Positions 1 through 64,000 of a stretch of 64,000 nucleotides of DNA are shown here, piece after piece (position 1 is the stretch's first letter; each line of letters starts with the position of its first letter). Origin of the DNA: Promethearchaeota archaeon (GTDB lineage: Archaea > Asgardarchaeota > Thorarchaeia > Thorarchaeales > Thorarchaeaceae). The notes beneath the pieces are model-generated. The model did no database searches and was not told where the DNA came from. It saw only the letters and a list, made by a program, of their open reading frames with translations. The translations under genes were made by a program, and so were the position numbers. The stretch lies in assembly GCA_014730275.1 (NCBI GenBank), contig WJIL01000006.1, forward strand, positions 36,191-100,190, in the 5' to 3' direction.

Positions 1-2
1 CT

Positions 3-1538
3 GTTGCAGAAGCCATTGCCATCAAGCAAAACAGGATAGTAGCAGTAGGCTCAAATGAAGAAATTGGAGGACTCGTTGAGAAAGGCACCAAGACTCGAGA
101 TGTTCAAGGGTATAGTGTTATTCCGGGGTTGATCGATTCACATATGCACCCGGGCATGTATGGTATTGCCAAAACGGGAATCGATTGTGATACGTCATCT
201 ATGTCCGAGTTGCTTGAAAGTGTGAAGAGAAGGGCTCATGAAACACCTTCAGGCAAATGGGTCCTCGGTTCTGGCCTTGATGATATTAAACTCGGTCGAT
301 ATCCATCATTGAAGGAACTTGATGAAGCTTCGCCAGACAATCCAGTCTACATCGAGCGGCGGGATGCTCACATAGGCATAGTCAACAGTTTGGCGCTCCA
401 ACGTGCAGATATCGATGATAACACCCCAGACCCCCCACATGGAAAAATCGACAGAGACGAAAATGGTAAGCCTACGGGCGTTCTGAGAGAATCAGCAAAG
501 GACCTAGTCTACGAGAAGACTCCTGAGCCGACTGTGGAGGATTACAAGAAGGGACTAAAGCTGGTGATGGAAGAGTTCCTGACTCTGGGCATCACCACTA
601 TACATGCTTCTATGACTTGTACCAAGCAATTCAGAGCGTTCCAAGAATTGCGTCAAGAAGGGCGGCTCCCATTACGGGTTTGCATGCATATGTCGGGAGA
701 CGATGAAGGAATCCTTGAATCTCTTATTGCAACTGGAATCCAAACGCCTTTTGGTGATGACTGGCTGAAGATTACAGAAATCGAATGGATTTTCGACACA
801 AGCACGAGTGGACGTACTGCAGCATATTATGAGCCATATATTGATGAACCGGATAACACCGGTATTTTGCTCTACGATCAGGATGACATAACAGAGAGAG
901 TGAAAAAAGCACATGATGCAGGGTTGAGAGTGGGGCTTGACGGAATCGGTGACAGGGGAATAGATAGGGCACTAGATGCAATTGAAGCAGCGTTAGAAGA
1001 GCACCCGCGAGATGACCACCGCCATAGGATAGAGCATTGCTGCTACGCTACACCTGCAATTCAATCTAGACTAAAAGAGCTTGGAGTTATCGATGCTTCA
1101 GCAACTGGTTTTCTTCATGACTTGGGTGATGCCTATCAAGCCAATAGAGGAAAGGATGCAATGCAGTGGATGTGGCCCCATCGATCGCTCATAGATAAGG
1201 GGATTCCTGCCCCAGGTCATAGTGATTGCCCGATATGTTCACCTAATCCGTGGCTAGGAATCTACGGAATGGTCACTCGCAAAACCAGCAGTGGACAAGT
1301 CCTGCACCGTGAAGAGGGCGTTACTCCACTAGAGGGAATTGAGGCATACACAAGACTCGGGGCCTATTCAGCATGGGAAGAAACTGAAAAGGGAACGATT
1401 GAAGAGGGCAGACTTGCAGACGTTGTTGTTATTGACAGGAACCCATTGGAAGTCCCAATAGACGAACTGAGAAATACAAAGACACTTCTTACAATCGTAG
1501 ATGGCAAGATTGCATACGATAGACTCCAAGAACACTAG
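3..1538 (+). CDS. Amidohydrolase-family metal-dependent hydrolase (amidohydrolase 3 / YtcJ-like); 5' end truncated by window edge
   Basis: Frame 3 is open from position 3. N-terminal 'IAVGSNEEI...VIPGLIDSHMHPG' matches the amidohydrolase-3 N-terminus; C-terminal metal-ligand region 'GSDCPICSP...' and 'DRALDAIEAALEEH...HRIEHCC'. Confidence 0.8.
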   Translation, partial: VAEAIAIKQNRIVAVGSNEEIGGLVEKGTKTRDVQGYSVIPGLIDSHMHPGMYGIAKTGIDCDTSSMSELLESVKRRAHETPSGKWVLGSGLDDIKLGRYPSLKELDEASPDNPVYIERRDAHIGIVNSLALQRADIDDNTPDPPHGKIDRDENGKPTGVLRESAKDLVYEKTPEPTVEDYKKGLKLVMEEFLTLGITTIHASMTCTKQFRAFQELRQEGRLPLRVCMHMSGDDEGILESLIATGIQTPFGDDWLKITEIEWIFDTSTSGRTAAYYEPYIDEPDNTGILLYDQDDITERVKKAHDAGLRVGLDGIGDRGIDRALDAIEAALEEHPRDDHRHRIEHCCYATPAIQSRLKELGVIDASATGFLHDLGDAYQANRGKDAMQWMWPHRSLIDKGIPAPGHSDCPICSPNPWLGIYGMVTRKTSSGQVLHREEGVTPLEGIEAYTRLGAYSAWEETEKGTIEEGRLADVVVIDRNPLEVPIDELRNTKTLLTIVDGKIAYDRLQEH

Positions 1539-1741
1539 ATTCCAATCCTACGAGCTCGTGCCTAGCTGGTTCAAATCACAATAAAGAGCAGTTCTACTCC
1601 TTTTTGGTCTATCTCAAGGCAGAGAATATCCATAAAGAGCGATTATGGTTTTTAGGGCGCTTTTTAGAAAATCAAAAACAAATGTGAGGTGCCTTTAGAG
1701 TTATTAAGGTTCATTTCTTACGAGACATAGAGTGAACTTTG

Positions 1742-2014
1742 ATGGCCGCAGAACGTGAAGATTTCACAGAATACGACTACTATTCAGAAGCGAAAGTGTT
1801 AGAAGAAAAAGGTGAAGATGAGAAGGCACTTGAGGCGTATCAGAAGGCTGTCGAGTTGGACCCTGAATACGCTGAAGCATGGTTCTACAAAGCCAAACTG
1901 CATCACAAGCTAGGGCAAAAAAAAGAAGCAATCGAATGTGCAAAGAAAGCACTAGAAATAGAGCCAGATTGGGAAGATCACGTCCAAGAATTTCTGCCTG
2001 ATCTGAGTGCGTAG
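1742..2014 (+). CDS. Small TPR-repeat protein
   Basis: 'ALEAYQKAVELDPEYAEAWFYKAKLHHKLGQKKEAIECAKKALEIEP' is a canonical TPR signature. The ORF-track start is TTG at 1739; ATG at 1742 preferred. Confidence 0.6.
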   Translation: MAAEREDFTEYDYYSEAKVLEEKGEDEKALEAYQKAVELDPEYAEAWFYKAKLHHKLGQKKEAIECAKKALEIEPDWEDHVQEFLPDLSA

Positions 2015-2018
2015 ACAG

Positions 2019-2468
2019 CTACTCCAAGGCTGCTGATGCCTCGGGGTACAGGAGTACGTATACAGCCTGTTCAAGTGTGAGAATCTGCTTATTAACCCAC
2101 TGCATGACCATATCCACGTTTTCCCGAGAGGATATCTTCTCAAGAGCATCTAGAGTTGGTTTTCGACACTCTGGATACTCGAGTAGGGCCTCGATTGTCT
2201 GAACAAGAATCATTTGCCTGACATCGGAACCGGTCTGGGTGAGCCAATAGAGGATATTTCTTTGATTTGCATCCTCAACATTTGTTCTCGCGGCCGCCTC
2301 ATGGAGGGTTTCTGATATCTGTTTTCCAGCCTCGCCTTCCTGCATATCTTCCAGTTCGCTCTTGATTATTGTCACCAAAGCTTCCGTGACTTCCGGATCG
2401 CATAAGAGCATATCAACAAGGTCTGTTCGAGCCTTCATGGGACCACCAGAGCCATTTTCTTGGGTCAA
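2019..2468 (-). CDS. Hypothetical protein (acidic, helical)
   Basis: 149-aa ORF with no overlap with neighbours; no recognisable motifs. Confidence 0.4.
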   Translation of the reverse strand: MTQENGSGGPMKARTDLVDMLLCDPEVTEALVTIIKSELEDMQEGEAGKQISETLHEAAARTNVEDANQRNILYWLTQTGSDVRQMILVQTIEALLEYPECRKPTLDALEKISSRENVDMVMQWVNKQILTLEQAVYVLLYPEASAALE

Positions 2469-2602
2469 GCAATCACTCCCTATACTGTGTTCTTAGCCTA
2501 TATGGATTTGAGCGGGTTACTATTTATTGTTTGTTCGGTTATAGGGCATATGGAATGTCGCTTTTAGGAGGATATAAAGGAAAAATCGGGTGAGCTGATT
2601 TC

Positions 2603-3358
2603 TTACATTATCTCCTTCAGTTCGCTGAATGAGCTGATAACAAAGGTTGGCTCCACACCGTATTTTCTCTGATTCTGTTCCAAAGCATCATCTCTATTGT
2701 TTATCCAAACAACGGCAAGTCCAGCTCGGATCGCGCCAACGACATCTGCATAAAACTCGTCCCCTATGTAGAGCGTATTTTCTTTGTTTACGCTCAACTT
2801 CGCTAGAGCAAATTCGAATGGCTCAGGCATGGGTTTGAAAGCGTTATAGTCGCTGCTATCAGCAATAAGAGAGAAATAGTGGTCGAGGTTCAACTTGGAG
2901 AGAATCTTCTTTGCATTCCCCTGAAACGAATTCGTGATAACACCCAGCTTGATACCTTTGGTCTTCAAAGAATCAAGAATTGCCGTAAGCCCATCTGTTG
3001 GACTGGCATACTCAACATGGAGTTTTCTGAACATAGCAAGACCGTCTTGTAGGATCTCATCTACCGGTTCGATGTTGAATTCCTTGAGAGAGGTAGTTAG
3101 TGCATCTCGTACACAATCGATAGGACGTTTGAATTTCCCACCACCTGCTATGGTGGATATCTCATTATGGTACCTTTCGACTAATACATCTATGAAATCC
3201 TCAAGGATTCCACACCAATTGCGGGTTGATTGACGCAGAATCCACTTGCTTGCATCAATTGCATATGCCCCTGTATCGAGTATGGTTGAATCGAGGTCGA
3301 ACAATATGGCATTGTATCTATCAAGTCTGAATTCCGACAAACGCAGCTCAGTCTCCAA
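2603..3358 (-). CDS. HAD-superfamily hydrolase (haloacid dehalogenase-like phosphatase)
   Basis: Motif I 'ILFDLDSTILDT' (DxD), motif III 'GVITNS', motif IV 'IGDEFYADVVGAIRAGL'. Confidence 0.75.
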   Translation of the reverse strand: METELRLSEFRLDRYNAILFDLDSTILDTGAYAIDASKWILRQSTRNWCGILEDFIDVLVERYHNEISTIAGGGKFKRPIDCVRDALTTSLKEFNIEPVDEILQDGLAMFRKLHVEYASPTDGLTAILDSLKTKGIKLGVITNSFQGNAKKILSKLNLDHYFSLIADSSDYNAFKPMPEPFEFALAKLSVNKENTLYIGDEFYADVVGAIRAGLAVVWINNRDDALEQNQRKYGVEPTFVISSFSELKEIM

Positions 3359-3361
3359 TGA

Positions 3362-4144
3362 TTAGTCTCTCAGCGGTGCACCCTTCCCGAGGTAAATACC
3401 ATTTGGATCAAGGCGGTGCATGATATCAATTTGTTCCTGTGTAGGTTCTTCTGTCACAGGTACGTCACTCGGGACTATCAAATCGAACATGACATTGTCT
3501 AGGACTTCCTCGGCAGTATAGCCCGGGTGTACTGATTTCAGTCTTATTTTCAAAGTAGTCGGGTCAAAATCCATCTGACACATGTCCGTGATTACAACTT
3601 CAGGACCACCACCGACCAACGACCACTTCTCACGTGAACCAGGGCCTTCAAGATGGCCAGGACTTGTCATGTAGTCCAACTCCTTGACGAACTTTCGCTT
3701 ATCATGCGTCATCATAATGACGATTCGTTTGGCTGAGGACGCGATGTCATTGCCACCCCCGCTTCCAGGTAATTTCACCTTAGGCTTATCATAGCTCCCG
3801 ATGTAGCTCGTATTCAAGTTGCCATACTCATCTATCTGGGCAGCTCCCAGGAAACCTACATCCACTCTACCTGCCTGTAGGATGAAACCAAGAGTCTCTA
3901 TGAGGCCAATAGATGCGGAGCTTCCATAGTGATAGCGAGAATCGGCAACTGAGAGTGGAACATTTCGGGGTCTCGCATCTATGAAGCCAGCTTCCGAAAT
4001 AAGCTTCATTTTTGGAGCGTGTGTTTCTTTTGCCAAAAGAGCTGCAAGCAACGGTAACCCTGTACCGCCAAACACAAATTCTCTGTCCCGTACTTGTCGG
4101 GAAGCACATGCTGCAAGGAATTCGATTCTAGTATATTCGACCAT
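3362..4144 (-). CDS. CoA-transferase subunit B (3-oxoacid/glutaconate CoA-transferase family I, beta)
   Basis: 'FVFGGTGLPLLAALLAKETHAPKMKLISEAG' and 'SGGGNDIASSAKRIVIMMTH' are typical of family-I CoA transferase B subunits; paired with an A subunit immediately upstream. Confidence 0.75.
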   Translation of the reverse strand: MVEYTRIEFLAACASRQVRDREFVFGGTGLPLLAALLAKETHAPKMKLISEAGFIDARPRNVPLSVADSRYHYGSSASIGLIETLGFILQAGRVDVGFLGAAQIDEYGNLNTSYIGSYDKPKVKLPGSGGGNDIASSAKRIVIMMTHDKRKFVKELDYMTSPGHLEGPGSREKWSLVGGGPEVVITDMCQMDFDPTTLKIRLKSVHPGYTAEEVLDNVMFDLIVPSDVPVTEEPTQEQIDIMHRLDPNGIYLGKGAPLRD

Positions 4145-4145
4145 C

Positions 4146-5063
4146 TTAGTACCCCCATGGTTTTTTCGCTTTGAGCTCCATGAGACGATCCCATCCCACG
4201 AGATTTAGATACTCCATATGATTTTCCACACCCAGTATGTATTTCTCTAGGTATTCCTGCCATCCTTCTTCTGTCTTGCTCATTTTGTGGAACAACTGCA
4301 GAAATTCCAGATCGTAGTCGTAGTAATTGTGACACTGCATGGGATGGGCAGCGAATGGAAGGATTACCACATGATCTACATACATCGAGGGAATATTTGT
4401 TCGGTCTGGCGAAGCCCTAACCTCTGGCTCGTCAATCAGCTCTTCAGCCAGAACAATCAGCTTCTTGCCGCACCTTGAGCCCTCTATATCCTCGCCTACT
4501 ATCCCATCGATTTGTGCATTGCCAGTTCTGTCTACACGTTGAACATGTACAATACTGAAATCAGGTTGTAGAGATGGCACCAGGCAAATCTTTTCACCCG
4601 TAAATGGACAGTCAATAACTGCGAGTTTCTTGTCACCCCTATATCGGGATAATCGCACCATATCGGTACCCATCAGACTCCGTATCGGCATGAAAGGAAC
4701 GTTTAGAGCCCCACCGTAGAATCGCAATGCCATTGCAAGATTGCTGTAGTCCTCAACTTCTACCGCACCCTCAGCCACACGCCGTCGCATATTGTAGCCC
4801 AGTCCAAGAGCCTCAATCGCCTCGAAAGCAATCTCGAACCGATTTGCCACCCCAGCACCAGCCATGACCTCCAAATCAACTTCAGAACCGCATGTATGAA
4901 TCGTTATGTTGCGTTTCTTCTGCCGCACCAGTTCATAGGCAAATGCAATGGGCGGTCTTTGGTACCCGAAGCCTCCCCAAAACATGTCTGAACCATCGGG
5001 AACCTTCTGAGCAGCCTCTTCCAGTGTCAGTCGTTTGTCTTCAATCTCAGATTCTGTCATCAT
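4146..5063 (-). CDS. CoA-transferase subunit A (family I, alpha)
   Basis: 'MFWGGFGYQRPPIAFAYELVRQKKRNITIHTCGS' resembles GctA/AtoD N-terminus; 2-nt spacing to the B subunit. Confidence 0.75.
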   Translation of the reverse strand: MMTESEIEDKRLTLEEAAQKVPDGSDMFWGGFGYQRPPIAFAYELVRQKKRNITIHTCGSEVDLEVMAGAGVANRFEIAFEAIEALGLGYNMRRRVAEGAVEVEDYSNLAMALRFYGGALNVPFMPIRSLMGTDMVRLSRYRGDKKLAVIDCPFTGEKICLVPSLQPDFSIVHVQRVDRTGNAQIDGIVGEDIEGSRCGKKLIVLAEELIDEPEVRASPDRTNIPSMYVDHVVILPFAAHPMQCHNYYDYDLEFLQLFHKMSKTEEGWQEYLEKYILGVENHMEYLNLVGWDRLMELKAKKPWGY

Positions 5064-5221
5064 CTCACCCAGTTTTCACCAGCGAATACCTTGCAACGTT
5101 ACGGAGCCGACCTTTTATCTCTGACTCCTAGCTGCCAGAATTTTGCCCTTGGAAATGGCTCTTGTTCGCGCACATGACCTACGTAAAAGCTCTATATACG
5201 GGAATGTAGCACCGATACGGT

Positions 5222-5851
5222 ATGTCAATCATCAATCGCGTAAAGGAATCAGACCTTCCAAACAAGATTGGTTTCATAGCACCCATTATTTCTCTCTCAT
5301 GCATTGGATTAGCGATTCTACTGTCTCCAGGTTTTACGTGGATAGGCAACGCGCTGAGCGATTTGGGCCATTATACCAGAACAGATCTGGGACCATACCA
5401 ACTCTATGCAGCAGTGATATTCAATGTGGGACTGACACTAACAGGCTTGCTCATGCTCTATTTCACATTGTATTTGCTACGGCGGATTACAGAGCCAGCA
5501 ATGAAAATAGCCCTCAGCATTTTCGTGATTTCATGCATATTTCTCACTGCAATCGGCATTTTTTCCGAGAATTTCAGTCCAACGCATTACATCGTTTCTG
5601 TGGGCTTCTTCCTCACATTTCCATTCGCTATGTGGGCGTTAGGACTAGGCTGGCTCCGATTCCCCAAAAAGAGACTCTTCGCAGTCATATCATTGCTTCT
5701 GCCATTCGTCTCGCTTTACATGTGGAGTCAGCCATGGGATGGTGTGGCAATACCAGAGATTGTAACAGCTTTGTCTGCCATAATCTGGATTTGGATAATC
5801 GACTGGCTGCATGTTTCTGGTTCATTATCTGAATTTGACAAAAAAAGTTGA
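5222..5851 (+). CDS. Polytopic membrane protein (DUF998-like?)
   Basis: ATG start; ~6 hydrophobic helices ('FIAPIISLSCIGLAILLSPGF', 'LYAAVIFNVGLTLTGLLMLYFTLYLL'...). Chosen over the overlapping frame 5143..5832, which lacks coherent features. Confidence 0.5.
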   Translation: MSIINRVKESDLPNKIGFIAPIISLSCIGLAILLSPGFTWIGNALSDLGHYTRTDLGPYQLYAAVIFNVGLTLTGLLMLYFTLYLLRRITEPAMKIALSIFVISCIFLTAIGIFSENFSPTHYIVSVGFFLTFPFAMWALGLGWLRFPKKRLFAVISLLLPFVSLYMWSQPWDGVAIPEIVTALSAIIWIWIIDWLHVSGSLSEFDKKS

Positions 5852-5934
5852 GTTAAACCACAGGATGATAGCCCTCAATACAGTTATATCAAATCAATCC
5901 TACCGTTATTGACAATTATCTGGAGACGTATGTG

Positions 5935-6264
5935 ATGCCGAAGAAACAAACTACCAAAATAGCCGAGATTTTGATTGCGCTCGGCGGACTCGTTGGGCTA
6001 CTCTATGGAATCCTTGAAGTCCTGAACATGGGGCTTGCTGTTTTTTCTCCTCTTGGAGGCGTTCTTGGTTCCCTCATTACAGGAATCATAGCAATTGTGA
6101 TTTCACTCGTTGTCTTGGCCACAAGTGGAGTAGTAGATATTCCTTCCTTGAAAATGGAGAAGAACGTGGTAGTAATCATTGTACTAGGAGTCCTTCTTTT
6201 TCTTTTTGCAGCCGACTTGGCAGGAGCCCTTGTGATTATTGGCGCAATCCTGATGCTATTGTAA
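5935..6264 (+). CDS. Small glycine-zipper membrane protein (paralog 1)
   Basis: 'MPKKQTTKIAEILIALGGLVGLLYGILEVLNMG...SLKMEKNVVVIIVLGVLLFLFA'; paralogous to 6544..6891. ATG at 5935 preferred over GTG at 5932. Confidence 0.5.
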   Translation: MPKKQTTKIAEILIALGGLVGLLYGILEVLNMGLAVFSPLGGVLGSLITGIIAIVISLVVLATSGVVDIPSLKMEKNVVVIIVLGVLLFLFAADLAGALVIIGAILMLL

Positions 6265-6543
6265 AGATATAGATGCTCACACCTAGCTGCAGGCCAATGC
6301 CGTCAGCTCGTCTTCGTTTGGATTAGCTGTTCCATGCGATTGTAAAAGCCCTATCCACCGAAATCTGGATTAGGGTATCAATTGGCTTCACGTTTATTTC
6401 AGTATGTCAGAATTTGAAAGCAGCAGCCATCGTGAATCTGAAGCTAAAATCCAACGCTTCATGATGGCTATATCGCGAGGGCAACAGAATTTTATTGAGG
6501 GTATAGATAGAATAACAACAGAAGGCATTTGGAGAGAGTTGTA

Positions 6544-6891
6544 ATGTCTCAGAAACCAACTCAAGAATTTGGCAATCTCCTGGTCGTGATGGGTGGAATC
6601 ATTGGGCTCATTTACGGGCTTCTGGATATACTTGGTTGGGGAACTTCTATAGCTGGAGAGTTCTCTATTCTAGGCCCGATTCTAGGCCCTGCAGCCAACA
6701 TAGTATTGGGAATCGTTGGCATTGTGGTTGCTCTTATCATCCTAGCAACCAGTGGAATGGTTGATATTCCTGCACTCAAAATGGAAAAGAACTGGATCAT
6801 TCTTGTGATCCTGGGAATCGTTTTGGCCATTCTTGACGCTTACATACCAGGAATTATCGTCATTATCGGTGCTCTCTTGACGGTAGTATAA
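6544..6891 (+). CDS. Small glycine-zipper membrane protein (paralog 2)
   Basis: 'MSQKPTQEFGNLLVVMGGIIGLIYGLLDILGWG...PALKMEKNWIILVILGIVLAIL'; same architecture and conserved 'LKMEKN' motif as the upstream paralog. ORF track starts at TTG 6529. Confidence 0.5.
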   Translation: MSQKPTQEFGNLLVVMGGIIGLIYGLLDILGWGTSIAGEFSILGPILGPAANIVLGIVGIVVALIILATSGMVDIPALKMEKNWIILVILGIVLAILDAYIPGIIVIIGALLTVV

Positions 6892-6900
6892 AGTAACGCT

Positions 6901-6953
6901 CGCTCATGCCAGTGGTCTATAGCCATAGCATGAGCGACTTCTTTTTTTTTTCT
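6901..6953 (+). terminator. Hairpin + oligo-T terminator-like element downstream of 6544..6891
   Basis: 9-bp inverted repeat cgctcatgc(6901-6909)/gcatgagcg(6928-6936), followed by a run of ~11 T (6939-6953). Confidence 0.45.
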
Positions 6954-6998
6954 GACGAAGCCAATATCACAATTGTAAGAACAATAGTGATAGAGCCA

Positions 6999-8315
6999 CT
7001 AGATTAGCTGATCCATTAGCTCGAGAAGCTCTACAACCTCAAGCTTCGAACCAATGGCCGAGAGATCTTTGCCAGTTTCCTTTTCTTCCTCTTGTAACGC
7101 TTCGATAGCGTCATTAAAATTGGTCACGCAGAATGGACAGCTGGTCATTAAAACTTCTGCGCCCGTTGAGGCAGCTTCCTTAACGCGTTCCTTTGCTGTT
7201 TCAAGTGCCATATCGGGGAACTGGGTTTTTACACCGCCTCCGGCACCACAGCAGAAGCTATCGCCTTTGATCCGATACATCTCTCGGAAATCGATACCAG
7301 GGATTGCACGAATGACCTCTCTTGGTCGCTCATACCAAGCTTCTTTGGCTTTTGCAGCCTTTCTACTGTCTATAAGCCAGTTATCTGACTCGTCTAGCAT
7401 GCGGTGTTCGATATCAAGGCCAATGTGCCTGATGGTGTGACAGGGGTCATGCCAGGTCACCTTTTTCTCATAGGGTGTCTCGATTTCGAGTTCTCCCTCC
7501 TGAATCATATCATGCACAATATCAAGCGTATGTGCAACCTTGAATGGGAGAGGATTTCCACTCTGTTTAGGATAATCAACGCGGAAAGTCCGATAGCACC
7601 CAGCACATGAAAAGGTTAGCAAATCGAAATCCTTGAACATCTCAAGATTCTCGTTCATGACTTTCTTGAAGGTATCTTTCTGACCGGTCCGTAGGATTGG
7701 TGAACCACAGCACACTTCATCTGAAAGAACGGTGAAGTTGACTCCAAGTTTTTCCAAAATGCTGGCTGTGTGTTTTGCAATGTCTTGTTGTCTATATGCA
7801 CCTGTACAGCCGACATAGTAGGCAACATCAGCATTCTTGAGATCCACTTCCCCATCATACCAGGCTATGCGTTCTTCTCTGGCTTCATTGTAGGGATTGC
7901 GCTTGTCTTCTTCGAGGACCCGATCATTGATGACCTTGTGGCGTTTCAGTGGTTCAACACCATCTTCCAGAATCGCAGCTCGAAGTTCCTCAATCACATC
8001 GACAGTTTCAATGTAATTCTCACACTGTTCTGCGCAGAGGCCACAGGTCGTGCAGGCTTCCATAACCTCCAGCATCTCCTGGCTAGGTTTGAGGTCTCCT
8101 TCAAGATACGCTCGGGCCATCCACATTTTCCCGCTGTTGTAGTAGCCCTCCCAGCCATAGAAATTGCCGCCCGGGCATGATAGCATCATGCCGGTATATT
8201 CTTCGGTTTCGCCTTCTCTGTCAGGTTCATCTGCGTAAGCATACTGACAGGCACGACAGTGTATGCATCGTGCATTTATGTCTCGTAGTTCCTCTAAGCT
8301 TGTCATAGCTTCCAC
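6999..8315 (-). CDS. Fe-S oxidoreductase, GlcF/HdrD-like (2x[4Fe-4S] ferredoxin motifs + two CCG domains)
   Basis: 'CIHCRACQYAY' and 'CTTCGLCAEQCEN' ferredoxin-type clusters; CCG motifs 'CCGSPILRTGQ' and 'CCGAGGGVKTQFPD'. Start is GTG 8315 or ATG 8306. Confidence 0.75.
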   Translation of the reverse strand: MEAMTSLEELRDINARCIHCRACQYAYADEPDREGETEEYTGMMLSCPGGNFYGWEGYYNSGKMWMARAYLEGDLKPSQEMLEVMEACTTCGLCAEQCENYIETVDVIEELRAAILEDGVEPLKRHKVINDRVLEEDKRNPYNEAREERIAWYDGEVDLKNADVAYYVGCTGAYRQQDIAKHTASILEKLGVNFTVLSDEVCCGSPILRTGQKDTFKKVMNENLEMFKDFDLLTFSCAGCYRTFRVDYPKQSGNPLPFKVAHTLDIVHDMIQEGELEIETPYEKKVTWHDPCHTIRHIGLDIEHRMLDESDNWLIDSRKAAKAKEAWYERPREVIRAIPGIDFREMYRIKGDSFCCGAGGGVKTQFPDMALETAKERVKEAASTGAEVLMTSCPFCVTNFNDAIEALQEEEKETGKDLSAIGSKLEVVELLELMDQLI

Positions 8316-8381
8316 CGTCCGTTCTGGATATTCGTCTCCCTTTCACCAGTTACTTTTTGAAACTTATGTTCTGTCATGATT

Positions 8382-9899
8382 TCATTCCTCCAAAGGATTC
8401 GGCAGGTCAGTTACAGTTCCCCACGGTATAGCTAGGCGACCCGGATGTAGAATCAGATTCGGATCCAGGACCTTACGGAACTTCACCAGCATCTTGTAGT
8501 AGTCCTTCGCTTTGCTGAAGGTCTCTGGGGCATGGACAAACGGATCAGGTCTATAATTGATCCAGCCCTGTTTCAGAAAGCTCTTCGTCGTCTCAAGATT
8601 GAACTGCCGTATTTTGTCATAGATGCCTTCCTCGGTGCTATCAAAGCAGAGAATTGGCATGACGATTGCTTGTCTGGCATGATCTATGGAGGCCACCCAC
8701 ATTGTTGGTGGGAAACCATATTCTTCCATTTTCGCACAATACTCCTCCATCATTCGGGGAGCTTCCAACCATGGGACATACCACGTGATGAACAAGAAGC
8801 CAGCCTGATAGAGACCATATGGTACTGCTATCAGATTTGGTTTTTTCAACCGAGACGCAATCTGTTTCGGATGCAAGTCCTGCTTTGGGCATTTAGTGTT
8901 CTCTCTGAGCTCGTAATCCTTGTAGATTTCATCAATCCGTTCCAAGGTGAAGTTGAGCTCCTCTTCAGAATGAGCCCAGATTTCGGTATTCATCCAGTAT
9001 TCGTCAATGCCAATCTTGTCATAAAACTTGTAATCCTGTGGAATGTTCCCCTTTGGCCACCTTGTCATCACAAGCGGCCAGTTACCACCTTGTACCATAA
9101 CGGTATTGTCGGAGATACCCATCTCATGTTTAGCTATCTCCCATACTGGCTCTACAATGTGATCCCAGCTATCACCACCATAAGCTACAATTGTCTTATG
9201 ATGAGGATGTGGAACAATCTTTACAGCAGCCTTGGTAACGATTCCCATTGAGCCCTGTGAGCCAAGGAACAGACCATCAGGGTTTGGTCCAATCCCCCAC
9301 CTGTAGTAGGCTTTCGCTCCATCAAGAGCCCAAGAGCCTGTTCTGAAAATTTGACCATCAGGTAGGACGACCTCGAGGCCCATGATCATATCGGCCTGTG
9401 GACCATATCTAGCAGTAACGAGAGAGAAACCTCGTTCAATGGCGTCACCCAAAATGGTTGCACCCGGTGGTGCTCCATCTGGAATGGGTGGTGCCCATTC
9501 GGGCCATTTCTTTTTGAATATCCTCCATGCATCACCACATTTGACACCAGGTTCAACCACCATGACGCGGTTTTCCGGGTCAACTTCCAGGCGATTCATG
9601 CGAGCCATATCCATCAAGATCCCTCCAGGTTCAATTGCTGGAAGGGCGAACCCACCACTCAAACCACCTGCTGCAGGTGTTACTGGACTCAGGTTATCAT
9701 TGGCCACTTGTAGAATACCAGCAACTTCTTCGACGTTACCTGGTCGGACAATTACTTCGGGAAGTTCTGCTTCCAAACCCATGATTCCCTTTGCCATGTA
9801 ACTGTAGCGCAACGGTTCGCTATCTGTGACATATTCCTCACCGCATATGGATTCCAACTTCTTAACTTCGGCATCAGTTATTTTGTTGTATTCAGTCAT
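8382..9899 (-). CDS. FAD-linked oxidase (GlcD / D-lactate dehydrogenase-like, FAD-binding PCMH domain)
   Basis: N-terminal FAD_binding_4-like region 'VIVRPGNVEEVAGILQVANDN...PAAGGLSGG'; size and adjacency to a GlcF-like Fe-S subunit. Confidence 0.75.
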   Translation of the reverse strand: MTEYNKITDAEVKKLESICGEEYVTDSEPLRYSYMAKGIMGLEAELPEVIVRPGNVEEVAGILQVANDNLSPVTPAAGGLSGGFALPAIEPGGILMDMARMNRLEVDPENRVMVVEPGVKCGDAWRIFKKKWPEWAPPIPDGAPPGATILGDAIERGFSLVTARYGPQADMIMGLEVVLPDGQIFRTGSWALDGAKAYYRWGIGPNPDGLFLGSQGSMGIVTKAAVKIVPHPHHKTIVAYGGDSWDHIVEPVWEIAKHEMGISDNTVMVQGGNWPLVMTRWPKGNIPQDYKFYDKIGIDEYWMNTEIWAHSEEELNFTLERIDEIYKDYELRENTKCPKQDLHPKQIASRLKKPNLIAVPYGLYQAGFLFITWYVPWLEAPRMMEEYCAKMEEYGFPPTMWVASIDHARQAIVMPILCFDSTEEGIYDKIRQFNLETTKSFLKQGWINYRPDPFVHAPETFSKAKDYYKMLVKFRKVLDPNLILHPGRLAIPWGTVTDLPNPLEE

Positions 9900-10133
9900 C
9901 TATTCAAAGTCTCCATCGCCACGCATTTTGTCCATAGTGTAATGGAACAAAGAAGGCGCGCAATAAATAGGCATCGCATTTTGGTTACTTGTCGCGCTGA
10001 AATCATACATGGTAATTGAAGAAATAGAACAAATCCGTGTTGGTACGACCATTGTAGACAGCAACAAGCTGTAGAATCCTCAACAATGAAGCTTAATTCC
10101 CGCCCTTACACCTTCTTATGTAGGTGAGTTTGT

Positions 10134-11477
10134 TTGTCTGATGAGTCTGACAAGAATATCCCCGAAATGCTAACTGATTTACCCGGCGAAAAATCAGCCG
10201 AGTTCGTTGAAATGGCTGAGAAATACATCCCAAAGGGATTGTATACGGTCACTCCCGCATTCATTTCTGAGAGTAGAGGAGCAACTATAAAGGATCTAGA
10301 TGGCAACCGCTACATAGATTTCGCAACTGGAATTGCCTCTCTCAATGTTGGTCATAGGCCTCCTAAGGTAATGGAAGCAATCCGAGAACAACTGGATAAG
10401 TATCTGCATGCTTGTTACCATGTAACACCATATGCTCCCTATGTCGAGATGGCGAAGCAATTGGTTGAGCTAGCCCCAGGTGATTTCAGCAAGAAAGCTA
10501 TCTTTCTGAATAGTGGTGCTGAGGCGGTTGAAAATGCGATCAAAATAGCTATCAATTATACTCAACGTCCACGGATTATAGCATTTGGCTACGCATTTCA
10601 TGGAAGGACCCGACTCGCAATGGGACTGACGGCCAGCGTCCAACCATACAAGAAAGGTTTTGGAGTCCTCGATCGAAACATCTACAGAACGCCCTATGCA
10701 TATTGCTACAGATGCCCGTTTGGACGTGAATATCCTGATTGTGGTCTTCAATGTTTGAAATTCCTCGAGGACAATTTGGAACTCCACGTTTCACCAGATC
10801 AAATTGCTGCAATGGTTGTTGAGCCTATTCAGGGAGAGGGCGGTTTCATCGTCCCACCAGAAGGATTCCTAAGCGGTCTTAGACGCATATGCGACGAACA
10901 TAATATCGTCATGATCGCTGACGAAATACAGTCCGGTTTGGGACGTGCAGGGAAAATGTTTGCGATGGATCACTTCGATGTTGTACCCGATGTAATCACG
11001 CTCGCAAAAACCCTTGGTGGTGGACTTCCACTCTCTGCAGTAATCAGCAAGACAGACATTGTGGAGTCGGTTCATGCAGGTGGTTTAGGAACTACCTTCG
11101 GCGGCAACCCAGTCAGCTTGGTAGCTGGAATGGAAACGGTCAAAATTGCGCAAGGGAGCCTTGACCATGCTAACGAGATGGGGGAAGTCATGCAGAAGCG
11201 ATTCGATGAGTGGTATGACGAATACGAGTTCATAGGGGATACCAGAGGACTTGGAATGATGAGAGCCATTGAGCTTGTTAAGGATAGGAACTCAAAAGAG
11301 CCCGCAAAAGACCTGCGAAGTAAGATTCTTGCTGAGTGTCACAAAAATGGACTCATTGTCATCGGGGCCGGACCACACAAGAATGTTATTCGGTTCCTTC
11401 CAGCAATCAACATTGATGAAGGCATCCTCAACAAGGGGCTGGATATCGTCGAAGCCGCCTTGCAAGAAGCTTCTTAG
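10134..11477 (+). CDS. Class-III PLP-dependent aminotransferase (GabT/ArgD-like)
   Basis: 'LNSGAEAVENAIKIA', 'DEIQSGLGRAGKMFA' and the PLP-lysine region 'ITLAKTLGGGLP' are hallmark AT-III motifs. ORF-track start is TTG 10134; ATG at 10167 is possible. Confidence 0.8.
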   Translation: MSDESDKNIPEMLTDLPGEKSAEFVEMAEKYIPKGLYTVTPAFISESRGATIKDLDGNRYIDFATGIASLNVGHRPPKVMEAIREQLDKYLHACYHVTPYAPYVEMAKQLVELAPGDFSKKAIFLNSGAEAVENAIKIAINYTQRPRIIAFGYAFHGRTRLAMGLTASVQPYKKGFGVLDRNIYRTPYAYCYRCPFGREYPDCGLQCLKFLEDNLELHVSPDQIAAMVVEPIQGEGGFIVPPEGFLSGLRRICDEHNIVMIADEIQSGLGRAGKMFAMDHFDVVPDVITLAKTLGGGLPLSAVISKTDIVESVHAGGLGTTFGGNPVSLVAGMETVKIAQGSLDHANEMGEVMQKRFDEWYDEYEFIGDTRGLGMMRAIELVKDRNSKEPAKDLRSKILAECHKNGLIVIGAGPHKNVIRFLPAINIDEGILNKGLDIVEAALQEAS

Positions 11478-11511
11478 TCCGCATACTGGCATTCATGAAG
11501 ACTGAGTAGAC

Positions 11512-11544
11512 GGGGGAATCATTCCCCCACCCCTTCCTATTTTT
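11512..11544 (+). terminator. G-rich palindrome + T-run downstream of the aminotransferase
   Basis: gggggaat-c-attccccc (11512-11528), then 'ttttt' at 11540-11544. Confidence 0.3.
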
Positions 11545-11644
11545 CATAGATGGCCTACAATACTAGATCTATATGCCATCACGAAGTATGGGGCCCGATA
11601 ATTGGAGGTAGTAAGAGCATACGTACTAGAAGGGAACCACCCAC

Positions 11645-12808
11645 TTAGATATCCAGTTGCTGTGAAGCCTTTCGAGTAAATGCATAAAGGGTGAATAGCA
11701 GAAAAACGGAGACCACCATAATAGCTGAATATACACTCCTCATACCGAATGTGAAGAATGGTTCATAGAATATTGGAACAACCGCATTTCCAACGAACAT
11801 TGAGAAAGTCAATAGACCAGCAAGGGCTCCTCTTCGTCCAGGGGATAGTTTCTGGCTTGTGGCCAATACTACTGGCGAAAGAGAGCCAGCAGCCCAACCA
11901 AGAATCAATACTGCTAGGGCAACAAGAACCAAGCTGGCTTGTTGTGTAATGTCACCAATGGAAATCAGAAGCACCAAAGATGTAAACAGTGATAGCATCC
12001 CCAAACCAAGAGCTGTTCTCTCTCCAAATCTAGTCACAATCCTATTAATGGAAAGGCCAGCGGTCAGACCCGTGACACCCAGGAGCATAAGAACGCCTCC
12101 AACTATTGACGGCAGAAACGCTCCTGTAAGGCCACGAGAAGTCCAGACTGTTATTCCCCCGTAAGATGCAGAAATCAGAAACCCGGATAGCATCATCAAC
12201 AGGACAGCGGGACGCTTCAATTCTTCAGAGAATGTTCGAATCAGGTTCACCAATGCATGTTCCGTTTCAACTCTACGGTTTTCCGGTCTCGATAGTCCAA
12301 GGATTGCTGCAACAAAAAAAGCGATGATTACGAAGGTTCCATAGAAAACCCGCCAACCGTATATCACCATTTGGCCCGCAATTGCAGGCCCCAATCCAAC
12401 CATCGTCGTTGCCAGAGCACCAGTAATCCCCATCTTACCCTGTATTTCCGACTGAGATGAGTAGTCAGTGATTAAAGCTATAAGCACAGGATTGACGAAT
12501 CCAAAACCAAATCCTGCCAGAGCGTACCCCCATATGAAGAAAGACAAAGATGGAGAGACGGAAACCAATAGGAGACCTATACCATAAAAGACAAGGCCAA
12601 AAAGAATCACTGGAATCCGCCCTCGAATATCGGATATTGCTCCCGAGAATAGTTGCACTGAAGCAAACGGAATCATAAACGCTGGGACGGATATGAGGAC
12701 TTGAGTAGGATCGACTGAGAAATCTGAAGCAATAGCTCCAAGCAGTACTAATACAGCGTTGCCAACAAGAGGGCCAATTGCAAATAGAACATATGCGGAA
12801 ACCTCCAT
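11645..12808 (-). CDS. MFS transporter
   Basis: 12 predicted TM helices; MFS-like loop 'GAISDIRGR' between TM2 and TM3; ATG start. Confidence 0.7.
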   Translation of the reverse strand: MEVSAYVLFAIGPLVGNAVLVLLGAIASDFSVDPTQVLISVPAFMIPFASVQLFSGAISDIRGRIPVILFGLVFYGIGLLLVSVSPSLSFFIWGYALAGFGFGFVNPVLIALITDYSSQSEIQGKMGITGALATTMVGLGPAIAGQMVIYGWRVFYGTFVIIAFFVAAILGLSRPENRRVETEHALVNLIRTFSEELKRPAVLLMMLSGFLISASYGGITVWTSRGLTGAFLPSIVGGVLMLLGVTGLTAGLSINRIVTRFGERTALGLGMLSLFTSLVLLISIGDITQQASLVLVALAVLILGWAAGSLSPVVLATSQKLSPGRRGALAGLLTFSMFVGNAVVPIFYEPFFTFGMRSVYSAIMVVSVFLLFTLYAFTRKASQQLDI

Positions 12809-12913
12809 GACTTGTTGTTTCCTAGTGATTGTTGTTGCCTCCTTGATGGTATGTTGCGGTTCATAGAATAGCCAAAATTCAGAAAAGATAAGCTTGTCTA
12901 CACGATGAATGTC

Positions 12914-13630
12914 CTAAATGGTATTCCGGAGTAAATCCGATTCGTTCTGTTTTATTTGAGAAATACGATTCCTAACACGCTCGAGTGAGATTTCATAATC
13001 AAGAAATGGAAAATCAGAACCAAACACCACCCGGTCAGGTACATATCGCATAGTCAAGTCGATGTCTTTCGTGTCACAACCGCTGGTTTCAAGAATCACC
13101 GAACGGTAACGGGTAAGCTCTATTCCTTCAGGTCTGCAGCAATGCAGAAGCACGATTTTGCCGTCGTAGCCTTCTAACAATGGTGCCAAATCCCTTGCTC
13201 GGCATGAATGTCTATCGGTATGGATAAAAATAATCAGATTTCGTTCCTCTGCGAATGAGAAGAAAGGCTTCAACAATGCAGTATTTTCAAGTGAATATTC
13301 AAAATCGATACTACCACAATGCAATTTGATTCCCGGGATATCATGGGAATTGATTCTCGCCAGAAATGAACTGGTGGCTTCAGCTTTGGGATGGATTACA
13401 GGAACAGGAAGAAGTTCTGAGTATGGCTTGACTTCTGAGAGTAACCACTCCAACGACTCTGCATAGCCGACATGTGGAGTAGCATATGGAGTTGCAAACA
13501 TCATATCAATGTCAGCGAATTTCTTGAGATTTCTAACCAGAAATTCCGCCCCGGCCTGCTTGGGTATTCCGTATTCCTCGTTGAGCTTATCAGAGCTGAT
13601 ACGTCCAATATGGTAGTGAAAATCAATCAT
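12914..13630 (-). CDS. Amidohydrolase-2-family TIM-barrel metal-dependent hydrolase
   Basis: 'MIDFHYHIG' N-terminal His pair and 'VVFGSDFPF' C-terminal Asp motif typical of PF04909-type hydrolases. Confidence 0.6.
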   Translation of the reverse strand: MIDFHYHIGRISSDKLNEEYGIPKQAGAEFLVRNLKKFADIDMMFATPYATPHVGYAESLEWLLSEVKPYSELLPVPVIHPKAEATSSFLARINSHDIPGIKLHCGSIDFEYSLENTALLKPFFSFAEERNLIIFIHTDRHSCRARDLAPLLEGYDGKIVLLHCCRPEGIELTRYRSVILETSGCDTKDIDLTMRYVPDRVVFGSDFPFLDYEISLERVRNRISQIKQNESDLLRNTI

Positions 13631-13788
13631 TACAACACACTCCCGAATCTTCGGAATTCAGCCCGCTTTTTGATTCTGGTTGATTGAGGGGTAAATAATT
13701 GGCATTTTTTGGAACATAAAACTTCTCTTCTGTTCCGAGATTCAGGCTTAGTACTACCTAGACTCGGTTTGCTGAAATCTTCGAGAAG

Positions 13789-14808
13789 CTAACCCCGATC
13801 GAGTAGGAAAGTGACCATGACTGACGTAATCAAGAGAATCGGGCCAAGAATAAGGCCTGCCCAGAAGAAAAGGGCGATTGCACCAAGAAGTATTAGCTTG
13901 ATTCTTGTTGCCCTATTTTTTGCCCAGTTAGGTTCTTCTATCTGCTTCAGTACAGATATGCCCAACAGCAATGGAATAGCTGCAAAAAACACTGTAATCA
14001 GAGCTTCAGATGTAAGATTCGTCTGAACCAGAACATAGATCATCTGGAAGAATAGGCTCCCCGAACTTCCAATGAATAGCAATGCCGCCAGAGACGCCAT
14101 TAGAAATGGGGCGCTCTGTAAATCGAGAACCGTGTTTCTCCGCCTTAGAAGAATCAGCAACCCACTGAAAACTATAATCAGCATCGGAGCGATGATTATC
14201 GCCAAAGACTGTCCTTCCCACTGGTAAATCAGCATTACTGAGAAGGGAACGAGAATCCATTCCTCGAGGGTAAAGGATTCCTCGTAGCCCAATGCCATAC
14301 CGAACCTTCCTCCTTGCATCGGCTCATGGACAACTACGTAATAGGTGCCAGTAGCATTTACCGTCGAATCCACATCTACCAGAAGCGAGTATGTACTGGG
14401 TGTAAACCCTTCGTATTTCGGCTCGTTTGGATAGATCCCAGCAATAACGGATATTCCCAGATCTTCCACTGTCTCAATGTAATCTGGAGGAGTTCCACGA
14501 TGTGTTATTTCAGGACCCATCAAAACTATTCCCGGTAGGAAACCTTTTGCCACAAATTGATTCGGTATGAATAGGGTGAATCTAAGTCGTGTGCCATTTT
14601 CAAGATCCAATTTGTAGTATCTGCCTTCACCACCCTCATGAATCTCCGAATAGACCACCCAGGATTTTCTGGGATTGGGAATTTCAAACGCGGTCTCCAA
14701 ACTCTCGTTTTCATCACTTTGAATGGGAACATGCCCATGAACAGTAGAAAACAGCAATCCAAATAGGATTAGTTGGGATAGTACTACAAGGGTTCGATTT
14801 CTTAACAT
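13789..14808 (-). CDS. Signal-peptide protein with extracytoplasmic beta-rich domain and C-terminal multi-TM anchor
   Basis: N-terminal hydrophobic signal 'LVVLSQLILFGLLFSTVHG', ~180-aa soluble domain, then 4-5 TM helices. Confidence 0.45.
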   Translation of the reverse strand: MLRNRTLVVLSQLILFGLLFSTVHGHVPIQSDENESLETAFEIPNPRKSWVVYSEIHEGGEGRYYKLDLENGTRLRFTLFIPNQFVAKGFLPGIVLMGPEITHRGTPPDYIETVEDLGISVIAGIYPNEPKYEGFTPSTYSLLVDVDSTVNATGTYYVVVHEPMQGGRFGMALGYEESFTLEEWILVPFSVMLIYQWEGQSLAIIIAPMLIIVFSGLLILLRRRNTVLDLQSAPFLMASLAALLFIGSSGSLFFQMIYVLVQTNLTSEALITVFFAAIPLLLGISVLKQIEEPNWAKNRATRIKLILLGAIALFFWAGLILGPILLITSVMVTFLLDRG

Positions 14809-15057
14809 TTGTTAATTATGTTTTCTGTGGTGATATATGTTGTGATTTCAGCCAAAGGAATTTGATATTATCATCAATACTCATTTGATATTTGTTTAAA
14901 CGGTATATCTTCATATGTGGGCCCAAAAGCTTGTCGTTCTACGGCTGTAAACCAGCTAATTAGTTTGCAAAACTTTACGGGGATACATATGGACGTGCAA
15001 ATTTATCGCCCATAAGAGCAAGCTAGACCAATTAAATCGCAAGGAGACCTATAGGAA

Positions 15058-15411
15058 ATGTCAGATGATGAATTTCCAAATCTAAAGACCAGTGAAGAAA
15101 TAATCAGAGAAGACTCCGCAAAACATGTGATACATGGCGGAAATGTAAAACAGGGAGGCAGGCTAGTACTAACGAACCAGAGATTGCTATTTGGTCGAGA
15201 AAGCTCATTCTTGTTCTTTTTCTTCAAGAGCACGGATACTACCGTAGATGTACCTCTTGACCAAATCAGGAAGGTTGGTACTAAGGGTATGATTAGAAAA
15301 CAGCTGCAAGTTAGTCACGAAGACAAAGGCAATTATGAGAAAGACTTCTTCCAAGTTGGCGATGTCGATGAGTGGGTAGCTAAGTTGAAAGAGGTTTCAG
15401 ACGCTGAGTAG
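15058..15411 (+). CDS. Small PH/GRAM-like domain protein
   Basis: 'VIHGGNVKQGGRLVLTNQRLLFGRES' resembles the GRAM / bacterial-PH core motif (G-x-L-x-LT-x-x-RL-x-F); ATG with an upstream 'aggag'. Confidence 0.45.
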   Translation: MSDDEFPNLKTSEEIIREDSAKHVIHGGNVKQGGRLVLTNQRLLFGRESSFLFFFFKSTDTTVDVPLDQIRKVGTKGMIRKQLQVSHEDKGNYEKDFFQVGDVDEWVAKLKEVSDAE

Positions 15412-15566
15412 AACGATGACCAGTTTTGCTGTCGGTCATTCATAAAATTTGAACTTCGTTTAATCGTTCTGTGGCAGTCCTCTAGCAGGGGCTGCCGGCC
15501 ACCTCTTTATCAACCAATGAAACTGTATCGATCATATCCAAGCAGTATCTAATAGATTATGGTTTC

Positions 15567-15986
15567 TCACTCATTTTCTTCAATAGAAACAAGCCGTTTC
15601 ATTTTCCGATAGAAGTACAAATCTAGGATGAACAGAAATGCACCCTGAATAATGACACCAATTCCATTTCCTGCAATGAATGGATCCTGCCCGAAGAACA
15701 GAAGAAGTATGACCCCGACTGCCTGATAACCCACATCTAATCCAACATTTATGAGAAGTATTTTCGCTAACTTTGATGCAGGGTCGTCTTGTTGTTTGAA
15801 AAGGGTGAACGATGCGATTACTACATCAATGAAACCCCACAACATAGCTTGGAGACCGATTCCTTGTAATAGCGATGTGGAGAACAGATAGAGTAACAAA
15901 CCAACAACCAAGCTGGAAAAAGCCCATGCAAGCAACGTCCTCCCAAGGGTCCGTGCCAGCTTCCTTTTTTCCGTCAACTCATTCAC
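15567..15986 (-). CDS. Small 4-TM membrane protein
   Basis: Hydrophobic helices throughout; no known motif. Confidence 0.4.
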   Translation of the reverse strand: MNELTEKRKLARTLGRTLLAWAFSSLVVGLLLYLFSTSLLQGIGLQAMLWGFIDVVIASFTLFKQQDDPASKLAKILLINVGLDVGYQAVGVILLLFFGQDPFIAGNGIGVIIQGAFLFILDLYFYRKMKRLVSIEENE

Positions 15987-16217
15987 CTCTCACTTACCTA
16001 GTAAGAGGCGTTCATAAAACATTGGTTGAATACCGGAGAAATGAATCCGTGTATTCATTTGCCACTGATTCAACCCAGAACCAATCAGTCATAGATTTCT
16101 GCGGAATATTTATGAATTTGTCATAGACCGTTGCAGAAAACGATTGCATAAAAGCAACCACAGGACTGGAAGTCCGACAAATCATATTACATTCATAAAT
16201 GAATCGAGGGATGGAAA

Positions 16218-17042
16218 ATGTCAACTAAAGATGAATTTACTCTGAAGCAAATTGTCACATTCTATGTTGTAACTTTTGTTTTCTCATGGGCCTTTTGGGT
16301 TCCTCAGGCGTTACATGATATGGGATTGATCCCATCTTCAGCGTTCACAGACTATCTATCTACGCCGTTCAATGTTGCTGCATGGGGTCCTCTAGTTGGG
16401 GCAGTACTGACTACACTACTTTGCGAGGGCAAGGATAGCACAATGAACCTACTCAAGAGAGGTACAATATGGAAATTCGATTGGAAACTGTATCTTGTTG
16501 TTTTTCTTCTCTTTCCAGCGATAACCATTTTATCCCTCACTATAGCGGTAGCCTTTGCGGGCTATGATCCTCTCCTCCAATGGATAGAAATGCCGTTCGC
16601 GTTACTAGTAGCTTTTGTCTACATTCTCCTATTAGGTGGCCCGCTTCAAGAAGAATTCGGATGGCGAGGATATGCGTTGCCTAGGTTACAGTCCCGGCTG
16701 GATGTTGTCAGCTCTAGTTTGATAGTTGGTCTTTTCTGGGGACTCTGGCACCTGCCATTGTTCTTCATTTCCGGTCAAGCCTACTATTACAGCCAACCGA
16801 TTTGGGGATTGATGATATCAACTATTCTCATATCGATACTCTTTGGATGGGTGTTCAACAACACAAAAGGCAGCATATTCGCATGTCTCATATTTCACAC
16901 CACATTCAACTGGTCTCACTATGCGTTCCCCATTCTTGAAAGCAATGTGGGAGCAACGATATTCCTCGGCCTCGCGTTCATATTGGCAGCCGCTGTAGTG
17001 ATTGTATCCGTTTATCAGCAAAGATTTGGAGAAGAAAATTAG
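16218..17042 (+). CDS. CPBP-family intramembrane metalloprotease (CAAX protease / Abi)
   Basis: Motif 1 'EEFGWRGYALPRL', motif 2 'LWGLWHLP', motif 3 'FHTTFN'. Confidence 0.75.
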   Translation: MSTKDEFTLKQIVTFYVVTFVFSWAFWVPQALHDMGLIPSSAFTDYLSTPFNVAAWGPLVGAVLTTLLCEGKDSTMNLLKRGTIWKFDWKLYLVVFLLFPAITILSLTIAVAFAGYDPLLQWIEMPFALLVAFVYILLLGGPLQEEFGWRGYALPRLQSRLDVVSSSLIVGLFWGLWHLPLFFISGQAYYYSQPIWGLMISTILISILFGWVFNNTKGSIFACLIFHTTFNWSHYAFPILESNVGATIFLGLAFILAAAVVIVSVYQQRFGEEN

Positions 17043-17131
17043 GCTCCCTATACTCTTGGCAATACTGTTTCATAAGTGGGTGAAATGATTTAAGATGTTT
17101 CGCGATACAGACTAGCTTGAGGTAGGTAAGA

Positions 17132-17851
17132 TTGCGGCGTCATCATTATGTTCCTATATGCCTCATACTTTGTCTGGCCCTGTTTTCAGTTCCGAAGGCT
17201 AGGGCTCAATACGATACCAGACTCAGTCCAAACGAGACCTTAAGTTCTCAACATATCTGGTCCAACCGTAATAGCTACTACTACGCCAATCTTACTGCAG
17301 GCAGCTGGAGTGTAGTTGTCAAGAGTGACGGTTTTTGGAGCATGAGGCTTGCCGTGAGGGTACGAGATGGGGATACTTCAGAAGTGATTGCAGCAACTCA
17401 AGGTTCAGGTGGGTCAAGTGTTACGGTAGAGTTCACACTTGAGGAAAATACAATCGTAAACATCTTAGTCGAAGAAACCGGCAGTGGATCAGGATTCTAT
17501 AGTATCGGCGTCTACAACGGTCTTAATGCTGTAGCCGCCACTTACGGTATCTGGCTATTTATTGTACCTGCGATTGTAATTGCAGTCATAGGTGTTGTTG
17601 CATATCGTGTTAAATCTGGAGGGAAGACTCCTGACGACCAAGAGCTACAAGTGGAAGCCCCCGAATTTGCGATACCCGAAAAACACCGTCAAAGAGAAGA
17701 GACTACAGATATTCGAACTTTGCGGCTCCCAGCCAAGTGCCCATCATGCGGTGCATCGCTATCGCAGGAAGATATTGATTGGGTTGGTGCACTCGAGGCA
17801 GAATGCAATTATTGCGGAGCTGTCGTCAAAGCACGTCTGGAAATGCTTTGA
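17132..17851 (+). CDS. Secreted beta-sandwich domain + TM helix + C-terminal cytoplasmic zinc-ribbon protein
   Basis: Signal peptide 'ICLILCLALFSVPKARA'; TM 'IWLFIVPAIVIAVIGVVAY'; C-terminal 'CPSCGASLSQEDIDWVGALEAECNYCGAVV' 4-Cys ribbon. TTG start. Confidence 0.55.
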   Translation: MRRHHYVPICLILCLALFSVPKARAQYDTRLSPNETLSSQHIWSNRNSYYYANLTAGSWSVVVKSDGFWSMRLAVRVRDGDTSEVIAATQGSGGSSVTVEFTLEENTIVNILVEETGSGSGFYSIGVYNGLNAVAATYGIWLFIVPAIVIAVIGVVAYRVKSGGKTPDDQELQVEAPEFAIPEKHRQREETTDIRTLRLPAKCPSCGASLSQEDIDWVGALEAECNYCGAVVKARLEML

Positions 17852-17913
17852 ACTGCGAAAGAGGACTTAGAATTCCTGAGCAGACAACCGTGAAATTCCT
17901 GGACTGCAAGCGC

Positions 17914-19629
17914 TCAGTATATCTTAGGCGAGTCCCATTCCCCAAATACCTCTCTCCATACATCGCAGATTTCGCCTACTGATGCGTATGCACGGACAGC
18001 CTTGACAACCCAAGGCATGACATTTTCATCACCTTCGGATGCTTTCCTCAGCCCTTCCAAAGCCTCCTGAACCGCCTCTTCGTCTCGCTCTTCCCGGACT
18101 CGATTCAGTCGTTCAATCTGCCGTTTTTCAACTTCAGGATCAATCTTCAGCACAGGAATCTCGGGTTCTTTCTCAACCTTGAATTTGTTGACGCCAATAA
18201 TGGTTCGCTCGTTGTTTTCGATTTCCTTCTGATATCGATATGAGGATTTGGCGATTTCTTTCTGGAAGAAACCCTTCTTTATAGCGGGAACTACACCCCC
18301 CATAGCATCTATCTTATCGAAGTACTCATAGGCCTCCTCTTCCAACTCATCCGTTAGTGATTCAATGTAGTACGAACCAGCAAGAGGATCAATGGTGTTT
18401 GCAGCGCCACTCTCGTGTGCTAGTACCTGTTGGGTACGCAGAGCAACACGAACAGCGTCTTCTGAAGGAAGCGCCAAAGCTTCATCCATGCTATTGGTGT
18501 GCAGCGACTGAGTGCCACCAAGAACTGCAGCAAGTGCCTGATATGCAGTTCTAACGATGTTGACCATCGGTTGTTGTGCTGTGAGCGAACAGCCAGCTGT
18601 CTGAGTATGGAACCGCATCCAAAGAGAACGATTCTTCTCCGCACCAAAACGCTCTTTCATCTCGCGTGCCCAAATCCTCCTTGCAGCACGGTACTTGGCA
18701 ACCTCCTCGAATATATCATTGTGAGCATTGAAGAAGAATGACAAGCGCGGTGCAAAATCATCAACGTCCAGCCCTCTCTCGACACACCAATCCACGTACT
18801 CCAATCCATTTCTGAGCGTGAATGCAAGTTCCTGTGCTGCCGTTGACCCTGCTTCGCGAATGTGATACCCACTGATTGAGACCGTGTTCCATCGTGGAAT
18901 GTGTTCGGTGCAGTACTCAATGATATCGACGATAATTCGTAATGATGGCTCAGGTGCATAAATCTCTGAACGCTGAGCTTGAAATTCCTTAAGCAGGTCA
19001 TTCTGAATAGTTCCACCGATTTGGTCAGGAGGGACCCCTTGCTTCTCAGCGACGACCATATACATCGCAAGTAAAATGGAGGCGGGCGCATTGATGGTCA
19101 TGCTTGTGGTGACCTCATCAAGAGGAATTCCGTCGAATAATATTTCCATGTCCTTCAATGTGTCAACTGCTACACCGAGTTTGCCAACTTCACCGTGTGA
19201 CATAGGATGGTCGGAGTCCCGACCATAGATTGTTGGCAAATGGAAAGCAACACTCAGACCGGTTTGTCCATGCTTGAGCAAATACTTGAACCGCTGATTC
19301 GTTTCTTCAGCAGTACCCATGCCTGCAAACTGACGCATAGTCCAGAGTCTGCCCCGGTACATCGTAGGCTGAACTCCCCGTGTGAATGGATACTCGCTTG
19401 GAAATCCCAGGTCCTCGAGGTAGTCAAGATCTTGCGTATCCAGAGGCGTGTAGAGTCTCTTAACCGGCTTGCTAGAAGTGGTTACGAACTCGTCTTTGAT
19501 TTCAGGGTACTTATTCAAATGTGGTTCGAGGGTTTCTTTCTCCCACGTCTTTTTTGCCTTGGCTATGCGATTCGACTCTGGTTTGCTGCCTGCATATTCC
19601 TTCCTCGATTCTGCTTTTTCGGCACCCAT
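17914..19629 (-). CDS. mcmA: Methylmalonyl-CoA mutase large (catalytic, N-terminal TIM-barrel) subunit
   Basis: '[52 protein letters not shown]' and '[12 protein letters not shown]' are diagnostic MCM alpha motifs; no B12-binding domain is fused (archaeal split type). Confidence 0.85.
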
Positions 19630-19707
19630 GTCTAGTTCTCCTGAGTACGATATGGAAGCTGTCCAAAGAGAGGATATTAACTTATTCGATTTTGCCCAAT
19701 GCAGAAC

Positions 19708-20271
19708 TTAGAATTCGAACCCCTTTCTTGCCTTAACGCCTTCTTCCTCGAAGTAATGCTTTACCTCTTTCATCTCAGTAACTAAATCAGCTGCCTCAAT
19801 CACTTCTTCACGGGCATACCTTCCCGTCATGATCAGTTCCATATCATCGGGTTTAGTGCGTATAAGTTCCAGCTGATCCTCCAGACTGAATAAGTCCCAT
19901 TCCACGGCCACATTAATCTCATCAAGAATCAACACATCACAGGTATGGTCAGCAATCGCCTCTTGAGCCATTCGTAGCCCTTTCTGTGCAAGTTCGATAT
20001 CAACAGGGTCAGGATTCTCTTTGTCAACAAATGTTTCTCTGCCAACCGGGACGATAGCGAAATGGGGAATTTTCTGAACCGAAGCAAACTCTCCATAATT
20101 GATATCAACCTTGTCACCCCGCATGGCGACCTTTGCCTTCATGAAGGAAATCATCATCACACCAAGACCATGGCCTGCTGCACGCATACCAGCACCAAGA
20201 GCAGCTGTGGTTTTCCCTTTACCAGTTCCAGTATAAACTTGCACGAGACCTGGCCGAGGTTCATCACTCAT
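19708..20271 (-). CDS. cobA: ATP:cob(I)alamin adenosyltransferase (CobA/CobO/BtuR family)
   Basis: P-loop 'YTGTGKGKTTAALG' and the overall CobA signature; adjacent to the MCM gene. Confidence 0.8.
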   Translation of the reverse strand: MSDEPRPGLVQVYTGTGKGKTTAALGAGMRAAGHGLGVMMISFMKAKVAMRGDKVDINYGEFASVQKIPHFAIVPVGRETFVDKENPDPVDIELAQKGLRMAQEAIADHTCDVLILDEINVAVEWDLFSLEDQLELIRTKPDDMELIMTGRYAREEVIEAADLVTEMKEVKHYFEEEGVKARKGFEF

Positions 20272-20282
20272 TGGAGCCTCAC

Positions 20283-20915
20283 CTATTCATGCATTGTGTT
20301 GACAAGCTCAGCTACACGCTGGCCCAGTTTGATACTGCCCTGAATTGCAAGTTCATCATCCTTTGCGGAGCGCCATTTGCCATCGTCTGTTTGGAGACTC
20401 CCAGCGCCAAAGAAGCCATCTTTCACAGGATTGTCAACTGCTCCCACAACGATCATACCGTGACCGAGAGCAAACCGATTTAGATAGTCAACGATATGTT
20501 CCTGTCCGCCATATCGCAAGCCTGCGTATGATATTGCGCCAAAGATTTTGTCCTTCAGTTCGTTCCCATTCATCTTCATGGGTCTTGATCTGTCGATCAA
20601 ATCCTTCAAGACACCAGGAACAGCAGTGAAGTAAGAAGGAGCGGAAACAATGATTCCATCAGCCTTTCTTAGCCATTCTTCAATCTCTGGCATGTCGTCC
20701 TTTTCACTCTCGGGACAAGGTTTGCGACGAACACATGCATCACAGCCAGTGCAATGACGAATTTCATAGTCGCTCATCTTCAAGAGTACTGTGTTTCCTT
20801 CTTTGTTAGAACTACTAGATAATTCAGAAGAGGCGGCATCAAGTGCCTTCCTCAGGAGAAACTCAGTGTGCGACTTCTCAGTCTTAGGAGATCCACAAAT
20901 ACCAACTACTAGCAT
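20283..20915 (-). CDS. Iron-sulfur flavoprotein / NADPH-dependent FMN reductase-like
   Basis: Flavodoxin-like N-terminus 'MLVVGICGSPK', compact Cys cluster 'CTGCDACVRRKPC', 'GIIVSAPSYF' FMN-reductase motif. Confidence 0.65.
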   Translation of the reverse strand: MLVVGICGSPKTEKSHTEFLLRKALDAASSELSSSSNKEGNTVLLKMSDYEIRHCTGCDACVRRKPCPESEKDDMPEIEEWLRKADGIIVSAPSYFTAVPGVLKDLIDRSRPMKMNGNELKDKIFGAISYAGLRYGGQEHIVDYLNRFALGHGMIVVGAVDNPVKDGFFGAGSLQTDDGKWRSAKDDELAIQGSIKLGQRVAELVNTMHE

Positions 20916-20969
20916 AATCGACTCACGGTAGAATCGAAAAGGGGCATGGCATTTAGCCCTTTCCTCTTT

Positions 20970-21713
20970 TCAGGATGCACTAACGTCTTTCAAAGCTTGT
21001 GTGATTTCATCAACTGCATGAACAGCCTGCATTTTGCTCCCCCCTTTGTAGGGGGCAGCAACTACACTGAATGAGCCAACCTTAAAGAACTGTACATTGT
21101 ATTTATTTACGTTCAAAGATGTCGGCACCATGTCAGGATTTGGCTTGAATCCCGTGTTGATTATTTTATCTTGGATTCGAAGAGCATGAGATTTCGGAAC
21201 GTTGCCGTAAACCATTTTGCCCTTAGCATCAAAAACCCCAATATAGGCAACTTCATAGTTTTCTAAGGCTTCGTCTACAAAATCCCGAGTACAGCCAATC
21301 AATCTCTCGCTGGAAGTTTTTGAATTAACGAGAAGATATCTGTCAATAACACGATCTATCTCGTCCATCTGGGGGATTTCGCCGGAGAATTTGTCCAGAA
21401 CATCTTGATACGACTTTCGGATTGTTTTGCCAAGAGATACCAATCTCTGTTTTAATTGTGCTTTGTCATCTGGATTATGTGTTAGAGCCACAACAGCAAA
21501 TTCACTGAAAATGGCATAAGCCCAGAGTTTGTCATTTTCTTCCAGAAAGTAGGTACGCTGCTTTTCTACAGAATGAGATGAGGTAAGGAGCGTAACACCA
21601 GCAGTAACGCGACTAGGAAGTGATAAATCAAAACTGTTGCCTTCTTCTTTCAAGACCCGTGCATAGGCAAGTTCTCCATTGCTTCTGATAACATACGCGC
21701 TTGCGACTTTCAC
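20970..21713 (-). CDS. Tandem roadblock/LC7 (MglB/longin-like) domain protein
   Basis: Two ~110-aa halves, each with a roadblock-like pattern: 'ASAYVIRSNGELAYARV...KLWAYAIFSEFAVVALTHNPD' and 'EVAYIGVFDAKGKMVYGNVPK...VGSFSVVAAPYKGG'. GTG start preceded by 'aggggag' SD. Confidence 0.45.
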   Translation of the reverse strand: MKVASAYVIRSNGELAYARVLKEEGNSFDLSLPSRVTAGVTLLTSSHSVEKQRTYFLEENDKLWAYAIFSEFAVVALTHNPDDKAQLKQRLVSLGKTIRKSYQDVLDKFSGEIPQMDEIDRVIDRYLLVNSKTSSERLIGCTRDFVDEALENYEVAYIGVFDAKGKMVYGNVPKSHALRIQDKIINTGFKPNPDMVPTSLNVNKYNVQFFKVGSFSVVAAPYKGGSKMQAVHAVDEITQALKDVSAS

Positions 21714-21759
21714 CTTTGCTCCCCTGTCTCAAAAAGGTTCGAATTGCCTTTCTTAAGGA

Positions 21760-22119
21760 TTGTTTGTAGACATACCCTTTTTATGGCTACGAGAATACCC
21801 AAAACTGGGTGTTGATGTGCCACGACGGAAAGACCGCCCTCGTAGAACGCGGTATGACATATATGCGGAACTCATTCGTGTCATCTATATCTACGGCCAC
21901 TGCCCCCTTACTCGAGCGGCACGTTCATGCAATATGCCAGTTGATCGTGCAAAGGATAGCATCAACATGCTCTGTGATAGAGGTCTGCTAGAAGAAGAGG
22001 ACGATGACGGGCAGATTCTATACACAGTAACAGTGCGTGGCCACCAGTATTTGGAGCTTTACAAGCGTATGGCAAAGCTAGTGGGTATGCCAATGCCCGA
22101 TCCAATTATGGGAATGTAG
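21760..22119 (+). CDS. Small winged-helix DNA-binding protein
   Basis: 'DIYAELIRVIYIYGHCPLTRAARSCNMPVDRAKDSINMLCDRGLLEEEDDDGQILYTVTVRG' fits an H1-H2-H3-wing pattern; start (TTG 21760 or internal GTG) uncertain. Confidence 0.4.
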   Translation: MFVDIPFLWLREYPKLGVDVPRRKDRPRRTRYDIYAELIRVIYIYGHCPLTRAARSCNMPVDRAKDSINMLCDRGLLEEEDDDGQILYTVTVRGHQYLELYKRMAKLVGMPMPDPIMGM

Positions 22120-22247
22120 CCACATTAGATGTGGTCTATACCCATGAAATACAGATACTCCGGAAAACCCGAGGTTTTTATGGCTCTAAAAGGCCAAAAC
22201 TTTAAGCAAGATAGAAACCACGGGTAATCAGGAGGTCACCATCTCAA

Positions 22248-23006
22248 ATGGGAGTACCACAATCTCAAATTGTGGACTACAATACGAAACTCCAAGTTAC
22301 AGCAACAGTAACTACAGGAGGTCCACAGTCTCAAATCAGCCTATTCGGTGTGCTCTTCATTGCCATGATTTTGGCGTTAGTAATTATCTATGCTCTCAAA
22401 AGATATCTGGGCAACTGGAGAGAACGCACGATTGAGGAACCATTTGAGTCTACGGATGAACAATCAGTCTGGTCGTTTCTCCGGTCGAAGTTACCTAGAA
22501 CGAGAGTTCTCGCTTTAATCATCATTATTGTCATCGGAATTCCAAGTGTATTCTTTATTGGTCGAATGCCGGTCCATCGAACCAACATCACTCACACAGA
22601 TCCTGAAGGAGATGTATCGGATCCTAACATCGACATTGTCCAATTGCGCTCATACCGAACTGGTAACGACATCGCACTCGAAATAACAGTTGCAGGGGAA
22701 ATCAGAAACGTAACGGATTCTTCACCGTATCCTGATCCATACGATTACAGAATAACGATAATCACAAGGAGACCGAATGAAGAAGGTACCCCGGCTTACA
22801 GAGTCAGCTACACGAATGGAACCCTCGGGTTGCAGTACGATACCAGAGCCAACGTAGATAACAATACGCTAACCATTTTCCTTCCTTTGTATGAAATAGA
22901 TTCACGATACTACATAATTGATATCAAAGGCAAAGCGAGGACTTACACCGAGACAGATACCACAGAGGCAGATTCGGACCGTCCTGTTGAAAGGCTACTT
23001 TTCTAG
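22248..23006 (+). CDS. Single-pass membrane-anchored protein with extracytoplasmic domain
   Basis: Strong SD 'aggaggt' 11 nt upstream of ATG; TM 'LFGVLFIAMILALVIIYAL'; internal repeat GVPQSQI/GGPQSQI at the N-terminus. Confidence 0.45.
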   Translation: MGVPQSQIVDYNTKLQVTATVTTGGPQSQISLFGVLFIAMILALVIIYALKRYLGNWRERTIEEPFESTDEQSVWSFLRSKLPRTRVLALIIIIVIGIPSVFFIGRMPVHRTNITHTDPEGDVSDPNIDIVQLRSYRTGNDIALEITVAGEIRNVTDSSPYPDPYDYRITIITRRPNEEGTPAYRVSYTNGTLGLQYDTRANVDNNTLTIFLPLYEIDSRYYIIDIKGKARTYTETDTTEADSDRPVERLLF

Positions 23007-23106
23007 GGATGGTCACAATTTGTGACTACTGATTGTGACTTCGCTTTATATGTAGAGGATAGTGGATTATACATAGAAAATATGCATCAAAGGAGCAACG
23101 AAGAAC

Positions 23107-24339
23107 ATGAAATTCAAAGGTGAACAGGAACTCGTACTGGGTCTGGTTCGAGAAGACCTCGAGCTAAAAGACTGTAGATACGTAGTTCCTGAAGACGGGT
23201 CCCAAATCACTGTAGAGGGAGACATCAGAATCAAAGGCGAGACGTTCTTCAGAGGGAGTGTAAAAGCACAGAATCTGGAAGTAACTTCAAGCGACAAAGT
23301 GACAATCGAAGGTGATTTGGAAGTTGAAGGATCAGCCACCGCAAAGAAAGGCAGTATAGAAGTCAGGGGTTCCGCGAAAGGACAGATTTTCGAAGCCGGT
23401 GGTTCACTCACAATAGGCGAGAATCTCATTTGTGGAGGTGCCAAAGGTGGCGGCTCAATCAAAGTGGGCGGTAACGCAAAGGCACAGAGAATGAGTGCAG
23501 GTGGATCTCTGAGTATAAGCGGAGATGCTGTTGTTGACAGATTACGTGGAGGAGGCTCAATCAAAGTGGGCGGCCGAATCGAAACAGAAGAGCTTCATGT
23601 CGGTGGCAGCGGTAAATGCAATCATGGAAAAATCGGAAGAGTGAACATAGGCGGCAGTTTCAAGGCCGAAGGTTCTGTTGAAATCGACGAGATTGATGTT
23701 GGCGGCTCTGCCAAAGTCGGACCCAACTCCAAAGTAGCATCCGTTGATGTCGGAGGCTCATTCAAGGCAGCTGACAATTTCGAGTTCGGGGACATTGATG
23801 TTGGTGGTAGCGTAAAGATCAGTGGCAATGGCAAGGGCGGAGAAATTGATGTTGGCGGAACTGTGAAAGTATCTGGATCGCTTGAGCTGGAAAATGTAGA
23901 AGTGGGCGGGAAGCTCTCTGTAGATGACAACCTCAAAGCAAGTCGAAAGATCAAAGTCGGGGGAACGGTCTCTGTTGGCGGTAGAATCGACACATACCGT
24001 ATTCTCGCAGGCGGAAGAATTGAAGCCAAGTACATCTTCGCTGAAGACGGACTCAGAATCGGGCGCAAGGGTGAAGTCCGAGGTTTTGTAGAATCCAAGG
24101 AAATTTGGATTCGCGAACGTGCCAGGACAGATTCGCTCTACGGAGAAGATATTCGCGTCGAGGAAAGAGCAAGAGTAGCGAACATCTATGGAAAGGATGT
24201 TTACATTGAACGAGACGCAATAGTCGAGGGAAAGGTCCTCTACACAGACAGCCTCGAAAAAGAGAGCGATGTAACAATCAGAAAAGACACCAGAAAGGTG
24301 GATGAGCTTCCCCCACCAGAAGAATTGGCAAATAGTTAG
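23107..24339 (+). CDS. Bactofilin-like beta-helical repeat protein (extended)
   Basis: >15 repeats with 17-18-aa period of the form '(D/E)VGGSxKxxxxxxxxx(I/V)' (e.g. 'IDVGGSAKVGPNSKVASV','DVGGSFKAADNFEFGDI','DVGGSVKISGNGKGGEI'), matching the bactofilin (DUF583) triangular beta-helix winding length. 'aggag' SD before ATG. Confidence 0.5.
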   Translation: MKFKGEQELVLGLVREDLELKDCRYVVPEDGSQITVEGDIRIKGETFFRGSVKAQNLEVTSSDKVTIEGDLEVEGSATAKKGSIEVRGSAKGQIFEAGGSLTIGENLICGGAKGGGSIKVGGNAKAQRMSAGGSLSISGDAVVDRLRGGGSIKVGGRIETEELHVGGSGKCNHGKIGRVNIGGSFKAEGSVEIDEIDVGGSAKVGPNSKVASVDVGGSFKAADNFEFGDIDVGGSVKISGNGKGGEIDVGGTVKVSGSLELENVEVGGKLSVDDNLKASRKIKVGGTVSVGGRIDTYRILAGGRIEAKYIFAEDGLRIGRKGEVRGFVESKEIWIRERARTDSLYGEDIRVEERARVANIYGKDVYIERDAIVEGKVLYTDSLEKESDVTIRKDTRKVDELPPPEELANS

Positions 24340-24380
24340 ATTCACCAATGCGGTCGCTATTTGTAAGCAATAAAATAAGC

Positions 24381-24437
24381 AGGGGTGCCGGGTTGATAGC
24401 GAAAAAACTTGGCACCCCTAGTCAAGTGTTTTTCTTG
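24381..24437 (+). terminator. Hairpin + T-run terminator-like element after 23107..24339
   Basis: Perfect 9-bp stem aggggtgcc(24381-24389)/ggcacccct(24411-24419), then 'tgtttttcttg' (24427-24437). Confidence 0.4.
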
Positions 24438-24891
24438 TGATTAAATCCAAGATTCTACTAAGCCAATCACAGAGATTCTTTTTCTTGCTGTATGTTTCGG
24501 GTCAGAATTGCCCTAACAGGTTCTGTACTCATTCTTGCTACGATTTCCATATTTCGTTCAAGCTCAAACCACTCTGCAATTGGAAGATTGGGAATTACTT
24601 TTTTCGTTTCTGACACGAAATCACGCTCCAATGTGGTAAATTGTCTGATTCAATTTATCTGAAACTAGTCCTATGAAACAGGGACAAATACCCGTGTTCG
24701 GTTTTTGATGGGTCAACAAGAAATGACCCAAATTTGTCCGTAATTATCGAGTTTAGATTTATGAAATTTTCGAGGGTAAGAAATGCTATGCAGTGAATCC
24801 ACGAATCGCACTGAAACGCCTTGCGATTGACTATGAGTCCACATCTTTTGAAAATTCCACCTTGTTTTAGGACATATTGACATCCGTTGTG

Positions 24892-25656
24892 CTATTCATT
24901 TTCCTTCTGCAGAACGAGTATTCTCCGTGTAGACTCTGGTTCATACGGTTCTTTCCCGAAGCCACCAAATTCTTCAACAACATCAAACCCCGCCATTTTG
25001 ACCAACAAATCAGCCTCGCGGTTGTAGATTATTGCCACCGAGGATTCAACTTCCACAATTTCATCAACATTATCTTCGCCGCCAGAGATCCGATACTCTA
25101 TGTTTACATCCTGTCTCTGTTCAACTCTGTCCACTTTGGCCTTTCCCCTGCGTGATACCGTTCGACCATCAGGTAGCTCAACTGGTTCGTTTTCCCACTC
25201 GCTTTCTTGATCATGGAGAACTCCGGGATACAAGTCCAGTAGAAACAAGCCGTCATCGCGCAGATGCTCGCGTATGCTAACAAGTGTTGAAAGCTGTTCT
25301 TCTGTTGTCACTGCATATCCAAAGGATGCAGGAATGATAATCAGAGAGAAAGTGATGTCAAAACCGAAATTTGTCATGTCTCCTTCAACTAGTGTTATTC
25401 GGTTTTCGGCGGGTTCTGTAAGCCTGTCTAGCTTATTCCGTGCAATCGAAAGCATTGAAGGTGATTTTTCAAGAGCAAAAACACGGAAGCCCTCCTTTGC
25501 AAGGGGAACAGTAACGCGCAAAGTGCCGGCTGCAAGATCTAGTATCGGTGAGCCTGTTTCATGAGCGTAACTGACATAGAATGGGATGTCGCTATTATCA
25601 GCAAAAAAATCGTAAAATTCAGCTGCCCCTTCGTAACCAACATTATTTGACACCAT
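24892..25656 (-). CDS. Class-I SAM-dependent methyltransferase
   Basis: Motif I 'ILDLAAGTLRVTVPLAKEGFRVFALEKSPSM', motif post-I 'VEGDMTNF'; ATG 25656 preceded by GGAGGA (ORF track begins at TTG 25668). Confidence 0.75.
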   Translation of the reverse strand: MVSNNVGYEGAAEFYDFFADNSDIPFYVSYAHETGSPILDLAAGTLRVTVPLAKEGFRVFALEKSPSMLSIARNKLDRLTEPAENRITLVEGDMTNFGFDITFSLIIIPASFGYAVTTEEQLSTLVSIREHLRDDGLFLLDLYPGVLHDQESEWENEPVELPDGRTVSRRGKAKVDRVEQRQDVNIEYRISGGEDNVDEIVEVESSVAIIYNREADLLVKMAGFDVVEEFGGFGKEPYEPESTRRILVLQKENE

Positions 25657-26188
25657 GATGTCCTCCAAGATACATAAAGCATTTCAAGCATTTGAAGGAT
25701 TCCCATCGGATTTTCACTTCTCACGGCTGACTTATTCGGAGAATCAAGAATTTCCCAACGAGAGATGGGGAAGGGGGAGAGGATATCCCCCTTTTCTTAC
25801 ACGTTGAGCAGTTTAAAACGGCTGATCAGGCATTTCTGGATCCAATATACTTCACCTCATTTCTTCAAACAGGAAAGGCATACATCGTCTACTCGTTTCT
25901 CACTATGATGAAAGAATCACATGCCTACCAGAGAAAATAGCCGTTACAGTTTCATACGACACATTTGCATAGTTGTGCTTATATTATACTCAGCAATACG
26001 AGTATGGAAAGGATTATCATCGTCTCGGCAAATACCGGCACATTCTTCGTAGTAAACACCTATTGCCAAATCTGATGTATCCGAAGATTCTCCTAATCAT
26101 GAAAAGTTCAGCAAACCAAGTCAGTTCGAAGCTTTTATCAGATTGAATTGTCGGACTCGCTCAGGAACCTGTCAATACAGGCGGTTAG

Positions 26189-27160
26189 ATGATGGACGTC
26201 ACAAAGGAAACCTTGGAAGATCTTTATACGCAGACTCTCAAAGTCAGGCTTTTCGAAGAAAAAGTATGGGAAGTATTCGGGCGCAATCTGATACCGGGCA
26301 CGCTTCATCTCTATCTTGGAGAAGAGGCAGTTGCTGCAGGTGTAAGTACAGCTCTGAGAGAGTCGGATTGGATTCAGAGTACCCATAGAGGGCATGGGCA
26401 CGTTGTCGCGAAAGGAGCGGATATGAAACGAGCTTTTGCCGAGTTGCTTGGAAAGAAGACGGGCTCATGCAAGGGGAAAGGTGGATCCATGCATATTACG
26501 GAGTTTGAGGCAGGTATTCTCGGCGCTACAGGCGTCGTGGCCTCAGGCCTACCAATAGCTGTTGGAGCAGCTCTTTCGGCACAGTTGCGAGGAACCGATG
26601 AAGTGGTAGCTTGTTTCTTTGGTGACGGAGCCTCAAACAACGGAACTTTCTGTGAGTCCCTCAATATGTCTGCGATATGGAAATTGCCTGTAATCTGGGT
26701 AGTTGAGAATAACTTTTACGCTATGGGGACACCAATCAAGCAGATGTGCCCAAGTCAGAGCATAGCAAGAAGAGGCGAAGCGTATTGTATCCCAAGTCAA
26801 GTTGTTGATGGCAATAATGCATTGAAGGTCTACAAAGCCGCAGCAGAAGCAGTAGAAAGAGCACGAAACGGCGAAGGTCCATCACTGATTGAGTGCCAGA
26901 CATACAGAAAGAAAGGCCATTCTCGCTTTGATCCCGCTGATTATCGACCAGAGGAAGAGGAAGAAGAATGGTTGAGCAGAGATCCTGTTGAAATAATCAC
27001 GAATCTTGCCATTGAGCAAAAAGCGTTGTCCAAGAAGAAAGCTGAGAACATCCGAAAACAGCTGCAAGAGCAAGTGGATGAAGCGGCTGAATTTGCAATC
27101 AATTCTGAACATCCTGAACCAGAAGAAGCTCTGGAAGATGTGTTTGCGGAGGTGGCCTAA
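26189..27160 (+). CDS. 2-oxoacid (pyruvate/acetoin) dehydrogenase E1 component alpha subunit, TPP-dependent
   Basis: 'LYLGEEAVAAGV', TPP-binding 'GDGASNNGTFCESLNMSAIWKLPVIWVVENNFYAMGT', phosphorylation-loop-like 'YRKKGHS'. Confidence 0.85.
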   Translation: MMDVTKETLEDLYTQTLKVRLFEEKVWEVFGRNLIPGTLHLYLGEEAVAAGVSTALRESDWIQSTHRGHGHVVAKGADMKRAFAELLGKKTGSCKGKGGSMHITEFEAGILGATGVVASGLPIAVGAALSAQLRGTDEVVACFFGDGASNNGTFCESLNMSAIWKLPVIWVVENNFYAMGTPIKQMCPSQSIARRGEAYCIPSQVVDGNNALKVYKAAAEAVERARNGEGPSLIECQTYRKKGHSRFDPADYRPEEEEEEWLSRDPVEIITNLAIEQKALSKKKAENIRKQLQEQVDEAAEFAINSEHPEPEEALEDVFAEVA

Positions 27161-28135
27161 TTGACGGAAATGACGTATCGAGAAGCCCTAAGAGAAGGTC
27201 TTAGAGAAGAATTACAGCGTGATGAACGCGTTTTCATGATGGGCGAAGATATTGGCAAAAACTGGGGTGGTGCATTCAAAGTAACCAAAGGTTTTGTCGA
27301 GGAATTTGGCGAAGAACGTATCAGAGACACACCAATTTCAGAGAACACAATTGCAGGAGCGGGTGTGGGTGCAGCAATAACGGGAATGCGCCCAGTTGCT
27401 GAGATAATGTTTGGTGATCTCATTACGCTGGCCATGGATCAAATCTGTAACCAGGCAGCAAAGATGCGATATATGTTCGGCGGACAAACATCTGTACCCC
27501 TTGTCTTGCGGACCGTATTTGGAGGGGGCAAAAATATTGCTTCCCACCACTCGCAGAGCCTACAAGCATGGTTCATGCATACACCAGGGCTCAAAGTAGC
27601 AGTACCTGCTTTCGCTTCGGATGTCAAAGGATTGATCAAGACAGCCATCCGTGATCCAGATCCAGTTATGTTTTTCGAGCATAAATTGGTCTATGACAAG
27701 AAGGAAGATGTACCAGATGACGAATACCTCATCCCCTTTGGGGAAGCGAAAATCCGTCGCGCAGGTGAGGATGTTACTGTCTGGGCCACGTTCAGAATGC
27801 TACATCAAGCCATAGAGGTAGCAGATGAGCTCGCCAAGGAAGGAATCAGTGTCGAAGTTATCGATCCAAGAACTCTAGTGCCGCTCGATAAGAAGACCCT
27901 CATTGATTCGGTTGTCAAAACGGGGAGGCTTGTTCTTGTTACTGAGGAAACCAAGACAGGAGCGACCACAGCAGAGATATCAGCATTGGTACAAGAGGAA
28001 GCTTTTGACTGGTTGGACGCCCCAATCAAACGGGTGAATGCACCCGATACACCAATACCTTTCAGTCCCACTTTAGAGGACTATTTCATACCTGACAAAA
28101 AGCAGATTTCCAACACAATCAAGAGTATCGTATAG
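27161..28135 (+). CDS. 2-oxoacid dehydrogenase E1 component beta subunit
   Basis: 'MTYREALREGLREEL...VFMMGEDIG' transketolase-pyrimidine-binding N-terminus and C-terminal transketolase domain; starts immediately after the E1alpha stop. Confidence 0.85.
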   Translation: MTEMTYREALREGLREELQRDERVFMMGEDIGKNWGGAFKVTKGFVEEFGEERIRDTPISENTIAGAGVGAAITGMRPVAEIMFGDLITLAMDQICNQAAKMRYMFGGQTSVPLVLRTVFGGGKNIASHHSQSLQAWFMHTPGLKVAVPAFASDVKGLIKTAIRDPDPVMFFEHKLVYDKKEDVPDDEYLIPFGEAKIRRAGEDVTVWATFRMLHQAIEVADELAKEGISVEVIDPRTLVPLDKKTLIDSVVKTGRLVLVTEETKTGATTAEISALVQEEAFDWLDAPIKRVNAPDTPIPFSPTLEDYFIPDKKQISNTIKSIV

Positions 28136-28151
28136 AATCTGAGGGAGCCCA

Positions 28152-29369
28152 ATGGTCGAGATTATGATAATGCAACGAATGAGCGTCGCAATGGAATATG
28201 GCGTGATTCTGGAGTGGCTAAAAGAAGAGGGTGAACACGTCGAAAAGGGCGAACCCGTTGTTGAAATCTTTGGTGAGAAAAATGAGTTCGAATTAGAATC
28301 GCCATACGAGGGTATACTTCTCAAACAGCTCTGTGAAGTGGATGATGAGATTCCAATCAGTGAACCTATAGCAATCATAGGCGAAGAGGACGAGGAAGTA
28401 CCTGATATCACACCCAAAAAGCTTGGAGAGATGGAAGAAGACCAGACTCCTGCTGCCGAAGACAAACGAACAGCTGTTGAGGTAGTCAAAGAAGCTGAAT
28501 CTACTGGGCAAACCGAAATCTCTAGGCTAAGAGGAGGGAGAGTCAAAGCATCTCCACGAGCAAGAAAGAAAGCCGAGGAGCTTGGTGTCAATATCAAAAT
28601 GGTTCGTGGTACAGGGCCGAGCGGTCGGATCGTAGAGGATGACGTGATAGAAGCATCAAAGGTACAGGTGGATTCTAGAGAAATAAAAGAAATAAAACCA
28701 ATGAGTCCATTGAGGCGGACAATAGCGCGAAGGATGACAGAAAGCTCAGAACGACCTCACATCACAATGATCACCGAGATTAACATGACAGAAGTTGTCA
28801 AACTCAGAAAAGAAATCAATACAAAAACTGAGAAAACTCATGCTTTGAGGATTTCGTTCAATGACATAATTGTAAAGGCTGTAGCAGACACCCTGGAGAA
28901 ATTCCCCCATTTCAATGCAACTCTTGAGGGTAACAACATCAAGATGTATGATGACATAAACATAGGAATAGCTATGGCAACAGATGAAGGTCTGATAGTT
29001 CCAACGGTGTTCTCAGCCAATAAAAAATCGATTACAGAAATAGCACAAGAAAGCCAAGGACTGAAAGAAAGAGCACAAGAAGGTGAATTGACTTCTGAAG
29101 AGCTTTCAGGCAGCACATTTACCGTCTCAAATCTAGGACCATTCCAAGTGGATCTTTTCATTCCACTCATTAACCCACCAGAAGCTGCGATTCTTGCTCT
29201 CGGGCAAATCAAAGAGAAGCCGGTGGCTGTTGACGGTATGATTGGTATTCGCCACATGATGATGGCTTCATGCGCAGTGGATCACAGAATCCTTGATGGT
29301 GCTCCTGCAGGAAAGTTCCTCCAAGTACTGAAGGAGTCTCTTGAGAATCCCTATTTCATGAAAATATAG
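28152..29369 (+). CDS. Dihydrolipoamide acyltransferase E2 (single lipoyl domain + E1/E3-binding + catalytic domain)
   Basis: Lipoyl domain 'VVEIFGEKNEFELESPYEGIL'; PSBD 'ASPRARKKAEELGVNIKMVRGTGPSGRIVEDDV'; catalytic 'DHRILDGAPAGKFL' (DHRxxDG). Confidence 0.8.
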   Translation: MVEIMIMQRMSVAMEYGVILEWLKEEGEHVEKGEPVVEIFGEKNEFELESPYEGILLKQLCEVDDEIPISEPIAIIGEEDEEVPDITPKKLGEMEEDQTPAAEDKRTAVEVVKEAESTGQTEISRLRGGRVKASPRARKKAEELGVNIKMVRGTGPSGRIVEDDVIEASKVQVDSREIKEIKPMSPLRRTIARRMTESSERPHITMITEINMTEVVKLRKEINTKTEKTHALRISFNDIIVKAVADTLEKFPHFNATLEGNNIKMYDDINIGIAMATDEGLIVPTVFSANKKSITEIAQESQGLKERAQEGELTSEELSGSTFTVSNLGPFQVDLFIPLINPPEAAILALGQIKEKPVAVDGMIGIRHMMMASCAVDHRILDGAPAGKFLQVLKESLENPYFMKI

Positions 29370-29379
29370 ATGAAACCAT

Positions 29380-29655
29380 TTAGCCATGTCTGAAGACTAC
29401 CCCGAATCCACCACGGGGATAGCTCCAGTCAACTGCATCATATGGACAGATGATTTTGCATGTTCCGCACTCGATACAATCTTCGTACTGGAAAGTCAGT
29501 TCTCCATCTTCCAGCTTGAAACATCCTGCTGGGCAACTAGGTATACAGGGTTTTGATTCACAGGATGAACACTCCTCCTTGTCTACTACTATGTGAGCTT
29601 CTTCATCAAAGCGGTATTTCAGTAAGCCTAATTTGTTCTCCAAATCATCTCTCAT
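29380..29655 (-). CDS. FixX-like ferredoxin
   Basis: 'CPAGCF...CIECGTCKIICPYDAVDWSYPRGGFGVVFRHG' reproduces the FixX C-terminal signature. Confidence 0.75.
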   Translation of the reverse strand: MRDDLENKLGLLKYRFDEEAHIVVDKEECSSCESKPCIPSCPAGCFKLEDGELTFQYEDCIECGTCKIICPYDAVDWSYPRGGFGVVFRHG

Positions 29656-30935
29656 AGCGCCCGCAATGCCTCCAGCAAATCTTTCATTATGTAAGGCAGA
29701 GGAACTCTAGAAAACATTTCATGAGTTGCCAACTGCAGCATCTTCTTTCGTTGTCCTTCTCCCTTGAAGGTATTCCGAGCGATAGCGTTGATGGTCTCAG
29801 CGTATTCTGTATGAAGCCGTGGATTTGACAAGAAGTCTGGTGCATGCTTGAATCGCCTAAGGTTACCTATGATGCCCCACTTCTCCAGATGATGCCAATA
29901 GGAGCTAAGCTGGGATTTTGAGAAATCTCCAGCGCTGACCGCATTTCGGACTGCTTGAGCAGCTGCTATGCCAGACGAAATTGCATAATTCATACCTTCG
30001 AATGCATATCCTAGATTCAAAACAAGTCCTGCAGCATCACCGACAACAATGATGCCATCATCGTAGAGCTTAGGCATACCACTGTATCCAGATTCAGATA
30101 CCAAATGAGCAGAATACTCGATAAGCTCTCCACCAGCAATCATCCTTCTGACAAGAGGGTGTGATTTCAGAGGGGCTACCAATTCAGGTGCTTCTAATCG
30201 TCCAGACTCAAAGCCGGATAAATGTGCCACCGATCCGAGAGAGATCGTGTTCAGATTCGTATAGAGAAAGCCACCCCCAGCTTCTCCCAGAGTGCATCCC
30301 AAAAATGAATGTGCAACTCCTTGCGAGCCCTCCAATCCAAACCGTTCTTCAATAATCTCTCGCGGTAAAGAATAGACCTCTTTTACACCTAGGCCCATTT
30401 CTGAAGGTTCTAGGGTTCCCTTCAATCCAGCATCGGTCGAGACCATCGAATTTACACCATCAGCGGCTATAACCACATCAGCGTGGACCTCTTCCCCATC
30501 AGAACGAATTCCGATTACTCTCTGGTCATCTTCGATAACGCCTTCAACAAGCACTCCCTCTACAAGAAGAGCACCTGCATTCTCGGCCATCTGAGAAAAC
30601 CATCTATCGAATTTGCTCCTGTTGATGGTATATGTTGAGTTGTCAGAAGCAAAGCTATCTCCTGAGCTGTATTCTAAAGTCGTTGCCGAATCGCCAGATA
30701 GAAAGGACACCCGGTGTTTGTTCACATGCCGCTCCACTGGAGATATTTCCCAAACATTGGGAATGAGTTTCTCCAAAACAGAGCCATTCAGAAGGCATCC
30801 GGATACATTCTTCTCGCCCGGTTTCTGTGCTCGGTCAACAAGCATCACTTCATGTCCAGTCTTGGCTAGAACGTAGGCAGCTGCACTTCCTGCAGGACCA
30901 GCACCGACAACAATGGTCTGTACTTTCTCTGGCAT
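29652..30935 (-). CDS. FixC-like FAD-dependent oxidoreductase (ETF-QO / geranylgeranyl-reductase superfamily)
   Basis: 'TIVVGAGPAGSAAAYVLAKTGHEVMLVDRAQKPGEK' Rossmann FAD motif; 4-nt overlap with the FixX-like gene. ATG at 30935 preferred over GTG 30944. Confidence 0.7.
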   Translation of the reverse strand: MPEKVQTIVVGAGPAGSAAAYVLAKTGHEVMLVDRAQKPGEKNVSGCLLNGSVLEKLIPNVWEISPVERHVNKHRVSFLSGDSATTLEYSSGDSFASDNSTYTINRSKFDRWFSQMAENAGALLVEGVLVEGVIEDDQRVIGIRSDGEEVHADVVIAADGVNSMVSTDAGLKGTLEPSEMGLGVKEVYSLPREIIEERFGLEGSQGVAHSFLGCTLGEAGGGFLYTNLNTISLGSVAHLSGFESGRLEAPELVAPLKSHPLVRRMIAGGELIEYSAHLVSESGYSGMPKLYDDGIIVVGDAAGLVLNLGYAFEGMNYAISSGIAAAQAVRNAVSAGDFSKSQLSSYWHHLEKWGIIGNLRRFKHAPDFLSNPRLHTEYAETINAIARNTFKGEGQRKKMLQLATHEMFSRVPLPYIMKDLLEALRAL

Positions 30936-30972
30936 CAATCCCACCCTTTAGGAGAATCTATGCAGTCATCCT

Positions 30973-32484
30973 CTAGATTTTGGACTCAGCTAGGTCTTGC
31001 TGTATCAAATCGGTTGTAATATCTGCAGACATGATAACGCTGGGAACTCCTGCACCAGGATGTGTTCCTGCACCGACTAGATAGAGCCCCTTAATGTCTC
31101 GTGATCGATTATGTGGTCTGAAGTAACCAGATTGCATAAGTAGCGGTTGTAGTGAGAAAGCTGTTCCTTTGTACGAATTGAATTCGTCCTTGAAGTCCTG
31201 CGGCGTAAATACACGTTCGACAGCGAGATTATCAAGCAGACCCGGTAATACACGTTCATCTAGATGTTCAAGAATGTGATTTTTGAAATCCGCTTTTTTG
31301 GTCTCCCAGTCCGTATTAGAATCCAAGTTAGTTACCGGTGTACAAGCGTACATCGTCTCGCATCCCGGAGGTGCAAGCTCTGGATCCGTACGCGTGGGGA
31401 TATGCAAGTACGTGGAGAAATCATCTGGAATCACATTGTTCTTGAAGATATCATCTATCAGTCCGCGATATCGGGGTCCAAAGACAATGCTATGATGTGT
31501 CATATCAGGATACGTCTTCTCGACGCCAAAATAGACCATGAAAAGGCTCATGCTCCAATCTGCTTTTCTATACCGTTTGTCGCTGTTCTTGCTTCGTTGT
31601 CGTTCATCTATCAAGCTAATGTAGGTCTCTGCCACGTCAGAATTGCAAACAACAATATCGGCATCGTAGTATTTGCCATCACTGGTTTCTACGCCTTCTA
31701 CAGCCCCACTTCTGTCAACAGGAATGGCAATGACTTCAGAATTCAATTTGATAGTCCCGCCCAGCTCCTCAAACACTTGACCCATTGCATCCACAAGTTT
31801 GTGAGTGCCTCCTTTGACCCACCACACGCCGTGCTTCTCTTCAATGTACGTGATGAGAGTATAGATAGCCGTTGCATCGAAAGGGTTACCACCAATAAAC
31901 AGTGGATTGAAGGATAATGCCATGCGAAGACGTTCATCGTCGACATAGTCTGATACAAACCCATAGACGCTCTTGTAGGCTTTGTATCTAAGGCCTGCAG
32001 GCGCCATCTTCGCCATACTCCAGATTGTTTCGAAGGGCATCGATCCAAACTTCTCAAAACCAAGTTCGTAGATTGGTTTAACTTTGTCTAAAAACTTGCG
32101 GTAACCATCTACGTCCTCCGGACTCATTTTCTGGATTTCAGCGATATTATCCTCATATCCACCATAATCCATGGTTGTGCCATCGGGGAAGTAAAGTCGA
32201 TATTTTGGCAACACACGCTCAAGTTCAACATAATCCTCCAATTTCTTGCCTGCAGCCTCGAAAACATCATGAACCACAGTAGGAGGTGTAACGATGGTGG
32301 GGCCTGTATCGAACGTATAGCCCTTCTCGGTGAAGACTCCCGCTCTACCTCCTAATTGATGTCTCTTTTCCAATAACGTGACTTCATGGCCATTCGCTTG
32401 GATTCGTATTGCAGCTGCTAGTCCACCTAGACCTCCACCTACAACACAGACATTTCGCCTATCAGTCTTTGTTTCATTTGACAT
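30973..32484 (-). CDS. crtI: Phytoene desaturase (CrtI family)
   Basis: 'NVCVVGGGLGGLAAAIRIQANGHEVTLLEKRHQLGGRAG' FAD motif; C-terminal 'GLYLVGAGTHPGAGVPSVIMSA' CrtI signature. ATG 32484 has a 'gagggt' SD; alternative ATG at 32502. Confidence 0.8.
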   Translation of the reverse strand: MSNETKTDRRNVCVVGGGLGGLAAAIRIQANGHEVTLLEKRHQLGGRAGVFTEKGYTFDTGPTIVTPPTVVHDVFEAAGKKLEDYVELERVLPKYRLYFPDGTTMDYGGYEDNIAEIQKMSPEDVDGYRKFLDKVKPIYELGFEKFGSMPFETIWSMAKMAPAGLRYKAYKSVYGFVSDYVDDERLRMALSFNPLFIGGNPFDATAIYTLITYIEEKHGVWWVKGGTHKLVDAMGQVFEELGGTIKLNSEVIAIPVDRSGAVEGVETSDGKYYDADIVVCNSDVAETYISLIDERQRSKNSDKRYRKADWSMSLFMVYFGVEKTYPDMTHHSIVFGPRYRGLIDDIFKNNVIPDDFSTYLHIPTRTDPELAPPGCETMYACTPVTNLDSNTDWETKKADFKNHILEHLDERVLPGLLDNLAVERVFTPQDFKDEFNSYKGTAFSLQPLLMQSGYFRPHNRSRDIKGLYLVGAGTHPGAGVPSVIMSADITTDLIQQDLAESKI

Positions 32485-32520
32485 AGTAATTTCTACCCTC
32501 ATTGTAATTGGTTGCTTGGA

Positions 32521-33486
32521 CTACCTCTGCCCTTTGCGGACTAAATCGTATGTTTTCTTCTCTTGATTGTATTTCCTGCGCAGTTTGAAAGCAATCCAGA
32601 GCTTCCTCCATTTTGGCACCACGGCCCGCTTCTCAAAGACCTGATAATCCATCTTTTCAATTTCATGCATGATTTCACCATAAACTTCCGCCGCAACTCT
32701 CACAGTAAAAGAAGCAGCCGGTGGCAAATCCTGTAAACCAATTTCGGCCTTTGCATAAATTGAATGAGCTCGAGCGATTTCGTGTTTGAGAAGCAATTCG
32801 AAATTAGGAGAAACTGTACGATTTTCAAAATCAGATATCGGTACCCTGAATTCGTCTCTTAGCTTCTTGGGCAAATAGATTCTGCCGTTGTCATAGTCTT
32901 CAGCAACGTCTCTCAATATGTTGGTAAGTTGAAGTGCTACTCCCAAATCAGCAGCGCGATCCAAAGTTTCTGGGTCAGTACTTCCCCAAATGTGGCACAT
33001 CATCAAACCAACCGTCGAAGCCACATGATAGCAGTATCTGTCCAACTCTTCCACAGTTTCAATTTCTTTCAGACGCAGGTCCATTCTGACGCCTTCAATC
33101 AGTTCATGCAGATATCGAACCGGTATCCTGTACTTCACCATAGTATGACCGAATGCTCTGAAAAGTGGATGGGAGAAAACCTCGCCCTTCGCCAAGCGTT
33201 CAGCAATATCTTTCAAGAGATCCAGTTCATGCTCGATCTCCTTGACGGTCAGCTCCATCTCATCGGCGAAATCATCAACCAATCTGCAGAACCCATACAG
33301 AGCAGCAATTGATTTCCGTTCTTCTTCATTCAAATATCGAGACGCAAAATGAAACGATCGAGCATGCAATTTGAAAACATCCATGCAGTACTCGTAACTC
33401 AAGTCCAAATCTGGTGCATCTAAATCGTCACTGCTATGTACTTCTGATGGTAATGTCGCCAAATGCGCGTGGTATTCACTCAGCAT
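32521..33486 (-). CDS. crtB: Phytoene synthase (CrtB; squalene/phytoene synthase family)
   Basis: 'YCMDVFKLHARSFHFASRYL', first Asp-rich motif 'FCRLVDDFADE', 'YLPKKLRDEF'. The ORF track extends to 33681; ATG at 33486 gives a typical ~320-aa CrtB. Confidence 0.8.
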   Translation of the reverse strand: MLSEYHAHLATLPSEVHSSDDLDAPDLDLSYEYCMDVFKLHARSFHFASRYLNEEERKSIAALYGFCRLVDDFADEMELTVKEIEHELDLLKDIAERLAKGEVFSHPLFRAFGHTMVKYRIPVRYLHELIEGVRMDLRLKEIETVEELDRYCYHVASTVGLMMCHIWGSTDPETLDRAADLGVALQLTNILRDVAEDYDNGRIYLPKKLRDEFRVPISDFENRTVSPNFELLLKHEIARAHSIYAKAEIGLQDLPPAASFTVRVAAEVYGEIMHEIEKMDYQVFEKRAVVPKWRKLWIAFKLRRKYNQEKKTYDLVRKGQR

Positions 33487-33742
33487 ATTCCTACTCCTCT
33501 CTACAGACACCCGGCACCTGTGACTGTGGGATTCTTGTTCCCACCTGAGCAATCCTGTTCTCTCCTCACGAAAGCCCATCTGTCTAAGATTTTTAGCACT
33601 ATCACAAAATATTGCTTTTAAACTAATAGATATTCCCTTGCCATTCTGTCGAATCGAGATTAGTGAAACAACGGTCATCACAGAGGGAGTAGGGTAACCA
33701 TATTAGGGATGGTTTCAGTAGATAATAGAGGAGTGAACTCAC

Positions 33743-35215
33743 TTGAGGATTGGAGTGATTGGAACAGGCATCGGTGGCCTATCTGCAGCAGCTTTGCTAG
33801 GCAAGCAAGGCCATGAGGTTGTCCTTATCGAGAAAACCGATAGACCTGGAGGAAGAGCACGTGTTTGGAAGAAAGACGGTTTCGTTTTCGATATGGGGCC
33901 GTCTTGGTATCTCATGCCAGAAATTTTTGATCACTACTTCGAGCATTTCGGAAGAAAAGCAGAAGATTTCTACGATCTCATACGACTGAATCCATCGTAC
34001 CGTATTTTCTTCCCGGAACGCGAAATCATTGACATCTCAGCGAATCTTGAAGAAAACATGGAACTGTTTGATCAACTGGAGGAGAATGGCGCTGAGAAAC
34101 TTCGGGAATACCTTGACCAAGCTGAAGAAAAATATGAATACCTGCTGGATGGTCTTATGTATGAGAACCTCTCGGGTATTCTATCGATGCTGAATCCAAA
34201 GCTGTGGCGGGCAGGTTGGAAACTCAGTATCCTTTCCAACATTGATGGCTTGGTTAGCAAGTACTTCGATGATGAACGAAGCAAGAAAATACTCGAGTAT
34301 TCCATAGTGTTCCTTGGAGGCAATCCCGAGAACACACCCGCGTTGTACTCGATGATTTCTCACATTGATTTCAATCTAGGCGTTTGGTATCCATATGGCG
34401 GAATTGGCAAAATCGTGGAGGCCCTCGTTTCATTGTGTGAGGAATACAACGTTGAATTCAGGTACAATACTGAAGTGGAACATATACAAGTAGAGAACAA
34501 GAAAGCAAGCAAGCTGATAACCAACAAAGGTTCTATCGATGGGGATATCTTCGTTGTCAATGCAGATTACCCACATTCCGAAACAGACCTTCTAGAAAAG
34601 CAATATCAGCAGTATCCAGAAAGATACTGGGAGGGCAAAACCATTGCTCCGTCAGCATTCGTTCTCTATCTCGGTCTTGACAAGAAAATCGATTCCTTGA
34701 CTCACCACAATGTTATCCTTGATCACGATTGGGTAGCGCACTTTAACCAAATTTTCGATGAACCGGGATGGCCGGATAAACCCGCATACTATCTTTGCTG
34801 CCCTTCGAGGAAGGATGATACGGTTGCACCTGAAGGAATGGAGAACATATTCGTGACCGTGCCGATATCACCAGGGCTGGAAGATACCCCTGATCACCGA
34901 GAGATGTATTTCAAAAAGATAGTCTCCCACATGGAGAAAGTGATTGGGGAACCTATTGAAGATTCAATTGTGGTTAGACGTATCTTCACACTGGATGATT
35001 TTGCCAATGAGTACAACGCGTACAAAGGAACTGCTGTTGGACTTACTCACACCTTCAGTCAGTCAGCATTCTTTAGACCAAGGCACGACAGCAAGAAAGT
35101 GGATAATCTCTATTACACTGGGCAATATACACACCCGGGAATCGGCGTACCAATGGCATTAATCTCTTCAGAGATTGTTGCCGACATGATAACCGAAGAT
35201 TATGACATTGCATGA
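33743..35215 (+). CDS. CrtI-family carotenoid desaturase (CrtD-like, carotenoid 3,4-desaturase candidate)
   Basis: 'IGVIGTGIGGLSAAALLGKQGHEVVLIEKTDRPGGRAR' FAD motif; C-terminal 'LYYTGQYTHPGIGVPMALISSEI'. TTG start with an upstream 'aggag'. Confidence 0.75.
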   Translation: MRIGVIGTGIGGLSAAALLGKQGHEVVLIEKTDRPGGRARVWKKDGFVFDMGPSWYLMPEIFDHYFEHFGRKAEDFYDLIRLNPSYRIFFPEREIIDISANLEENMELFDQLEENGAEKLREYLDQAEEKYEYLLDGLMYENLSGILSMLNPKLWRAGWKLSILSNIDGLVSKYFDDERSKKILEYSIVFLGGNPENTPALYSMISHIDFNLGVWYPYGGIGKIVEALVSLCEEYNVEFRYNTEVEHIQVENKKASKLITNKGSIDGDIFVVNADYPHSETDLLEKQYQQYPERYWEGKTIAPSAFVLYLGLDKKIDSLTHHNVILDHDWVAHFNQIFDEPGWPDKPAYYLCCPSRKDDTVAPEGMENIFVTVPISPGLEDTPDHREMYFKKIVSHMEKVIGEPIEDSIVVRRIFTLDDFANEYNAYKGTAVGLTHTFSQSAFFRPRHDSKKVDNLYYTGQYTHPGIGVPMALISSEIVADMITEDYDIA

Positions 35216-35231
35216 TGGAGAATAAGTGTGA

Positions 35232-36092
35232 ATGACGAATATCCTGAAGCTTGCTTATAGCATTTCAAGAGTCAGGTTCTGGCTGTACTTGGGTGGAACC
35301 TACCTCGTAGGCTATATTATCGGCATTTCTACAGTGGGCCAACTCATTGACCCTTTTTTCATCGCGCACCTCTTCTACTTCATGATCCCAGCCAATGTAC
35401 TTCTCTATGGTGTAAATGATCTCTCAGATCGTGATACGGATATGTTCAACCCAAAGAAAGGCGACAAAGAGTACAAGACCAAACAACAAGACCTAAAGAA
35501 GCTCTATGCTCTCGTAGGACTTTCTTTTCTATATGGCTTCATTCTCATGTTTTTCCAAAGTGATCTTACCGCAATTTTGCTTTTCGCGTCCTGGATGGTT
35601 CTTTCCGTTCTTTATAGCGTAGAACCAATCAGATTGAAAGCGGTACCTGTTTTAGATTTCACATCGAATTTCCTTTACGTTATTCCAGCGCTCTTGGCAA
35701 TATATCAAACTAAAGGAACTATTCCGCCTCTAATTCCGGTATTTGCTGCGTTCTGTTGGACAGCCGCAATGCAGCTCTTCTCTGCTGTTCCAGATATCGA
35801 GGCGGATAGAAAAGCAGACGTAAGAACCACAGCAGTAGCCATTGGGAAAAGAGCCTCGCTTCTCCTGTGTTTGGTATTCTGGGTCCTCTTCGCAGTGATT
35901 CTTGTTTTTGTTCATCCGTGGAATTACCCATGGAATCTCCTCACCTTTGTGTATCCCATGATTCCGGTTTACCTTATTCTAAAGCGGGAAGCTGATGTTA
36001 GCAGGGTCTACTGGTTCTTTCCCTACTGGAATGGCATCTTCGGTATGATAATCTTCTTCACTATTGGGCTTCCGAAACTGGGGATGATTTGA
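35232..36092 (+). CDS. UbiA-family prenyltransferase (lycopene elongase LyeJ-like candidate)
   Basis: Asp-rich 'NDLSDRDTDMFNPKK' motif and second 'DIEADRKAD' motif in a ~9-TM protein; sits between the CrtD-like and CruF-like genes. Confidence 0.65.
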   Translation: MTNILKLAYSISRVRFWLYLGGTYLVGYIIGISTVGQLIDPFFIAHLFYFMIPANVLLYGVNDLSDRDTDMFNPKKGDKEYKTKQQDLKKLYALVGLSFLYGFILMFFQSDLTAILLFASWMVLSVLYSVEPIRLKAVPVLDFTSNFLYVIPALLAIYQTKGTIPPLIPVFAAFCWTAAMQLFSAVPDIEADRKADVRTTAVAIGKRASLLLCLVFWVLFAVILVFVHPWNYPWNLLTFVYPMIPVYLILKREADVSRVYWFFPYWNGIFGMIIFFTIGLPKLGMI

Positions 36093-36868
36093 TGCAACTG
36101 AAGAAATCAAATGATGTGTTGTTGGCTGTATTCTGTGGAGCCTTCTTCCTGTCAAGTTACCTAGTGGCAAATGTTCCGATTGGCGAGTCGGTTACATGGG
36201 TTTCTGCCTTTTTCATTGTGGCCTTAGCTCTACCTTCTTACTACTATTTTATCAAGTGGGCAGGCCCAAAAAAGGGGATGTTGATACTGATTCTTTTCGC
36301 GATATTTCCAGTTATCATCGAATCGATCGGAATCTCAACAGGAATACCATACGGAAGCTTCCACTATGCTGAGACCATGGGATTCAAGATTCTTGGTTTG
36401 GTTCCATGGAGTGTTACTTTTGCATTTGGTCCATTGCTTCTTGGTTCCATGACGGTCACAACACGACTTTCTCAGAACGCGTCCTTAGCCATCCCGGCTA
36501 GCGCAATTGTGCTCGTCCTAGTTGACCTCGTGCTTGATCCTGCAGCAGTAGTACTCAATATTTGGGTCTGGTCACAACCAGGTGCCTATTATGGGGTTCC
36601 CCTCGTAAATTTCGTCGGATGGTTCATTACTGGAACTGTAGCATCAATTATCTTTCATCTACTTACGAGAGCGAATTCAGATAAGATGGTTCAAATGCCT
36701 CGGACTATAGCAAGTAGTCTGTTCATCATACTATCGTTTTGGAGTGGGTTCTCACTCTGGAAGGGGCTATTCGTTCCGCTTCTTGTTGGCATACTGTTGA
36801 TTGGTTTCCTTTCTTGGAGACTATACTATCCTCAGCTAACTATCCGCAATCGCCAGAAAAAGAACTAG
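36089..36868 (+). CDS. Polytopic membrane protein, CruF-like carotenoid hydratase candidate
   Basis: ATGA overlap with the upstream UbiA gene; ~7 TM helices; the position after CrtD-like/LyeJ-like mirrors the bacterioruberin triad. Family assignment by context, not motif. Confidence 0.4.
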   Translation: MMQLKKSNDVLLAVFCGAFFLSSYLVANVPIGESVTWVSAFFIVALALPSYYYFIKWAGPKKGMLILILFAIFPVIIESIGISTGIPYGSFHYAETMGFKILGLVPWSVTFAFGPLLLGSMTVTTRLSQNASLAIPASAIVLVLVDLVLDPAAVVLNIWVWSQPGAYYGVPLVNFVGWFITGTVASIIFHLLTRANSDKMVQMPRTIASSLFIILSFWSGFSLWKGLFVPLLVGILLIGFLSWRLYYPQLTIRNRQKKN

Positions 36869-36934
36869 AGAATCCACATAGCAGAACTTAAGAAGATACA
36901 TCTATGATGCAGAGCAATACAGGAGAGGACACAC

Positions 36935-37963
36935 GTGGATAATGACTTGCAACACCTCATCAGTACTGACAAGTCTCAGGCTGATCAAATGCTGCCTAAT
37001 TTTCTAGAGTTAGCAGAGATACAATCAAGGCTGCAAAGGATTGATGGTTACATTAACGAATTCATGGCCTCTAATCAGGGGAAACCCGAGATTCTCTACG
37101 AAGCAGCATACCATCTGATAAAGGCAGGAGGAAAGAGACTCAGGTCACTTATTGCCGTACTCGCGTGTGAGGCAGTTGGGGGAGAAATCGAAGATGTCTT
37201 ACCGGTTGCCTTAGCAGCTGAACTACTCCAAACTGCAAGTCTAATTCATGATGATCTGATTGACGATGACGAGACAAGACGAGGCGTGCCAACGGTCCAT
37301 AGCATCTTCGGTAGAAAAACTGCACTTCTCGCAGGTGACTTGTTGATATCACAGGCCATTCGCCTTCTAGGTGATTATGGAGAACCAGATCTTCTGAGTC
37401 ACATAGGTGTCGGGGGAACAAAAATGTGCGAAGGAGAAGCTGCAGATTTATACCTCAGCCCAGAAAGGCCGGAAGATTATACGCTTGAGGAGTACTTAGA
37501 AATAACGCAGCGAAAGACTGTATCATTCATTGAAGCCGCCGTTGCAATAGGCGTTAGAATCGGGGGTGGGGATGAAGTGAAAACAAAAGCACTCAAGGAT
37601 TATGCAAAAGGCATGGGTGTAGCGTTTCAGATTCGTGATGACATCCTCGATGTCCAGTCTCATGAACACACTGTTGGAAAGACAACAAAGTCAGACCTGC
37701 GTTTGGGCAGACCAAACTATGTCATTCTTAGCGCATTGAGATACAGCGACGAAGAAACAGGACAGAAGTTATTCAAAGCGCTAGTTGACGAAGATATTCA
37801 TAAAGTACTTCAAATCGTCGATGAAACTGCTGTTGTTGCTCTCGCGAAGGAAGATGCAAAGCAACACATAACCAAAGCGAAGAGGGCACTTCGAGAAGTC
37901 AAGATACTCAAAAAGCATCTTCTTAATAGGATGGCAGATTACGTAATTCATCGAAATGTCTGA
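36935..37963 (+). CDS. idsA: Polyprenyl (geranylgeranyl) diphosphate synthase
   Basis: FARM 'LIHDDLIDDDETRRG' and SARM 'IRDDILDV'; GTG start with 'aggagagg' SD. Confidence 0.85.
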   Translation: MDNDLQHLISTDKSQADQMLPNFLELAEIQSRLQRIDGYINEFMASNQGKPEILYEAAYHLIKAGGKRLRSLIAVLACEAVGGEIEDVLPVALAAELLQTASLIHDDLIDDDETRRGVPTVHSIFGRKTALLAGDLLISQAIRLLGDYGEPDLLSHIGVGGTKMCEGEAADLYLSPERPEDYTLEEYLEITQRKTVSFIEAAVAIGVRIGGGDEVKTKALKDYAKGMGVAFQIRDDILDVQSHEHTVGKTTKSDLRLGRPNYVILSALRYSDEETGQKLFKALVDEDIHKVLQIVDETAVVALAKEDAKQHITKAKRALREVKILKKHLLNRMADYVIHRNV

Positions 37964-37975
37964 TAGAAACAGAGT

Positions 37976-39043
37976 GTGGTTTTAATGGGGTTATCCCATG
38001 AGAAGGGAGACACGAGAGAATCAAAAAGAAACAGATTCAACTCCATTGTATCATGGATAATATTGATACGACCACCGTTCCTACTAGCAACCGCCGGTTC
38101 CATAGCTGTTGGTGGAGCAGTAGCATTTTCCGAAACTGGTTCTTTCAATTGGTTCCTGTTTGCTCTAACCATTATGTCAGGAGTTCTCATTCATATGGGC
38201 ACCAATGCCGCAAATGATTACTTCGACCATATGAGCGGTAATGACGATATTAACGTAAACTATGTCAAGCCATTTACAGGCGGTAGTCGCATGATACAAC
38301 AAGGAAGGCTTAATCCCAAAGACATTCTGAGTGTCTCTGTATCTTTGCTAACTATTGCTGCTCTGATTGGTTTCTACCTCTTTCTAAGCGTAGGGTGGAT
38401 TGTCCTCATACTGGGTTTATTCGGCGCATTCTCGGGTTTTTTCTACGCTGCCCCACCTATCCGCTTGGCAAGCAAAGGCATTGGAGAAATCCTAGTAGGG
38501 CTAAACTTCGGTATATTGCTCATCATCGGCACGTACTATGTTCAAACGGAATCTTTCGGCCTTCAACCGCTATTAGTATCGATTCCTATCGCTCTTTCAA
38601 TATCAGCCGTATTGTGGATCAACGAATTCCCAGATTATCAAGCGGATAAGCAAGTTGGGAAGGATACTATGGTAGTAAGAATAGGATTGCGAAGGGCATC
38701 TCATGTCTTTGTGGCTTTGATCCTGTCCGTCTATATTCTCTATGCGGTGTTTATCATTTCCGATTCTATCAACCACTACTCATCTTTTGTGTTCTGTACA
38801 GTTCCCCTAGGTGTGGTTTCCGTGATTGAAGCACGAAACCGGTATCCGTTTCCAGAGACCCTCGCACCAGCCAACGCATCAGCGGTTTTGAATCATCTAG
38901 TCCTTCTCGGATTATTAATCTCAGCTTATCTAGCTGCTTCAATCAAAGCACCAACTACCATGCTTATTCTAACAGGAACTGTAGTACTATTGATTTGTTT
39001 TGCTTTAGCAGCCGGTTGCAGAAGACTAGAAGCAAGCAAATGA
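37976..39043 (+). CDS. UbiA-family prenyltransferase (MenA/DHNA-polyprenyltransferase-like)
   Basis: 'NAANDYFDHMSGNDD' Asp-rich motif; 8-9 TM helices. Confidence 0.65.
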   Translation: MVLMGLSHEKGDTRESKRNRFNSIVSWIILIRPPFLLATAGSIAVGGAVAFSETGSFNWFLFALTIMSGVLIHMGTNAANDYFDHMSGNDDINVNYVKPFTGGSRMIQQGRLNPKDILSVSVSLLTIAALIGFYLFLSVGWIVLILGLFGAFSGFFYAAPPIRLASKGIGEILVGLNFGILLIIGTYYVQTESFGLQPLLVSIPIALSISAVLWINEFPDYQADKQVGKDTMVVRIGLRRASHVFVALILSVYILYAVFIISDSINHYSSFVFCTVPLGVVSVIEARNRYPFPETLAPANASAVLNHLVLLGLLISAYLAASIKAPTTMLILTGTVVLLICFALAAGCRRLEASK

Positions 39044-39141
39044 CAGTCCATCCAAAATACGACCTTAAATGCCAATGCCAAGAATCACACATGAGCCGCA
39101 CCATTGTGGTCGGTTCCAACCTCGAAACGACATCTGCTCTA

Positions 39142-39180
39142 GCCGGTGGCGAGTATCCTCCCGTCACCGGCACCTTTTTG
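39142..39180 (+). terminator. Hairpin + T5 terminator-like element after 37976..39043
   Basis: gccggtg(39142-39148)...caccggc(39165-39171) 7-bp stem, then 'ttttt' at 39175-39179. Confidence 0.45.
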
Positions 39181-39289
39181 TTCCAAAATAGTACCCCTTT
39201 AGTCTGTTATAACAACACCTATTAACATCAAATAGTAATTTTGTTTGAGGCTTGGAGAAGCGAGTGTACCTTACGGCAGATGTAGTACC

Positions 39290-40099
39290 ATGTCCTGGCG
39301 ATTGATAGATAATGAAGAATCCGATATATACAGGAATTTGGCGCTAGAAGAGAGTCTGGCCAGAACAAATGCTGGTGCAGTCGATAAAACAAATACAGTG
39401 CGGTTCTGGAAATCGGAACCCTCCGTGGTACTTGGTAGGTTTCAATGTGTTCATGAGGAAGTGAACATAGAGTTTTGCAGGAACAACGATATCAGTATAG
39501 CTAGAAGATTTACTGGTGGAGGAACTGTTTTTCACGACGAAGGTAATCTGAATATTTCATTCTGTCTCGATCAGTCGGAAAGCTGTGTTTCAAGAACCCT
39601 TCGAGAACTCTATTGGAATTTCATAGGCACTCTAGCCAAAGGTCTACGAAGCATCGGCATAGGCGCCAGTTATGACCCCAACAGAAGCTGTATTCGCATA
39701 AACGGGAGAAAGATTACAGGCACAGCAGGATGGCTCAAACAAGGAGTCTCATTCATCCACGGTACGCTCCTACTATCTGCAAATCTCGAAACGCTTAGGA
39801 GAGCACTTAGTCCGCCTCCAAATCAACCAGTCTATCTTAGAGATGGCAGGTCCATACGATGCAAGGAGAGCAAAAAGGACGTTGTTACCACAATTGCCAA
39901 AGAGTTCGACTCGCCACCTAATGAAGACGAAATCAAGCAAGCAATCATAGATAGTATTGCAACGTTCACAGGAGCGGAAATCGTCAAAGATAACTTTACT
40001 CAAAAAGAAGAGGCCATGGCAAATTCACTATATCATACGAGATACAAGAGAACTAAGTGGAATCTAGGCACACTGTCTGAAAGCAAATCTAGGAAATAG
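39290..40099 (+). CDS. lplA: Lipoate-protein ligase A (LplA/BPL-LPL catalytic domain)
   Basis: 'RRFTGGGTVFHDEGNLNISF' (RRxSGGGAVYHDxGN-type motif) and catalytic-lysine region 'GRKITGTAGW'. ATG 39290 gives a typical 'MSWRLIDNEESD' N-terminus (ORF track begins at TTG 39245). Confidence 0.8.
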   Translation: MSWRLIDNEESDIYRNLALEESLARTNAGAVDKTNTVRFWKSEPSVVLGRFQCVHEEVNIEFCRNNDISIARRFTGGGTVFHDEGNLNISFCLDQSESCVSRTLRELYWNFIGTLAKGLRSIGIGASYDPNRSCIRINGRKITGTAGWLKQGVSFIHGTLLLSANLETLRRALSPPPNQPVYLRDGRSIRCKESKKDVVTTIAKEFDSPPNEDEIKQAIIDSIATFTGAEIVKDNFTQKEEAMANSLYHTRYKRTKWNLGTLSESKSRK

Positions 40100-40206
40100 T
40101 AGATTCTAGTTAAGGCCAAAAAACGGGTTTTTCAGAAACACTTTAACATAGCGTAATCCAACTTGGAGCCTGAGCAGATATTGCTAATCAAACGGAGAAA
40201 AGAGAG

Positions 40207-40545
40207 ATGACCAAAGACGTTGGAGACAGGCTGCGTTACTTCCAAAAGCATTTTGGCGCACTGAACAGAGACATTCCGGAGACAAGAAACGCATTTACGG
40301 ATCTTCTCAAGATAGTAGATCGGGATGGTGCCCTGCCACGCAAATTCAAAGAAATCATATGCATTGTAGCTAGCATTCTCGAGCCCTGTGAGAGCTGCAT
40401 GGTGTATCATACGAAACAGGCGTTATCAGCTGGAGCTTCTAGAGAAGAAATCATGGAAGGGTGTGCAGTTGCAATAGTTATGGGTGGTGGACCCGCAGCA
40501 GCCCACATTGCAACAGTGCAAGATGCATTAGACAAGTGGGCATAG
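40207..40545 (+). CDS. Carboxymuconolactone decarboxylase-family (AhpD-like) protein
   Basis: 'CESCMVYH' CxxC-H motif typical of the CMD/AhpD fold. Confidence 0.7.
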   Translation: MTKDVGDRLRYFQKHFGALNRDIPETRNAFTDLLKIVDRDGALPRKFKEIICIVASILEPCESCMVYHTKQALSAGASREEIMEGCAVAIVMGGGPAAAHIATVQDALDKWA

Positions 40546-40899
40546 TTAGTAATTCTTTACGCAGATAAATTTGGCAGGGTTATCCCCCTTGTTGAAGAAT
40601 TGATGTTCTTCATTTCCTGCAATATGTAAAACATCACCTGCAGTAAGAAGAATGGATTTACCCTCAATAACAGCAGTAGGCGTCCCTTCAAGGACATAGA
40701 CACCATGATCATGTTCATGGTTATCGAGCGAAGTATGACCGTTCGGCTCAATTTGGTATGTTCGCATCGCAAAATGAGTTGAGCCGTTCTCAGAATTGAG
40801 CAGTGAATTCTTCCACACGCCTTCGACGCCGTTAGCAGTAACTTGCTCGTAGTCTGATAAGTCAGAGTCTCTTGTCAAATACAAGGCGGATACATCCAT
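40546..40899 (-). CDS. Cupin-domain protein
   Basis: 'HEHDHGVYVLEG' and 'GDVLHIAGNEEHQF' two-motif cupin signature. Confidence 0.6.
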   Translation of the reverse strand: MDVSALYLTRDSDLSDYEQVTANGVEGVWKNSLLNSENGSTHFAMRTYQIEPNGHTSLDNHEHDHGVYVLEGTPTAVIEGKSILLTAGDVLHIAGNEEHQFFNKGDNPAKFICVKNY

Positions 40900-41002
40900 A
40901 TAGATTTTTGAAAGGTCCCCTCAAAAGAGCACTGGTTGCTTTTTTGGTCCAATCAACCCTTTTTTCGTATTGGGAGTGTTAAGTGTGTTCTTTAGGGCTG
41001 AA

Positions 41003-41446
41003 TCAACCATATTTTCTACGTGTTTTCTCATCGGTCATAACATGCTTCAAACGTTCTTCCCACTCGGGAGCTTCCCACGTCCCGAGAGCTCGATGAGTTT
41101 TCATGTAACTTGAAGGGATGGGGTGGGTTCCTAGAACAATGTCTAGGCCAAATTTTTCTTCGATGAAATTTTCGAAGTAGTCAATCATAGTGCACGGAGG
41201 ATACCCGACTAGAAATCCTGTAGCAAGATGAATTACCTCTGCGCCATTTGCTTTCATTTCTTCTCCAGCGTACTCTATGTTGCCGCCTGGACATCCACCA
41301 CAAGTTGCATAGCCAACAATCCGTAATTCCTCATCGTAGATGCTGAATGCGCCTTCTCGTGCATGGAGTGACCTGAAGCATTTACCCCCTGCGCAATCCC
41401 CATAGCGTTCACAGACTATGATTCCCAGTTTCTTCATTTCTCTCAT
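41003..41446 (-). CDS. CGGC-domain protein
   Basis: 'CERYGDCAGGKCF' and 'YATCGGCPGGNIEY' match the CGGC domain (PF08821) Cys pattern. Confidence 0.55.
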   Translation of the reverse strand: MREMKKLGIIVCERYGDCAGGKCFRSLHAREGAFSIYDEELRIVGYATCGGCPGGNIEYAGEEMKANGAEVIHLATGFLVGYPPCTMIDYFENFIEEKFGLDIVLGTHPIPSSYMKTHRALGTWEAPEWEERLKHVMTDEKTRRKYG

Positions 41447-41461
41447 CTCAGTAGTAGATTT

Positions 41462-42502
41462 CTATGAGAAATTGGTAAAGAGAACTTTGATTGCTTTCTG
41501 ATCCTCCATTAGCTCAAATCCCTGTTCCCATTCATCAAGGGATAGTCGGTGAGTTATCAGCGGGGCAACAGCGATTTTGCGTGAAGCCATCAACTTCAGT
41601 GTTGTTACCCAAGATGAAGGTATGGTGCCCCATGTGCCGGTCATTGTCAGTTCTTTCACAATCATCTGATCGAGGTCTACTTCAGCAGGGCGACCACGCA
41701 CTCCTAGAAGAGCTACGTGTCCCGCCACTTTCACGAATTCTAGGGCCTGACTGCAAGCAGCACATGAGCCAGATGCTTCAACCACAACATCAGCACCTAT
41801 TCCTAGGGATTCATCGTTGACAATATCGATTGGATCTTCCTTCTCAATATCGATTGTACGGTCGGCTCCGGTACGTTCTGCAATGTCAAGCCGCCATCTA
41901 TCAGAAGACATACCGGTGACAATGACTTTTCCTGCCCCCATAGCTTTGGCAACTTGCAATGATAGCAGTCCCATCGTGCCTGGACCTTGAACGACAACAA
42001 CATCTCCAGGACAAATAGGAGATTTCTCAATAAGCGCGTGGACCACACATGCGGTGGGTTCAGCCAAGGCCGCTTCTTCCAAGGGTACGCTGTCTGGAAC
42101 CTTGTGTATGATATACTCTGGCACGGTAAGATACTGGGCAAATGCACCATTCGCTCTCGAGACCCCGAGAATACGCTTGTTGGGAGCGGTGCATCTGTTT
42201 ACGTGTCCAGTTTTGCATTGGTGACACTGTCCACAATATGCGGTGGCTGGAGAAACCACTTCATCTCCAACTTGGATAGTGGAAACCTCAGAGCCGATAT
42301 CAACAACCGTTCCGGAGTATTCGTGGCCAAGGACTACTGGTGGGGTATGAAATGCTTGATCGTGCTTTATATGAACATCAGTCCCACAAATACCAGCAGC
42401 TTCGACTTTCACCAAAACTTCATCATTTTGGGGTTTGGGCTCGGAAATGGTTCGTATCTCTAGATTACCCGCACCGCGGGCGGTTTTCATTAGGCTTTTC
42501 AA
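41462..42502 (-). CDS. Zn-dependent alcohol dehydrogenase (MDR family; threonine/sorbitol dehydrogenase-like)
   Basis: 'GICGTDVHIKHD', 'GHEYSGTVVDIG', structural-zinc 'CGQCHQCKTGHVNRC', NAD motif 'VVVQGPGTMGL'. Confidence 0.8.
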   Translation of the reverse strand: MKSLMKTARGAGNLEIRTISEPKPQNDEVLVKVEAAGICGTDVHIKHDQAFHTPPVVLGHEYSGTVVDIGSEVSTIQVGDEVVSPATAYCGQCHQCKTGHVNRCTAPNKRILGVSRANGAFAQYLTVPEYIIHKVPDSVPLEEAALAEPTACVVHALIEKSPICPGDVVVVQGPGTMGLLSLQVAKAMGAGKVIVTGMSSDRWRLDIAERTGADRTIDIEKEDPIDIVNDESLGIGADVVVEASGSCAACSQALEFVKVAGHVALLGVRGRPAEVDLDQMIVKELTMTGTWGTIPSSWVTTLKLMASRKIAVAPLITHRLSLDEWEQGFELMEDQKAIKVLFTNFS

Positions 42503-42533
42503 ATGTTTAGGCTCCCATAGAAGTTATCAGAGC

Positions 42534-42995
42534 TCAAACTTCTTCGAATGTAGCTCGAACAGTAGCACCACAATAGCTACATTTGGCTTCAAGCGGACCT
42601 ACCCAGTCAATGGATTCATGTGATAATGAAGCTCCACAACTCGGGCAGCGCTCTGGAAGTCGTACTGTCTGCATAGTGGAACCATCCCTACGAGTTCCCT
42701 GTTCACGATGTCTCTCAGGTATTACAAAAGAGGGGGGCTGTACGGTGAAACCAGAGGCGGTTTGGCCTATACCCTTACAGACCTTGAAAGACACTATTAA
42801 GAAAATAACGAAGAATATTATTGGGAACAGCAAGAAAAACGCTGAGAAGCCAAAAAAGAAATCAAAGAATTCAAAGGGGCTGAATGGAAATTGCAACGGT
42901 AGTTCTCCTCTTGTAATGAGTTCTCTAGGTTGATGTCGGGAAAGTCCCTTATTACATTTGTCAGAAAAGAGGTGCTGCAGGATACGGGAGGGCAC
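42534..42995 (-). CDS. TM helix + C-terminal zinc-ribbon protein (N-terminally short paralog of 17132..17851)
   Basis: 'VIPERHREQGTRRDGSTMQTVRLPERCPSCGASLSHESIDWVGPLEAKCSYCGATV' aligns closely with the C-terminus of 17132..17851, including the preceding TM helix. Confidence 0.45.
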   Translation of the reverse strand: MPSRILQHLFSDKCNKGLSRHQPRELITRGELPLQFPFSPFEFFDFFFGFSAFFLLFPIIFFVIFLIVSFKVCKGIGQTASGFTVQPPSFVIPERHREQGTRRDGSTMQTVRLPERCPSCGASLSHESIDWVGPLEAKCSYCGATVRATFEEV

Positions 42996-43023
42996 AATCT
43001 ATAAAAGATGGCTAAGGTTGTAA

Positions 43024-43416
43024 TTGAGTTGTCTAATCGATGGAGGAACCAATACATTGCAAATTCCAGCCTTTCTGCTTCGGAAACTGTATATCAAAGG
43101 CAGTCTAGAAAACGTTGAAGACGGATTCCATTTCAAAATCAAGAACTCGTTGTCCCCCGGCACAGCAACCGCGATGGATCCCATCAAGGTTGATGACGAA
43201 GAGTACCCTCTAGAGAATACAGTCATTAAATCTGAAGACACCGAAATCACAGGTTCAGAGGTCTCGGAGGATAACCCGATTCCAATCAAAGTCGGCGTTG
43301 AAATTCTAATTAAAGTTGAGGGCGATCAGCTCGGTGAGGGAGAACACAAAATCGATATTGGTCTTCAAACAAAAGAAGCCGGGAAATTGGCATTCGACGT
43401 CAAAGACGCTTTGTAA
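43024..43416 (+). CDS. Hypothetical protein
   Basis: ORF only; TTG start, first ATG gives ~80 aa; no motif recognised. Confidence 0.3.
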   Translation: MSCLIDGGTNTLQIPAFLLRKLYIKGSLENVEDGFHFKIKNSLSPGTATAMDPIKVDDEEYPLENTVIKSEDTEITGSEVSEDNPIPIKVGVEILIKVEGDQLGEGEHKIDIGLQTKEAGKLAFDVKDAL

Positions 43417-43532
43417 AAGAAGCATATTAGGTAACAAGAGTCGATACGAACCCAATCATCATAGAATCCATCTATGCCTCTCTTGGCGGTAGGGAGGGTT
43501 TAAACTTCGAAAAATGCATTCCACATGATGAA

Positions 43533-43979
43533 TTACCAACACCAAGGAGCATCAAGCTGGAGAAAGTGATAGGAGACTGATGAGAGGGAAATCCCAAAAC
43601 TGGCCTGTACTGTATACCCAATCACGGGAATTATCATAACATCGGCTCCAAAGATGAAGAAGGATGAAAGGAACATACCTCCAATAATTGATAGAAATGA
43701 TAGAATGATTACCAGTAGTGTTACGTATGCAAATCGATGAATAATCCATCCTGCTTTATCATCTCTATTTACCAATTGTAGAATCATCAGAATCTGAATC
43801 AGTTCGAAGGTGGTACCGAGAACAATCGTTGCTGATGCGAGCTGCTGAATCAGAAAATATCCAAGCGCACCAAACATGGATAGGAGGACACTGAGACTCA
43901 ATATCAATGATGTCAGAAATGAGTATATTCTGAACATGATGGGTCTCTTGAACTGTTCTATCACACGCACACCTTTCAC
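43533..43979 (-). CDS. 4-TM membrane protein
   Basis: Hydrophobic helices; 4-nt overlap with the downstream alpha/beta hydrolase gene. Confidence 0.4.
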   Translation of the reverse strand: MKGVRVIEQFKRPIMFRIYSFLTSLILSLSVLLSMFGALGYFLIQQLASATIVLGTTFELIQILMILQLVNRDDKAGWIIHRFAYVTLLVIILSFLSIIGGMFLSSFFIFGADVMIIPVIGYTVQASFGISLSSVSYHFLQLDAPWCW

Positions 43980-44887
43980 CCCCCATTCAATTCTAAGCTC
44001 ATGAATCGCTCAACATAGTATGTTGACATCTGTGCCCCGTATGCATAGAAGTTATAGTCAAAACCATGCCCCGCCAAGGGTATGGTAATGAGAAGACACC
44101 TATGTCCAAGGTTATTTGCCAGTCGATAGAAACTCACTCCTTGACTCTCATAATCAGCTAACCCATCCATACCCCCATGAATAATCATGATAGGCGGAAC
44201 TATCGTACTGTTCGAAATAAGCGAGGCTGCAAAGAGCTTCTTGTATTGTTCTTCAATTGGTAAGTCGCCCTCCACGAGGGGATCAAAAAAACCACGTTCA
44301 TCCCTTGTGATATTTGTCACTGGATAAAACCAAATGCCAGCCCTGACAGTCATATTGGACGAGAAGTATCCTGCGAACAGAGCGTTCTTGTGACCAATAG
44401 TCACGAGTGAGGCAAGATTCCCTCCTGCTGACCTTCCTACAACAAAGATATTCTCCATGTCCGCTCTGTATTTCGAGCTGTTCATTTCAAGCATCTTTGT
44501 GAAATAGCCCACATTCTCAATCTGATTGTCGATGTTGTAGCTTCCGTTGTAAGAGGGTCCAAATGATGCTAGTGAAGAGAATGTGCCAAAGTGTTCCACA
44601 TATTCCTCGGGCAGGCTTGTGACATCAAAAAGACCATACTGAATATCGAATACCACAAATCCTTGTGATGCGAAGTATTGATTGAACAGAGGGATGTTAT
44701 AACTACCTTTGTCGCCGAGAACCCATGCTCCACCGTGAAGTGTAATAATAACCGGAAATGGACCCGCTCCCATGGGACAATACCAATCGAAGAAGAAAGT
44801 GTCCTGACCATTATCGAGATAGGGGATGTCGTATTCCGCACTGAAGCTCGTTTCGTCAATAGGAACCCCGAATAGATTGTCAAACAT
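43976..44887 (-). CDS. Alpha/beta-hydrolase fold esterase (Abhydrolase_3-like)
   Basis: Oxyanion 'HGGAWVLGDKGS', nucleophile elbow 'GRSAGGNLAS' (GxSxG), C-terminal 'HGGMDGLADYE' and 'PLAGHGF'. Confidence 0.7.
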   Translation of the reverse strand: MFDNLFGVPIDETSFSAEYDIPYLDNGQDTFFFDWYCPMGAGPFPVIITLHGGAWVLGDKGSYNIPLFNQYFASQGFVVFDIQYGLFDVTSLPEEYVEHFGTFSSLASFGPSYNGSYNIDNQIENVGYFTKMLEMNSSKYRADMENIFVVGRSAGGNLASLVTIGHKNALFAGYFSSNMTVRAGIWFYPVTNITRDERGFFDPLVEGDLPIEEQYKKLFAASLISNSTIVPPIMIIHGGMDGLADYESQGVSFYRLANNLGHRCLLITIPLAGHGFDYNFYAYGAQMSTYYVERFMSLELNGG

Positions 44888-44929
44888 CGAGTAAGGAGCA
44901 GGCCGTAGTCCTGAAGTATCAAGTTCCGC

Positions 44930-45340
44930 CTATTGTGCCCCATAAACTGACACCATCTGATTCTCGGCCTCGGCAATGCTAAAGGGCATGACGGGATAAG
45001 GAATGATTGCACCAACGAAAATGAATGCACAAACCCCCGCTATAACTAGCCTTTCTCTCCGTTTTTCTATGAAGGAAAACCGAATGATGATCACCCCACT
45101 TGTCAGCACTAGAATGTAAAGCAGTGGAGCAACACCAGGATAGAACATCGCTATGAGCCAGCCAAGGGTGGAAGAGCCAAAGAAGAGGTAGAGGATTGTG
45201 ACCAGCCCGAAGAGGCCTATACAGAGGTAGCAAAGGAAAAGCAGGATATATCGAAGAATCTGCTTGAGTCTCATCTCTTTCCTCTCAGCCGTAAATATGC
45301 AGTACAGTACTTCGGTATTAATGCTTATCGAGATAATCAA
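44930..45340 (-). CDS. Small membrane protein
   Basis: Three hydrophobic helices; start probably at internal 'MRLKQIL'. Confidence 0.35.
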   Translation of the reverse strand: MIISISINTEVLYCIFTAERKEMRLKQILRYILLFLCYLCIGLFGLVTILYLFFGSSTLGWLIAMFYPGVAPLLYILVLTSGVIIIRFSFIEKRRERLVIAGVCAFIFVGAIIPYPVMPFSIAEAENQMVSVYGAQ

Positions 45341-45511
45341 GAAGAAATGTATTCAGGTGCAAAAACGTTGTAACATGTGAAACAATCTTCATAATGATCA
45401 ATTCTGCAAAGGGAGTCCCCACGGCTGAATATACAAGATGCGTGTAGACAAGCAAGAAAGATAACCCACTGATGAATAGATGGGAGGGGCTGAAAACAGC
45501 CCCGTTTAGCT

Positions 45512-47077
45512 TCAACTTGTTTTCCATCTGTACACTACAATGACCAATATAATCACTGCGGCAATCCCAATCACACCAACTATGACGAGGGGATCAATAC
45601 CACCATCAGGCGGAAGTGTGGTTGTTCCTGTGTCTATGCCTTGCACAGTTGTGAATTCATAGTACTTGTGAGTCCATTCACCATTCGAACCTTTGGCGTA
45701 GACGTCTAGCGTATGAAGACCATTGGTATCAGGCAACGTTCCTAACGTGGTACTGTTGTCACCTCCGTCCCAAGAGAAGTACTTCTCTTCTGGAACTTCG
45801 CTGAAGTAAAACTCTGGTGCTTCATCTGGTAACGCAGACGAAGTATTGGCAATTTCGCGATAAGCAATCTCAATGGGACCCTCATAAGGAAGAGTATAGG
45901 TTTCAGTTACATCTCCGTCCTTATTGACAGTCTCCATTTCGATTCTTCGGGGAGAAGTATTGAGTCGCACATAGTGGTTATAGTCGCCGCCCCACGGAGT
46001 CCGATACAGCTTTGGTCCGACACCACTTGAGGTGACATGTACAACGCCATTTACTGTTATCCGCTGGAATACGTGGTCATGTCCACTGAGAAACATGGTC
46101 ACATTCTCCTCCTCAAACAGGTTCTGAAGACGGGCTCGCTCGGTCTTATTGGCATCTATCGCACTGTCTATGTGGGCAACAGGATAGAACGGTTGATGAG
46201 CAACAACATATTTGATTTCCTTGTCGGTGCTTTGAAGATCGTTTACCAGCCAGTCATACTGTTCTCCAGTTATTCTACGCGGGGTCTCAGGTACTTCAGT
46301 ATCGAGAAATGTGAAGTGCACACCCGCATAGTCGAACGAAAACCAAGTTGAGTTTCCACCATACTGGTGGAACGAGTCCAAGAACCAATCTGCGTAGGTT
46401 TCTCCTGGTCTTGTATCATGGTTTCCTATGCAACCATAGATTGGTGTATAATGACCCAGCTTATCAGACACATTGAGATAGTTACCCCAAGCAATCTCAT
46501 TGTAGGTTTCATCAGTTGCGGATACTTCATGCACAAAATCACCCGCAATTATTACGAGATGGGGCTCTTCATTGCGTGCCATGTCCACGAAATCCCGGAA
46601 TATCTGAGACTGTCCCGGTGCCATTGATTGTAGGGGCTGTGGATCGCCCATTACGATGAGCTTGAATGGTGTCCCATCCTCAGGTTCCGTTTTGAAGTAA
46701 TAAACCTCGCTACTGGTTCCATCAGAAACAGCTTCATAGTACACCGTTGTTCCAGCTTCTAATCCATCAATCCAGATGCTGTGTTCTTTGCTCGAAGTGG
46801 GATTACTAACACTCGAATCGAGGTTGTCAGAAGCATTTCCATAGTTTACTGTGGCATTCGTTGGAGTTTTTGTTTCCCAGTAAATCATGGCTGAAGTCTT
46901 GTTTACCATGTGAACCGTCGGTCCTCGCGGAAAAATCTCATCATCAGCCCGAACCGCATCAGGCTGGATCTCGCTGTCGAGCGGAGCAATTTCCAATCCT
47001 GCAAGGGGAGCTCCAGCAAAAGATAGAATCAGCAGTGAAAAAATAATTAGGAATGAAGGTTTTCTGGACATCTGCAA
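45512..47077 (-). CDS. Secreted, C-terminally membrane-anchored purple-acid-phosphatase-like metallophosphoesterase (paralog A)
   Basis: Signal peptide; FN3-like PAP N-domain ('VHMVNKTSAMIYWET'); calcineurin-like motifs 'GDPQP', 'IAGDFVHE', 'GNHD', 'GHDHVFQR'; C-terminal TM 'IVGVIGIAAVIILVIVVY'. Confidence 0.75.
   Translation of the reverse strand: MQMSRKPSFLIIFSLLILSFAGAPLAGLEIAPLDSEIQPDAVRADDEIFPRGPTVHMVNKTSAMIYWETKTPTNATVNYGNASDNLDSSVSNPTSSKEHSIWIDGLEAGTTVYYEAVSDGTSSEVYYFKTEPEDGTPFKLIVMGDPQPLQSMAPGQSQIFRDFVDMARNEEPHLVIIAGDFVHEVSATDETYNEIAWGNYLNVSDKLGHYTPIYGCIGNHDTRPGETYADWFLDSFHQYGGNSTWFSFDYAGVHFTFLDTEVPETPRRITGEQYDWLVNDLQSTDKEIKYVVAHQPFYPVAHIDSAIDANKTERARLQNLFEEENVTMFLSGHDHVFQRITVNGVVHVTSSGVGPKLYRTPWGGDYNHYVRLNTSPRRIEMETVNKDGDVTETYTLPYEGPIEIAYREIANTSSALPDEAPEFYFSEVPEEKYFSWDGGDNSTTLGTLPDTNGLHTLDVYAKGSNGEWTHKYYEFTTVQGIDTGTTTLPPDGGIDPLVIVGVIGIAAVIILVIVVYRWKTS
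45741..45803. repeat. 63-nt tract identical to 47446..47508 (inside paralog A)
   Basis: Exact match of 'cctaacgtggtactgttgtcacctccgtcccaagagaagtacttctcttctggaacttcgct' found by direct comparison. Confidence 0.8.
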
Positions 47078-47213
47078 TCGCCCAAGATTAGAAATGCATT
47101 ATCCCAAATAAGAACTCGGCTTTCCGAATAGTTCAGTTATTCATTTCTATGGGAATGAATATTGCTAGCTAATTGACTACCAAGTGATGAGAGGGGCGAT
47201 TTCATGGCCCCGC

Positions 47214-48773
47214 TCAAGCGCCCCCCGTTTTCCATTTGTAGACTACAATAACCATTATCACTGCCACAACGCCGAGCACACCAAGAATCACAACAGGATT
47301 CATGCCCGAAGGGGGAGGAGTGGTGGTTGTTTGTGGTTCTTCACCACCAACAGTATCAAACGCATAGTGTTTGTGATTCCATACTCCATCTAATCCTTTG
47401 GCATAGACATCAAGCGTATGAAGCCCGTTGATATCAGGAAATGTCCCTAACGTGGTACTGTTGTCACCTCCGTCCCAAGAGAAGTACTTCTCTTCTGGAA
47501 CTTCGCTAAAGAGAATCAATGGTGCTTGTTCTGGACGTCCAGCTGATGTATTGAAGAATCGTCGTAGAGCAATTTCGATAGAGCCCTCATACGGGAGTGC
47601 ATAGTCTGCTGCAACTTCTCCGTCCGTATTGATGGTTTCCATCTGAATCTCCGCGTCTGAGATATTCCATCTTGTATAGTGATGGAAATCTCCGCCCCAA
47701 GGAGTGGAATAGAGTTTGGGTCCAGCTCCTGCTGTAGTGACATGCAGAACTCCATTGACAGTCAGTCTCTGGAAAACATGGTCGTGCCCTGCAAGATATG
47801 CGGTGACATTGTGCTCTTCAAACAAACTCTGGAGGCGATTCCTTTCTGTCCGGTTTCTATCCAGCGAGCTTCCTATAGCACTAACAGGGTACATTGGTTG
47901 ATGGCCCATCACGAATTTGATTTCTTTGTCTGTGTTTTCTAGATCGTTTACCAACCAATCATATTGCTCTCCACTTATCCTACCTTGATATTCTGGCATT
48001 TCACTATCAAGAAGAGTGAAGTGAACACCTGCGTAATCAAACGAGAAATAGGTGGAATCTCCACCGTATTGCTGGAAGGCTTCAAGAAATCCATCTGCAT
48101 AATGTTCTCCTGAAATGGTATCATGATTTCCAATAACTCCATACATTGGAGCGTAGTGCCCCGCTTTGTCACTTACATTGAGATACTTATTCCAACATAG
48201 GTCGTTATAGCTCTCGTCGGTATCAGAGAGCTGGTCCACATAATCTCCTAGTATCAAAATGAGGTGCGGTTCTTCATTGCGAACCATATCTATAATATCC
48301 TTGAATACTTGCGACTGATCCGGGGCCATTGCTGATGTTGGTTGTGGGTCACTTAGCACAACAAGATTGAATGGTTCACCATCTTCAGGCTCAGTTTTGA
48401 AGTGATAGATATCGCTACTCGTCCCATCAGAAATTGCTTGGTAGTATACCGTCGTTCCAGCATCTAAGCCATCAATCCATACTCTATGCTCTTTTGATAG
48501 CGTCGTGTTTTCCACAGCTGAATCTAAGTTTTCGGAGGTAGATCCGTAGTTCACTGTAGCATTTGTTTGTGTATTCGTTTCCCAGTAAATCATAGCCGCG
48601 GTCTTGTTGACCATATGTACAGTTGGGCCTCTTGGAAAAGCTTCGCTGTCAGCAAAGGCATAAGAGTTCAGTTCTGTATGAGCTACATTGTTATTCCATG
48701 TAGCGAGAGGGATTCCTGCTACTGAGGAGGCAAACAATGAGAGAACAAGTATGAACGATATCTTCTGGGACAT
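47214..48773 (-). CDS. Secreted, C-terminally membrane-anchored purple-acid-phosphatase-like metallophosphoesterase (paralog B)
   Basis: Same motif set ('VHMVNKTAAMIYWET', 'ILGDYVDQ', 'GNHD', 'GHDHVFQR') and C-terminal TM; collinear with paralog A over its whole length. Confidence 0.75.
   Translation of the reverse strand: MSQKISFILVLSLFASSVAGIPLATWNNNVAHTELNSYAFADSEAFPRGPTVHMVNKTAAMIYWETNTQTNATVNYGSTSENLDSAVENTTLSKEHRVWIDGLDAGTTVYYQAISDGTSSDIYHFKTEPEDGEPFNLVVLSDPQPTSAMAPDQSQVFKDIIDMVRNEEPHLILILGDYVDQLSDTDESYNDLCWNKYLNVSDKAGHYAPMYGVIGNHDTISGEHYADGFLEAFQQYGGDSTYFSFDYAGVHFTLLDSEMPEYQGRISGEQYDWLVNDLENTDKEIKFVMGHQPMYPVSAIGSSLDRNRTERNRLQSLFEEHNVTAYLAGHDHVFQRLTVNGVLHVTTAGAGPKLYSTPWGGDFHHYTRWNISDAEIQMETINTDGEVAADYALPYEGSIEIALRRFFNTSAGRPEQAPLILFSEVPEEKYFSWDGGDNSTTLGTFPDINGLHTLDVYAKGLDGVWNHKHYAFDTVGGEEPQTTTTPPPSGMNPVVILGVLGVVAVIMVIVVYKWKTGGA
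47446..47508. repeat. 63-nt tract identical to 45741..45803 (inside paralog B)
   Basis: As above. Confidence 0.8.
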
Positions 48774-48888
48774 TTTGGTACACGTGTATCCAATGTCACC
48801 ATTCTACTTAAAGGCTGACGTGATGGAAATCCAGCGGCACAACAGTTTTGTGGGTTGATGATAGCCAAAAGATGAAGGTGTTGAAATC

Positions 48889-49797
48889 TTGTACATCAAG
48901 CTGAGGAAGGATGGCGCAGTAGGGCTCGGCAGAGCAACAAAAGGTAAAGCTGAGATAACAATTGGATACGGCGAGGCCCATATGGTTGCAGCGGCTCTCG
49001 AAAAGGTGGCACAGACACCCAAAGAATTCCACCAGACATACAAAAAGACGACGAATGTCGGTGGCGGTAACGAAATCGAATTCGACCGCGAAAAGAATGG
49101 TGCCATATCAATATCAGGAGACGGATACAGATACAGCTGTTCTGAAGAAGAGATTCTCCAGCTTGTTAAATCTCTCAGAGATCTGCCCCCGCTTGATACT
49201 CATGAAGAGTCCAGGTTTGTTAGCAAGAACGCCGATGCGTTGCATTGTGTTACAGTTGAAAACAAGGGCAACTCGGTGAAACTCACCTTACCTGAAGCGG
49301 CCGTCTTGAGAACTTCATTGCTAAGCAGTATGGAGGGGCAATACTACACAGAAGTAATCGAGATAGGAAAACAGAAGGTCAAATTGGAGCGAACCAGTGG
49401 TCTGAAATGGCAACTCATTGGAAAGGACTCGGTGAAATTCACGGCCTATGAAATTGAAGAGCTTGTCGAAGGAATAGAATCAGCGATCATGGATGTGCTT
49501 ATGAAGACAGCTAATTCAATGGGAATCGATGAAGTCAGCGACATCCGAGTTAAGAGTAGAGTGCAGCGTATCGAAGAAGACACCAAGGCAGTAGTTGAGA
49601 ACTACGCACACGGAAGAAGAGTCCGAAAGAGAATCAAAAAGATGGCAGAAAAGGTTCTAGGAGCGGGAGAGGACGCAGCATCTCGTACAAACCACTTCAT
49701 GGAAGTTGCTAACTACATCTATCGTGAGCTAGAACCAGAGTACTTCGAGCCCCTCTTCGGGGTGCTTGCTTCAACATTTCTGCCAACAATCAAGTAG
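48889..49797 (+). CDS. Hypothetical protein
   Basis: 302-aa ORF, charged/helical C-terminus; no motif recognised. Confidence 0.4.
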   Translation: MYIKLRKDGAVGLGRATKGKAEITIGYGEAHMVAAALEKVAQTPKEFHQTYKKTTNVGGGNEIEFDREKNGAISISGDGYRYSCSEEEILQLVKSLRDLPPLDTHEESRFVSKNADALHCVTVENKGNSVKLTLPEAAVLRTSLLSSMEGQYYTEVIEIGKQKVKLERTSGLKWQLIGKDSVKFTAYEIEELVEGIESAIMDVLMKTANSMGIDEVSDIRVKSRVQRIEEDTKAVVENYAHGRRVRKRIKKMAEKVLGAGEDAASRTNHFMEVANYIYRELEPEYFEPLFGVLASTFLPTIK

Positions 49798-49856
49798 AAG
49801 CAAACATTCGTGCCAAGCTAGGTAGTTACACAGAACTCTCATTGCATCTCAGTCTC

Positions 49857-51275
49857 TCAATCAGACTTGCCACAGCAGGTAGACCACGGATACCTATCAA
49901 GGACTCGGTTGATTAAACCGCGGACTTTCCGTTCCTCGCTAGTGCCTTCATATACGAGTATGAGTACCTTTCCTCCGCGTGTCCGCTTGAATTTCTGATA
50001 CATTGTTTTGCTGGTATTGATTATGTCAGCAACAATCATCACATCGGCTTCGGGTAGGTCCAAGTCACGCTCTCCAACCGGGGACATAACAAGTGCGTCA
50101 ATCGGCTCATCCTTGAATGACTTCAGCACAGACCCTTTATCTCGAGTTTTTCCCGTGATTCTGGTGACTTTCATTCCCGCCTTTGACAGGAGATTTTGGA
50201 CCTGGGAAACCATTCGCAGATAGGAGGATATTATCACAGATTTATCGTATTGCTTCGCAATCTCCACAATCTTTGCTGCTTTTGGAGAGATTGTTGGAAG
50301 GACTTTCCGTAGCTCGCTAACATTGAAGTAATGCTTGAGATACTCATTATGAAACATTCTCATGAACTGTTTGGGCGGCATAGCATAGACATACTTTCGA
50401 AGGAGCAACAGACCTGAGTACCTACCTTTCAAATCATCCGAAACGGGGAGTCGTTCCAGCATGAGATGGATTCTTCGAGAATCGCCTTGAACCAATTCCA
50501 GATTCCCGGATTCTTCCAGCTGGCCAAGTATCTCCCTACGTGTATCTCGAACAAGCTCATCAATAACAATAGAAATCGATCGGATTTTCTTGTTGTGCAC
50601 CGGAACTGTTGAAATCACTGTTTTTTCAATGTATTCGTCAATATCTGTGTCATAGAGGTCTTCCATTGTCACTAGACTTGCGTTGGGTATGTGTTTCAAT
50701 AGTGTCTTTAGCTCTTTTCGAATCTCCAACTGCTCATCTGTAAATACAGCGTGCTCATCTCTCAACGTACCACTCATGCCAATTATCCGCTTTTCCCGTA
50801 GAAGAGTAAGAAGAGTAGGCCACGGAAATACCAGAGCGGTTCTTCCCCTGGTCCTTCGAACTAGTGTGTCAACTTCGTTGATAATAACTACATCAATGCC
50901 TTCTAGAAGAGTGATATCTTTCTTCAAGACGTTGGCGAGTACCTGCGGCGTAGAGATGATGACTCGTTTCTCACGGAGAATGTACTCGCGCATTCCAGAC
51001 CGAACGCGGGAGGAAAGGTCCCCAAGATCCTCTGAAAGCCCTCCATACTCAGATTTCATATAGTCAACAGTCTCGGCCAGTGAAGACGTGGAATGGACCA
51101 CAATAATGAAACGTTTGTCAGGAAAGGATTCGACAACCAGTTGATGCGTCAAGAAACGCTTTCCCAAGCCACAATCCAGCTCCACAAGCACATTATCATC
51201 TTTAAGTTCGTAGATTTGGTCGAGGATGAACTCTTGGTAACCTCGGGGTGTGTACTTGGTCTTCGTTTCTGACAT
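49857..51275 (-). CDS. SF2 helicase-like protein, Hef/FANCM/XPF-helicase-type, with degenerate ATPase motifs
   Basis: 'PRGYQEFI' (Q-motif region as in Hef 'PRIYQE'), motif I 'DCGLGKR' (GKT>GKR), motif II 'IINEVD' (DEAH>NEVD), HelicC-like C-terminus 'ITGKTRDKGSVLKSFKD...DLPEADVMIVAD', motif VI-like 'QKFKRTRGG'. ATG at 51275 sits ~30 nt downstream of a TATAAAA box. The ORF track's 573-aa version has a 101-aa N-terminal extension. Confidence 0.6.
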   Translation of the reverse strand: MSETKTKYTPRGYQEFILDQIYELKDDNVLVELDCGLGKRFLTHQLVVESFPDKRFIIVVHSTSSLAETVDYMKSEYGGLSEDLGDLSSRVRSGMREYILREKRVIISTPQVLANVLKKDITLLEGIDVVIINEVDTLVRRTRGRTALVFPWPTLLTLLREKRIIGMSGTLRDEHAVFTDEQLEIRKELKTLLKHIPNASLVTMEDLYDTDIDEYIEKTVISTVPVHNKKIRSISIVIDELVRDTRREILGQLEESGNLELVQGDSRRIHLMLERLPVSDDLKGRYSGLLLLRKYVYAMPPKQFMRMFHNEYLKHYFNVSELRKVLPTISPKAAKIVEIAKQYDKSVIISSYLRMVSQVQNLLSKAGMKVTRITGKTRDKGSVLKSFKDEPIDALVMSPVGERDLDLPEADVMIVADIINTSKTMYQKFKRTRGGKVLILVYEGTSEERKVRGLINRVLDRYPWSTCCGKSD

Positions 51276-51304
51276 GGTTCTCAATTGTTTTGAGTGGAGT
51301 ATCG

Positions 51305-51311
51305 TATAAAA
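51305..51311 (-). promoter_or_regulatory. TATA-like box (TTTTATA on - strand) ~30 nt upstream of the helicase ATG
   Basis: Reverse complement reads 'gagcTTTTATAcgatac...'; spacing consistent with a leaderless archaeal transcript. Confidence 0.3.
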
Positions 51312-51348
51312 GCTCCCGTAAGCATACTGGGAAAAAACCGGACACTGT

Positions 51349-52188
51349 TTAGATATGTTCTCCCGGTTCCGGTAGCTCCCTCTCATCTCCTTCGGCTCGT
51401 AGCGAAGGAATGCGTTCAACCTCATCTCTCGGGATGGCTTTTCCACGAACCCAGATTGTGTTATCAGGTACCACAGTATCCTTTGGAACAACCGAGGCGG
51501 CACCGATGACCACATTGTCTCCAATCTCTGCCCCCGCCAGAATAACGGCGTTTGCACCGACAGTAACGTTGTCGCCAAGCTTCACCGTTTTCAAATACAA
51601 AGAATTACCCTCGTACACATGTCCGCTTAGTATCGCATCATAGCCGAAAAAGCAATTCTGTCCGATTATCGTTCTTTCAGGATTGAAGAGCCTACCATTT
51701 CCGACAACCGTTCCCTTGCCGATTTCTGCACCGAACCAGACATGGCGGAACCTAGTATCTGTGAATATGCTAAAGAAACCGGCAAAATATGGTAGCAAGA
51801 TATAGTAGACCTCGTAGAATTCGTAAAGCAACCATTTTTCGGTTTCAGCATTGTAATATCCATCTTCTAAGAAAGGAATCCCTCGTCTGGAAAGCAAGAA
51901 TAAGCCCAGCAAGATAGCAAGGAATATACTATAAGATGTAAGGCCAATTGGAACAAAGAGCACAATGAACCAGAAGTGTTCATAGAAAAACGAAGGGAAC
52001 CAGCCAGCGAAGGTTCCAGTAAACCAAGGATGGATACTTGAAATGGGCCAAAACAGATTATTCATGAACCCCTCAATATTGTTGTACGCCCAGGCGAAAA
52101 CCATAATGCCGGGGATAGCAGCCAATGTAAGGCTAATCAGAATGGATAAAGCAAGATATATACCGTAGAGAATGGTCCTTATTTTCAC
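51349..52188 (-). CDS. Membrane-anchored hexapeptide-repeat (LbH) acyl/acetyltransferase
   Basis: N-terminal ~5 TM helices, then hexapeptide repeats 'GKGTVVGNGRLFNPERTIIGQNCFFGYDAILSGHVY...LGDNVTVGANAVILAGAEIGDNVVIGAASVV'. GTG start. Confidence 0.6.
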   Translation of the reverse strand: MKIRTILYGIYLALSILISLTLAAIPGIMVFAWAYNNIEGFMNNLFWPISSIHPWFTGTFAGWFPSFFYEHFWFIVLFVPIGLTSYSIFLAILLGLFLLSRRGIPFLEDGYYNAETEKWLLYEFYEVYYILLPYFAGFFSIFTDTRFRHVWFGAEIGKGTVVGNGRLFNPERTIIGQNCFFGYDAILSGHVYEGNSLYLKTVKLGDNVTVGANAVILAGAEIGDNVVIGAASVVPKDTVVPDNTIWVRGKAIPRDEVERIPSLRAEGDERELPEPGEHI

Positions 52189-52191
52189 TCT

Positions 52192-53559
52192 TTGAGCTCT
52201 CCGAATCTAGGGCTGATACATGAGAAACAGTACCCAGATTTGAAGGTATTCATACTCGAGGGAAACAGATATTATCCATCTGTTCACGTGTCGCTCAAAT
52301 CAGACACGCGATATGCGGAGACATTTGATGTGACATATGATGTGATAATAGCTGGAACTGGTCCCGCGGGATTGATGACTGCCGATAGGCTCTCTGAGAA
52401 AGGCATTGACACACTAGTATTGGAAAAGAGAAAACACGTTACGGATTCTCTCATGGGTGAACTGGTTACGGACAAAGCCCTCCGTCTTCTTAGAGTAAGG
52501 CCAGATTCCGAATATATAGGTAACAAGTATAAGAGAATAATCGGCGAAAGTCTGGATACAGGTTCCAATGTAGTAGTGGGAGAAAATCTCCTAGGTAATT
52601 CATATCTTCTGGACGAAGACAAATGTCAGCAACTCATGAAAGAACGTGCAGAATCAAATGGCGTCGAATTCAGGTTTTCCAGCAGGGTGGATTCGGTCAT
52701 AAAGAACAATGGACAGGTTACAGGCATACGATACAATGACAACAAGAAAGAGCGTGCAAATCTTGTCATCGGAGCAGATGGATCGTTCAGCAAGGTTTCA
52801 CAAACAGCCGGCTTCAAGACAGCACGTTGGCTACTCTCCTATGGCTATCGGTGGAAACTAGAGGATTGCAAAGATATTGATCCAACAACAGCGTACTTCT
52901 ATGTTGGCCGTGATGTAGGTCTGGGCTATATGTGGTTTTATCCACGGAGTGAAACTGAGGTGAATCTCGGAATCGGACGTGTGCCCTCGTCCAAGGAACA
53001 ATGGGAACAACTACCTCCAATGGTCGACGTATTGAAGAAATACAAAAACAAGTTCCCGGAAACCAAGGATTCCAAAATCGCATCTGTGAACGGTGGAGTA
53101 GTGCCCTGTGCAGGCATCATCCCGAAATTCACTGATGCGGGTGTTGCTCTCTGTGGCAATGCTGCGGGTCAAGTGTCCTCAATTGTCGGTGGTGGTGTCA
53201 CAACATGCTTTCATGCAGGAACGTTATTGGCAAGACATGCTGCTAGAGCTGTTTCTGAGGATGACTTCTCAAGGAAAAGCATAGAGAAATATGAGAAGGA
53301 ATACCGCAAGTCAAAGCTTGCGTGGAATATTCAGAATACTGGTGATGGTATGTGGGCTGTATCAAGGTATGCCATGTTGAATGACCCACTGGAGGCGGCT
53401 GAAATAGTCCTCAATTCTCTTGATGCTAGAACCTTGAACTCTATCATCCAAGGTGACATTTCCGTTTCTGAGGTTCTGACACTCCTTACCGAGTTCATGC
53501 CCATGATTCTACGGATTGGCAAAGGCTATCTCAAGAGCGTTGCTCTTGTTGGTCCTTGA
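52192..53559 (+). CDS. Geranylgeranyl-reductase-family FAD-dependent oxidoreductase
   Basis: 'YDVIIAGTGPAGLMTADRLSEKGIDTLVLEKRK' Rossmann FAD motif and 'LVIGADGSFSKV'. Start uncertain (TTG 52192 vs GTG 52330). Confidence 0.7.
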   Translation: MSSPNLGLIHEKQYPDLKVFILEGNRYYPSVHVSLKSDTRYAETFDVTYDVIIAGTGPAGLMTADRLSEKGIDTLVLEKRKHVTDSLMGELVTDKALRLLRVRPDSEYIGNKYKRIIGESLDTGSNVVVGENLLGNSYLLDEDKCQQLMKERAESNGVEFRFSSRVDSVIKNNGQVTGIRYNDNKKERANLVIGADGSFSKVSQTAGFKTARWLLSYGYRWKLEDCKDIDPTTAYFYVGRDVGLGYMWFYPRSETEVNLGIGRVPSSKEQWEQLPPMVDVLKKYKNKFPETKDSKIASVNGGVVPCAGIIPKFTDAGVALCGNAAGQVSSIVGGGVTTCFHAGTLLARHAARAVSEDDFSRKSIEKYEKEYRKSKLAWNIQNTGDGMWAVSRYAMLNDPLEAAEIVLNSLDARTLNSIIQGDISVSEVLTLLTEFMPMILRIGKGYLKSVALVGP

Positions 53560-53816
53560 TTTTTGGAAAAAAAACAGATACAGGAAGGAAGGGATATGCC
53601 TGCGCTGCATGAAGAAGGTCTCCCCCTCCTTCCTGCCTGCCTCGTCTGGCGAAGAACGCCTTAGCCCTAGAATTCGTATTCGATGGACGAATTCAATTCT
53701 GGGATATTCAACCAGTATATTTAATATTGCTCTTGTCAACATTAATTGAGTAAGTGTCTGTCCATAACCATACAGCACTTTATGTAATCAAATGTTGAAC
53801 GAAAGTTGGGGGAAAA

Positions 53817-54848
53817 ATGCCGATTAGCGAAGATGCCGCAGAAACGTTGGAGCTGTTAGGATTCAAGACGGGGATAGATCATGATTCACGGGCGCTGAGT
53901 CTTCTGCGAGCCATGCTCAAGAAATGTGATGAGACAGGAAAACCAATATCATTCACCACTGCTTATGAAGCCCTACTAAGAGAAGAACCAAGTGCAAGCC
54001 CCTCAAAAGCATGGATTCACAAGGTGCTCAAATCTCTTGTTGATGATGGCCTCGTAACTATGTTCGGAGAGAGCGCACATCGCAAAAGCTATCTCGCAGA
54101 TGCCAAATCTGTGATGAACGGAATCGAAGTCCTTAGAGAGAAAGCTATTGAAAGAGTCTCAGAGACAATAGATAGAAAAAAGGAAGAGCTAGAAATCATA
54201 AGAAATCTGGATTCTGCAGCCCTTGCACAAGAAATCACAGAATGGATAACTGGAAGAAGACAGGCACTAAAGGCCAGATTCATCAAGGGAATTGACGAAT
54301 TTTACAGAGTCATTGACACAACGCTATACAAGAACCTGAAATCCGGAGACGTTCTAAGAATCTGCATATTGACAATCAATCCATTCATGCATAGATTTGA
54401 GAAAAGAATCAGCAAGATGGTTGATATAGCCAGAAAGGGCGTTGAGATAAAATATGCAGTTCCAGCAGGATTGCTAGAGAGAGAGTCTTTCAAAAACAAT
54501 CAAAACCTGAGAAATCTCATAAGAGAAGGTTTGGAAAATCTGATTACACTACAAGGGCAGGGTCACAAAATAGATGCTCGGTTTTTCAACGTCAGTAAGA
54601 AGCATTATCAATTTGTGGCAGCTAATCACGAAAGCATGGCACTCATCATCACAGAAAAACCAATCACCGGAGCATGGATGAGCCGCCGTTTCAACGCAGA
54701 TCTGGTAGACTCAGCTGTTGAATCCTTTGACAAGATTTGGAACAAGTCCAAGTCTGTACTTGACATCCGGTCTTCTGATATCGAATCTTCTGGAATGGAC
54801 ATAGACTCTGAGGTCGCAATGAGCTTCATAGAGGGAGGAAAGGAATAG
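53817..54848 (+). CDS. TrmB-like protein (N-terminal wHTH, coiled coil, C-terminal domain), paralog 1 of 3
   Basis: wHTH-like 'ALSLLRAMLKKCDETGKPISFTTAYEALLR...KAWIHKVLKSLVDDGLVTM'; coiled-coil 'IEVLREKAIERVSETIDRKKEELEIIRNL'; ~210-aa C-terminal domain. Confidence 0.5.
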   Translation: MPISEDAAETLELLGFKTGIDHDSRALSLLRAMLKKCDETGKPISFTTAYEALLREEPSASPSKAWIHKVLKSLVDDGLVTMFGESAHRKSYLADAKSVMNGIEVLREKAIERVSETIDRKKEELEIIRNLDSAALAQEITEWITGRRQALKARFIKGIDEFYRVIDTTLYKNLKSGDVLRICILTINPFMHRFEKRISKMVDIARKGVEIKYAVPAGLLERESFKNNQNLRNLIREGLENLITLQGQGHKIDARFFNVSKKHYQFVAANHESMALIITEKPITGAWMSRRFNADLVDSAVESFDKIWNKSKSVLDIRSSDIESSGMDIDSEVAMSFIEGGKE

Positions 54849-55762
54849 TGACTGTCTCGGGTACAAATCAGACTTCCCTGCTTCAGCTTTATGATGTGAA
54901 TCCACAGGAGAAGAGGATGCACGTCCTGAGAGCCCTGCTTGAAGCATGTGAAAATGAAATCAGAGTCGGTTTTTCGGACATTCTGAAACACCTCAGCGGC
55001 GAGGATACTGAGAAGCCCAATGAATCATTGATTTATCGTCTGCTAAGCTCCTTGGAAGACGAGGACTTCATTGAGGTTGATAGGAGCGGCTACAGACACA
55101 GATACTATACAGATTTGAATCGAATAGAGACAGCTCTAGAGAAAAAGAAGGGAAGTGCTCTTCAAACACTTTCTGAAGACAGAATTAAACTGAAACGAAA
55201 ACTTGAGCGGCTCAACAATATCAGAATAGGTCTACTGGTCGACAGAGTCATCAAGGTGATGACTGATTCTAAATGGGATGATAGATCGCGTTTTGGCATG
55301 GGTCTCAGAACCCTACAGCTCATGGCTGATCGAGAGGTATACGCACAGGTAACTCGAGGAGATATCGTACGGATTACAGTTGATGACGTGGATCTTCAAT
55401 CTCCACAGTGGAGCGAGCGCGTCGAAGTTTTTGGGAATCTAGCTTCAAGGGGCGTAAAAGTGAGAGTCCTTTTCACTTGGCCATGTAGACAGGTAAAGAA
55501 TGCGTGGAGAAATACGACGGAAGAGTATCTAAATCTCAAAAATCAAGGCCTAGATGTCGATTTTCGTATCCGGAGCGGAGACCTGACCTATCAGATGGTA
55601 ACAAGGAATGCCGAGGTCCTAGTATTGACTGTAGCAGAGGAACCATTGGCTTCCATATGCGTTCCTAGAAACGAGAATCCAACGTTATTAGATGATGTCG
55701 TAGACAGTTTTGATGCAGAATTCACGTCATCTTACAGTTTAGGTGAAGGTGATATCCGATGA
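54848..55762 (+). CDS. TrmB-like protein, paralog 2 of 3
   Basis: GTG start overlapping the upstream stop (taGTGa); 'MHVLRALLEACENEIRVGFSDILKHLSG...SLIYRLLSSLEDEDFIEVD' wHTH-like, coiled coil, C-terminal domain. Confidence 0.5.
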   Translation: MTVSGTNQTSLLQLYDVNPQEKRMHVLRALLEACENEIRVGFSDILKHLSGEDTEKPNESLIYRLLSSLEDEDFIEVDRSGYRHRYYTDLNRIETALEKKKGSALQTLSEDRIKLKRKLERLNNIRIGLLVDRVIKVMTDSKWDDRSRFGMGLRTLQLMADREVYAQVTRGDIVRITVDDVDLQSPQWSERVEVFGNLASRGVKVRVLFTWPCRQVKNAWRNTTEEYLNLKNQGLDVDFRIRSGDLTYQMVTRNAEVLVLTVAEEPLASICVPRNENPTLLDDVVDSFDAEFTSSYSLGEGDIR

Positions 55763-56730
55763 ACAACCGAATTCATGTTTCGGAACTGTCACTTTTTGAA
55801 CTCGATATGGCATCGCGCAAAATGGATGTTCTTGAAGCTGTTCTGAAGTCGGTGGAAGGAGACTCTGCTACAGCTGATTTTGAGGAGATATTCGAAATAG
55901 TAAACGCTGAAAAAAGTAACAACCTCTCCAAGAGTTGGATCTATAAATGCCTCGGGGAACTAGAACAAGAGGGGTTCGTAGTAGTTGATCGAATAAGTAC
56001 GCCGAACAAATACATGGCTACAAAAGAGACCATAGCAAAGGCATTAGAAAGCGCCAAAAAGGAACAAATGGTCAAGCTCCACGAGAAGATAAACCAAAAC
56101 AGGAAAAATGAACAAGTTATTCAGAATACAAGCATACACAAACTTGCAAGAGAACTTGCAGGAAAATCCGACAAAGAATCAAGGGATTACTCACACCTAA
56201 TCGAGGGTAGTGAAAACGTCAGAGGTTCATTGATTTCTGAGATACTGAATGCCGCAAATCAAGGTAGTGTTATTAGAATAGCTAACTCTTCGGTTTCTTT
56301 AACGAGCAATCTCGGTGAACGGGGGCCAGTAGAAGTACGAATGCTTGAACAAGCACTAAATGGAGTTGAAATGAGAGTTCTTTTTTCTAGAGAGAACACA
56401 AGAGCAAATGAACCAAAATCGATTTCCTCGTTCATGAATGATGCACTCCCGCTATTGGGAAAAGCGGTATCCTCAGGTCATTTGAAATTGAGAGCTATTG
56501 AGGAAGAGAGAGGCACATATCGCAGCGTAATCAAAGATGAGGAAAAAATGATTCTGTACTTATCTGATACATACAAAGCAGATGCAGCCTTTTTCATATC
56601 AGATGAAGATAATGAAACACTGATTCAGCATGCCATCAAGATATTCGATGAACGCTGGGGAAACGCCGTGGATATGACAGATATGTTGAGAACAACTCTT
56701 TCAAATATCAATTATGAACCTGCAGGCTAG
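55759..56730 (+). CDS. TrmB-like protein, paralog 3 of 3
   Basis: ATGA overlap with paralog 2; 'MDVLEAVLKSVEGDSATADFEEIFEIVNAEKSNNLSKSWIYKCLGELEQEGFVVVD' wHTH-like, coiled coil, C-terminal domain. Confidence 0.5.
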   Translation: MNNRIHVSELSLFELDMASRKMDVLEAVLKSVEGDSATADFEEIFEIVNAEKSNNLSKSWIYKCLGELEQEGFVVVDRISTPNKYMATKETIAKALESAKKEQMVKLHEKINQNRKNEQVIQNTSIHKLARELAGKSDKESRDYSHLIEGSENVRGSLISEILNAANQGSVIRIANSSVSLTSNLGERGPVEVRMLEQALNGVEMRVLFSRENTRANEPKSISSFMNDALPLLGKAVSSGHLKLRAIEEERGTYRSVIKDEEKMILYLSDTYKADAAFFISDEDNETLIQHAIKIFDERWGNAVDMTDMLRTTLSNINYEPAG

Positions 56731-57809
56731 ACTACCCATTCAGGATTGTTTTCCAGCTTGGTCATTATATCAACACAGACGCTGTCAAAATCATCATACA
56801 TCCCATATTCACCGCCGGCGGCGAAGGGATGACCGCCACCGTCAAAGAGACTAGCAGCTACATCACATAGCACTTTCTCACTTCCTCTTCTGAATCCGAG
56901 CATGCCACCTTTACTCACAGTAATCAAGAGATCCGCGACGTTCAATTTTTGGCCTCCGATGTCCAGATTCTCTTCATCTGCAGCGAAGGTACCCATATCA
57001 GTGGTCGTTACCCCATTCGGAATCCTTAGAATGCGCACCAGGCGATCATGGACAACATCATCGCATTGGTGAGCTAGTGCCTTCTTCATCTTCTTTAGCT
57101 TCTCTTTTCGATAATGCTTCACTTTTCTGTTGAGAAGACGTTTTTTGAAACGTTTCTTTTTCTCATTCCATAAGGCAGATATCCCTCCATCAGCCAACTC
57201 AGAAAGCAAAGGCATCAGAGCCTTGGTGATATCCTCCTTTCGAGAGAGAGCTTCAAACCTAAGCACAGAGAGGGCATCAGTCAAAGCATTTGCTGCATCA
57301 ATCTCTCTCAGATTGAAATCCGTATCATGTGCGATCTGCGCAAGCTCGGCTGATACCTCGTCTTTGGGCATAAGAACTCTATAGGTTATCTCTGCAGCAC
57401 AATAATCTGAATTCACCTTTAAGACCGGCGAGTTGTCTAGGGACAAGACCGCTGCCGCCGACTTCTTTGTCCATTGATGATGATCGAGCCATACAACTCT
57501 GCACCCCTGAGATACAGCTCGTTTGAGCGCAGACATGATTGAATCGAGTTGATTTTCGTCCATAGCTAAATCTGTAATGACTATTAGTGTGTTCCGACGT
57601 ACAGCAACTGCTGAGAAAGTGTCAGAAAAACCGCCATAATCAGTGAGAATAACATCAAAATCCAGATTTCTTGACTTTGCATAGCGCCACACTATAGCTG
57701 CTGAATTCAATCCATCAACATCTTTATCGTGGCTTATACTGAGCAAAGAGTCCAGCCTGCGTTTCTTCCGAGTTTCTTCCGAATCTTCTGGCATAAACAA
57801 AATCACCAT
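56727..57809 (-). CDS. DHH-family phosphoesterase (NrnA/RecJ-like DHH + DHHA1)
   Basis: 'VVWLDHHQW' DHH motif, 'VTDLAMD' and C-terminal 'DGGGHPFAAGG' DHHA1 GGGH motif; stop codon overlaps that of the convergent TrmB-like gene (CTAG). Confidence 0.75.
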   Translation of the reverse strand: MVILFMPEDSEETRKKRRLDSLLSISHDKDVDGLNSAAIVWRYAKSRNLDFDVILTDYGGFSDTFSAVAVRRNTLIVITDLAMDENQLDSIMSALKRAVSQGCRVVWLDHHQWTKKSAAAVLSLDNSPVLKVNSDYCAAEITYRVLMPKDEVSAELAQIAHDTDFNLREIDAANALTDALSVLRFEALSRKEDITKALMPLLSELADGGISALWNEKKKRFKKRLLNRKVKHYRKEKLKKMKKALAHQCDDVVHDRLVRILRIPNGVTTTDMGTFAADEENLDIGGQKLNVADLLITVSKGGMLGFRRGSEKVLCDVAASLFDGGGHPFAAGGEYGMYDDFDSVCVDIMTKLENNPEWVV

Positions 57810-57932
57810 AAAAGGGACTTCGGTTTTTGACTCGATGATTTCAGTGTATCATCCTGATATTATTTGTGCTTTTCACTCATTTCGAAATGGTTTTCTGGTC
57901 AGTCAATGCATAATAAGATTGGATGACCACCA

Positions 57933-59795
57933 ATGGTAGACGGCGACCAAGTTTTGATGAGCGGAAATGAAGCAATCGCCAGGGGAGCAATTGAAGCGGG
58001 TATTAGATTCTGTGCATCATATCCAGGAACACCATCAACTGAAATCACCGAGTATGTTATGAACGAAAGCGATAGAAGAGGTATTCATGCAGAATGGTCC
58101 ACAAATGAAAAGGTGGCTCTTGAAGCCAGTACTGCAGCAAGCTGGGCAGGACTACCAGCTCTTTGTCCGATGAAGTCATTGGGATTGAATGTCGCTGCTG
58201 ATTTTCTGCTGAATGTCAACTTATCAGGAACAGGAGATGGCGGGTTAGTAATCGTGGTCTGTGATGATCCTAGAGGGCACAGTTCGAGCAATGAACAGGA
58301 TTCGCGATTCTATGCAAAAGCAGCAAGCCTTCCGCTACTTGAGCCAGAATCATGTCAACAGGCAAAGGATATGATGCCCTATGCATTTGAGATTTCCAAG
58401 AAGCATGAAATCCCTGTGATACTCAGAAGCACAACCAGATTGAGCCACACTAGGGCAGTAGTGAATCTGGGAGAAATCCCGGACATCGAGGGTGCATCAG
58501 CTCATACTGTCTCTTCAAACCTCTATAATGTACCGAGACCAGACCTAAAACACAAGCAGTTGCTCGAAAAGCTTGCTGACATAAGAGAAGAGTTCGAAAA
58601 GTCGCAGTTCAATGATTTGGATAGCTCTGAAAAGAGTCTGAGGGTCCTCACATCTGGAGTAACCAACGCTTATTCAGATGAAGCGATGAGGAAATTGAAT
58701 CTGGAAGATGCCGAGATACTGTCTCTAGCAACAACATTCCCACTTCCAGAGAAGTCAGTGATGAAGGCCATAGATTCTGCCCAGGATGTACTCTTTACTG
58801 AAGAGGGCCAACCATTTATTGAAGAGAATGTTGCGATTCTATTTGCTAGGAGAAGGAACCAGAGCCCACCCACGCTTTACGGAAAGAGTAACGGGCTGAT
58901 TGAACGCTATGGTGAGTTGAATGTAGACAAAGTGGCTCGCGCACTATCCAGAATTACTGGTCGCGAATATCAACCTGTTGCCCGTAGTTTTGATGAAGAC
59001 GCTCAACAGTCTCGAGAGCTACTGCTGGACAGACCACCAACGTTTTGCCCGGGATGCGGTCATCGGATTGTGTATTGGGCAATTAGAAAAGCAAAACAAA
59101 GATTCGGTAAGCCAGTTGTGGTTACCGGCGACATAGGCTGCTATTCAATGGGAGTTTTCTATGATTCCTCACTAGATACAATGCAATCTATGGGGTCAGG
59201 CATTGGTACCGCATCTGGATTGGGGCAGCTTGAGAGATTCGGATTTGAACAAAAAGTAATTGCGGTAGCGGGAGATTCCACATTCTTCCATGCATGCTTA
59301 CCGGGCCTTGTCAATGCTAGAAACAAAAATGCAGACTTGACATTCATTATTATCGACAATAATACGACAGCCATGACTGGATTTCAACCAAGCCCCAGCT
59401 CACATACTAAGAGAGGCGAAACATTCCCCGTGGACATAGAAAGCATGGCGAGGGCTACTCTTCCGGATTACATCGATATTGGTATTGCTTCAGACATGCA
59501 AGATACAACCAATCTTATTCATGAAAGCTTGACCAGAGATGGGCTCAAAATCATAATTCTGAAGGGAGTTTGTAGACTCGCTGAAAGAGAAGAGAGCGAA
59601 ACGGAAAGGCCGCAAATCTACGTTGATGCAGATAGTTGTATTGGAGAGAACTGCAGGCTTTGTATGACTCAATTCGGTTGCTTGGCTATTGGATGGAATG
59701 AAGAGGAGAATCATGCAGAAATCCAGAACCATCTATGCGTTCGATGCGGTGACTGTATTGACGTTTGTCCTCATGATGCAATACGGAGGAAATGA
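57933..59795 (+). CDS. iorA: Indolepyruvate:ferredoxin oxidoreductase alpha subunit
   Basis: TPP/PFOR domains ('GDIGCYSMG', 'IIIDNNTTAMTGFQPSP') and C-terminal 2x[4Fe-4S] 'CIGENCRLCMTQFGC...CVRCGDCIDVCPHDAI'; 620-aa size typical of IorA. Confidence 0.85.
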   Translation: MVDGDQVLMSGNEAIARGAIEAGIRFCASYPGTPSTEITEYVMNESDRRGIHAEWSTNEKVALEASTAASWAGLPALCPMKSLGLNVAADFLLNVNLSGTGDGGLVIVVCDDPRGHSSSNEQDSRFYAKAASLPLLEPESCQQAKDMMPYAFEISKKHEIPVILRSTTRLSHTRAVVNLGEIPDIEGASAHTVSSNLYNVPRPDLKHKQLLEKLADIREEFEKSQFNDLDSSEKSLRVLTSGVTNAYSDEAMRKLNLEDAEILSLATTFPLPEKSVMKAIDSAQDVLFTEEGQPFIEENVAILFARRRNQSPPTLYGKSNGLIERYGELNVDKVARALSRITGREYQPVARSFDEDAQQSRELLLDRPPTFCPGCGHRIVYWAIRKAKQRFGKPVVVTGDIGCYSMGVFYDSSLDTMQSMGSGIGTASGLGQLERFGFEQKVIAVAGDSTFFHACLPGLVNARNKNADLTFIIIDNNTTAMTGFQPSPSSHTKRGETFPVDIESMARATLPDYIDIGIASDMQDTTNLIHESLTRDGLKIIILKGVCRLAEREESETERPQIYVDADSCIGENCRLCMTQFGCLAIGWNEEENHAEIQNHLCVRCGDCIDVCPHDAIRRK

Positions 59796-59801
59796 TCCAA
59801 G

Positions 59802-60407
59802 TTGAAATATCATCAAAACATTCTGATAGCGGGTGTAGGCGGACAAGGCAACCTTGTTTGTGGCAAAGCGCTTGCTGAAGCATCAATAAAGGATGGTTAC
59901 AGACCTGTTGTAGGTCAGATATTCGGAGCTTCAAGAAGAGGAGGGACTGTTCAGACCCATGTAAGAATAGGCAATAGCAATTTGGGTCCACTCATACCTC
60001 GTGGTGATGTAGATGTTATTCTTGGTCTTGAACCTATGGAATCCCTAAGAGCGGCAATAGAGTACGCTGGCCCCGAAACTATTGCACTTGTAAGTGAAAC
60101 TCCTGTGCAAACAGTAGATTCATTGGCAGGAAGAAAATCATACCCCGAGATTGACGAGTTGCGGGCGTCACTATCAGCACTTGCAAGAAAAGTCTATTCG
60201 GTAAATCCCAAAGAGACACTCGAGAGTCTTGGAACGTACCGTGTCCAGAATTCGTATATGTTGGGAGCGCTATGCGGTATTCAAGCTGCTATCCTCAGCG
60301 AAGAATCTATCAAGAATGGACTCCTTGCGATAGTAGGCAGAAGCCAAACCAATACAAAGGCATTCGAAGAGGGGTTGAAAGCTGGAAAACGTGCATCTGG
60401 CAAATAA
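59802..60407 (+). CDS. iorB: Indolepyruvate:ferredoxin oxidoreductase beta subunit
   Basis: 'NILIAGVGGQGNLVCGKALAEA' PFOR-gamma-like N-terminus; TTG start 6 nt after the iorA stop. Confidence 0.8.
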   Translation: MKYHQNILIAGVGGQGNLVCGKALAEASIKDGYRPVVGQIFGASRRGGTVQTHVRIGNSNLGPLIPRGDVDVILGLEPMESLRAAIEYAGPETIALVSETPVQTVDSLAGRKSYPEIDELRASLSALARKVYSVNPKETLESLGTYRVQNSYMLGALCGIQAAILSEESIKNGLLAIVGRSQTNTKAFEEGLKAGKRASGK

Positions 60408-60512
60408 ACGGCGAGATTGTCTGAAATCTCCAAAAATTGAATTTCAAAAAAAAATAGAATAAACTGTATTTTACTAATAGCCCTTAAAGCAGGATTGTGG
60501 GTGAAGCCTAAC

Positions 60513-60677
60513 TTAGTATTTCTCAATCATGGGCTTGCGTTTTTCAATCTCTTCTTGCGGCATAGGATCAAGACCATGTGCATCAGCACCATGCTTCTTG
60601 ATTTTCTCCACTACCGCATCTTTTGTTTCGCCGGTAACAGATGCATCACACATCCTGCAATCAAATCTATATGGCAT
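60513..60677 (-). CDS. Unlisted 54-aa ORF, possible small metal-binding protein (DUF1059-like?)
   Basis: Manual translation of the - strand: 'MPYRFDCRMCDASVTGETKDAVVEKIKKHGADAHGLDPMPQEEIEKRKPMIEKY'; lies in an otherwise empty convergent gap. Confidence 0.35.
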   Translation of the reverse strand: MPYRFDCRMCDASVTGETKDAVVEKIKKHGADAHGLDPMPQEEIEKRKPMIEKY

Positions 60678-60760
60678 TTTATTCACTATAGTTAATTTTG
60701 TAAAATGTCCTTAAGTAATATGGGATACCTCATCGCACTAAAGTTCGGGATAACTGGCAG

Positions 60761-63058
60761 CTAGAATTGATTGTCTTCTTTCTTCTGTTTAGCCATTTCT
60801 TGTGCATCCTCGTACATGAGATTCGCCAGAATGGTAAACATATCTGCGACTCCTTCTCCAGTCTTAGCACTGGTTTCCATGTAGAGGAATCCTTGGTCTT
60901 CAGCCCATTTCTTCGCTTCGTATGGATCGACCGCTCGATCAGGAAGATCTATCTTGTTTCCCACAACAAGAGCTGGGACTTTCCTTCCGATAGACTCGTA
61001 TGCCTCCTCCACCCAGTTTGGAAGCTCTGCGAAGGACCTTCGTCGAGTCACGTCATAAACCAGAATGACACCAGCCGCTCCACTATAGTACATCTTTCGT
61101 ACTGCTTGGAACCGGGCCTGTCCTGCTACATCCCACACTTGTAGTTTGAGACCAACTGCATGATCTTTCTCTTCGGGGTAGATATGGGTGAGTTTGACAG
61201 CGAATTGGCTACCAATCGTGGTCTTGTAATCTTTCTCGAAGCTTCCCGTTGTATACCGATTAACAAGTGCGGTCTTACCAACAGCACCGGGTCCCACAAT
61301 CATGCTCTTCATCAGATACTCATAAGCATCTTCGGATTTGCCAGGTGGAAGAGGTTTGGGTTCCCTATTTCGTATATCTGTTACTAATTCGCTCTCTACT
61401 TGCTCAGGTTCCTCAGGAGCTGGCGGTTCTTCTGGCTCAGTTACTGTCTCCGTCATTGCCTTCAAATCGTCGCCACTGGGTCCTACAGGCTCAGTCTCCC
61501 CGAAAATATCATCCAACATTTTGGAAGCTGCTTCAAGTTGCTGTTTCTCACTTTCAGTATACGCCGATTCTGTTTCAGCTTCAGGCTCCGTTGTCACACT
61601 ACCAAAACCTGTACCCTCCGACCTCACAGAAGAAGACGATTCAACAGGTGCTTCTTGAGGTTGAGAGGGGGTATCAAGGGTCACTTCAGGAGCAGATGCT
61701 GGAGAAGCCTTTGCTTCGCCTTCTTTTACTGAAATAGCTGTCTCAGGGGTCGTGACCTGTTTGACGTTTCCGGATTGATCAGTCCACATCAACACAATTG
61801 GGCGAATAACAACCGTTCCCTCTTCAAGTGGTCTTAAATGAACTTGAATGGATTTACATTCTTGGGAACCAAGATCGAAAGCCAACTCTTTGGGTTCTAC
61901 TTCCATGTTGTCTTTGGGAAACCAATAGATTTTGCCTTTGATTCCCGAGATTGATTTTTCGGTAGCATTGGTGACTGTTACTTCTCCTTTCAGCTCTTCA
62001 CCAGCAGCAGCTTCACGACTAACCTCAAAACGTGGAATTATCTCATAGAGACCTTCGAGGACCTTGAGAGGGCCGTTTGAAACTCCAACTAGGACCTCTT
62101 TGCGTTCATCTCCACCTGCGTCTCCTACACTTATGGAAAGAATCTTTCTTCCAATATCAGTCACAGCTAGCTGCTTCAATTCAGCCATGTACAGGCTATA
62201 GAAAACAATCTCTTGTGTGGCGTTGGCTACAATTATCTCGTCCATATGATCAGCATTTATCTCAGCCATCCGAATCGACAATGCGTCGACATGCTCGAGT
62301 TTGGAGAACATATCAAGCTGACTTTCTTCATTGCGATATATCCTGATAGAGCCATCATGAGTCACAACTCCGAGCTCCATCTTTCGGTCTCCAAGAATAT
62401 CACCTGCTGCTAATGAGATAACAGGGCTTGGGAGATCAAGCACCGCAATTTCATCGGCTGAATTTCCTCTAATCTTGAAAACACGCAATGTTTTGTCACG
62501 ATTACCAATGACTATCTCATCTATCTCATCGCCAATTACATCGCAGGTACCAATACAGAGAGGCATATCTTCGAGGGTGTAGCAAACGAGTTCTTCCAGG
62601 TGATTATCAGCACCCATCTTGAAAACTCTAAGAGTGGAATCACTTCCACCTGCTATGATTTCGTTCTTATCATCACCAGTAACATCAGTGACTTCCACAG
62701 TAGTTACGAAACGGCCAATAGGCTGTTCCGCGATAAGCTCAATTTGACCACTAGGAGCGTATCGATAAACTTGGAGTGTACCCGTTTCTCCGCCTGCACC
62801 ACTTACACTTCGACCAACAACGATTTCCATTTGTCCGTCATTGTTCGCATCTTCAACGCTTATTGAGAGGATGCTCCCTTGAACAGATACCTGAGCAAGG
62901 AAGTCTAGGTGATCTGTATCGGCTTTGTATAACCGGAGAATCCCGTCTCGTCCACCAGTGCAAATCTCCGGCCTCGTTGAGCCTGTCAGATCACCTGTAG
63001 CCGAGGCACTAGTGCTAGTATCGTCTTCCACTTCAAAGAGTATCTTAGGCGAATCCAA
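60761..63058 (-). CDS. Multidomain small GTPase: N-terminal FG-GAP-type beta-propeller + Ig-like domain + acidic S/T/P/E-rich linker + C-terminal Rab/Ras-like GTPase
   Basis: Six or more blades with 'D-x-(N/T/G)-G-D-x-x-x-E-(I/L)-(V/I)-x-G' FG-GAP-like motifs ('DANNDGQMEIVVG','DVTGDDKNEIIAG','DVIGDEIDEIVIG','DAGGDERKEVLVG'). GTPase G1 'GPGAVGKTALV', G2 'YKTTIG', G3 'WDVAGQARF', G4 'GNKIDL', G5 'ETSAKTG'. No C-terminal Cys for prenylation. TTG start. Confidence 0.8.
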   Translation of the reverse strand: MDSPKILFEVEDDTSTSASATGDLTGSTRPEICTGGRDGILRLYKADTDHLDFLAQVSVQGSILSISVEDANNDGQMEIVVGRSVSGAGGETGTLQVYRYAPSGQIELIAEQPIGRFVTTVEVTDVTGDDKNEIIAGGSDSTLRVFKMGADNHLEELVCYTLEDMPLCIGTCDVIGDEIDEIVIGNRDKTLRVFKIRGNSADEIAVLDLPSPVISLAAGDILGDRKMELGVVTHDGSIRIYRNEESQLDMFSKLEHVDALSIRMAEINADHMDEIIVANATQEIVFYSLYMAELKQLAVTDIGRKILSISVGDAGGDERKEVLVGVSNGPLKVLEGLYEIIPRFEVSREAAAGEELKGEVTVTNATEKSISGIKGKIYWFPKDNMEVEPKELAFDLGSQECKSIQVHLRPLEEGTVVIRPIVLMWTDQSGNVKQVTTPETAISVKEGEAKASPASAPEVTLDTPSQPQEAPVESSSSVRSEGTGFGSVTTEPEAETESAYTESEKQQLEAASKMLDDIFGETEPVGPSGDDLKAMTETVTEPEEPPAPEEPEQVESELVTDIRNREPKPLPPGKSEDAYEYLMKSMIVGPGAVGKTALVNRYTTGSFEKDYKTTIGSQFAVKLTHIYPEEKDHAVGLKLQVWDVAGQARFQAVRKMYYSGAAGVILVYDVTRRRSFAELPNWVEEAYESIGRKVPALVVGNKIDLPDRAVDPYEAKKWAEDQGFLYMETSAKTGEGVADMFTILANLMYEDAQEMAKQKKEDNQF

Positions 63059-63080
63059 GCTGTGTCATCCTCGTGTATTG

Positions 63081-63087
63081 TAAATAT
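63081..63087 (-). promoter_or_regulatory. TATA-like box (ATATTTA on - strand) ~23-26 nt upstream of the GTPase-fusion start
   Basis: Reverse complement 'gcATATTTAcaatacacgaggatgacacagcTTG'. Confidence 0.3.
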
Positions 63088-63212
63088 GCAAATGCCCGTA
63101 GTAATTCCAATGTTCGGTGCAGGGTGATATTAACAGTGCTATTCAGGTTTTTGAAGGTGAAGATACCTTTTAGACCTTTTGCGGTAATACTGTTTGAATA
63201 GAGCTGAGAAGG

Positions 63213-63225
63213 TATATTATTTAAA
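63213..63225 (+). promoter_or_regulatory. TATA-like box (tatattatttaaa) ~25 nt upstream of the ABC ATPase GTG
   Basis: AT-rich box at the expected archaeal spacing for a leaderless mRNA. Confidence 0.3.
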
Positions 63226-63245
63226 CAGCTTCGAAGGGGAGAATA

Positions 63246-64000
63246 GTGCAGGTGGCACCGGTGTCGAAACTTGCCGTTCAGAATATCAAGAAATCATATT
63301 CGAATGACGGCTTAGAAAAAACGAAGGTCCTGGATGGCATCAGCTTTGCCATGGAGGAAGGCGAGTTTACCGCCATAGTTGGTCCATCTGGTTGTGGCAA
63401 AACGACACTCCTCAAAATCATCGCTGGTTTGCTAGAATCGGACGAGGGGCAAGTCAGAATCGATGACCATTCAGTAGGTCTCGGACATAGCAGAGTAGGT
63501 TACATTTTCCAACAAGAATCTTTGTTTCCGTGGCTGAATGTGGAACAGAATATCAGATTCGGACTAGATATTATGGGGTATTCCTCTCAAGAGATTGCTA
63601 CGAGAACCGACGAAATGTTGGATCTTGTTGGGCTGGAAGGTTTAGAAAAAAACTACCCACATGAAATCTCAGGAGGTCAAGCTAGACGGGTAGAGATGGC
63701 CCGAAGCCTCATCACCAGACCAGACATTCTCGTTTCTGACGAGGCTTTTTCCAATCTGGACGCTCAAACACGTAACTATCTACAGGATGAATTCCTACGA
63801 ATCTGGGAAAACACGGGTTCAAGCATACTTTTCGTTACCCACAATGTTGATGAAGCAGTCTACACCTCTGATCGTATACTCGTGCTTAGCAATATTCCAT
63901 CCAAAATAATCGCTGAATTCGAGATAGATATTCCCAGACCGCGGGATAGAACCTCAAAGGAATGTATCGAATACCGTGCGGAGGTTCTTGAGATTCTAAA
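63246..64000 (+). CDS. ABC transporter ATP-binding protein (NitT/TauT-type), 3' truncated by window edge
   Basis: Walker A 'GPSGCGKTT', Q-loop, signature 'ISGGQARR', Walker B 'ILVSDEAFSNLD'. Confidence 0.8.
   Translation, partial: MQVAPVSKLAVQNIKKSYSNDGLEKTKVLDGISFAMEEGEFTAIVGPSGCGKTTLLKIIAGLLESDEGQVRIDDHSVGLGHSRVGYIFQQESLFPWLNVEQNIRFGLDIMGYSSQEIATRTDEMLDLVGLEGLEKNYPHEISGGQARRVEMARSLITRPDILVSDEAFSNLDAQTRNYLQDEFLRIWENTGSSILFVTHNVDEAVYTSDRILVLSNIPSKIIAEFEIDIPRPRDRTSKECIEYRAEVLEIL

Follow-up and report, generated by a model that had tools for sequence, protein, structure and literature searches.

A 410-amino-acid (aa) protein encoded in the 64-kb window, by which we mean the whole stretch of archaeal DNA that was analysed, appears from its sequence and its structural model to be a right-handed, three-sided beta-solenoid that belongs to the bactofilin superfamily but is greatly elongated. 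Its gene is preceded by an operator of three half-sites and is accompanied by a gene for a small winged-helix (wH) protein. We consider the best explanation, at a probability of roughly 0.6, to be a cytoplasmic, rod-like bactofilin scaffold under the control of the wH protein. The relevant features are as follows.

21760..22119, + strand: HTH_45 winged-helix protein, 119 aa (Pfam HTH_45, 33.9 bits against a cut-off of 25.5)
23012..23026, no strand: operator box 1, the perfect inverted repeat GTCACAA-T-TTGTGAC (from sequence inspection and conservation)
23033..23039, + strand: operator box 2, a third half-site, TTGTGAC (from conservation of its GTG)
23042..23052, + strand: putative archaeal promoter core, a BRE-like CGC and then a TATA box, TTTATATG (from column conservation)
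23090..23095, + strand: Shine-Dalgarno-like AAGGAG, 11 nt before the ATG
23107..24339, + strand: elongated bactofilin-family beta-solenoid gene (ATG start, 410 aa, 43 kDa, pI 5.3)
23107..23982, + strand: residues 1–292, N-terminal extension of ~17 windings (from repeat layout and consensus)
23983..24291, + strand: residues 293–395, the last six windings, most like a canonical bactofilin, with 'xIRERARxxxLYGxD' rungs
24292..24336, + strand: residues 396–410, C-terminal tail K-V-x-x-L-P-x-P and then a short helix (from conservation and the AF2 model)

The open reading frame was placed exactly in the preliminary description, and the claim made there of more than 15 consecutive repeats of 17–18 residues is correct and even conservative. 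Laid out in rows, the protein has ~23 windings of 17 residues, in agreement with the strand pattern of the AF2 model, and is thus ~3.8 times as long as the six-winding domain rather than two to three times the canonical length, as had been estimated. BLOSUM62 autocorrelation of the protein, scored against 200 shuffles, peaks at lags of 17 (z = 9.0), 34 (z = 10.6) and 51 (z = 5.7), with sub-peaks at 6 and 11 that are consistent with a three-sided winding, and one register in 17-residue rows, broken by a single +1 shift, extends across residues 4–395. The VGG(S/T)xK turn on which the repeats were said to be centred is present; its strict form occurs only five times (residues 165, 198, 215, 232, and 249), and 14 corners of the looser form [VIA]GG are spread from residue 97 to residue 303. 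Long open reading frames on the opposite strand that overlap the gene (165, 158, and 196 aa) do exist, as had been described, but their attribution to periodicity at the DNA level does not hold. Tandem Repeats Finder detected no tandem repeat in the DNA of the gene, and DNA autocorrelation at lags of 51 and 102 exceeded a codon-shuffled control only modestly (z = 4 and z = 6, respectively). The repeat is therefore a feature of the protein, and the antisense frames are better ascribed to codon composition. A single copy of the bactofilin-family gene was seen in the window.

Membership in the bactofilin superfamily, which the preliminary description had proposed, is borne out by profile comparisons. 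The whole protein scores 42.1 bits against PF04519 (cut-off 27.9), and the segment comprising residues 276–410 passes this cut-off alone with 32.7 bits, as do 20 of 29 homologous C-terminal segments unaided; precomputed PF04519 matches are found in nearly all homologues. When a profile built on the last 118 aa was compared with 177,635 PDB sequences, the solved bactofilins BacA and TtBac ranked first and second, with marginal E-values of 0.007 (2n3d, residues 57–139) and 0.17 (6ria). Only profiles reach these two structures: phmmer with the single 410-aa protein found no match among PDB sequences, and Foldseek with the model found none in the PDB at E ≤ 0.001, repetitive solenoids being poorly aligned by such a search. 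With hhalign, the family alignment matched an 80-residue BacA fragment, used as a single-sequence template, at 20% probability and over 21 residues that are off register.

The AF2 model has a pLDDT of 97.7 with no segment below 50 and shows an uninterrupted beta-helix from residue 2 to residue 397, right-handed and three-faced, with windings of ~17 residues. Canonical bactofilins have six windings of this size (10.1101/617639), in a domain of ~100 aa with disordered flanks. In the model, disordered tails are missing from both ends of the protein, and because of this and its ~23 windings it is classed here as a bactofilin variant and not as a typical member. The rise of a beta-solenoid is 0.48 nm per rung, which gives a rod length of ~11 nm. 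Other repeat folds were also considered. A left-handed hexapeptide (LbH) helix, with its 18-residue rung of 3 × 6, was rejected on handedness and rung length; the pentapeptide and adhesin folds were rejected along with it on these grounds and for want of secretion signals and Pfam matches. The signal peptide together with a TPS domain or C-terminal beta-barrel, and the wider rung, of a TPS or autotransporter adhesin are not found in this protein. A match of the family profile to the phage tail fibre 9cuy (E 1e-9) reflects generic Gly-rich rungs only and is not taken as functional homology, and membership in FapA/DUF342 (PF03961) was rejected (21.8 bits; cut-off 31). A paper on AbpX (bioRxiv 2026.01.04.697558) mentions bactofilins in passing and has no bearing here.

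Conservation and length variation are distributed unevenly along the rod. Related loci were collected using 23 Asgard sequences, and conservation within the family was counted on 75 members. There are two peaks of conservation, the highest in the mid-rod windings (residues 174–258) and the other in the last six windings, where I391 aligns with BacA F130, a polymerisation residue (PMC12448750), at a position that is hydrophobic (F/L/I/V) in 67 of the 75 members. The N-terminal extension has a Gly-rich core of 'xxI-D-V-G-G-S-x-K' rungs at residues ~89–292. Pfam Bactofilin matches it below threshold on segments 1–122 (22 bits) and 208–309 (21 bits) and not at all on segment 106–207. Insertions and deletions of whole windings lie in this extension, and most internal indels (37 of 46) measure 17, 18, 34, or 35 residues; the alignments thus indicate that the Gly-rich N-terminal region has grown and shrunk by whole windings in evolution. 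At the N-terminal end, D17, C23, and P28 are invariant among Asgard homologues, and the N-terminus itself, MKFKGEQELV (MxExLxFKNE in homologues), is modelled as the first beta-strand. As judged from this sequence, a membrane-targeting peptide of the MFSKKKK type, the bactofilin consensus (PMC12448750), is absent, other means of membrane binding being possible. In the C-terminal tail, K397 and L401 are each conserved in 68 of 75 members, P402 in 65, and P404 in 45; the sole helix of the model lies here, at residues 404–408, in a block with a mean pLDDT of 93. It may be observed that the invariant residues of the N-terminal end and the KVxxLPxP tail could be caps that block end-to-end growth, which would speak against polymerisation.

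Comparison with known systems places the protein close to, and yet apart from, each of them. With the canonical bactofilins BacA (2N3D) and TtBac (6RIA) it shares the family profile, the right-handed three-sided helix with 17-residue windings, the alignment of its last six windings, and the lack of a nucleotide-binding motif, as seen on inspection of the 410-aa sequence. Unlike them, it has ~23 windings instead of six, lacks the disordered tails and the MFSKKKK peptide, consists for the most part of Gly-rich VGGSxK rungs, carries a KVxxLPxP tail after the last winding, and has an archaeal distribution (Thor-, Hermod-, and Bathy-type lineages). BacE and BacF of B. subtilis (yhbDEF), compared here by description, are likewise longer than canonical bactofilins and encoded directly downstream of a small HTH gene, but they have 13 windings rather than 23, their regulator is a DUF4004 protein rather than an HTH_45 winged helix, and the bactofilin gene studied here has its own promoter and operator. 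The '13-winding' cluster that contains BacE and BacF also includes a Methanobacterium protein (PMC11459167). HalA (H. volcanii HVO_1610) is another archaeal, cytoplasmic protein of the superfamily that exceeds one canonical domain, and some of its members are reported from Asgard archaea (PMC11459167). In HalA, two six-winding subdomains are joined head to head with an alpha-helical hairpin between them that is the membrane-targeting sequence (PMC11459167), whereas the present protein forms one continuous helix with no internal alpha-helix and does not have the HalA architecture. The resemblance to FapA/DUF342 is a weak profile similarity at residues 225–310, and some homologues carry the DUF342 label at JGI; the match covers little of the 272-position profile and scores below the cut-off.

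The protein belongs to an uncharacterised family of ~400 aa that bears the databank label 'bactofilin' and is found in Thor- and Hermodarchaeota and in Bathyarchaeia. Among the species-representative genomes searched it is present in at least 104, labelled Thor-/Hermodarchaeota, 'Promethearchaeota', or Bathyarchaeia, and its length is tightly kept across phyla at ~400–440 aa. The only partner conserved across these lineages is the wH gene, which lies at position −1 or −2 on the same strand in 51/57 Thor-type, 4/13 Hermod-type, and 5/7 Bathy-type loci and within 7 kb of the bactofilin gene in 10 of the 13 Hermod-type loci. The wH proteins of the three lineages are clearly orthologous, those of the Hermod and Bathy types scoring 32–57 bits against HTH_45; in the window, the wH protein does not belong to NCBIfam Sso10a (28.5 against 60). 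The 247-aa neighbour (U247), described earlier as tandem roadblock-like, does contain a roadblock domain, though only as its C-terminal half: it is modelled with moderate confidence (pLDDT 73) as an N-terminal longin domain (bb-a-bbb-a) followed by a roadblock domain (a-bb-a-bbb). Its gene is linked to the bactofilin gene in 55/57 Thor-type, 2/13 Hermod-type, and no Bathy-type loci, and the two linked loci binned as Hermod (L053 and L063) both have the Thor-type gene order. This order is a syntenic block of methylmalonyl-CoA mutase, CobA, FMN reductase, U247, wH, bactofilin, and methyltransferase genes. The membrane protein gene is a singleton across 86 loci, limited to close relatives of the window, and is a lineage-specific insertion; homology to the gene at the same spot in locus L002 was rejected (E 36). 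The proposed module of roadblock, wH, membrane protein, and bactofilin genes is thus not supported, with the wH gene alone being widely kept.

The operator was not seen in the preliminary description and is a new finding. Even with one mismatch allowed, the palindrome of box 1 occurs nowhere else in the 64-kb window. Its general form, GT[CA]ACA-N3-[TC]GTG[AC], is found ahead of the bactofilin gene at 68 of 83 loci, with a median position of −101 nt, and is nearly absent elsewhere in ~1 Mb of loci; from the information content of the pattern, ~0.03 occurrences per 15-kb locus are expected by chance. Box 2 follows the right half of box 1 at a distance of 13 nt and precedes the BRE-like CGC by 2 nt and the TATA box by 5 nt, and although it falls outside the search pattern, its GTG is 98–100% conserved in a fixed column across 57 unique Asgard promoters. 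In the same promoters the TT-TA columns of the putative TATA box are 86–100% conserved at a fixed spacing from box 1; the assignment of a BRE and TATA box here draws on the known archaeal promoter consensus, and transcription is predicted to start near 23075. A scan for sigma-70 promoters and terminators, which does not apply to archaea, gave nothing above a shuffled control. Homologous upstream regions have GGTGA or GGAG at the place of the Shine-Dalgarno sequence. Taken together, the comparisons strongly support an operator of three half-sites (GTCACA-N3-TGTGAC, then TGTG) kept across two phyla, in lineages from Thorarchaeota to Bathyarchaeia. Additional copies stand before adjacent genes, as expected of a transcription-factor site. 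The region upstream of the wH gene itself has no such palindrome in the window. We infer the HTH_45 wH protein to be the candidate binder, but another factor may fill this role, because in most Hermod-type loci the wH gene is several kilobases away or absent from the surrounding 7 kb.

According to the favoured explanation of a wH-regulated scaffold, the wH protein would bind the operator as a dimer, with an extra contact beside the BRE, and would thereby set the level of the bactofilin-type protein. Bactofilins polymerise independently of nucleotides into non-polar filaments, through head-to-head and tail-to-tail contacts; the rods would likewise join at their ends, giving filaments or a scaffold by which other proteins are positioned. 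The rod may also bind its own regulator, in the manner of the B. subtilis yhbD(bacR)-bacE-bacF system, where the HTH protein encoded upstream regulates the long bactofilins, which bind it (PMC13649987). A bolder version, which we regard as doubtful, is that the ~11-nm rods make up an unrecognised filament or lattice system of Thor- and Hermodarchaeota and Bathyarchaeia, with the wH protein as a partner-switching adaptor between the operator or chromosome and the polymer.

The possible alternative with the most in its favour is a capped beta-helical rod that does not polymerise but serves, as a monomer or dimer, as a docking platform or as a spacer or ruler of fixed length, and whose Pro-rich tail and conserved ends bind partners and not other copies of itself. 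The absence of flexible tails and of a membrane-targeting peptide, the invariant D17, C23, and P28, and a well-ordered C-terminal tail and helix kept in ~90% of members are consistent with such a rod, as is the constancy of length across phyla, which is expected if length itself matters; the maximum of conservation at windings 174–258 suggests a lateral binding surface. However, the six C-terminal windings retain the bactofilin profile and the hydrophobic residue at the BacA F130 position, and the bactofilins described in 10.1101/617639, PMC11459167, PMC13649987, and PMC12448750 all polymerise.

The remaining two alternatives are less probable still. The preliminary description had raised the hypothesis of a small-GTPase polarity module, in which a longin/roadblock protein (a platform of the GAP/GEF type) and a membrane protein would act with the rod, as do MglA/MglB and BacNOP in Myxococcus. 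The model of U247 and its place beside the bactofilin gene in nearly all Thor-type loci fit this idea, but we think it unlikely. The two genes are linked only inside a block that is syntenic throughout, the confidence of the U247 model is moderate, the membrane protein is restricted to the close relatives of the window with a non-homologous gene at its place in L002, and when ORFs of 90 aa or more in the 64-kb window were scanned for G1/G3/G4 motifs, none was flagged as resembling a small GTPase. It is very improbable that the protein is an extracellular or surface beta-helix akin to adhesins, ice-binding proteins, or Ca2+-binding proteins. The family profile does match giant repeat proteins of 2.3–4.5 kaa as well as the phage tail fibre, and some homologues have weak matches to pAdhesive_15 or DUF5649. 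Against this, the protein lacks a signal peptide, a transmembrane segment, and an anchoring domain, with MKFKGEQELV entering the helix directly, and Pfam places it with Bactofilin and in no adhesin family. Its 17-residue rung is also shorter than those of TPS and autotransporter helices (~19–25 residues) and of MpAFP (~19).

Work on Asgard archaea as a key to how the eukaryotic cytoskeleton arose has centred on actin, tubulin, ESCRT, and small GTPases. Should the rod not polymerise, what is left is a structural oddity with good annotation. If the adaptor version of the scaffold were true, its assembly would be tied to gene expression or to the positioning of DNA, in an archaeal counterpart to BacR-BacEF or BacNOP-PadC-ParB. 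As a candidate for an archaeal regulator-operator pair, the three-half-site operator and the wH gene are unusually clean and directly testable, and the protein, at about four times the canonical length and with its changes by whole windings, provides a natural test of subunit length in bactofilin assembly. Ultimately, the rod is a specific candidate, and one that can be cloned, for an additional, nucleotide-independent scaffold in these archaea.

The gene at 23107–24339 (+) is real and encodes a protein of 410 aa (43 kDa, pI 5.3) with 16% Gly, 10% Val, and 10% Glu. The proposal that this protein forms a long bactofilin-type helix holds. PF04519, the Pfam Bactofilin profile, scores 42.1 bits on the whole protein against a cut-off of 27.9, and the FapA and DUF5649 profiles remain below threshold in the same Pfam scan. 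BLOSUM62 autocorrelation, compared with 200 shuffles, peaks sharply at lags 17, 34, and 51 (z = 9.0, 10.6, and 5.7), with sub-peaks at lags 6 and 11 that fit a three-sided winding. Residues 4–395 fall into approximately 23 rows of 17 residues in one register with a single +1 slip, and this rung agrees with that of bactofilins, which have been described as “6 windings of ~17 residues” (10.1101/617639). The ‘VGG(S/T)xK’ turn on which the preliminary description centered the repeat occurs only five times in its strict form, whereas a looser [VIA]GG corner occurs 14 times. Long antisense ORFs (158–196 aa) are indeed present, but the DNA-level periodicity invoked to explain them is weak (z of 4–6 against a codon shuffle, at 51 and 102 nt), and no DNA-level tandem repeat was found in the gene. 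The repeat is a feature of the protein.

An AlphaFold2 model built with a 75-sequence alignment has a mean pLDDT of 97.7 (at least 90 at 408 of 410 residues) and a pTM of 0.90, with β-strand across residues 2–397 and a single short helix at 404–408. When four segments were scanned separately, residues 276–410 alone exceeded the PF04519 cut-off (32.7 bits), 1–122 and 208–309 each reached approximately 21–22 bits, and 106–207 gave no signal. Individually, 20 of 29 C-terminal segments from the family match PF04519 (best E 4e-9). The whole-family profile matches BacA (2n3d) with an E of 0.008, aligning profile positions 321–401 to BacA 57–136; with a C-terminal 118-residue profile, BacA ranks first (E 0.007) and TtBac (6ria) second (E 0.17) among 177,635 PDB sequences. 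Residues 293–395, the last six windings, are best read as a bona fide bactofilin domain, and N-terminal to it lies a 17-winding extension built on a related Gly-rich rung, with the consensus x-x-x-x-x-I-x-V-G-G-S-x-K-x-x-G-x (corrected by hand from column counts, as GGG rows distort the raw majority string). After the last winding comes a K-V-x-x-L-P-x-P tail kept in approximately 90% of the family. Unlike canonical bactofilins, the protein has neither disordered tails nor an MFSKKKK-type membrane-targeting peptide (PMC12448750), and it contains no signal peptide or transmembrane segment. None of the four architectures listed for bactofilins, namely canonical (6 windings), HalA (2 × 6 windings, head to head, with an α-hairpin), HalB (transmembrane plus 5 windings), and the BacEF-like cluster (13 windings) (PMC11459167), is a single uninterrupted helix of approximately 23 windings.

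A word-indexed search returned 135 relatives, nearly all of 390–450 aa, from MAGs labeled Thorarchaeota, Promethearchaeota, Odinarchaeota, Bathyarchaeota, and Nitrososphaerales. Any names they bear are automatic annotations, “CcmA (bactofilin family)” or “polymer-forming cytoskeletal protein.” Relatives are encoded in at least 104 GTDB species representatives, the nearest one, at 85% identity, in Thorarchaeota BLK6-1.bin.124. No published description of the family was found in a literature search on bactofilins and Asgard archaea, and the halofilin paper mentions “Asgard” for HalA homologs only (PMC11459167). Among 1.84 billion cluster representatives, the number of clusters matched by the HMMER family profile rises from 191 (E ≤ 1e-30) through 1,566 (E ≤ 1e-10) to 5,212 (E ≤ 1e-3), the weaker matches including giant proteins of 2.3–4.5 kaa with shared rungs. 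Six of these (P0215, 4425 aa; P0234, 4515 aa; P0258; P0259, 2360 aa; P0263; P0264) carry 9–21 separate family-profile stretches, and P0259 scores 123.7 bits on PF04519 over six stretches. Bactofilin-type rungs thus serve in multi-kiloresidue proteins as well.

The family changes length in units of whole windings: relative to this protein, Hermod-type members are missing exactly 17 residues (123–139 here), and 37 of 46 internal indels of at least 5 residues are 17, 18, 34, or 35 residues long. Conservation peaks in the windings at 174–258 and 311–378. Downstream of its winged-helix gene, one Hermod-type locus (L067) has two tandem bactofilin-family ORFs, of 292 and then 397 aa, which reflect either partial duplication or a frameshift in the assembly. 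A collection of 15 billion proteins contains no exact copy of the 410-aa sequence; both upstream neighbors are in it at 100% identity (NCBI MBD3157273/4, GF309_00665/670). Apparently, then, the gene was called otherwise, or left uncalled, in the MAG as deposited, which bears the name “Candidatus Lokiarchaeota archaeon” (GF309_ locus tags), yet every close relative is from Thorarchaeota.

ORFs were called in 86 homologous loci and clustered by BLASTP. A gene for an HTH_45 winged-helix (wH) protein, at 21760–22119 (+) in the window, occupies position −1 or −2, in the same orientation, in 51 of 57 Thor-type loci (median gap 104 nt), 4 of 13 Hermod-type loci (within 7 kb upstream in 10 of 13), and 5 of 7 Bathy-type loci. 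Judged by a common RT[RK]YDIYA..C.LTR..N[ML]PVDRAK..YLE.[YF]K[RQ]M motif, these wH proteins are plainly orthologous. Thor- and Hermod-type versions end in a conserved Pro-rich hydrophobic VG[IM]P[IM]P[DE]P(I[IM]GM or VTPF) tail that Bathy orthologs lack; the rod likewise ends Pro-rich (LPPPE). In some Bathyarchaeia (L005 3659–4984 (+), L084, L085), the wH domain ortholog occurs as a fusion with a KaiC/RecA-like ATPase (PF06745; 327–444 aa), and a second KaiC-like ATPase gene (252 aa) separates the fusion from the long bactofilin.

The features between the wH and bactofilin genes are as follows.

22248–23006 (+): gene for a 252-aa membrane protein (two transmembrane segments predicted), lying after the wH gene and before the operator
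23012–23026: GTCACAATTTGTGAC, a perfect 7+1+7 palindrome
23033–23039: TTGTGAC, a third half-site
23042–23052: CGC-TTTATATG, BRE/TATA-like
23090–23095: AAGGAG, followed by the ATG at 23107

Among the 86 loci the membrane protein occurs once, and it has only approximately 9 near-identical database members; its gene is therefore a recent insertion, its stop codon (23004–23006) lying 6 nt ahead of the palindrome. The same slot holds a non-homologous 249-aa gene in L002 and L003. No small-GTPase-like ORF emerged anywhere in the 64 kb when ORFs of 90 aa or more were scanned for G1/G3/G4 motifs; with the membrane gene a singleton, conservation lends no support to the GTPase-linked roadblock/membrane module suggested earlier. 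Metabolic genes flank the region: those for methylmalonyl-CoA mutase, cob(I)alamin adenosyltransferase, and FMN reductase at 17914–20915 (−), and that for a SAM methyltransferase together with a 2-oxoacid dehydrogenase E1α/E1β/E2 operon at 26189–29369 (+). In a related Thor locus, an 88-aa gelsolin-like gene lies approximately 3 kb downstream of the bactofilin (L002 9848–10114). In all 15 Hermod-type loci, the next gene downstream (+1), in the same orientation, encodes a protein of approximately 340 aa with an HFHHDH motif and weak metallo-β-lactamase-fold matches (L004 7336–8358 (+)) and is followed by PIG-L and glycosyltransferase genes; it could be a lineage-specific partner or mere synteny.

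The same upstream layout recurs in homologous genes. GT[CA]ACA-N3-[TC]GTG[AC] occurs in the 400 nt preceding the gene in 68 of 83 loci (median −101 nt; 54 of the 68 between −100 and −119), against a chance frequency of approximately 0.03 per 15-kb locus. The operator site is close to unique, being the sole match in the window at ≤1 mismatch, and the pattern is almost absent elsewhere across approximately 1 Mb of fetched loci. Conservation across 57 unique Asgard promoters reaches 98–100% for the third half-site's GTG, at a fixed distance, and 86–100% for the five TATA columns; the search pattern covered neither element. In Bathyarchaeia, either the palindrome itself or a half-site next to the TATA is retained. 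Second copies precede the adjacent TrmO-like gene in two Hermod-type loci (L004 5271–5285, L066 6259–6273) and an 80-aa ORF adjoining the bactofilin in a Bathy-type locus (L083 1334–1347), each with a TATA-like box approximately 30 nt downstream. Such extra copies are the behavior of a transcription-factor site and hint at a small regulon. Lying against the upstream edge of the BRE, the operator is well placed for an activator or repressor that works through TFB/TBP recruitment. The co-conserved wH protein is the obvious candidate binder, and a wH dimer would match the palindrome geometry, with 6-bp half-sites whose centers lie 9 bp apart.

The best-supported reading is that of an elongated bactofilin whose expression would be controlled by the wH protein and which would act as a putative nucleotide-independent scaffold. 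Of 75 sequences, 67 have F, L, I, or V at the position that aligns with the BacA polymerization residue F130. A capped, non-polymerizing rod is a serious rival. For a wH-controlled long bactofilin, the closest functional precedent is yhbD(bacR)-bacE-bacF of B. subtilis, an operon activated by the HTH protein encoded upstream, in which the long bactofilins bind BacR and take it off DNA (PMC13649987). What is new here is the cross-phylum pairing with a wH protein and the conserved operator, and these, along with the change of length in whole windings, are the most interesting aspects of the family.

Follow-up and report, generated by a model that had tools for sequence, protein, structure and literature searches.

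The closest described relatives of the locus analysed here are the bacterioruberin operons of haloarchaea, in which the genes follow the order crtD-lyeJ-cruF, as in Haloarcula japonica (c0507-c0505; Yang et al. 2015, as cited in PMC9258230). Sets of lyeJ, crtD and cruF have also been found outside haloarchaea, in bacterial hosts such as Ca. Patescibacteria from Lake Baikal and pink Arthrobacter (PMC9948471, PMC9122864), and Arthrobacter makes proven bacterioruberin with Lye and CrtD enzymes that are 36-38% and 27-29% identical, respectively, to their haloarchaeal counterparts (PMC9122864). In the Asgard archaeon Ca. Kariarchaeum pelagium (Heimdallarchaeia), crtB, crtI, a putative lyeJ, crtD and, with a question mark, crtQ were listed at separate locations and without cruF (PMC12137139; preprint 10.1101/2024.09.18.613612). 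Similar gene sets are already on record in Heimdallarchaeia and CPR bacteria; the intact cluster described below is a further example of a pathway already known rather than a novel type of system.

A divergent carotenoid gene cluster in an Asgard host

We analysed a 64,000-nucleotide stretch of DNA (the window) that contains seven clustered genes encoding the proteins MBD3157283-MBD3157289 of a metagenome-assembled genome (MAG) labelled Candidatus Lokiarchaeota. We estimate at roughly 0.7 the probability that the host, a Thorarchaeia-like Asgard archaeon, inherited these genes vertically as a functional carotenoid cluster that makes an acyclic, elongated and hydroxylated C50 product of the bacterioruberin series. 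The cluster and its immediate neighbours comprise the following features:

29380..29655, minus strand: FixX-like 2x[4Fe-4S] ferredoxin (Pfam Fer4 families and Fer4_ETF_QO; NCBIfam FixX 69 bits, under cut-off)
29652..30944, minus strand: FixC / ETF-QO-like FAD oxidoreductase with a quinone-binding domain (Pfam FAD_binding_3; ETFQO_UQ-bd 29.8 bits, cut-off 27.7)
30973..32502, minus strand: CrtI, phytoene desaturase, phytoene to lycopene (TIGR02734 593 bits; NCBI name phytoene desaturase, MBD3157283.1)
32521..33486, minus strand: CrtB, phytoene synthase (ORF open to 33681; Pfam SQS_PSY 250 bits)
33487..33742, no strand: divergent intergenic region, read from the sequence (TTTTAAA and an inverted repeat)
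33743..35215, plus strand: CrtD-type carotenoid 3,4-desaturase (NCBIfam "CrtID", NF058655 674.5 bits, cut-off 640)
35232..36092, plus strand: LyeJ-type lycopene elongase/1,2-hydratase, UbiA family (NF009516/PRK12875 294 bits, cut-off 205)
36092..36868, plus strand: polytopic membrane protein of the CruF carotenoid hydratase family, with translational coupling to lyeJ (ORF from 36089; PF04240 Caroten_synth 152.7 bits)
36935..37963, plus strand: trans-polyprenyl diphosphate synthase (PF00348 polyprenyl_synt 213 bits; motifs DDLID and DDILD)
37976..39043, plus strand: MenA/UBIAD1-like aromatic prenyltransferase, UbiA family (PF01040 112.5 bits)
39142..39179, plus strand: hairpin (39142-39171; dG -20.5 kcal/mol), then ACC and T5 (39175-39179)

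The coordinates and strands given for the seven ORFs (crtI to the MenA-like gene) in a preliminary description of this DNA were all borne out, and Pfam and NCBIfam HMMs agreed with the family that it had named for each of them, the chain length of the synthase being a separate matter. Its attribution to an Asgard-type genome also held, the closest homologues being from Thor-, Loki-, Hermod- and Hodarchaeota.

CrtI and CrtB are encoded on the minus strand, divergently from the five plus-strand genes. Together they would supply lycopene. CrtI matches Pantoea CrtI (PDB 4DGK) with 471 bits (E 3e-140), and CrtB shows the same sub-threshold NCBIfam profile as haloarchaeal CrtB. For crtB, translation most likely starts from ATG 33486 and yields 321 aa: JGI calls a protein of this same length, a GAGGAG is found 10 nt before that codon, and in the long ORF the Pfam domain is not reached until residue 105. 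Consequently, the intergenic region measures ~256 bp. At its centre, TTTTAAA (33616-33622) is a possible archaeal TATA element for either orientation, and GTGGGA-N7-TCCCAC at 33526-33544 forms an inverted repeat; a sigma-70 promoter scan, a model that is not applicable to archaea, stayed at chance level. The same RBS-like GAGGAG precedes the first gene of both divergent operons, lying 9 nt before the TTG start of crtD.

The plus-strand operon is tight, with 16 bp between crtD and lyeJ. The preliminary description saw an ATGA junction between lyeJ and cruF, which needs correction: it is either TGATG (1-nt overlap, ATG at 36092) or TTGA (4-nt overlap, TTG at 36089), and the 1-nt overlap also occurs in loci L001 and L003.

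The CrtD-type enzyme and the haloarchaeal orthologues from crtD-lyeJ-cruF triads, which score ~750 bits, belong to the same NCBIfam equivalog, and an NJ phylogeny of the two CrtI paralogs places CrtD-type desaturases in a clade apart from CrtI. LyeJ likewise shares its equivalog with haloarchaeal LyeJ orthologues inside such triads (397-426 bits), in support of the proposed assignment; the motifs NDxxDxxxD and DxxxD are invariant throughout the aligned family, and a protein from the same 90%-identity cluster bears the IMG name "lycopene elongase/hydratase". As a DGGGP synthase or MenA, this protein was rejected, for it reached only ~24 bits on those models.

The CruF call had been said to rest on context only. 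That is no longer the case, since the protein is a clear Caroten_synth member, has archaeal CruF (TIGR03460) as its best NCBIfam match and shares with haloarchaeal CruF the invariant E77, TGxPYGxFxY, DxxxDP and GxYYGxPxxNxxGW. Its AF2 model is an all-helical membrane bundle (pLDDT 93). Of the two results that the preliminary description had named as refuting its reading, one for LyeJ and one for CruF, neither was obtained.

When compared with the haloarchaeal loci of Halarchaeum sp. CBA1220 and Halocatena salina (L004 and L005), the Asgard cluster has the same three families in the same order and orientation, with crtB nearby, passing CrtD and LyeJ equivalogs and shared UbiA Asp-rich motifs and CruF residues. 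It differs in identity, which is only 43-45% for CrtD, 35-39% for LyeJ and 25-35% for CruF, an overall comparison with haloarchaeal CruF giving only 25-27%, and in the CruF scores, which fall under the equivalog cut-offs. It also has a separate canonical crtI together with crtB in a divergent operon, whereas in neither haloarchaeal locus does a second crtI accompany the triad. Moreover, the host is of a non-halophilic type, and no bacterio-opsin-linked regulator lies near the Asgard cluster, whereas the Halarchaeum locus has a bacterio-opsin activator gene. Coupling to rhodopsins had also been suggested, but neither a rhodopsin nor a retinal-forming enzyme was detected when the membrane ORFs of the window were inspected. 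Ca. Kariarchaeum pelagium likewise has crtB, crtI, crtD and a putative lycopene elongase, but in the window a single operon carries the whole triad together with extra genes.

The prenyl synthase and its MenA-like neighbour

The synthase at 36935..37963 had been described as a GGPP synthase. If so, it would feed the carotenoid route and the MenA-like gene would be an unrelated passenger, which we regard as a serious but doubtful alternative. Its best PDB matches are indeed archaeal GGPP synthases (1WY0, 173 bits; 5JFQ, 160 bits) and its best NCBIfam models the short-chain IdsA and GGPP_syn, but every NCBIfam match falls well short of its cut-off (244 bits where 468 are required, and 193 where 500 are). 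In one Asgard locus (L087) the synthase gene overlaps cruF, implying co-transcription with the triad. Before the first DDxxD, however, positions -5 and -4 are Ala and Ser, whereas 1WY0 and 5JFQ carry a chain-limiting Tyr or Phe at -5; every Asgard orthologue shares this substitution, and the orthologues also keep the context TASLIHDD, which is typical of medium- and long-chain synthases. A type-I archaeal GGPP synthase was rejected because this aromatic residue is missing; the type-III GGPP synthases of eukaryotes likewise have small residues at -4 and -5.

The synthase gene occurs only next to the MenA-like gene and is missing from most Asgard clusters, which must therefore draw GGPP from the housekeeping lipid pathway. 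Given this constant pairing and the Ala at -5, the GGPP synthase label is weakened, and the enzyme is more likely a quinone side-chain synthase working with the MenA-like enzyme. The latter has MenA models as its best matches, all under cut-off (157 bits against 277; TIGR00751 100.3 against 102.15), human UBIAD1 (8djk) as its best solved relative, and homologues of 41-52% identity annotated as MenA in many anaerobes. A MenA-like UbiA protein with a trans-prenyl synthase directly upstream resembles the MenA/UBIAD1 and polyprenyl diphosphate synthase pair of menaquinone synthesis, although the sub-threshold MenA scores and the place inside a carotenoid operon set it apart, and no other men or mqn genes were seen in the window. 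The pair is most plausibly a prenyl-quinone module, added to the operon in certain lineages, and not a GGPP supply.

The plus-strand transcript probably ends at the hairpin and T5 predicted after the MenA-like gene. The hairpin itself is real, with a 10-11 bp stem and a z of -3.95 against shuffled sequences (none of 200 as stable); a generic terminator scan did not pick it up because its loop exceeds 8 nt.

A proposed C50 route and other possible products

We infer the pathway from the haloarchaeal and Arthrobacter route (PMC9122864). CrtB would condense two GGPP into phytoene, which CrtI would desaturate to lycopene; the LyeJ-type UbiA protein would then attach a DMAPP-derived C5 unit to C-2 and hydrate the 1,2 bond, and the CrtD-type flavoenzyme would put in the 3,4 double bond. 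Repeating these last two steps at the other end of the molecule would give bisanhydrobacterioruberin, and the CruF-type membrane protein would finally hydrate the two added C5 branches. An identity of 35-45%, as in the Asgard cluster, leaves room for the same chemistry, since the Arthrobacter enzymes, whose pigment is proven, are similarly distant from the haloarchaeal ones. No gene for a C50 cyclase (CrtYe/Yf type) or lycopene cyclase is in the cluster. Judged from the genes present, their families and motifs, the tight operon and the synteny, a long, red C50 membrane pigment of the bacterioruberin series is the most likely product.

The triad might instead use lycopene for another end product: a C45 mono-elongated carotenoid, un-hydrated bisanhydrobacterioruberin, or a C40 1-hydroxy-3,4-didehydro carotenoid made by CruF as a 1,2-hydratase acting with CrtD. 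We consider this improbable. It is consistent with the scores of the CruF-like protein, which stay under both bacterioruberin-hydratase cut-offs (TIGR03460, 128.6 bits against 154.7; a second CruF equivalog, 100 against 300) and reach 69 bits on the gamma-carotene 1'-hydroxylase CruF model, as well as with the separation of the Asgard clade from haloarchaeal and Arthrobacter sequences. It also fits a Heimdallarchaeia locus (L031) where lyeJ and crtD are convergent neighbours, cruF was not found (as in Ca. Kariarchaeum) and LyeJ falls outside the Thor/Hermod clade. Yet archaeal CruF scores highest of the three CruF models, and a LyeJ-like gene is always there, translationally coupled to cruF, when a C40-only route needs none.

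A start from FPP, with CrtM/CrtN-type C30 enzymes and an elongase building C35/C40 diapocarotenoid derivatives, is very unlikely: the best solved relative of CrtB was deposited as CrtM (8is6, 147 bits, against 117 for 5iys, an entry named phytoene synthase), but SQS_PSY members are not separable by such scores, CrtB has the haloarchaeal CrtB profile and the desaturase matches the C40 enzyme of Pantoea.

Conservation, inheritance and neighbouring genes

The five-gene core order crtI<-crtB<- ->crtD->lyeJ->cruF recurs in ~24 independent Asgard loci, from genomes labelled Thor-, Hermod- and Promethearchaeota and including a closed 3.16-Mb Thorarchaeota chromosome, a recurrence that chance does not explain. 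The LyeJ sequences from Asgard archaea group in a single clade (84% NJ bootstrap), and the LyeJ and CrtD trees, made by NJ only and without resolution of deep branches, are congruent, which supports inheritance of the cluster as a unit. A possible horizontal acquisition had been raised; GC, GC3 and codon usage of the seven genes lie inside the window background, and since the cluster matches its flanks, recent transfer is not supported. Any transfer of the cluster is ancient.

The LyeJ, CrtID and CruF families are also widespread in methanogens (among them the strict anaerobes Methanoculleus and Methanocalculus), Bathyarchaeia and CPR/DPANN. The CPR and methanogen type is arranged differently, as [cruF]-crtD-crtB-lyeJ; its CrtB is divergent (24-28% identical), and a CrtI of its own is missing. 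No carotenoid is reported from methanogens (PMC9410494), nor is one known from Bathyarchaeia or CPR/DPANN, which speaks against the C50 reading. A phytoene-desaturase homologue of Methanosarcina acetivorans makes hydroxyarchaeol (as cited in PMC10821996 and PMC9128505), but modification of membrane ether lipids or other polyprenyl compounds by the CrtI-family, UbiA and Caroten_synth genes is hardly credible when the cluster of every lineage contains a phytoene/squalene-synthase gene, to which the Asgard clade adds canonical CrtI, neither of which serves ether-lipid modification.

A FixC-FixX pair, not previously reported, is a conserved neighbour downstream of crtI. The fixC-like gene starts 28 bp beyond crtI on the same strand and overlaps fixX by 4 nt; its product scores 368 bits on NCBIfam FixC (cut-off 610) and 119 bits on GG-red-SF. 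It occupies the same position in seven other loci (L019, L021, L024, L027, L028, L029 and L087), and in 8 Asgard loci fixX and crtI stay linked. The fixX-like gene, last in a putative crtB-crtI-fixC-fixX operon, is a candidate accessory gene. In vitro, the electron acceptor of CrtI is O2 or quinones, which weighs against the C50 reading for an archaeon of anaerobic sediment. The Asgard attribution is further supported by a gene elsewhere in the window for a Ras-family GTPase with a fused beta-propeller.

Gene content and layout of the carotenoid cluster

All seven open reading frames (ORFs) of the divergent carotenoid cluster proposed in the preliminary description were recovered at the same coordinates in our ORF list, and their families were assigned using Pfam and NCBIfam models. 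The cluster and its immediate neighbors are as follows:

26189-29369, + strand: 2-oxoacid dehydrogenase E1alpha-E1beta-E2 genes, on one side of the cluster
29380-30944, - strand: FixC and FixX pair, 28 bp downstream of crtI and on the same strand
30973-32502, - strand: CrtI (TIGR02734, 593 bits; cut-off 238)
32521-33681, - strand: SQS_PSY synthase, presumed CrtB (PF00494, 250 bits)
33743-35215, + strand: second CrtI-family enzyme, CrtD (NF058655, "bifunctional phytoene desaturase/3,4-desaturase", 674.5 bits; cut-off 640)
35232-36092, + strand: UbiA enzyme, LyeJ (PF01040, 91 bits; NF009516/PRK12875, 294 bits; cut-off 205)
36089-36868, + strand: Caroten_synth protein, proposed CruF (PF04240, 152.7 bits; cut-off 25)
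36935-37963, + strand: polyprenyl synthase (213 bits)
37976-39043, + strand: MenA-like UbiA enzyme (MenA models are the top matches, all under cut-off)
39142-39171: hairpin with a 10-11 bp stem (dG -20.5 kcal/mol, z -3.95), followed by T5 at 39175-39179
39245-40099, + strand: lipoate-protein ligase (LplA) gene, on the other side of the cluster

The hairpin and T5 tract said to terminate the + strand operon proved real when the region was folded; a generic terminator scan, which performed at chance level, had missed this hairpin because of its long loop. A sigma-70 promoter scan, a type of scan unsuited to archaea, also gave chance-level results only. The crtD, lyeJ and cruF genes are adjacent and co-oriented, with a gap of 16 bp between crtD and lyeJ and an overlap between lyeJ and cruF, and the latter junction reads TGATG or TTGA rather than the ATGA first described. 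Since the calls from JGI are shorter for both the synthase and the MenA-like genes, the starts of these two genes are uncertain. On the other arm, crtB probably starts at 33486, which would give a divergent intergenic region of 256 bp with TTTTAAA at its center. This TTTTAAA (33616-33622) is a candidate TATA element, and an inverted repeat in the presumed crtB leader (GTGGGA-N7-TCCCAC, 33526-33544) is a candidate operator.

The CrtD-LyeJ-CruF triad and its predicted product

As references for the proposed bacterioruberin-type triad, we used two haloarchaeal triads, one from Halarchaeum sp. CBA1220 and one from Halocatena salina, each located on a large replicon. At these two sites, a crtI-family gene, a prenyltransferase gene and an annotated cruF follow each other in that order, with an adjoining phytoene synthase gene, and the crtD-lyeJ-cruF order is common to these two loci, to the window and to about 20 Asgard loci. 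The assignment of 35232-36092 as a lycopene elongase stood up to this comparison, since this enzyme groups with the model PRK12875, which the LyeJ orthologs of the two haloarchaeal triads match at 397-426 bits, and not with DGGGP synthases or MenA, whose models gave only ~24 bits. The UbiA aspartate motifs NDxxDxxxD and DxxxD, invariant across the alignment of the LyeJ family, are also kept. The proposed CrtD likewise exceeds the cut-off of NF058655, the model that the haloarchaeal triad CrtDs match at ~750 bits, and it belongs to a clade apart from the CrtI of the window. As for the proposed CruF, it is a member of PF04240 in which 28 invariant positions are the same as in haloarchaeal CruFs, among them the motifs E77, TGxPYGxFxY, D145xxxD149P and GxYYGxPxxNxxGW. 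Neither of the two results that the preliminary description had named as refuting its reading, one for LyeJ and one for CruF, was obtained.

The best NCBIfam match of the CruF of the window is the archaeal CruF model TIGR03460, but it does not reach the equivalog scores for a bisanhydrobacterioruberin hydratase (TIGR03460, 128.6 vs 154.7; NF041333, 100 vs 300), while the haloarchaeal CruFs score 356-377 bits with CruF_Halo and 167-192 bits with TIGR03460. A CruF-like protein from Methanoculleus is also under the CruF equivalog cut-offs, and a search of PDB sequences with the CruF-family profile matched nothing meaningful. Identities between the window proteins and their haloarchaeal orthologs are 43-45% for CrtD, 35-39% for LyeJ and 25-35% for CruF. 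Arthrobacter makes bacterioruberin with enzymes that are no more identical to the haloarchaeal ones than these values (PMC9122864). Altogether, family membership, motifs and conserved synteny support the prediction that these genes form a bacterioruberin-type triad.

In the divergent - strand arm, the CrtI of the window matches Pantoea CrtI (4DGK), a characterized four-step C40 desaturase, with 471 bits. CrtB falls under the cut-offs of all NCBIfam equivalogs, with HpnD topmost, and its best PDB match is named CrtM. A squalene route via HpnD (presqualene-PP synthase), which this top match suggested, was rejected because two haloarchaeal proteins encoded at the crtB position show the same sub-threshold pattern and because the desaturase next to it is clearly of the CrtI kind and not HpnE.

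By analogy with the route of haloarchaea and Arthrobacter (PMC9122864, PMC9258230), CrtB would condense two GGPP molecules into phytoene, which CrtI would desaturate to lycopene. LyeJ would then C5-prenylate and 1,2-hydrate lycopene before CrtD introduces the 3,4 double bond; repetition of these last two steps at the second end would give bisanhydrobacterioruberin, whose C5 branches would finally be hydrated by CruF. An acyclic product fits with the lack of a cyclase gene in the cluster.

The synthase/MenA-like pair and the FixC-FixX pair

The polyprenyl synthase had been described as a GGPP synthase that completes the carotenoid route, and its best solved relatives are indeed archaeal GGPP synthases (1WY0 and 5JFQ). 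At the fifth residue before the first DDxxD, an aromatic residue reportedly halts elongation at C20 in type-I trans-prenyl synthases, according to Ohnuma and colleagues. In the HMMER alignment, this residue is Tyr in 1WY0 and Phe in 5JFQ, but it is Ala in the synthase of the window (…LLQTASLIHDDLID…; LLQTASLIHDD) and in all the Asgard orthologs found, so that the bulky aromatic hallmark of type-I archaeal GGPP synthases is absent. Medium- and long-chain synthases typically show an A-S-L-x-H-D-D context, and small residues are found at the same site in eukaryotic type-III GGPP synthases too. The protein is also under every NCBIfam equivalog cut-off, including those of GGPP_syn and IdsA. The GGPP synthase assignment is weakened by the Ala at -5 and by the missed cut-offs, and we now consider it a real but minority option. 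To our knowledge, GGPP is present in every archaeon for ether lipids.

The synthase gene is missing from most Asgard clusters searched by tblastn and occurs only when the MenA-like gene is next to it, as in the window and in loci L021, L023, L024, L030 and L087. In L087, a JGI contig, it overlaps cruF, from which we infer co-transcription of the two genes with the triad and a possible functional link. The MenA-like enzyme has UBIAD1 as its best solved relative and homologs in anaerobes that commonly carry the MenA annotation; it remains under the curated MenA cut-offs (best 157 vs 277; TIGR00751, 100.3 vs 102.15). Because of the Ala at -5, the missed equivalogs, the exclusive pairing and the UBIAD1/MenA kinship, we read the two genes as a putative prenyl-quinone module. 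A PNPOx-like FMN-binding domain (PF01243) is fused to several MenA-like homologs (P0137, P0145, P0164, P0184, P0208, P0217, P0220, P0222 and P0234), which hints that this subfamily may act on a substrate other than DHNA.

On the other side of crtI, the FixC/ETF-QO-like flavoprotein has a quinone-binding domain over the Pfam threshold, and its partner is a FixX-like ferredoxin. The linkage of crtI with this pair was found in seven further loci belonging to two Asgard sub-clades (L021, L024 and L087; L019, L027, L028 and L029), with HSP-derived gaps of ~40 bp or less, and no fixAB genes are near the pair in the window. FixC was dismissed as a lycopene cyclase, having just a weak N-terminal FAD-fold match (22.6 vs a cut-off of 23.4 bits). 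The pair could work with the neighboring dehydrogenase genes, be a prenyl reductase paralog or transfer electrons from the desaturases. A more speculative idea that builds on this last option, and to which we give little credence, is that the whole cluster is a self-contained, oxygen-independent desaturation unit, in which FixCX would be co-transcribed with crtB-crtI, and the synthase and MenA-like genes with the triad, so that a prenyl-quinone would be made and recycled while taking the electrons of CrtI and CrtD. If true, such a unit would account for the ability of strict or near-strict anaerobes to make highly unsaturated carotenoids.

Conservation, inheritance and genomic setting

A scan with the LyeJ alignment, using one genome per GTDB species, gave at least 580 loci, of which 80 were kept and searched by local tblastn with the window proteins. 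Two architectures emerged among the compared loci. The Asgard type (crtI<-crtB<- ->crtD->lyeJ->cruF) is found in MAGs labeled Thor-, Hermod- or Promethearchaeota, in a closed Thorarchaeota chromosome (CP070761.1) and in the JGI contig L087, and it usually lies between a 2-oxoacid dehydrogenase E2 gene and a lipoate-protein ligase gene, as in the window. Many Thorarchaeota loci share this E2/LplA bracketing, and the window showed no E3 gene. The non-Asgard type ([cruF]-crtD-crtB-lyeJ), with a divergent CrtB and without a separate crtI, is found in Methanoculleus, Methanocalculus, Methanomassiliicoccales, Bathyarchaeia, Hadarchaeota, DPANN, CPR and Armatimonadota, among others. In three Thorarchaeota-type loci (L010, L012 and L013), lyeJ and cruF are ~2.6-3.3 kb apart; an extra carotenoid enzyme was rejected as the insert, which in L010 (8991-10778) is an aldehyde:ferredoxin oxidoreductase gene.

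In neighbor-joining (NJ) trees, the Asgard LyeJ proteins form one clade (84% bootstrap) with which the CrtD tree is congruent, and the Heimdallarchaeota and Borrarchaeum sequences fall outside this clade. A sister relationship of this clade to the methanogen/Bathyarchaeia group had only 7% bootstrap, and the deep topology was not relied on. The seven genes do not differ from the rest of the window in GC content, GC3 or codon usage. The horizontal acquisition suggested earlier is rejected in so far as it would be recent, since neither the GC profile nor GC3 nor the codon-usage distance departs from the background. Because the composition matches that of the window, and considering the trees, these sequence comparisons indicate that the cluster is an old, vertically inherited trait of this Asgard branch and not a recent import.

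A cruF-crtID-crtB(like)-lyeJ cluster was also observed in Methanoculleus, Methanocalculus and other Methanomicrobiales (L034, L037, L039, L040, L049, L053, L054, L068, L073, L077 and L079), with the LyeJ match at ~8001-8846 in most of these loci and at 5113-5928 in L039. Cultured Methanoculleus and Methanofollis species have CruF homologs (P0334, P0362, P0385 and P0386), and, like the window proteins, those of Methanoculleus sediminis exceed the NCBIfam cut-offs for LyeJ and CrtID. The related four-gene cluster is carried by two cultured methanogens, Methanoculleus sediminis and Methanocalculus chunghsingensis. Methanogen carotenoids are unstudied according to a 2022 review. Which products are made without oxygen is a general question, given that methanogens, Bathyarchaeia and CPR/DPANN commonly carry this gene set.

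The families, the gene order and the pathway logic are already known. In IMG, a LyeJ from the same 90%-identity cluster is labeled "lycopene elongase/hydratase" and an 87%-identical CruF "bisanhydrobacterioruberin hydratase"; close homologs are already correctly auto-labeled. Partial versions have been reported: lycopene synthesis genes in deep-sea Heimdallarchaeia, and lyeJ, crtD and cruF in CPR bacteria from Lake Baikal (PMC9948471). We found no paper in the open-access literature on the full conserved five-gene Thor/Hermod cluster, on its MenA-like module or on its linkage with FixCX. Confirmation of the product would mean that Asgard archaea of the Thor/Hermod branch, which live in sediments, have C50 carotenoids as pigments. 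This would have a bearing on the membrane biology of Asgard archaea and on their contact with light or oxygen, and would provide a concrete lipid biomarker for sediments and enrichment cultures. In haloarchaea and cold-adapted Arthrobacter, C50 carotenoids are known to make membranes more rigid and to protect them.

Concerning the host, the seven window proteins exactly match NCBI entries MBD3157283-MBD3157289, which belong to a MAG labeled Candidatus Lokiarchaeota. Members of their 90%-identity clusters are labeled Thorarchaeota, and JGI metagenome 3300037504 and SRR12689834 contain this DNA as well. For four proteins at the window edges, no record with the exact sequence was found. The nearest LyeJ homologs (59-69% identity) come from Thor-, Loki-, Hermod-, Hod- and Promethearchaeota. 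Further features lie elsewhere in the window:

45512-47077 and 47214-48773, - strand: two tandem paralogs, each with a signal-anchor N terminus and a C-terminal TM segment
52192-53559, + strand: geranylgeranyl-reductase-family flavoprotein (GGR_cat), ~13 kb from the cluster, a possible lipid/prenyl reductase
53817-56730, + strand: three consecutive look-alike ORFs of 304-343 aa
60761-63058, - strand: fusion of an N-terminal FG-GAP/BBSome-like beta-propeller to a C-terminal Ras/Rab-like GTPase (Ras family, 157 bits), 765 aa in total

The propeller-GTPase fusion is taken as a typical Asgard feature, a eukaryote-like signature protein, and together with the nearest homologs and the cluster labels it supports the view that this is an Asgard-type genome, as first proposed. 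The suggested coupling of the pigment to rhodopsins found no such backing, with no Bac_rhodopsin or heliorhodopsin match in a scan of ten window ORFs for membrane or unknown proteins. The product of 45512-47077, the member of the tandem pair that was scanned, is a purple-acid-phosphatase-like metallophosphoesterase. The first of the three look-alike ORFs (53817-54848) has no Pfam match, and the three may constitute a lineage-specific paralogous family.

Follow-up and report, generated by a model that had tools for sequence, protein, structure and literature searches.

Hef and FANCM are the closest described relatives of the protein analysed here. Hef (Pyrococcus furiosus, PDB 1wp9; NCBIfam PRK13766) combines a core of RecA-like domain 1 (RecA1), a helical insertion and RecA-like domain 2 (RecA2) with an ERCC4 nuclease and an HhH2 domain, carries the motifs GKT, DEAH, TAS, GEEG and GRTGR, and occurs mainly in Euryarchaeota and DPANN archaea, with DPANN names also present among the sequences collected here. 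The same three-domain core forms the translocase domain of FANCM, Mph1 and Fml1 (PDB 9el5), a canonical Mg-ATP motor (GLGKTF, DEAH, QRMGRTGRK) that FANCM combines with a degenerate ERCC4 domain and with long extensions at the C-terminus. At the level of the clade, it recurs as the Hel1-Hel2i-Hel2 architecture of RIG-I-like receptors and the Dicer helicase, which are dsRNA-specific, have canonical Walker motifs, and provide precedents for duplex nucleic-acid sensors with little or no unwinding. Superfamily 2 (SF2) cores can also be kept without canonical ATPase chemistry, as in the helicase-like domain of eukaryotic XPF/Rad1 and in Utp25. In eukaryotic XPF, a degenerate SF2 core that has lost the Walker A Lys is fused to an active ERCC4 nuclease, and crenarchaeal XPF is a short form with no helicase domain. 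Utp25 is a pseudohelicase precedent (PMC9539457). In P-loop NTPases at large, the Ser/Thr that follows the Walker A Lys ([S/T]K+1) and the Walker B Asp (AspWB) are regarded as the two strictly conserved catalytic residues, and replacing either abolishes activity in the NTPases studied (PMC9599734); NMP kinases, where [S/T]K+1 has been lost naturally, keep ATP binding while hydrolysis by water is suppressed. Here, we compare with these systems a gene encoded in the window, a stretch of 64,000 nucleotides from a Thorarchaeota genome.

The gene and its 472-residue product

The gene lies on the minus strand between a convergent neighbour and an upstream neighbour on its own strand:

49857..51275, minus strand: coding sequence of the Hef/FANCM-like SF2 protein, 472 aa; ATG at 51275, stop codon TGA at 49857..49859
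51304..51311, minus strand: TATA-like box TTTTATAC, at -36..-29 from the ATG, from sequence reading and upstream comparison
51332..51337, minus strand: T6 run, candidate archaeal terminator 12 nt past the stop of the upstream gene, read from the sequence only
51349..52188, minus strand: hexapeptide-repeat (LbH) transferase (Pfam) whose N-terminal half is hydrophobic, the upstream neighbour
48889..49797, plus strand: orphan gene of 302 aa, convergent, delimiting the helicase gene on its 3′ side

The reading frame given in the ORF list (49857..51578, minus strand) opens with TTG and runs for its first 100 codons across the 3′ end of the transferase gene. We place the start at 51275 because all orthologues, when their N-termini are compared, begin at the Met encoded there (MSxxKPKYTPRGYQ). 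The preliminary description had chosen the same ATG, with a TATA-like box about 30 nt upstream and no Shine-Dalgarno sequence, and both details hold: its "TATAAAA" is the plus-strand reading of TTTTATAC on the coding strand, and no GGAGG-like sequence was found by reading between the box and the ATG. An element at -33 is conserved; the box could plausibly act as promoter of an mRNA with no leader or a very short one, and the T6 run may be a terminator that parts the transferase and helicase genes into two transcription units. At the other end, only 59 nt separate the helicase stop from the convergent orphan, for which we obtained no Pfam, PDB or PADLOC match, so that a nuclease domain lost to a frameshift would not fit there.

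The domains and motifs of the protein are laid out as follows:

50598..51275, minus strand: RecA1, about residues 1-226, with motifs Q, I, Ia, Ic, II and III (AF2 models, Pfam DEAD, hhalign to canonical Hef-like helicases)
51228..51251, minus strand: Q motif TPRGYQEF, residues 9-16, read from the sequence and aligned to PRxYQ of Hef
51153..51182, minus strand: motif I (P-loop) ELDCGLGKRF, residues 32-41, in register with GLGKT
50865..50885, minus strand: motif II (Walker B) IINEVDT, residues 131-137, in register with DEAH
50766..50780, minus strand: motif III GMSGT, residues 166-170, aligned to LTASP of Hef; T170 invariant
50256..50591, minus strand: all-helical insertion domain between the RecA domains, about residues 229-340 (AF2, Foldseek, hhalign)
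49941..50255, minus strand: RecA2, about residues 341-445, with motifs IV, V and VI (Pfam Helicase_C, AF2)
50058..50084, minus strand: motif V SPVGERDLD, residues 398-406, against TSVGEEGLD in Hef; R403, D404 and D406 invariant
49971..50000, minus strand: motif VI YQKFKRTRGG, residues 426-435; Y426, Q427, R431 and R433 invariant
49878..49895, minus strand: C-terminal motif RYPWST, residues 461-466, specific to the family and missing from outgroups; Y462 and W464 invariant

The protein has a superfamily 2 helicase fold, with two RecA-like domains above the curated Pfam cut-offs: DEAD (PF00270; 34.3 bits against a cut-off of 26, 2.5e-8, residues 13-172) and Helicase_C (PF00271; 42.3 bits against 23.5, 1e-10, residues 335-432). 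Pfam gave no match to an ERCC4 or HhH domain, which were both detected in the canonical Hef controls P0184 and P0195, and the protein ends 27 residues past RecA2. A stand-alone Hef/FANCM-type core without nuclease, as proposed in the preliminary description, is thus what hhalign, Foldseek and Pfam find as well. The same holds for its motif readings: PRGYQEF (residues 10-16), GLGKR and NEVD are read directly from the sequence, and three independent alignments (phmmer against the PDB, profile against the PDB, and hhalign against Hef-like helicases) agree in placing GLGKR on GLGKT and NEVD on DEAH. As a result, Arg40 (codon 51156..51158) stands where the Mg2+-ligating Thr/Ser is usual and Asn133 replaces the Walker B Asp.

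By its closest full-length relatives and its helical insertion, the protein belongs to the Hef/FANCM/RIG-I-like SF2 clade. Hef 1wp9 and FANCM 9el5 are its best PDB sequence matches, the latter being also the best profile match (5.8e-13), and hhalign aligns it with canonical Hef-like helicases over 428 columns (probability 99.9%, E 3.5e-36), continuing through the insertion. The AlphaFold (AF2) model (pLDDT 88.5, pTM 0.83) retrieves DNA-bound FANCM (TM 0.71, E 2.9e-21) and Hef (TM 0.63-0.66) as top Foldseek matches in full-length alignments, followed by Dicer and RIG-I helicases. Helices span residues 229-340 in both AF2 models; this insertion, with its invariant R293 (LLRKY), corresponds to the helical domain of Hef, to the insertion of FANCM and to Hel2i of RIG-I, and Pfam PF21210 had no match there.

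The homology with Hef thus covers RecA1, the insertion and RecA2 in full, at a similar core length, and both have the Q motif PRxYQ, the motif Ic TPQ and the motif V VGExxLD. On the other hand, the RYPWS tail is an addition relative to Hef, and the best NCBIfam match, Hef (PRK13766), reaches 58.1 bits against a cut-off of 610. Similarity to RIG-I-like receptors and Dicer is weaker (E ~1e-4 by sequence, profile against the PDB), and their pincer, CTD and CARD domains are absent. The protein does not group with the eukaryotic XPF helicase-like domain, kinship with which was not supported by profile comparison with the PDB. Annotation of the gene as Hef, as an ERCC4-related repair helicase or as FANCM is to be avoided.

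A conserved family with a remodelled ATP site

The family of stand-alone Hef/FANCM-type proteins to which this Thorarchaeota orthologue belongs is conserved and monophyletic; we refer to it as GKR/NExD and define it by a D[CAT]G[LM]GKR P-loop, an NE[VIA]D motif II, a GERDxD motif V, a Q[KR]xKRxRGG motif VI and an RYPW tail, together with a profile score well over the outgroup ceiling of 91 bits. The protein in the window carries all five motifs and is 31-95% identical to the other members. The family comprises more than 150 full-length orthologues of a uniform 450-510 aa architecture and about 30 clusters at 50% identity. Its members come from most Asgard classes (Thor-, Hermod-, Sif-, Heimdall-, Hod-, Odin- and Asgardarchaeia), as well as from some Korarchaeota and Thermoproteota (MAGs), that is, from Asgard and TACK archaea as opposed to the mainly euryarchaeal and DPANN distribution of Hef. 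By family profile scores, no eukaryotic protein falls inside it. Two further sequences, P0158 and P0159, resemble gene calls that are chimeras (with fn3, Fer4 and TSP3 domains); they were left out and not accepted as Rosetta-stone fusions that could point to a partner.

The boundary of the family is sharp, with scores of 247-738 bits inside and at most 91 bits outside, and it is monophyletic in 60/60 bootstraps of a neighbour-joining (NJ) tree. Its sister there, and the nearest outgroup also by score (66-91 bits), is the "RxRGG" group, short Hef-like helicases of archaea (P0176 from Heimdallarchaeota, P0186-P0189, P0194, P0200 and P0217), which are likewise helicase-only, alone share the RxRGG form of motif VI and, in P0186, even have the P-loop context DTGMGK, but keep the canonical GKT and the Walker B Asp and lack both the GERD of motif V and the RYPWS tail. 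Compared with Hef, the family reads GKR, NEVD, SGT, GERD and RxRGG for GKT, DEAH, TAS, GEEG and GRTGR, while retaining the motifs that contact the backbone, namely Ia (S/T-S-S-L), Ic (TPQ) and V.

The preliminary description had called Walker A and Walker B "degenerate", which does not survive comparison. GKR and NExD are invariant in the 42 aligned members, down to ~33% identity; all full-length members inspected across the 50% clusters have D[CAT]G[LM]GKR plus NE[VIA]D, the cluster representatives reaching down to ~31% identity; and the motifs are present in 117-120 of 120 close homologues and in 76/76 genome loci. Within motifs I and II, E32, D34, G36, G38, K39, R40, N133, E134 and D136 are invariant, and the Q-motif residues R11, Y13 and Q14 are at least 90% conserved. 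The canonical site has therefore lost precisely its Ser/Thr and its Asp, whereas the P-loop Lys (K39), the motif II Glu (E134) and the motif VI arginines (R431, R433) are invariant across the family and the Q-motif Gln (Q14) nearly so; the altered site is accompanied by further invariant charged residues (D34, D136, R141, R403, D404). Because GKR and NExD are fixed beside these retained residues, and as dN/dS is ~0.03 against the nearest orthologue (with dS saturated), the ATP site has been remodelled and is under selection, not decayed as in the helicase-like domain of eukaryotic XPF.

These observations also dispose of the idea that the gene is a truncated or frameshifted Hef pseudogene, or its motif call mis-registered, to which we give next to no probability: nothing beyond the absent nuclease domain speaks for it, and it is ruled out by the architecture and low dN/dS of the orthologues, by the convergent gene close behind the stop and, for the register, by the agreement of the three alignments.

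Gene neighbourhoods

In Thorarchaeota, the gene sits in a phylum-specific context formed by the hexapeptide transferase (present in 62 of 82 loci), a geranylgeranyl-reductase-like gene, the 302-aa orphan and three orphan paralogues; the synteny of the transferase and of the convergent orphan is limited to this phylum. None of these neighbours was found in common with Hermod-, Heimdall-, Hod- or Odinarchaeota or TACK in the loci compared, and a functional partner inferred from gene context was rejected, there being no universal neighbour across the lineages compared. Neighbours are metabolic in Thor-, Hermod- and Hodarchaeota. Elsewhere, they include components of the transcription and translation machineries: a Heimdall locus reads RpoB-RpoA'-RpoA''-L30e-NusA followed by the helicase gene, two more lineages have the helicase followed by RpoB and by L30e-NusA, respectively, and at other loci aIF5B precedes it or Kae1 follows it, with L38e, L7Ae, S28e and L24e. 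Convergent neighbours at some loci are GTPases of the HflX or the YlqF/RsgA type. About one third of random genes would have a neighbour from the broad "information-processing" category within three genes on either side; only the RNAP/L30e/NusA adjacency in three lineages clearly exceeds chance, and common ancestry could account for part of it.

In the loci compared, repair genes such as XPF, PCNA and HerA/NurA showed no conserved linkage to the gene, HerA/NurA occurring only once or twice. In PADLOC, the protein had only partial matches at the level of Helicase_C (best DpdE, 26 bits over ~100 residues) and its neighbours in the window none; a defence-island helicase was rejected for want of a specific full-length match and of defence-gene neighbours.

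Possible roles of the remodelled site

We tentatively read the GKR/NExD protein as one that, quite possibly, binds nucleotide but is impaired in its hydrolysis, and that serves as a clamp or sensor for nucleic acid in duplex or branched form. The adenine would be held by the Q motif, the beta and gamma phosphates by Lys39 and the motif VI residues Arg431 and Arg433, and the attacking water by Glu134, while the two residues replaced, Walker A Thr/Ser and Walker B Asp, are the usual, mutually hydrogen-bonded Mg2+ ligands. Since T to R and D to N together add a net charge of +2, that of the missing Mg2+, Arg40 may occupy the position of the metal or at least abolish canonical Mg2+ ligation, its placement relative to the phosphate and metal sites being derived from homology only. 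ATP and duplex or branched nucleic acid would probably be bound in the manner of FANCM and Hef, hydrolysis would in consequence be slow or absent, and the protein would act as a nucleotide-gated clamp, sensor or scaffold, not as a processive motor. In the weakest step of this reading, the gene would be a housekeeping gene with a role tied to the transcription or RNA-protein machinery, or to conflicts there, which we consider likelier than XPF-type excision repair because of the recurrent placement next to RNAP/L30e/NusA and to translation-factor and ribosomal genes.

Other observations pull the other way. Gene context varies between lineages. The invariance of Glu134, Asp136 and both motif VI arginines would be no less expected if catalysis were retained than if the protein were a clamp that does not hydrolyse. 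Hef and FANCM, its nearest characterised relatives, work at DNA forks, which favours a role in DNA repair. It is conceivable, if doubtful, that the protein is an ATP-dependent translocase of forks or branch points, fully active with its atypical motifs, and that like Hef and FANCM it remodels R-loops or forks that have stalled, with Mg2+ held by water, Asn133, Asp136 or Asp34 and Glu134 as the base. The proximity to FANCM and Hef in sequence and fold suits such an enzyme, as does the fixation or near-fixation of Gln14, Lys39, Glu134, Asp136 and the motif VI arginines, and in NMP kinases water can stand in for [S/T]K+1 as Mg2+ ligand. So does the distribution: the family occurs in TACK and Asgard archaea, where XPF is reportedly present (a review states that Asgards carry it), and could be the equivalent of the Hef helicase where XPF has none. 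However, both members of the [S/T]K+1-AspWB pair are replaced, when single replacements abolish activity elsewhere, an Arg at K+1 would be expected to clash sterically and electrostatically with bound Mg2+, and the lack of conserved linkage to repair genes in the loci compared is at odds with a repair translocase.

At the other extreme stands a true pseudohelicase, a scaffold that binds nucleic acid or protein but not nucleotide, in which a salt-bridge network of R40, D34, N133, D136, R403 and D404 would fill the cleft and fix the RecA domains in one conformation. Invariant residues of opposite charge indeed flank the cleft (D34, R40 and D136 on RecA1, R403 and D404 on RecA2), the AF2 model, although ligand-free, has a single, confident inter-domain arrangement (pTM 0.83), and Utp25 and the XPF helicase-like domain set a precedent for pseudohelicases that are essential. 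We nevertheless think it unlikely, as members at ~31-95% identity all, or nearly all, keep the Q-motif Gln, the P-loop Gly-x-Gly-Lys, Glu134 and both arginines of motif VI, which is hard to account for without a bound nucleotide, and Utp25 and XPF, unlike this family, retain few of these residues. That the site is altered in a fixed way, not lost, might also hint at a different chemistry or ligand, such as phosphoryl transfer to an acceptor other than water or recognition of 5'-phosphorylated nucleic-acid ends, given that NMP kinases have lost the K+1 Ser/Thr yet use ATP, avoiding futile hydrolysis, and that RIG-I-like relatives recognise 5' ends; this purely analogical proposal, for which there is no acceptor-binding domain, kinase-like lid or supporting gene context, we regard as very improbable.

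The hydrolysis-impaired clamp or sensor can be taken one step further, to a version that we consider decidedly unlikely: that the Arg at K+1 and the Asn at Walker B take over the role of Mg2+, yielding a metal-independent switch that binds ATP or hydrolyses it slowly, arose before the split of Asgard and TACK archaea, and partners the transcription and translation core. If true, it would represent a new mechanistic class of P-loop site and, in the archaea nearest to eukaryotes, a housekeeping factor not recognised so far.

Independently of mechanism, the GKR/NExD family is previously unstudied (a full-text literature search found no paper on it or on an SF2 site of this kind) and widely conserved across Asgard and some TACK archaea. 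With both near-universal P-loop NTPase residues replaced in every member sampled, and the remaining ATP-site residues invariant or almost invariant, it provides a clean natural experiment on the function of [S/T]K+1 and AspWB, whose outcome may be nucleotide binding without a metal, a permanently "on" clamp or a different route to catalysis. Within the archaeal lineage nearest to eukaryotes, it also represents a widely conserved factor that is predicted to bind nucleic acid, has kinship with the ancestral FANCM, RIG-I and Dicer helicases, and may link to the RNA polymerase operon.

A stand-alone helicase core

The mechanical open reading frame of the helicase gene spans window positions 49857..51578 on the reverse strand and starts with TTG. 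As its 5' ~100 codons overlap the 3' end of the upstream gene (51349..52188) and the N-terminus of every orthologue is the Met encoded at 51275 (MSxxKPKYTPRGYQ), we place the coding sequence at 49857..51275 (-), 472 residues. The strings PRGYQEF, GLGKR and NEVD, named in the preliminary description, are all present:

residues 10-16, (-): Q motif, PRGYQEF
residues 32-41, (-): P-loop, ELDCGLGKRF
residues 131-137, (-): motif II, IINEVDT

That the core stands alone, in a gene that is not truncated, was borne out too: only DEAD and Helicase_C exceed their Pfam cut-offs, with nothing else of substance, and the top NCBIfam model, 'Hef nuclease', reaches 58 of the 610 bits set as its cut-off. Loss of a nuclease domain by frameshift is excluded, because a convergent gene (48889..49797, +) is reached 59 nt past the stop codon.

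The motif register, which the earlier reading had left for checking, is the same in three independent alignments, namely phmmer against PDB sequences, the family profile against the PDB (FANCM 5.8e-13, Hef 5.6e-11, followed by XPB at 4e-5 and RIG-I at 8e-5), and hhalign of 42 family sequences with 17 canonical Hef-like helicases (E 3.5e-36 at 99.9% probability, the 428 aligned columns taking in the helical region between the domains). They set GLGKR on GLGKT, NEVD on DEAH, GMSGT on LTASP, SPVGERDLD on TSVGEEGLD and YQKFKRT--RGG on IQRRGRTGR. Two AlphaFold models, one built with 16 close homologues (pLDDT 81, pTM 0.63) and one with 42 diverse family members (pLDDT 88.5, pTM 0.83), both predict the following organisation:

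about residues 1-226: RecA1
about residues 229-340: all-helical insertion
about residues 341-445: RecA2

The top Foldseek match in the PDB is the DNA-bound FANCM translocase (E 2.9e-21, TM 0.71), followed by four chains of P. furiosus Hef (TM 0.63-0.66) and then by ancestral Dicer helicase, DCL4, RIG-I, LGP2 and MDA5, a ranking that is unchanged with the first model.

Extent, relatives and conservation of the family

The nearest proteins, at 95% and 86% identity, come from Thorarchaeota MAGs, as do more than 100 others at 62-68%; these homologues are 472-485 residues long and carry no annotation beyond 'helicase-related protein' or 'ERCC4-related helicase'. Scanning one genome per GTDB species returned 118 relatives (Thorarchaeota 55-86% identity, Hermodarchaeota and Sifarchaeum 46-49%), a result that by itself is no proof of motif I conservation, since the scan was seeded on ELDCGLGK. 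The matter is settled by an HMMER search free of this bias, which covered 1.84 billion representatives of 50%-identity clusters and yielded about 30 full-length clusters at 247-738 bits, the next proteins scoring at most 91 bits. D[CAT]G[LM]GKR and NE[VIA]D occur in all full-length members inspected from this search, and every protein under the score gap with a recognisable P-loop has GK[T]. Cluster source names add Heimdallarchaeota, Kariarchaeaceae, Hodarchaeota, Odinarchaeota, Asgardarchaeia, Korarchaeota and Thermoproteota; no eukaryotic protein fell inside the family among these representatives, and we found no literature on it. The helicase gene is a member of an uncharacterised, sharply bounded and ancient family that lies within the Hef/FANCM clade and occurs in Asgard and some TACK archaea. 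What defines this family, here called GKR/NExD, is that both hallmark residues of the Mg2+ site are replaced in a fixed manner (GKR for GKT, NExD for DEAH).

The top-scoring outgroup proteins (P0176 from Heimdallarchaeota, P0186-P0189, P0194, P0200 and P0217) form an unnamed group of short archaeal Hef-like proteins, which we refer to by their motif VI as the RxRGG group. They share this unusual motif and a helicase-only architecture with the GKR/NExD family but all retain GKT and the Walker B Asp; the P-loop of P0186, DTGMGKT, is intermediate, having the context DTGMGK in common with the family. In a neighbour-joining tree (439 columns, 60 bootstraps), the GKR/NExD family is monophyletic (60/60) and is joined by the RxRGG proteins to the exclusion of canonical Hef and eukaryotic FANCM (60/60), a grouping in which long-branch attraction is possible because the distances are saturated. 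The RxRGG group appears to be the sister of the family, with the common form of motif VI as independent support. Canonical Hef controls contain ERCC4, HhH and the Hef helical-bundle Pfam domain, and the window protein tested negative for membership of Hef proper; but helicase-only canonical Hef-like forms exist too, for example in DPANN archaea, so that the missing nuclease is not what sets the family apart.

Across 42 sequences, the most distant of them 33% identical to the window protein, the invariant residues are:

RecA1: E32, D34, G36, G38, K39, R40, S65, N133, E134, D136, R141, T170, D173
Helical insertion: R293, K332
RecA2: S351, R403, D404, D406, D417, K423, Y426, Q427, R431, R433
C-terminal region: E447, K450, Y462, W464

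Conservation reaches at least 90% at R11, Y13 and Q14 in the Q motif and at P110 in TPQ. Residues that normally bind adenine, the β/γ-phosphates and the attacking water, as well as the arginine fingers, are therefore all kept; replacement is confined to the Walker A Ser/Thr (K+1) and the Walker B Asp, and new invariant charged residues lie on both sides of the cleft. The motifs recur in 117-120 of 120 close homologues and in all 76 genome-locus proteins, and the 86%-identical orthologue gives a dN/dS of ~0.03, with dS saturated. The Mg2+-site motifs belong to a selected, remodelled site that is not decaying. While the original observation was correct and its interpretation right in kind, this pattern makes the term 'degenerate' misleading: GKR and NExD are fixed across the family beside invariant K39, E134, R431 and R433.

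Gene neighbourhoods and promoter

The neighbourhood of the helicase is stable in Thorarchaeota, and in the window comprises:

48889..49797 (+): 302-aa orphan, convergent, downstream of the helicase
51349..52188 (-): hexapeptide-repeat (LbH) acyltransferase, upstream on the same strand
52192..53559 (+): geranylgeranyl-reductase-like gene, beyond the hexapeptide transferase
53817..56730 (+): three consecutive orphans (343, 304 and 323 aa), beyond the transferase

The acyltransferase is probably membrane-embedded, as its N-terminal half is strongly hydrophobic; its pairing with the reductase-like gene is kept throughout Thorarchaeota, and a further Asgard lineage (locus L089) has it too. The three consecutive orphans cross-match the same regions of other Thorarchaeota loci and hence appear to be tandem paralogues; they are syntenic across the phylum, and their sole Pfam trace is a weak DUF724 match. 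The 302-aa orphan, which has no match in Pfam, PDB sequences or PADLOC, is kept in place or ~4 kb further off in 55 of ~71 Thorarchaeota loci. Also in the window are tandem paralogous purple-acid-phosphatase-like metallophosphoesterases of ~520 aa (45512..47077 and 47214..48773, both -). Their N-termini are signal-like and both end in a hydrophobic anchor; other Thorarchaeota loci again have one copy near the helicase. A 765-aa protein (60761..63058, -) has an FG-GAP/BBSome-like β-propeller at its N-terminus (Pfam: BBS7 propeller 3e-14, BBS2_Mid 9e-12), fused to a Ras/Roc small GTPase at its C-terminus (Pfam: Ras 2.8e-46), an Asgard-type 'eukaryotic signature' architecture.

None of the Thorarchaeota neighbours lies alongside the helicase gene in the other lineages compared:

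Hermodarchaeota: two HAD hydrolases, helicase, then JAB and ThiF-like genes
Heimdallarchaeota: RpoB-RpoA'-RpoA''-L30e-NusA, then helicase
Heimdall-related lineage: SurE, helicase, RpoB, with NusA and L30e close by
TACK-like subgroup lineage: helicase, L30e, NusA, in that order
Thermoproteota/Korarchaeota: helicase, Kae1, then L38e, L7Ae, S28e, L24e
Another lineage: aIF5B, then helicase, zero gap
Three lineages: convergent HflX-type or YlqF/RsgA-type GTPases
Hodarchaeota: metabolic genes and a HerA-like gene

In Hermodarchaeota (loci L072-L082) the HAD hydrolases form a tandem pair, and the JAB-domain and ThiF/E1-like proteins (L074 8059..9529, +, and equivalents) a ubiquitin-like modifier cassette. 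The RNAP/L30e/NusA block adjoins the helicase three times, in three different arrangements and beside helicases only ~33% identical to each other, which makes chance adjacency unlikely. General enrichment in 'information-processing' neighbours is weak, about a third of random genes having one within three genes either side, and for us a tie to transcription or translation is a lead rather than a finding. PADLOC detected no defence-island signature.

Upstream of the window gene, the TATA-like box noted previously, TTTTATAC, occupies -36..-29 relative to the ATG on the coding strand (-), with no Shine-Dalgarno-like sequence between the two, as had been stated; the upstream gene has a T6 run after its stop. 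The box takes the place of an element, GTTC[AT]TA[AT]C, which 43 of 97 Thorarchaeota orthologues carry precisely at -33 (48 of 97 at -34 to -31) and which occurs only 89 times on both strands of 2.2 Mb of these loci, about chance level outside the helicase site. Its longer form, AGATG[AG]GTTC[AT]TAAC (about -38..-24, loci L001-L071), is gene-specific, and a short inverted repeat, differing in sequence among species, often follows the element. This fixed position and otherwise chance-level occurrence suggest a promoter-like element and a leader of at most a few nucleotides, and a leaderless transcript, as originally proposed, is plausible.

Possible mechanism

In a survey of more than 3000 Mg-NTP sites, Kozlova et al. 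(PMC9599734) found the Walker A [Ser/Thr]K+1, which ligates Mg2+ and is H-bonded to the Walker B Asp, and that Asp to be strictly conserved among the P-loop NTPases, replacement of either abolishing activity; NMP kinases are the known natural exceptions, and those without [S/T]K+1 keep ATP binding with water attack suppressed (PMC9599734). Both residues are substituted in the GKR/NExD family (T to R and D to N), a net change of +2 that we infer to equal the charge of the missing Mg2+.

A fully active motor with other ligands for the metal would fit well with the invariant Glu134, Asp136 and arginine fingers, and we consider it a less likely alternative; a nucleotide-free pseudohelicase, its cleft locked by the new charged residues, seems a little less likely again. 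Our preferred reading, offered tentatively, is that the helicase would bind nucleotide together with duplex or branched nucleic acid, in the manner of FANCM/Hef, and hydrolyse the nucleotide slowly or not at all, and so may serve a housekeeping pathway as a nucleotide-gated clamp, sensor or scaffold.
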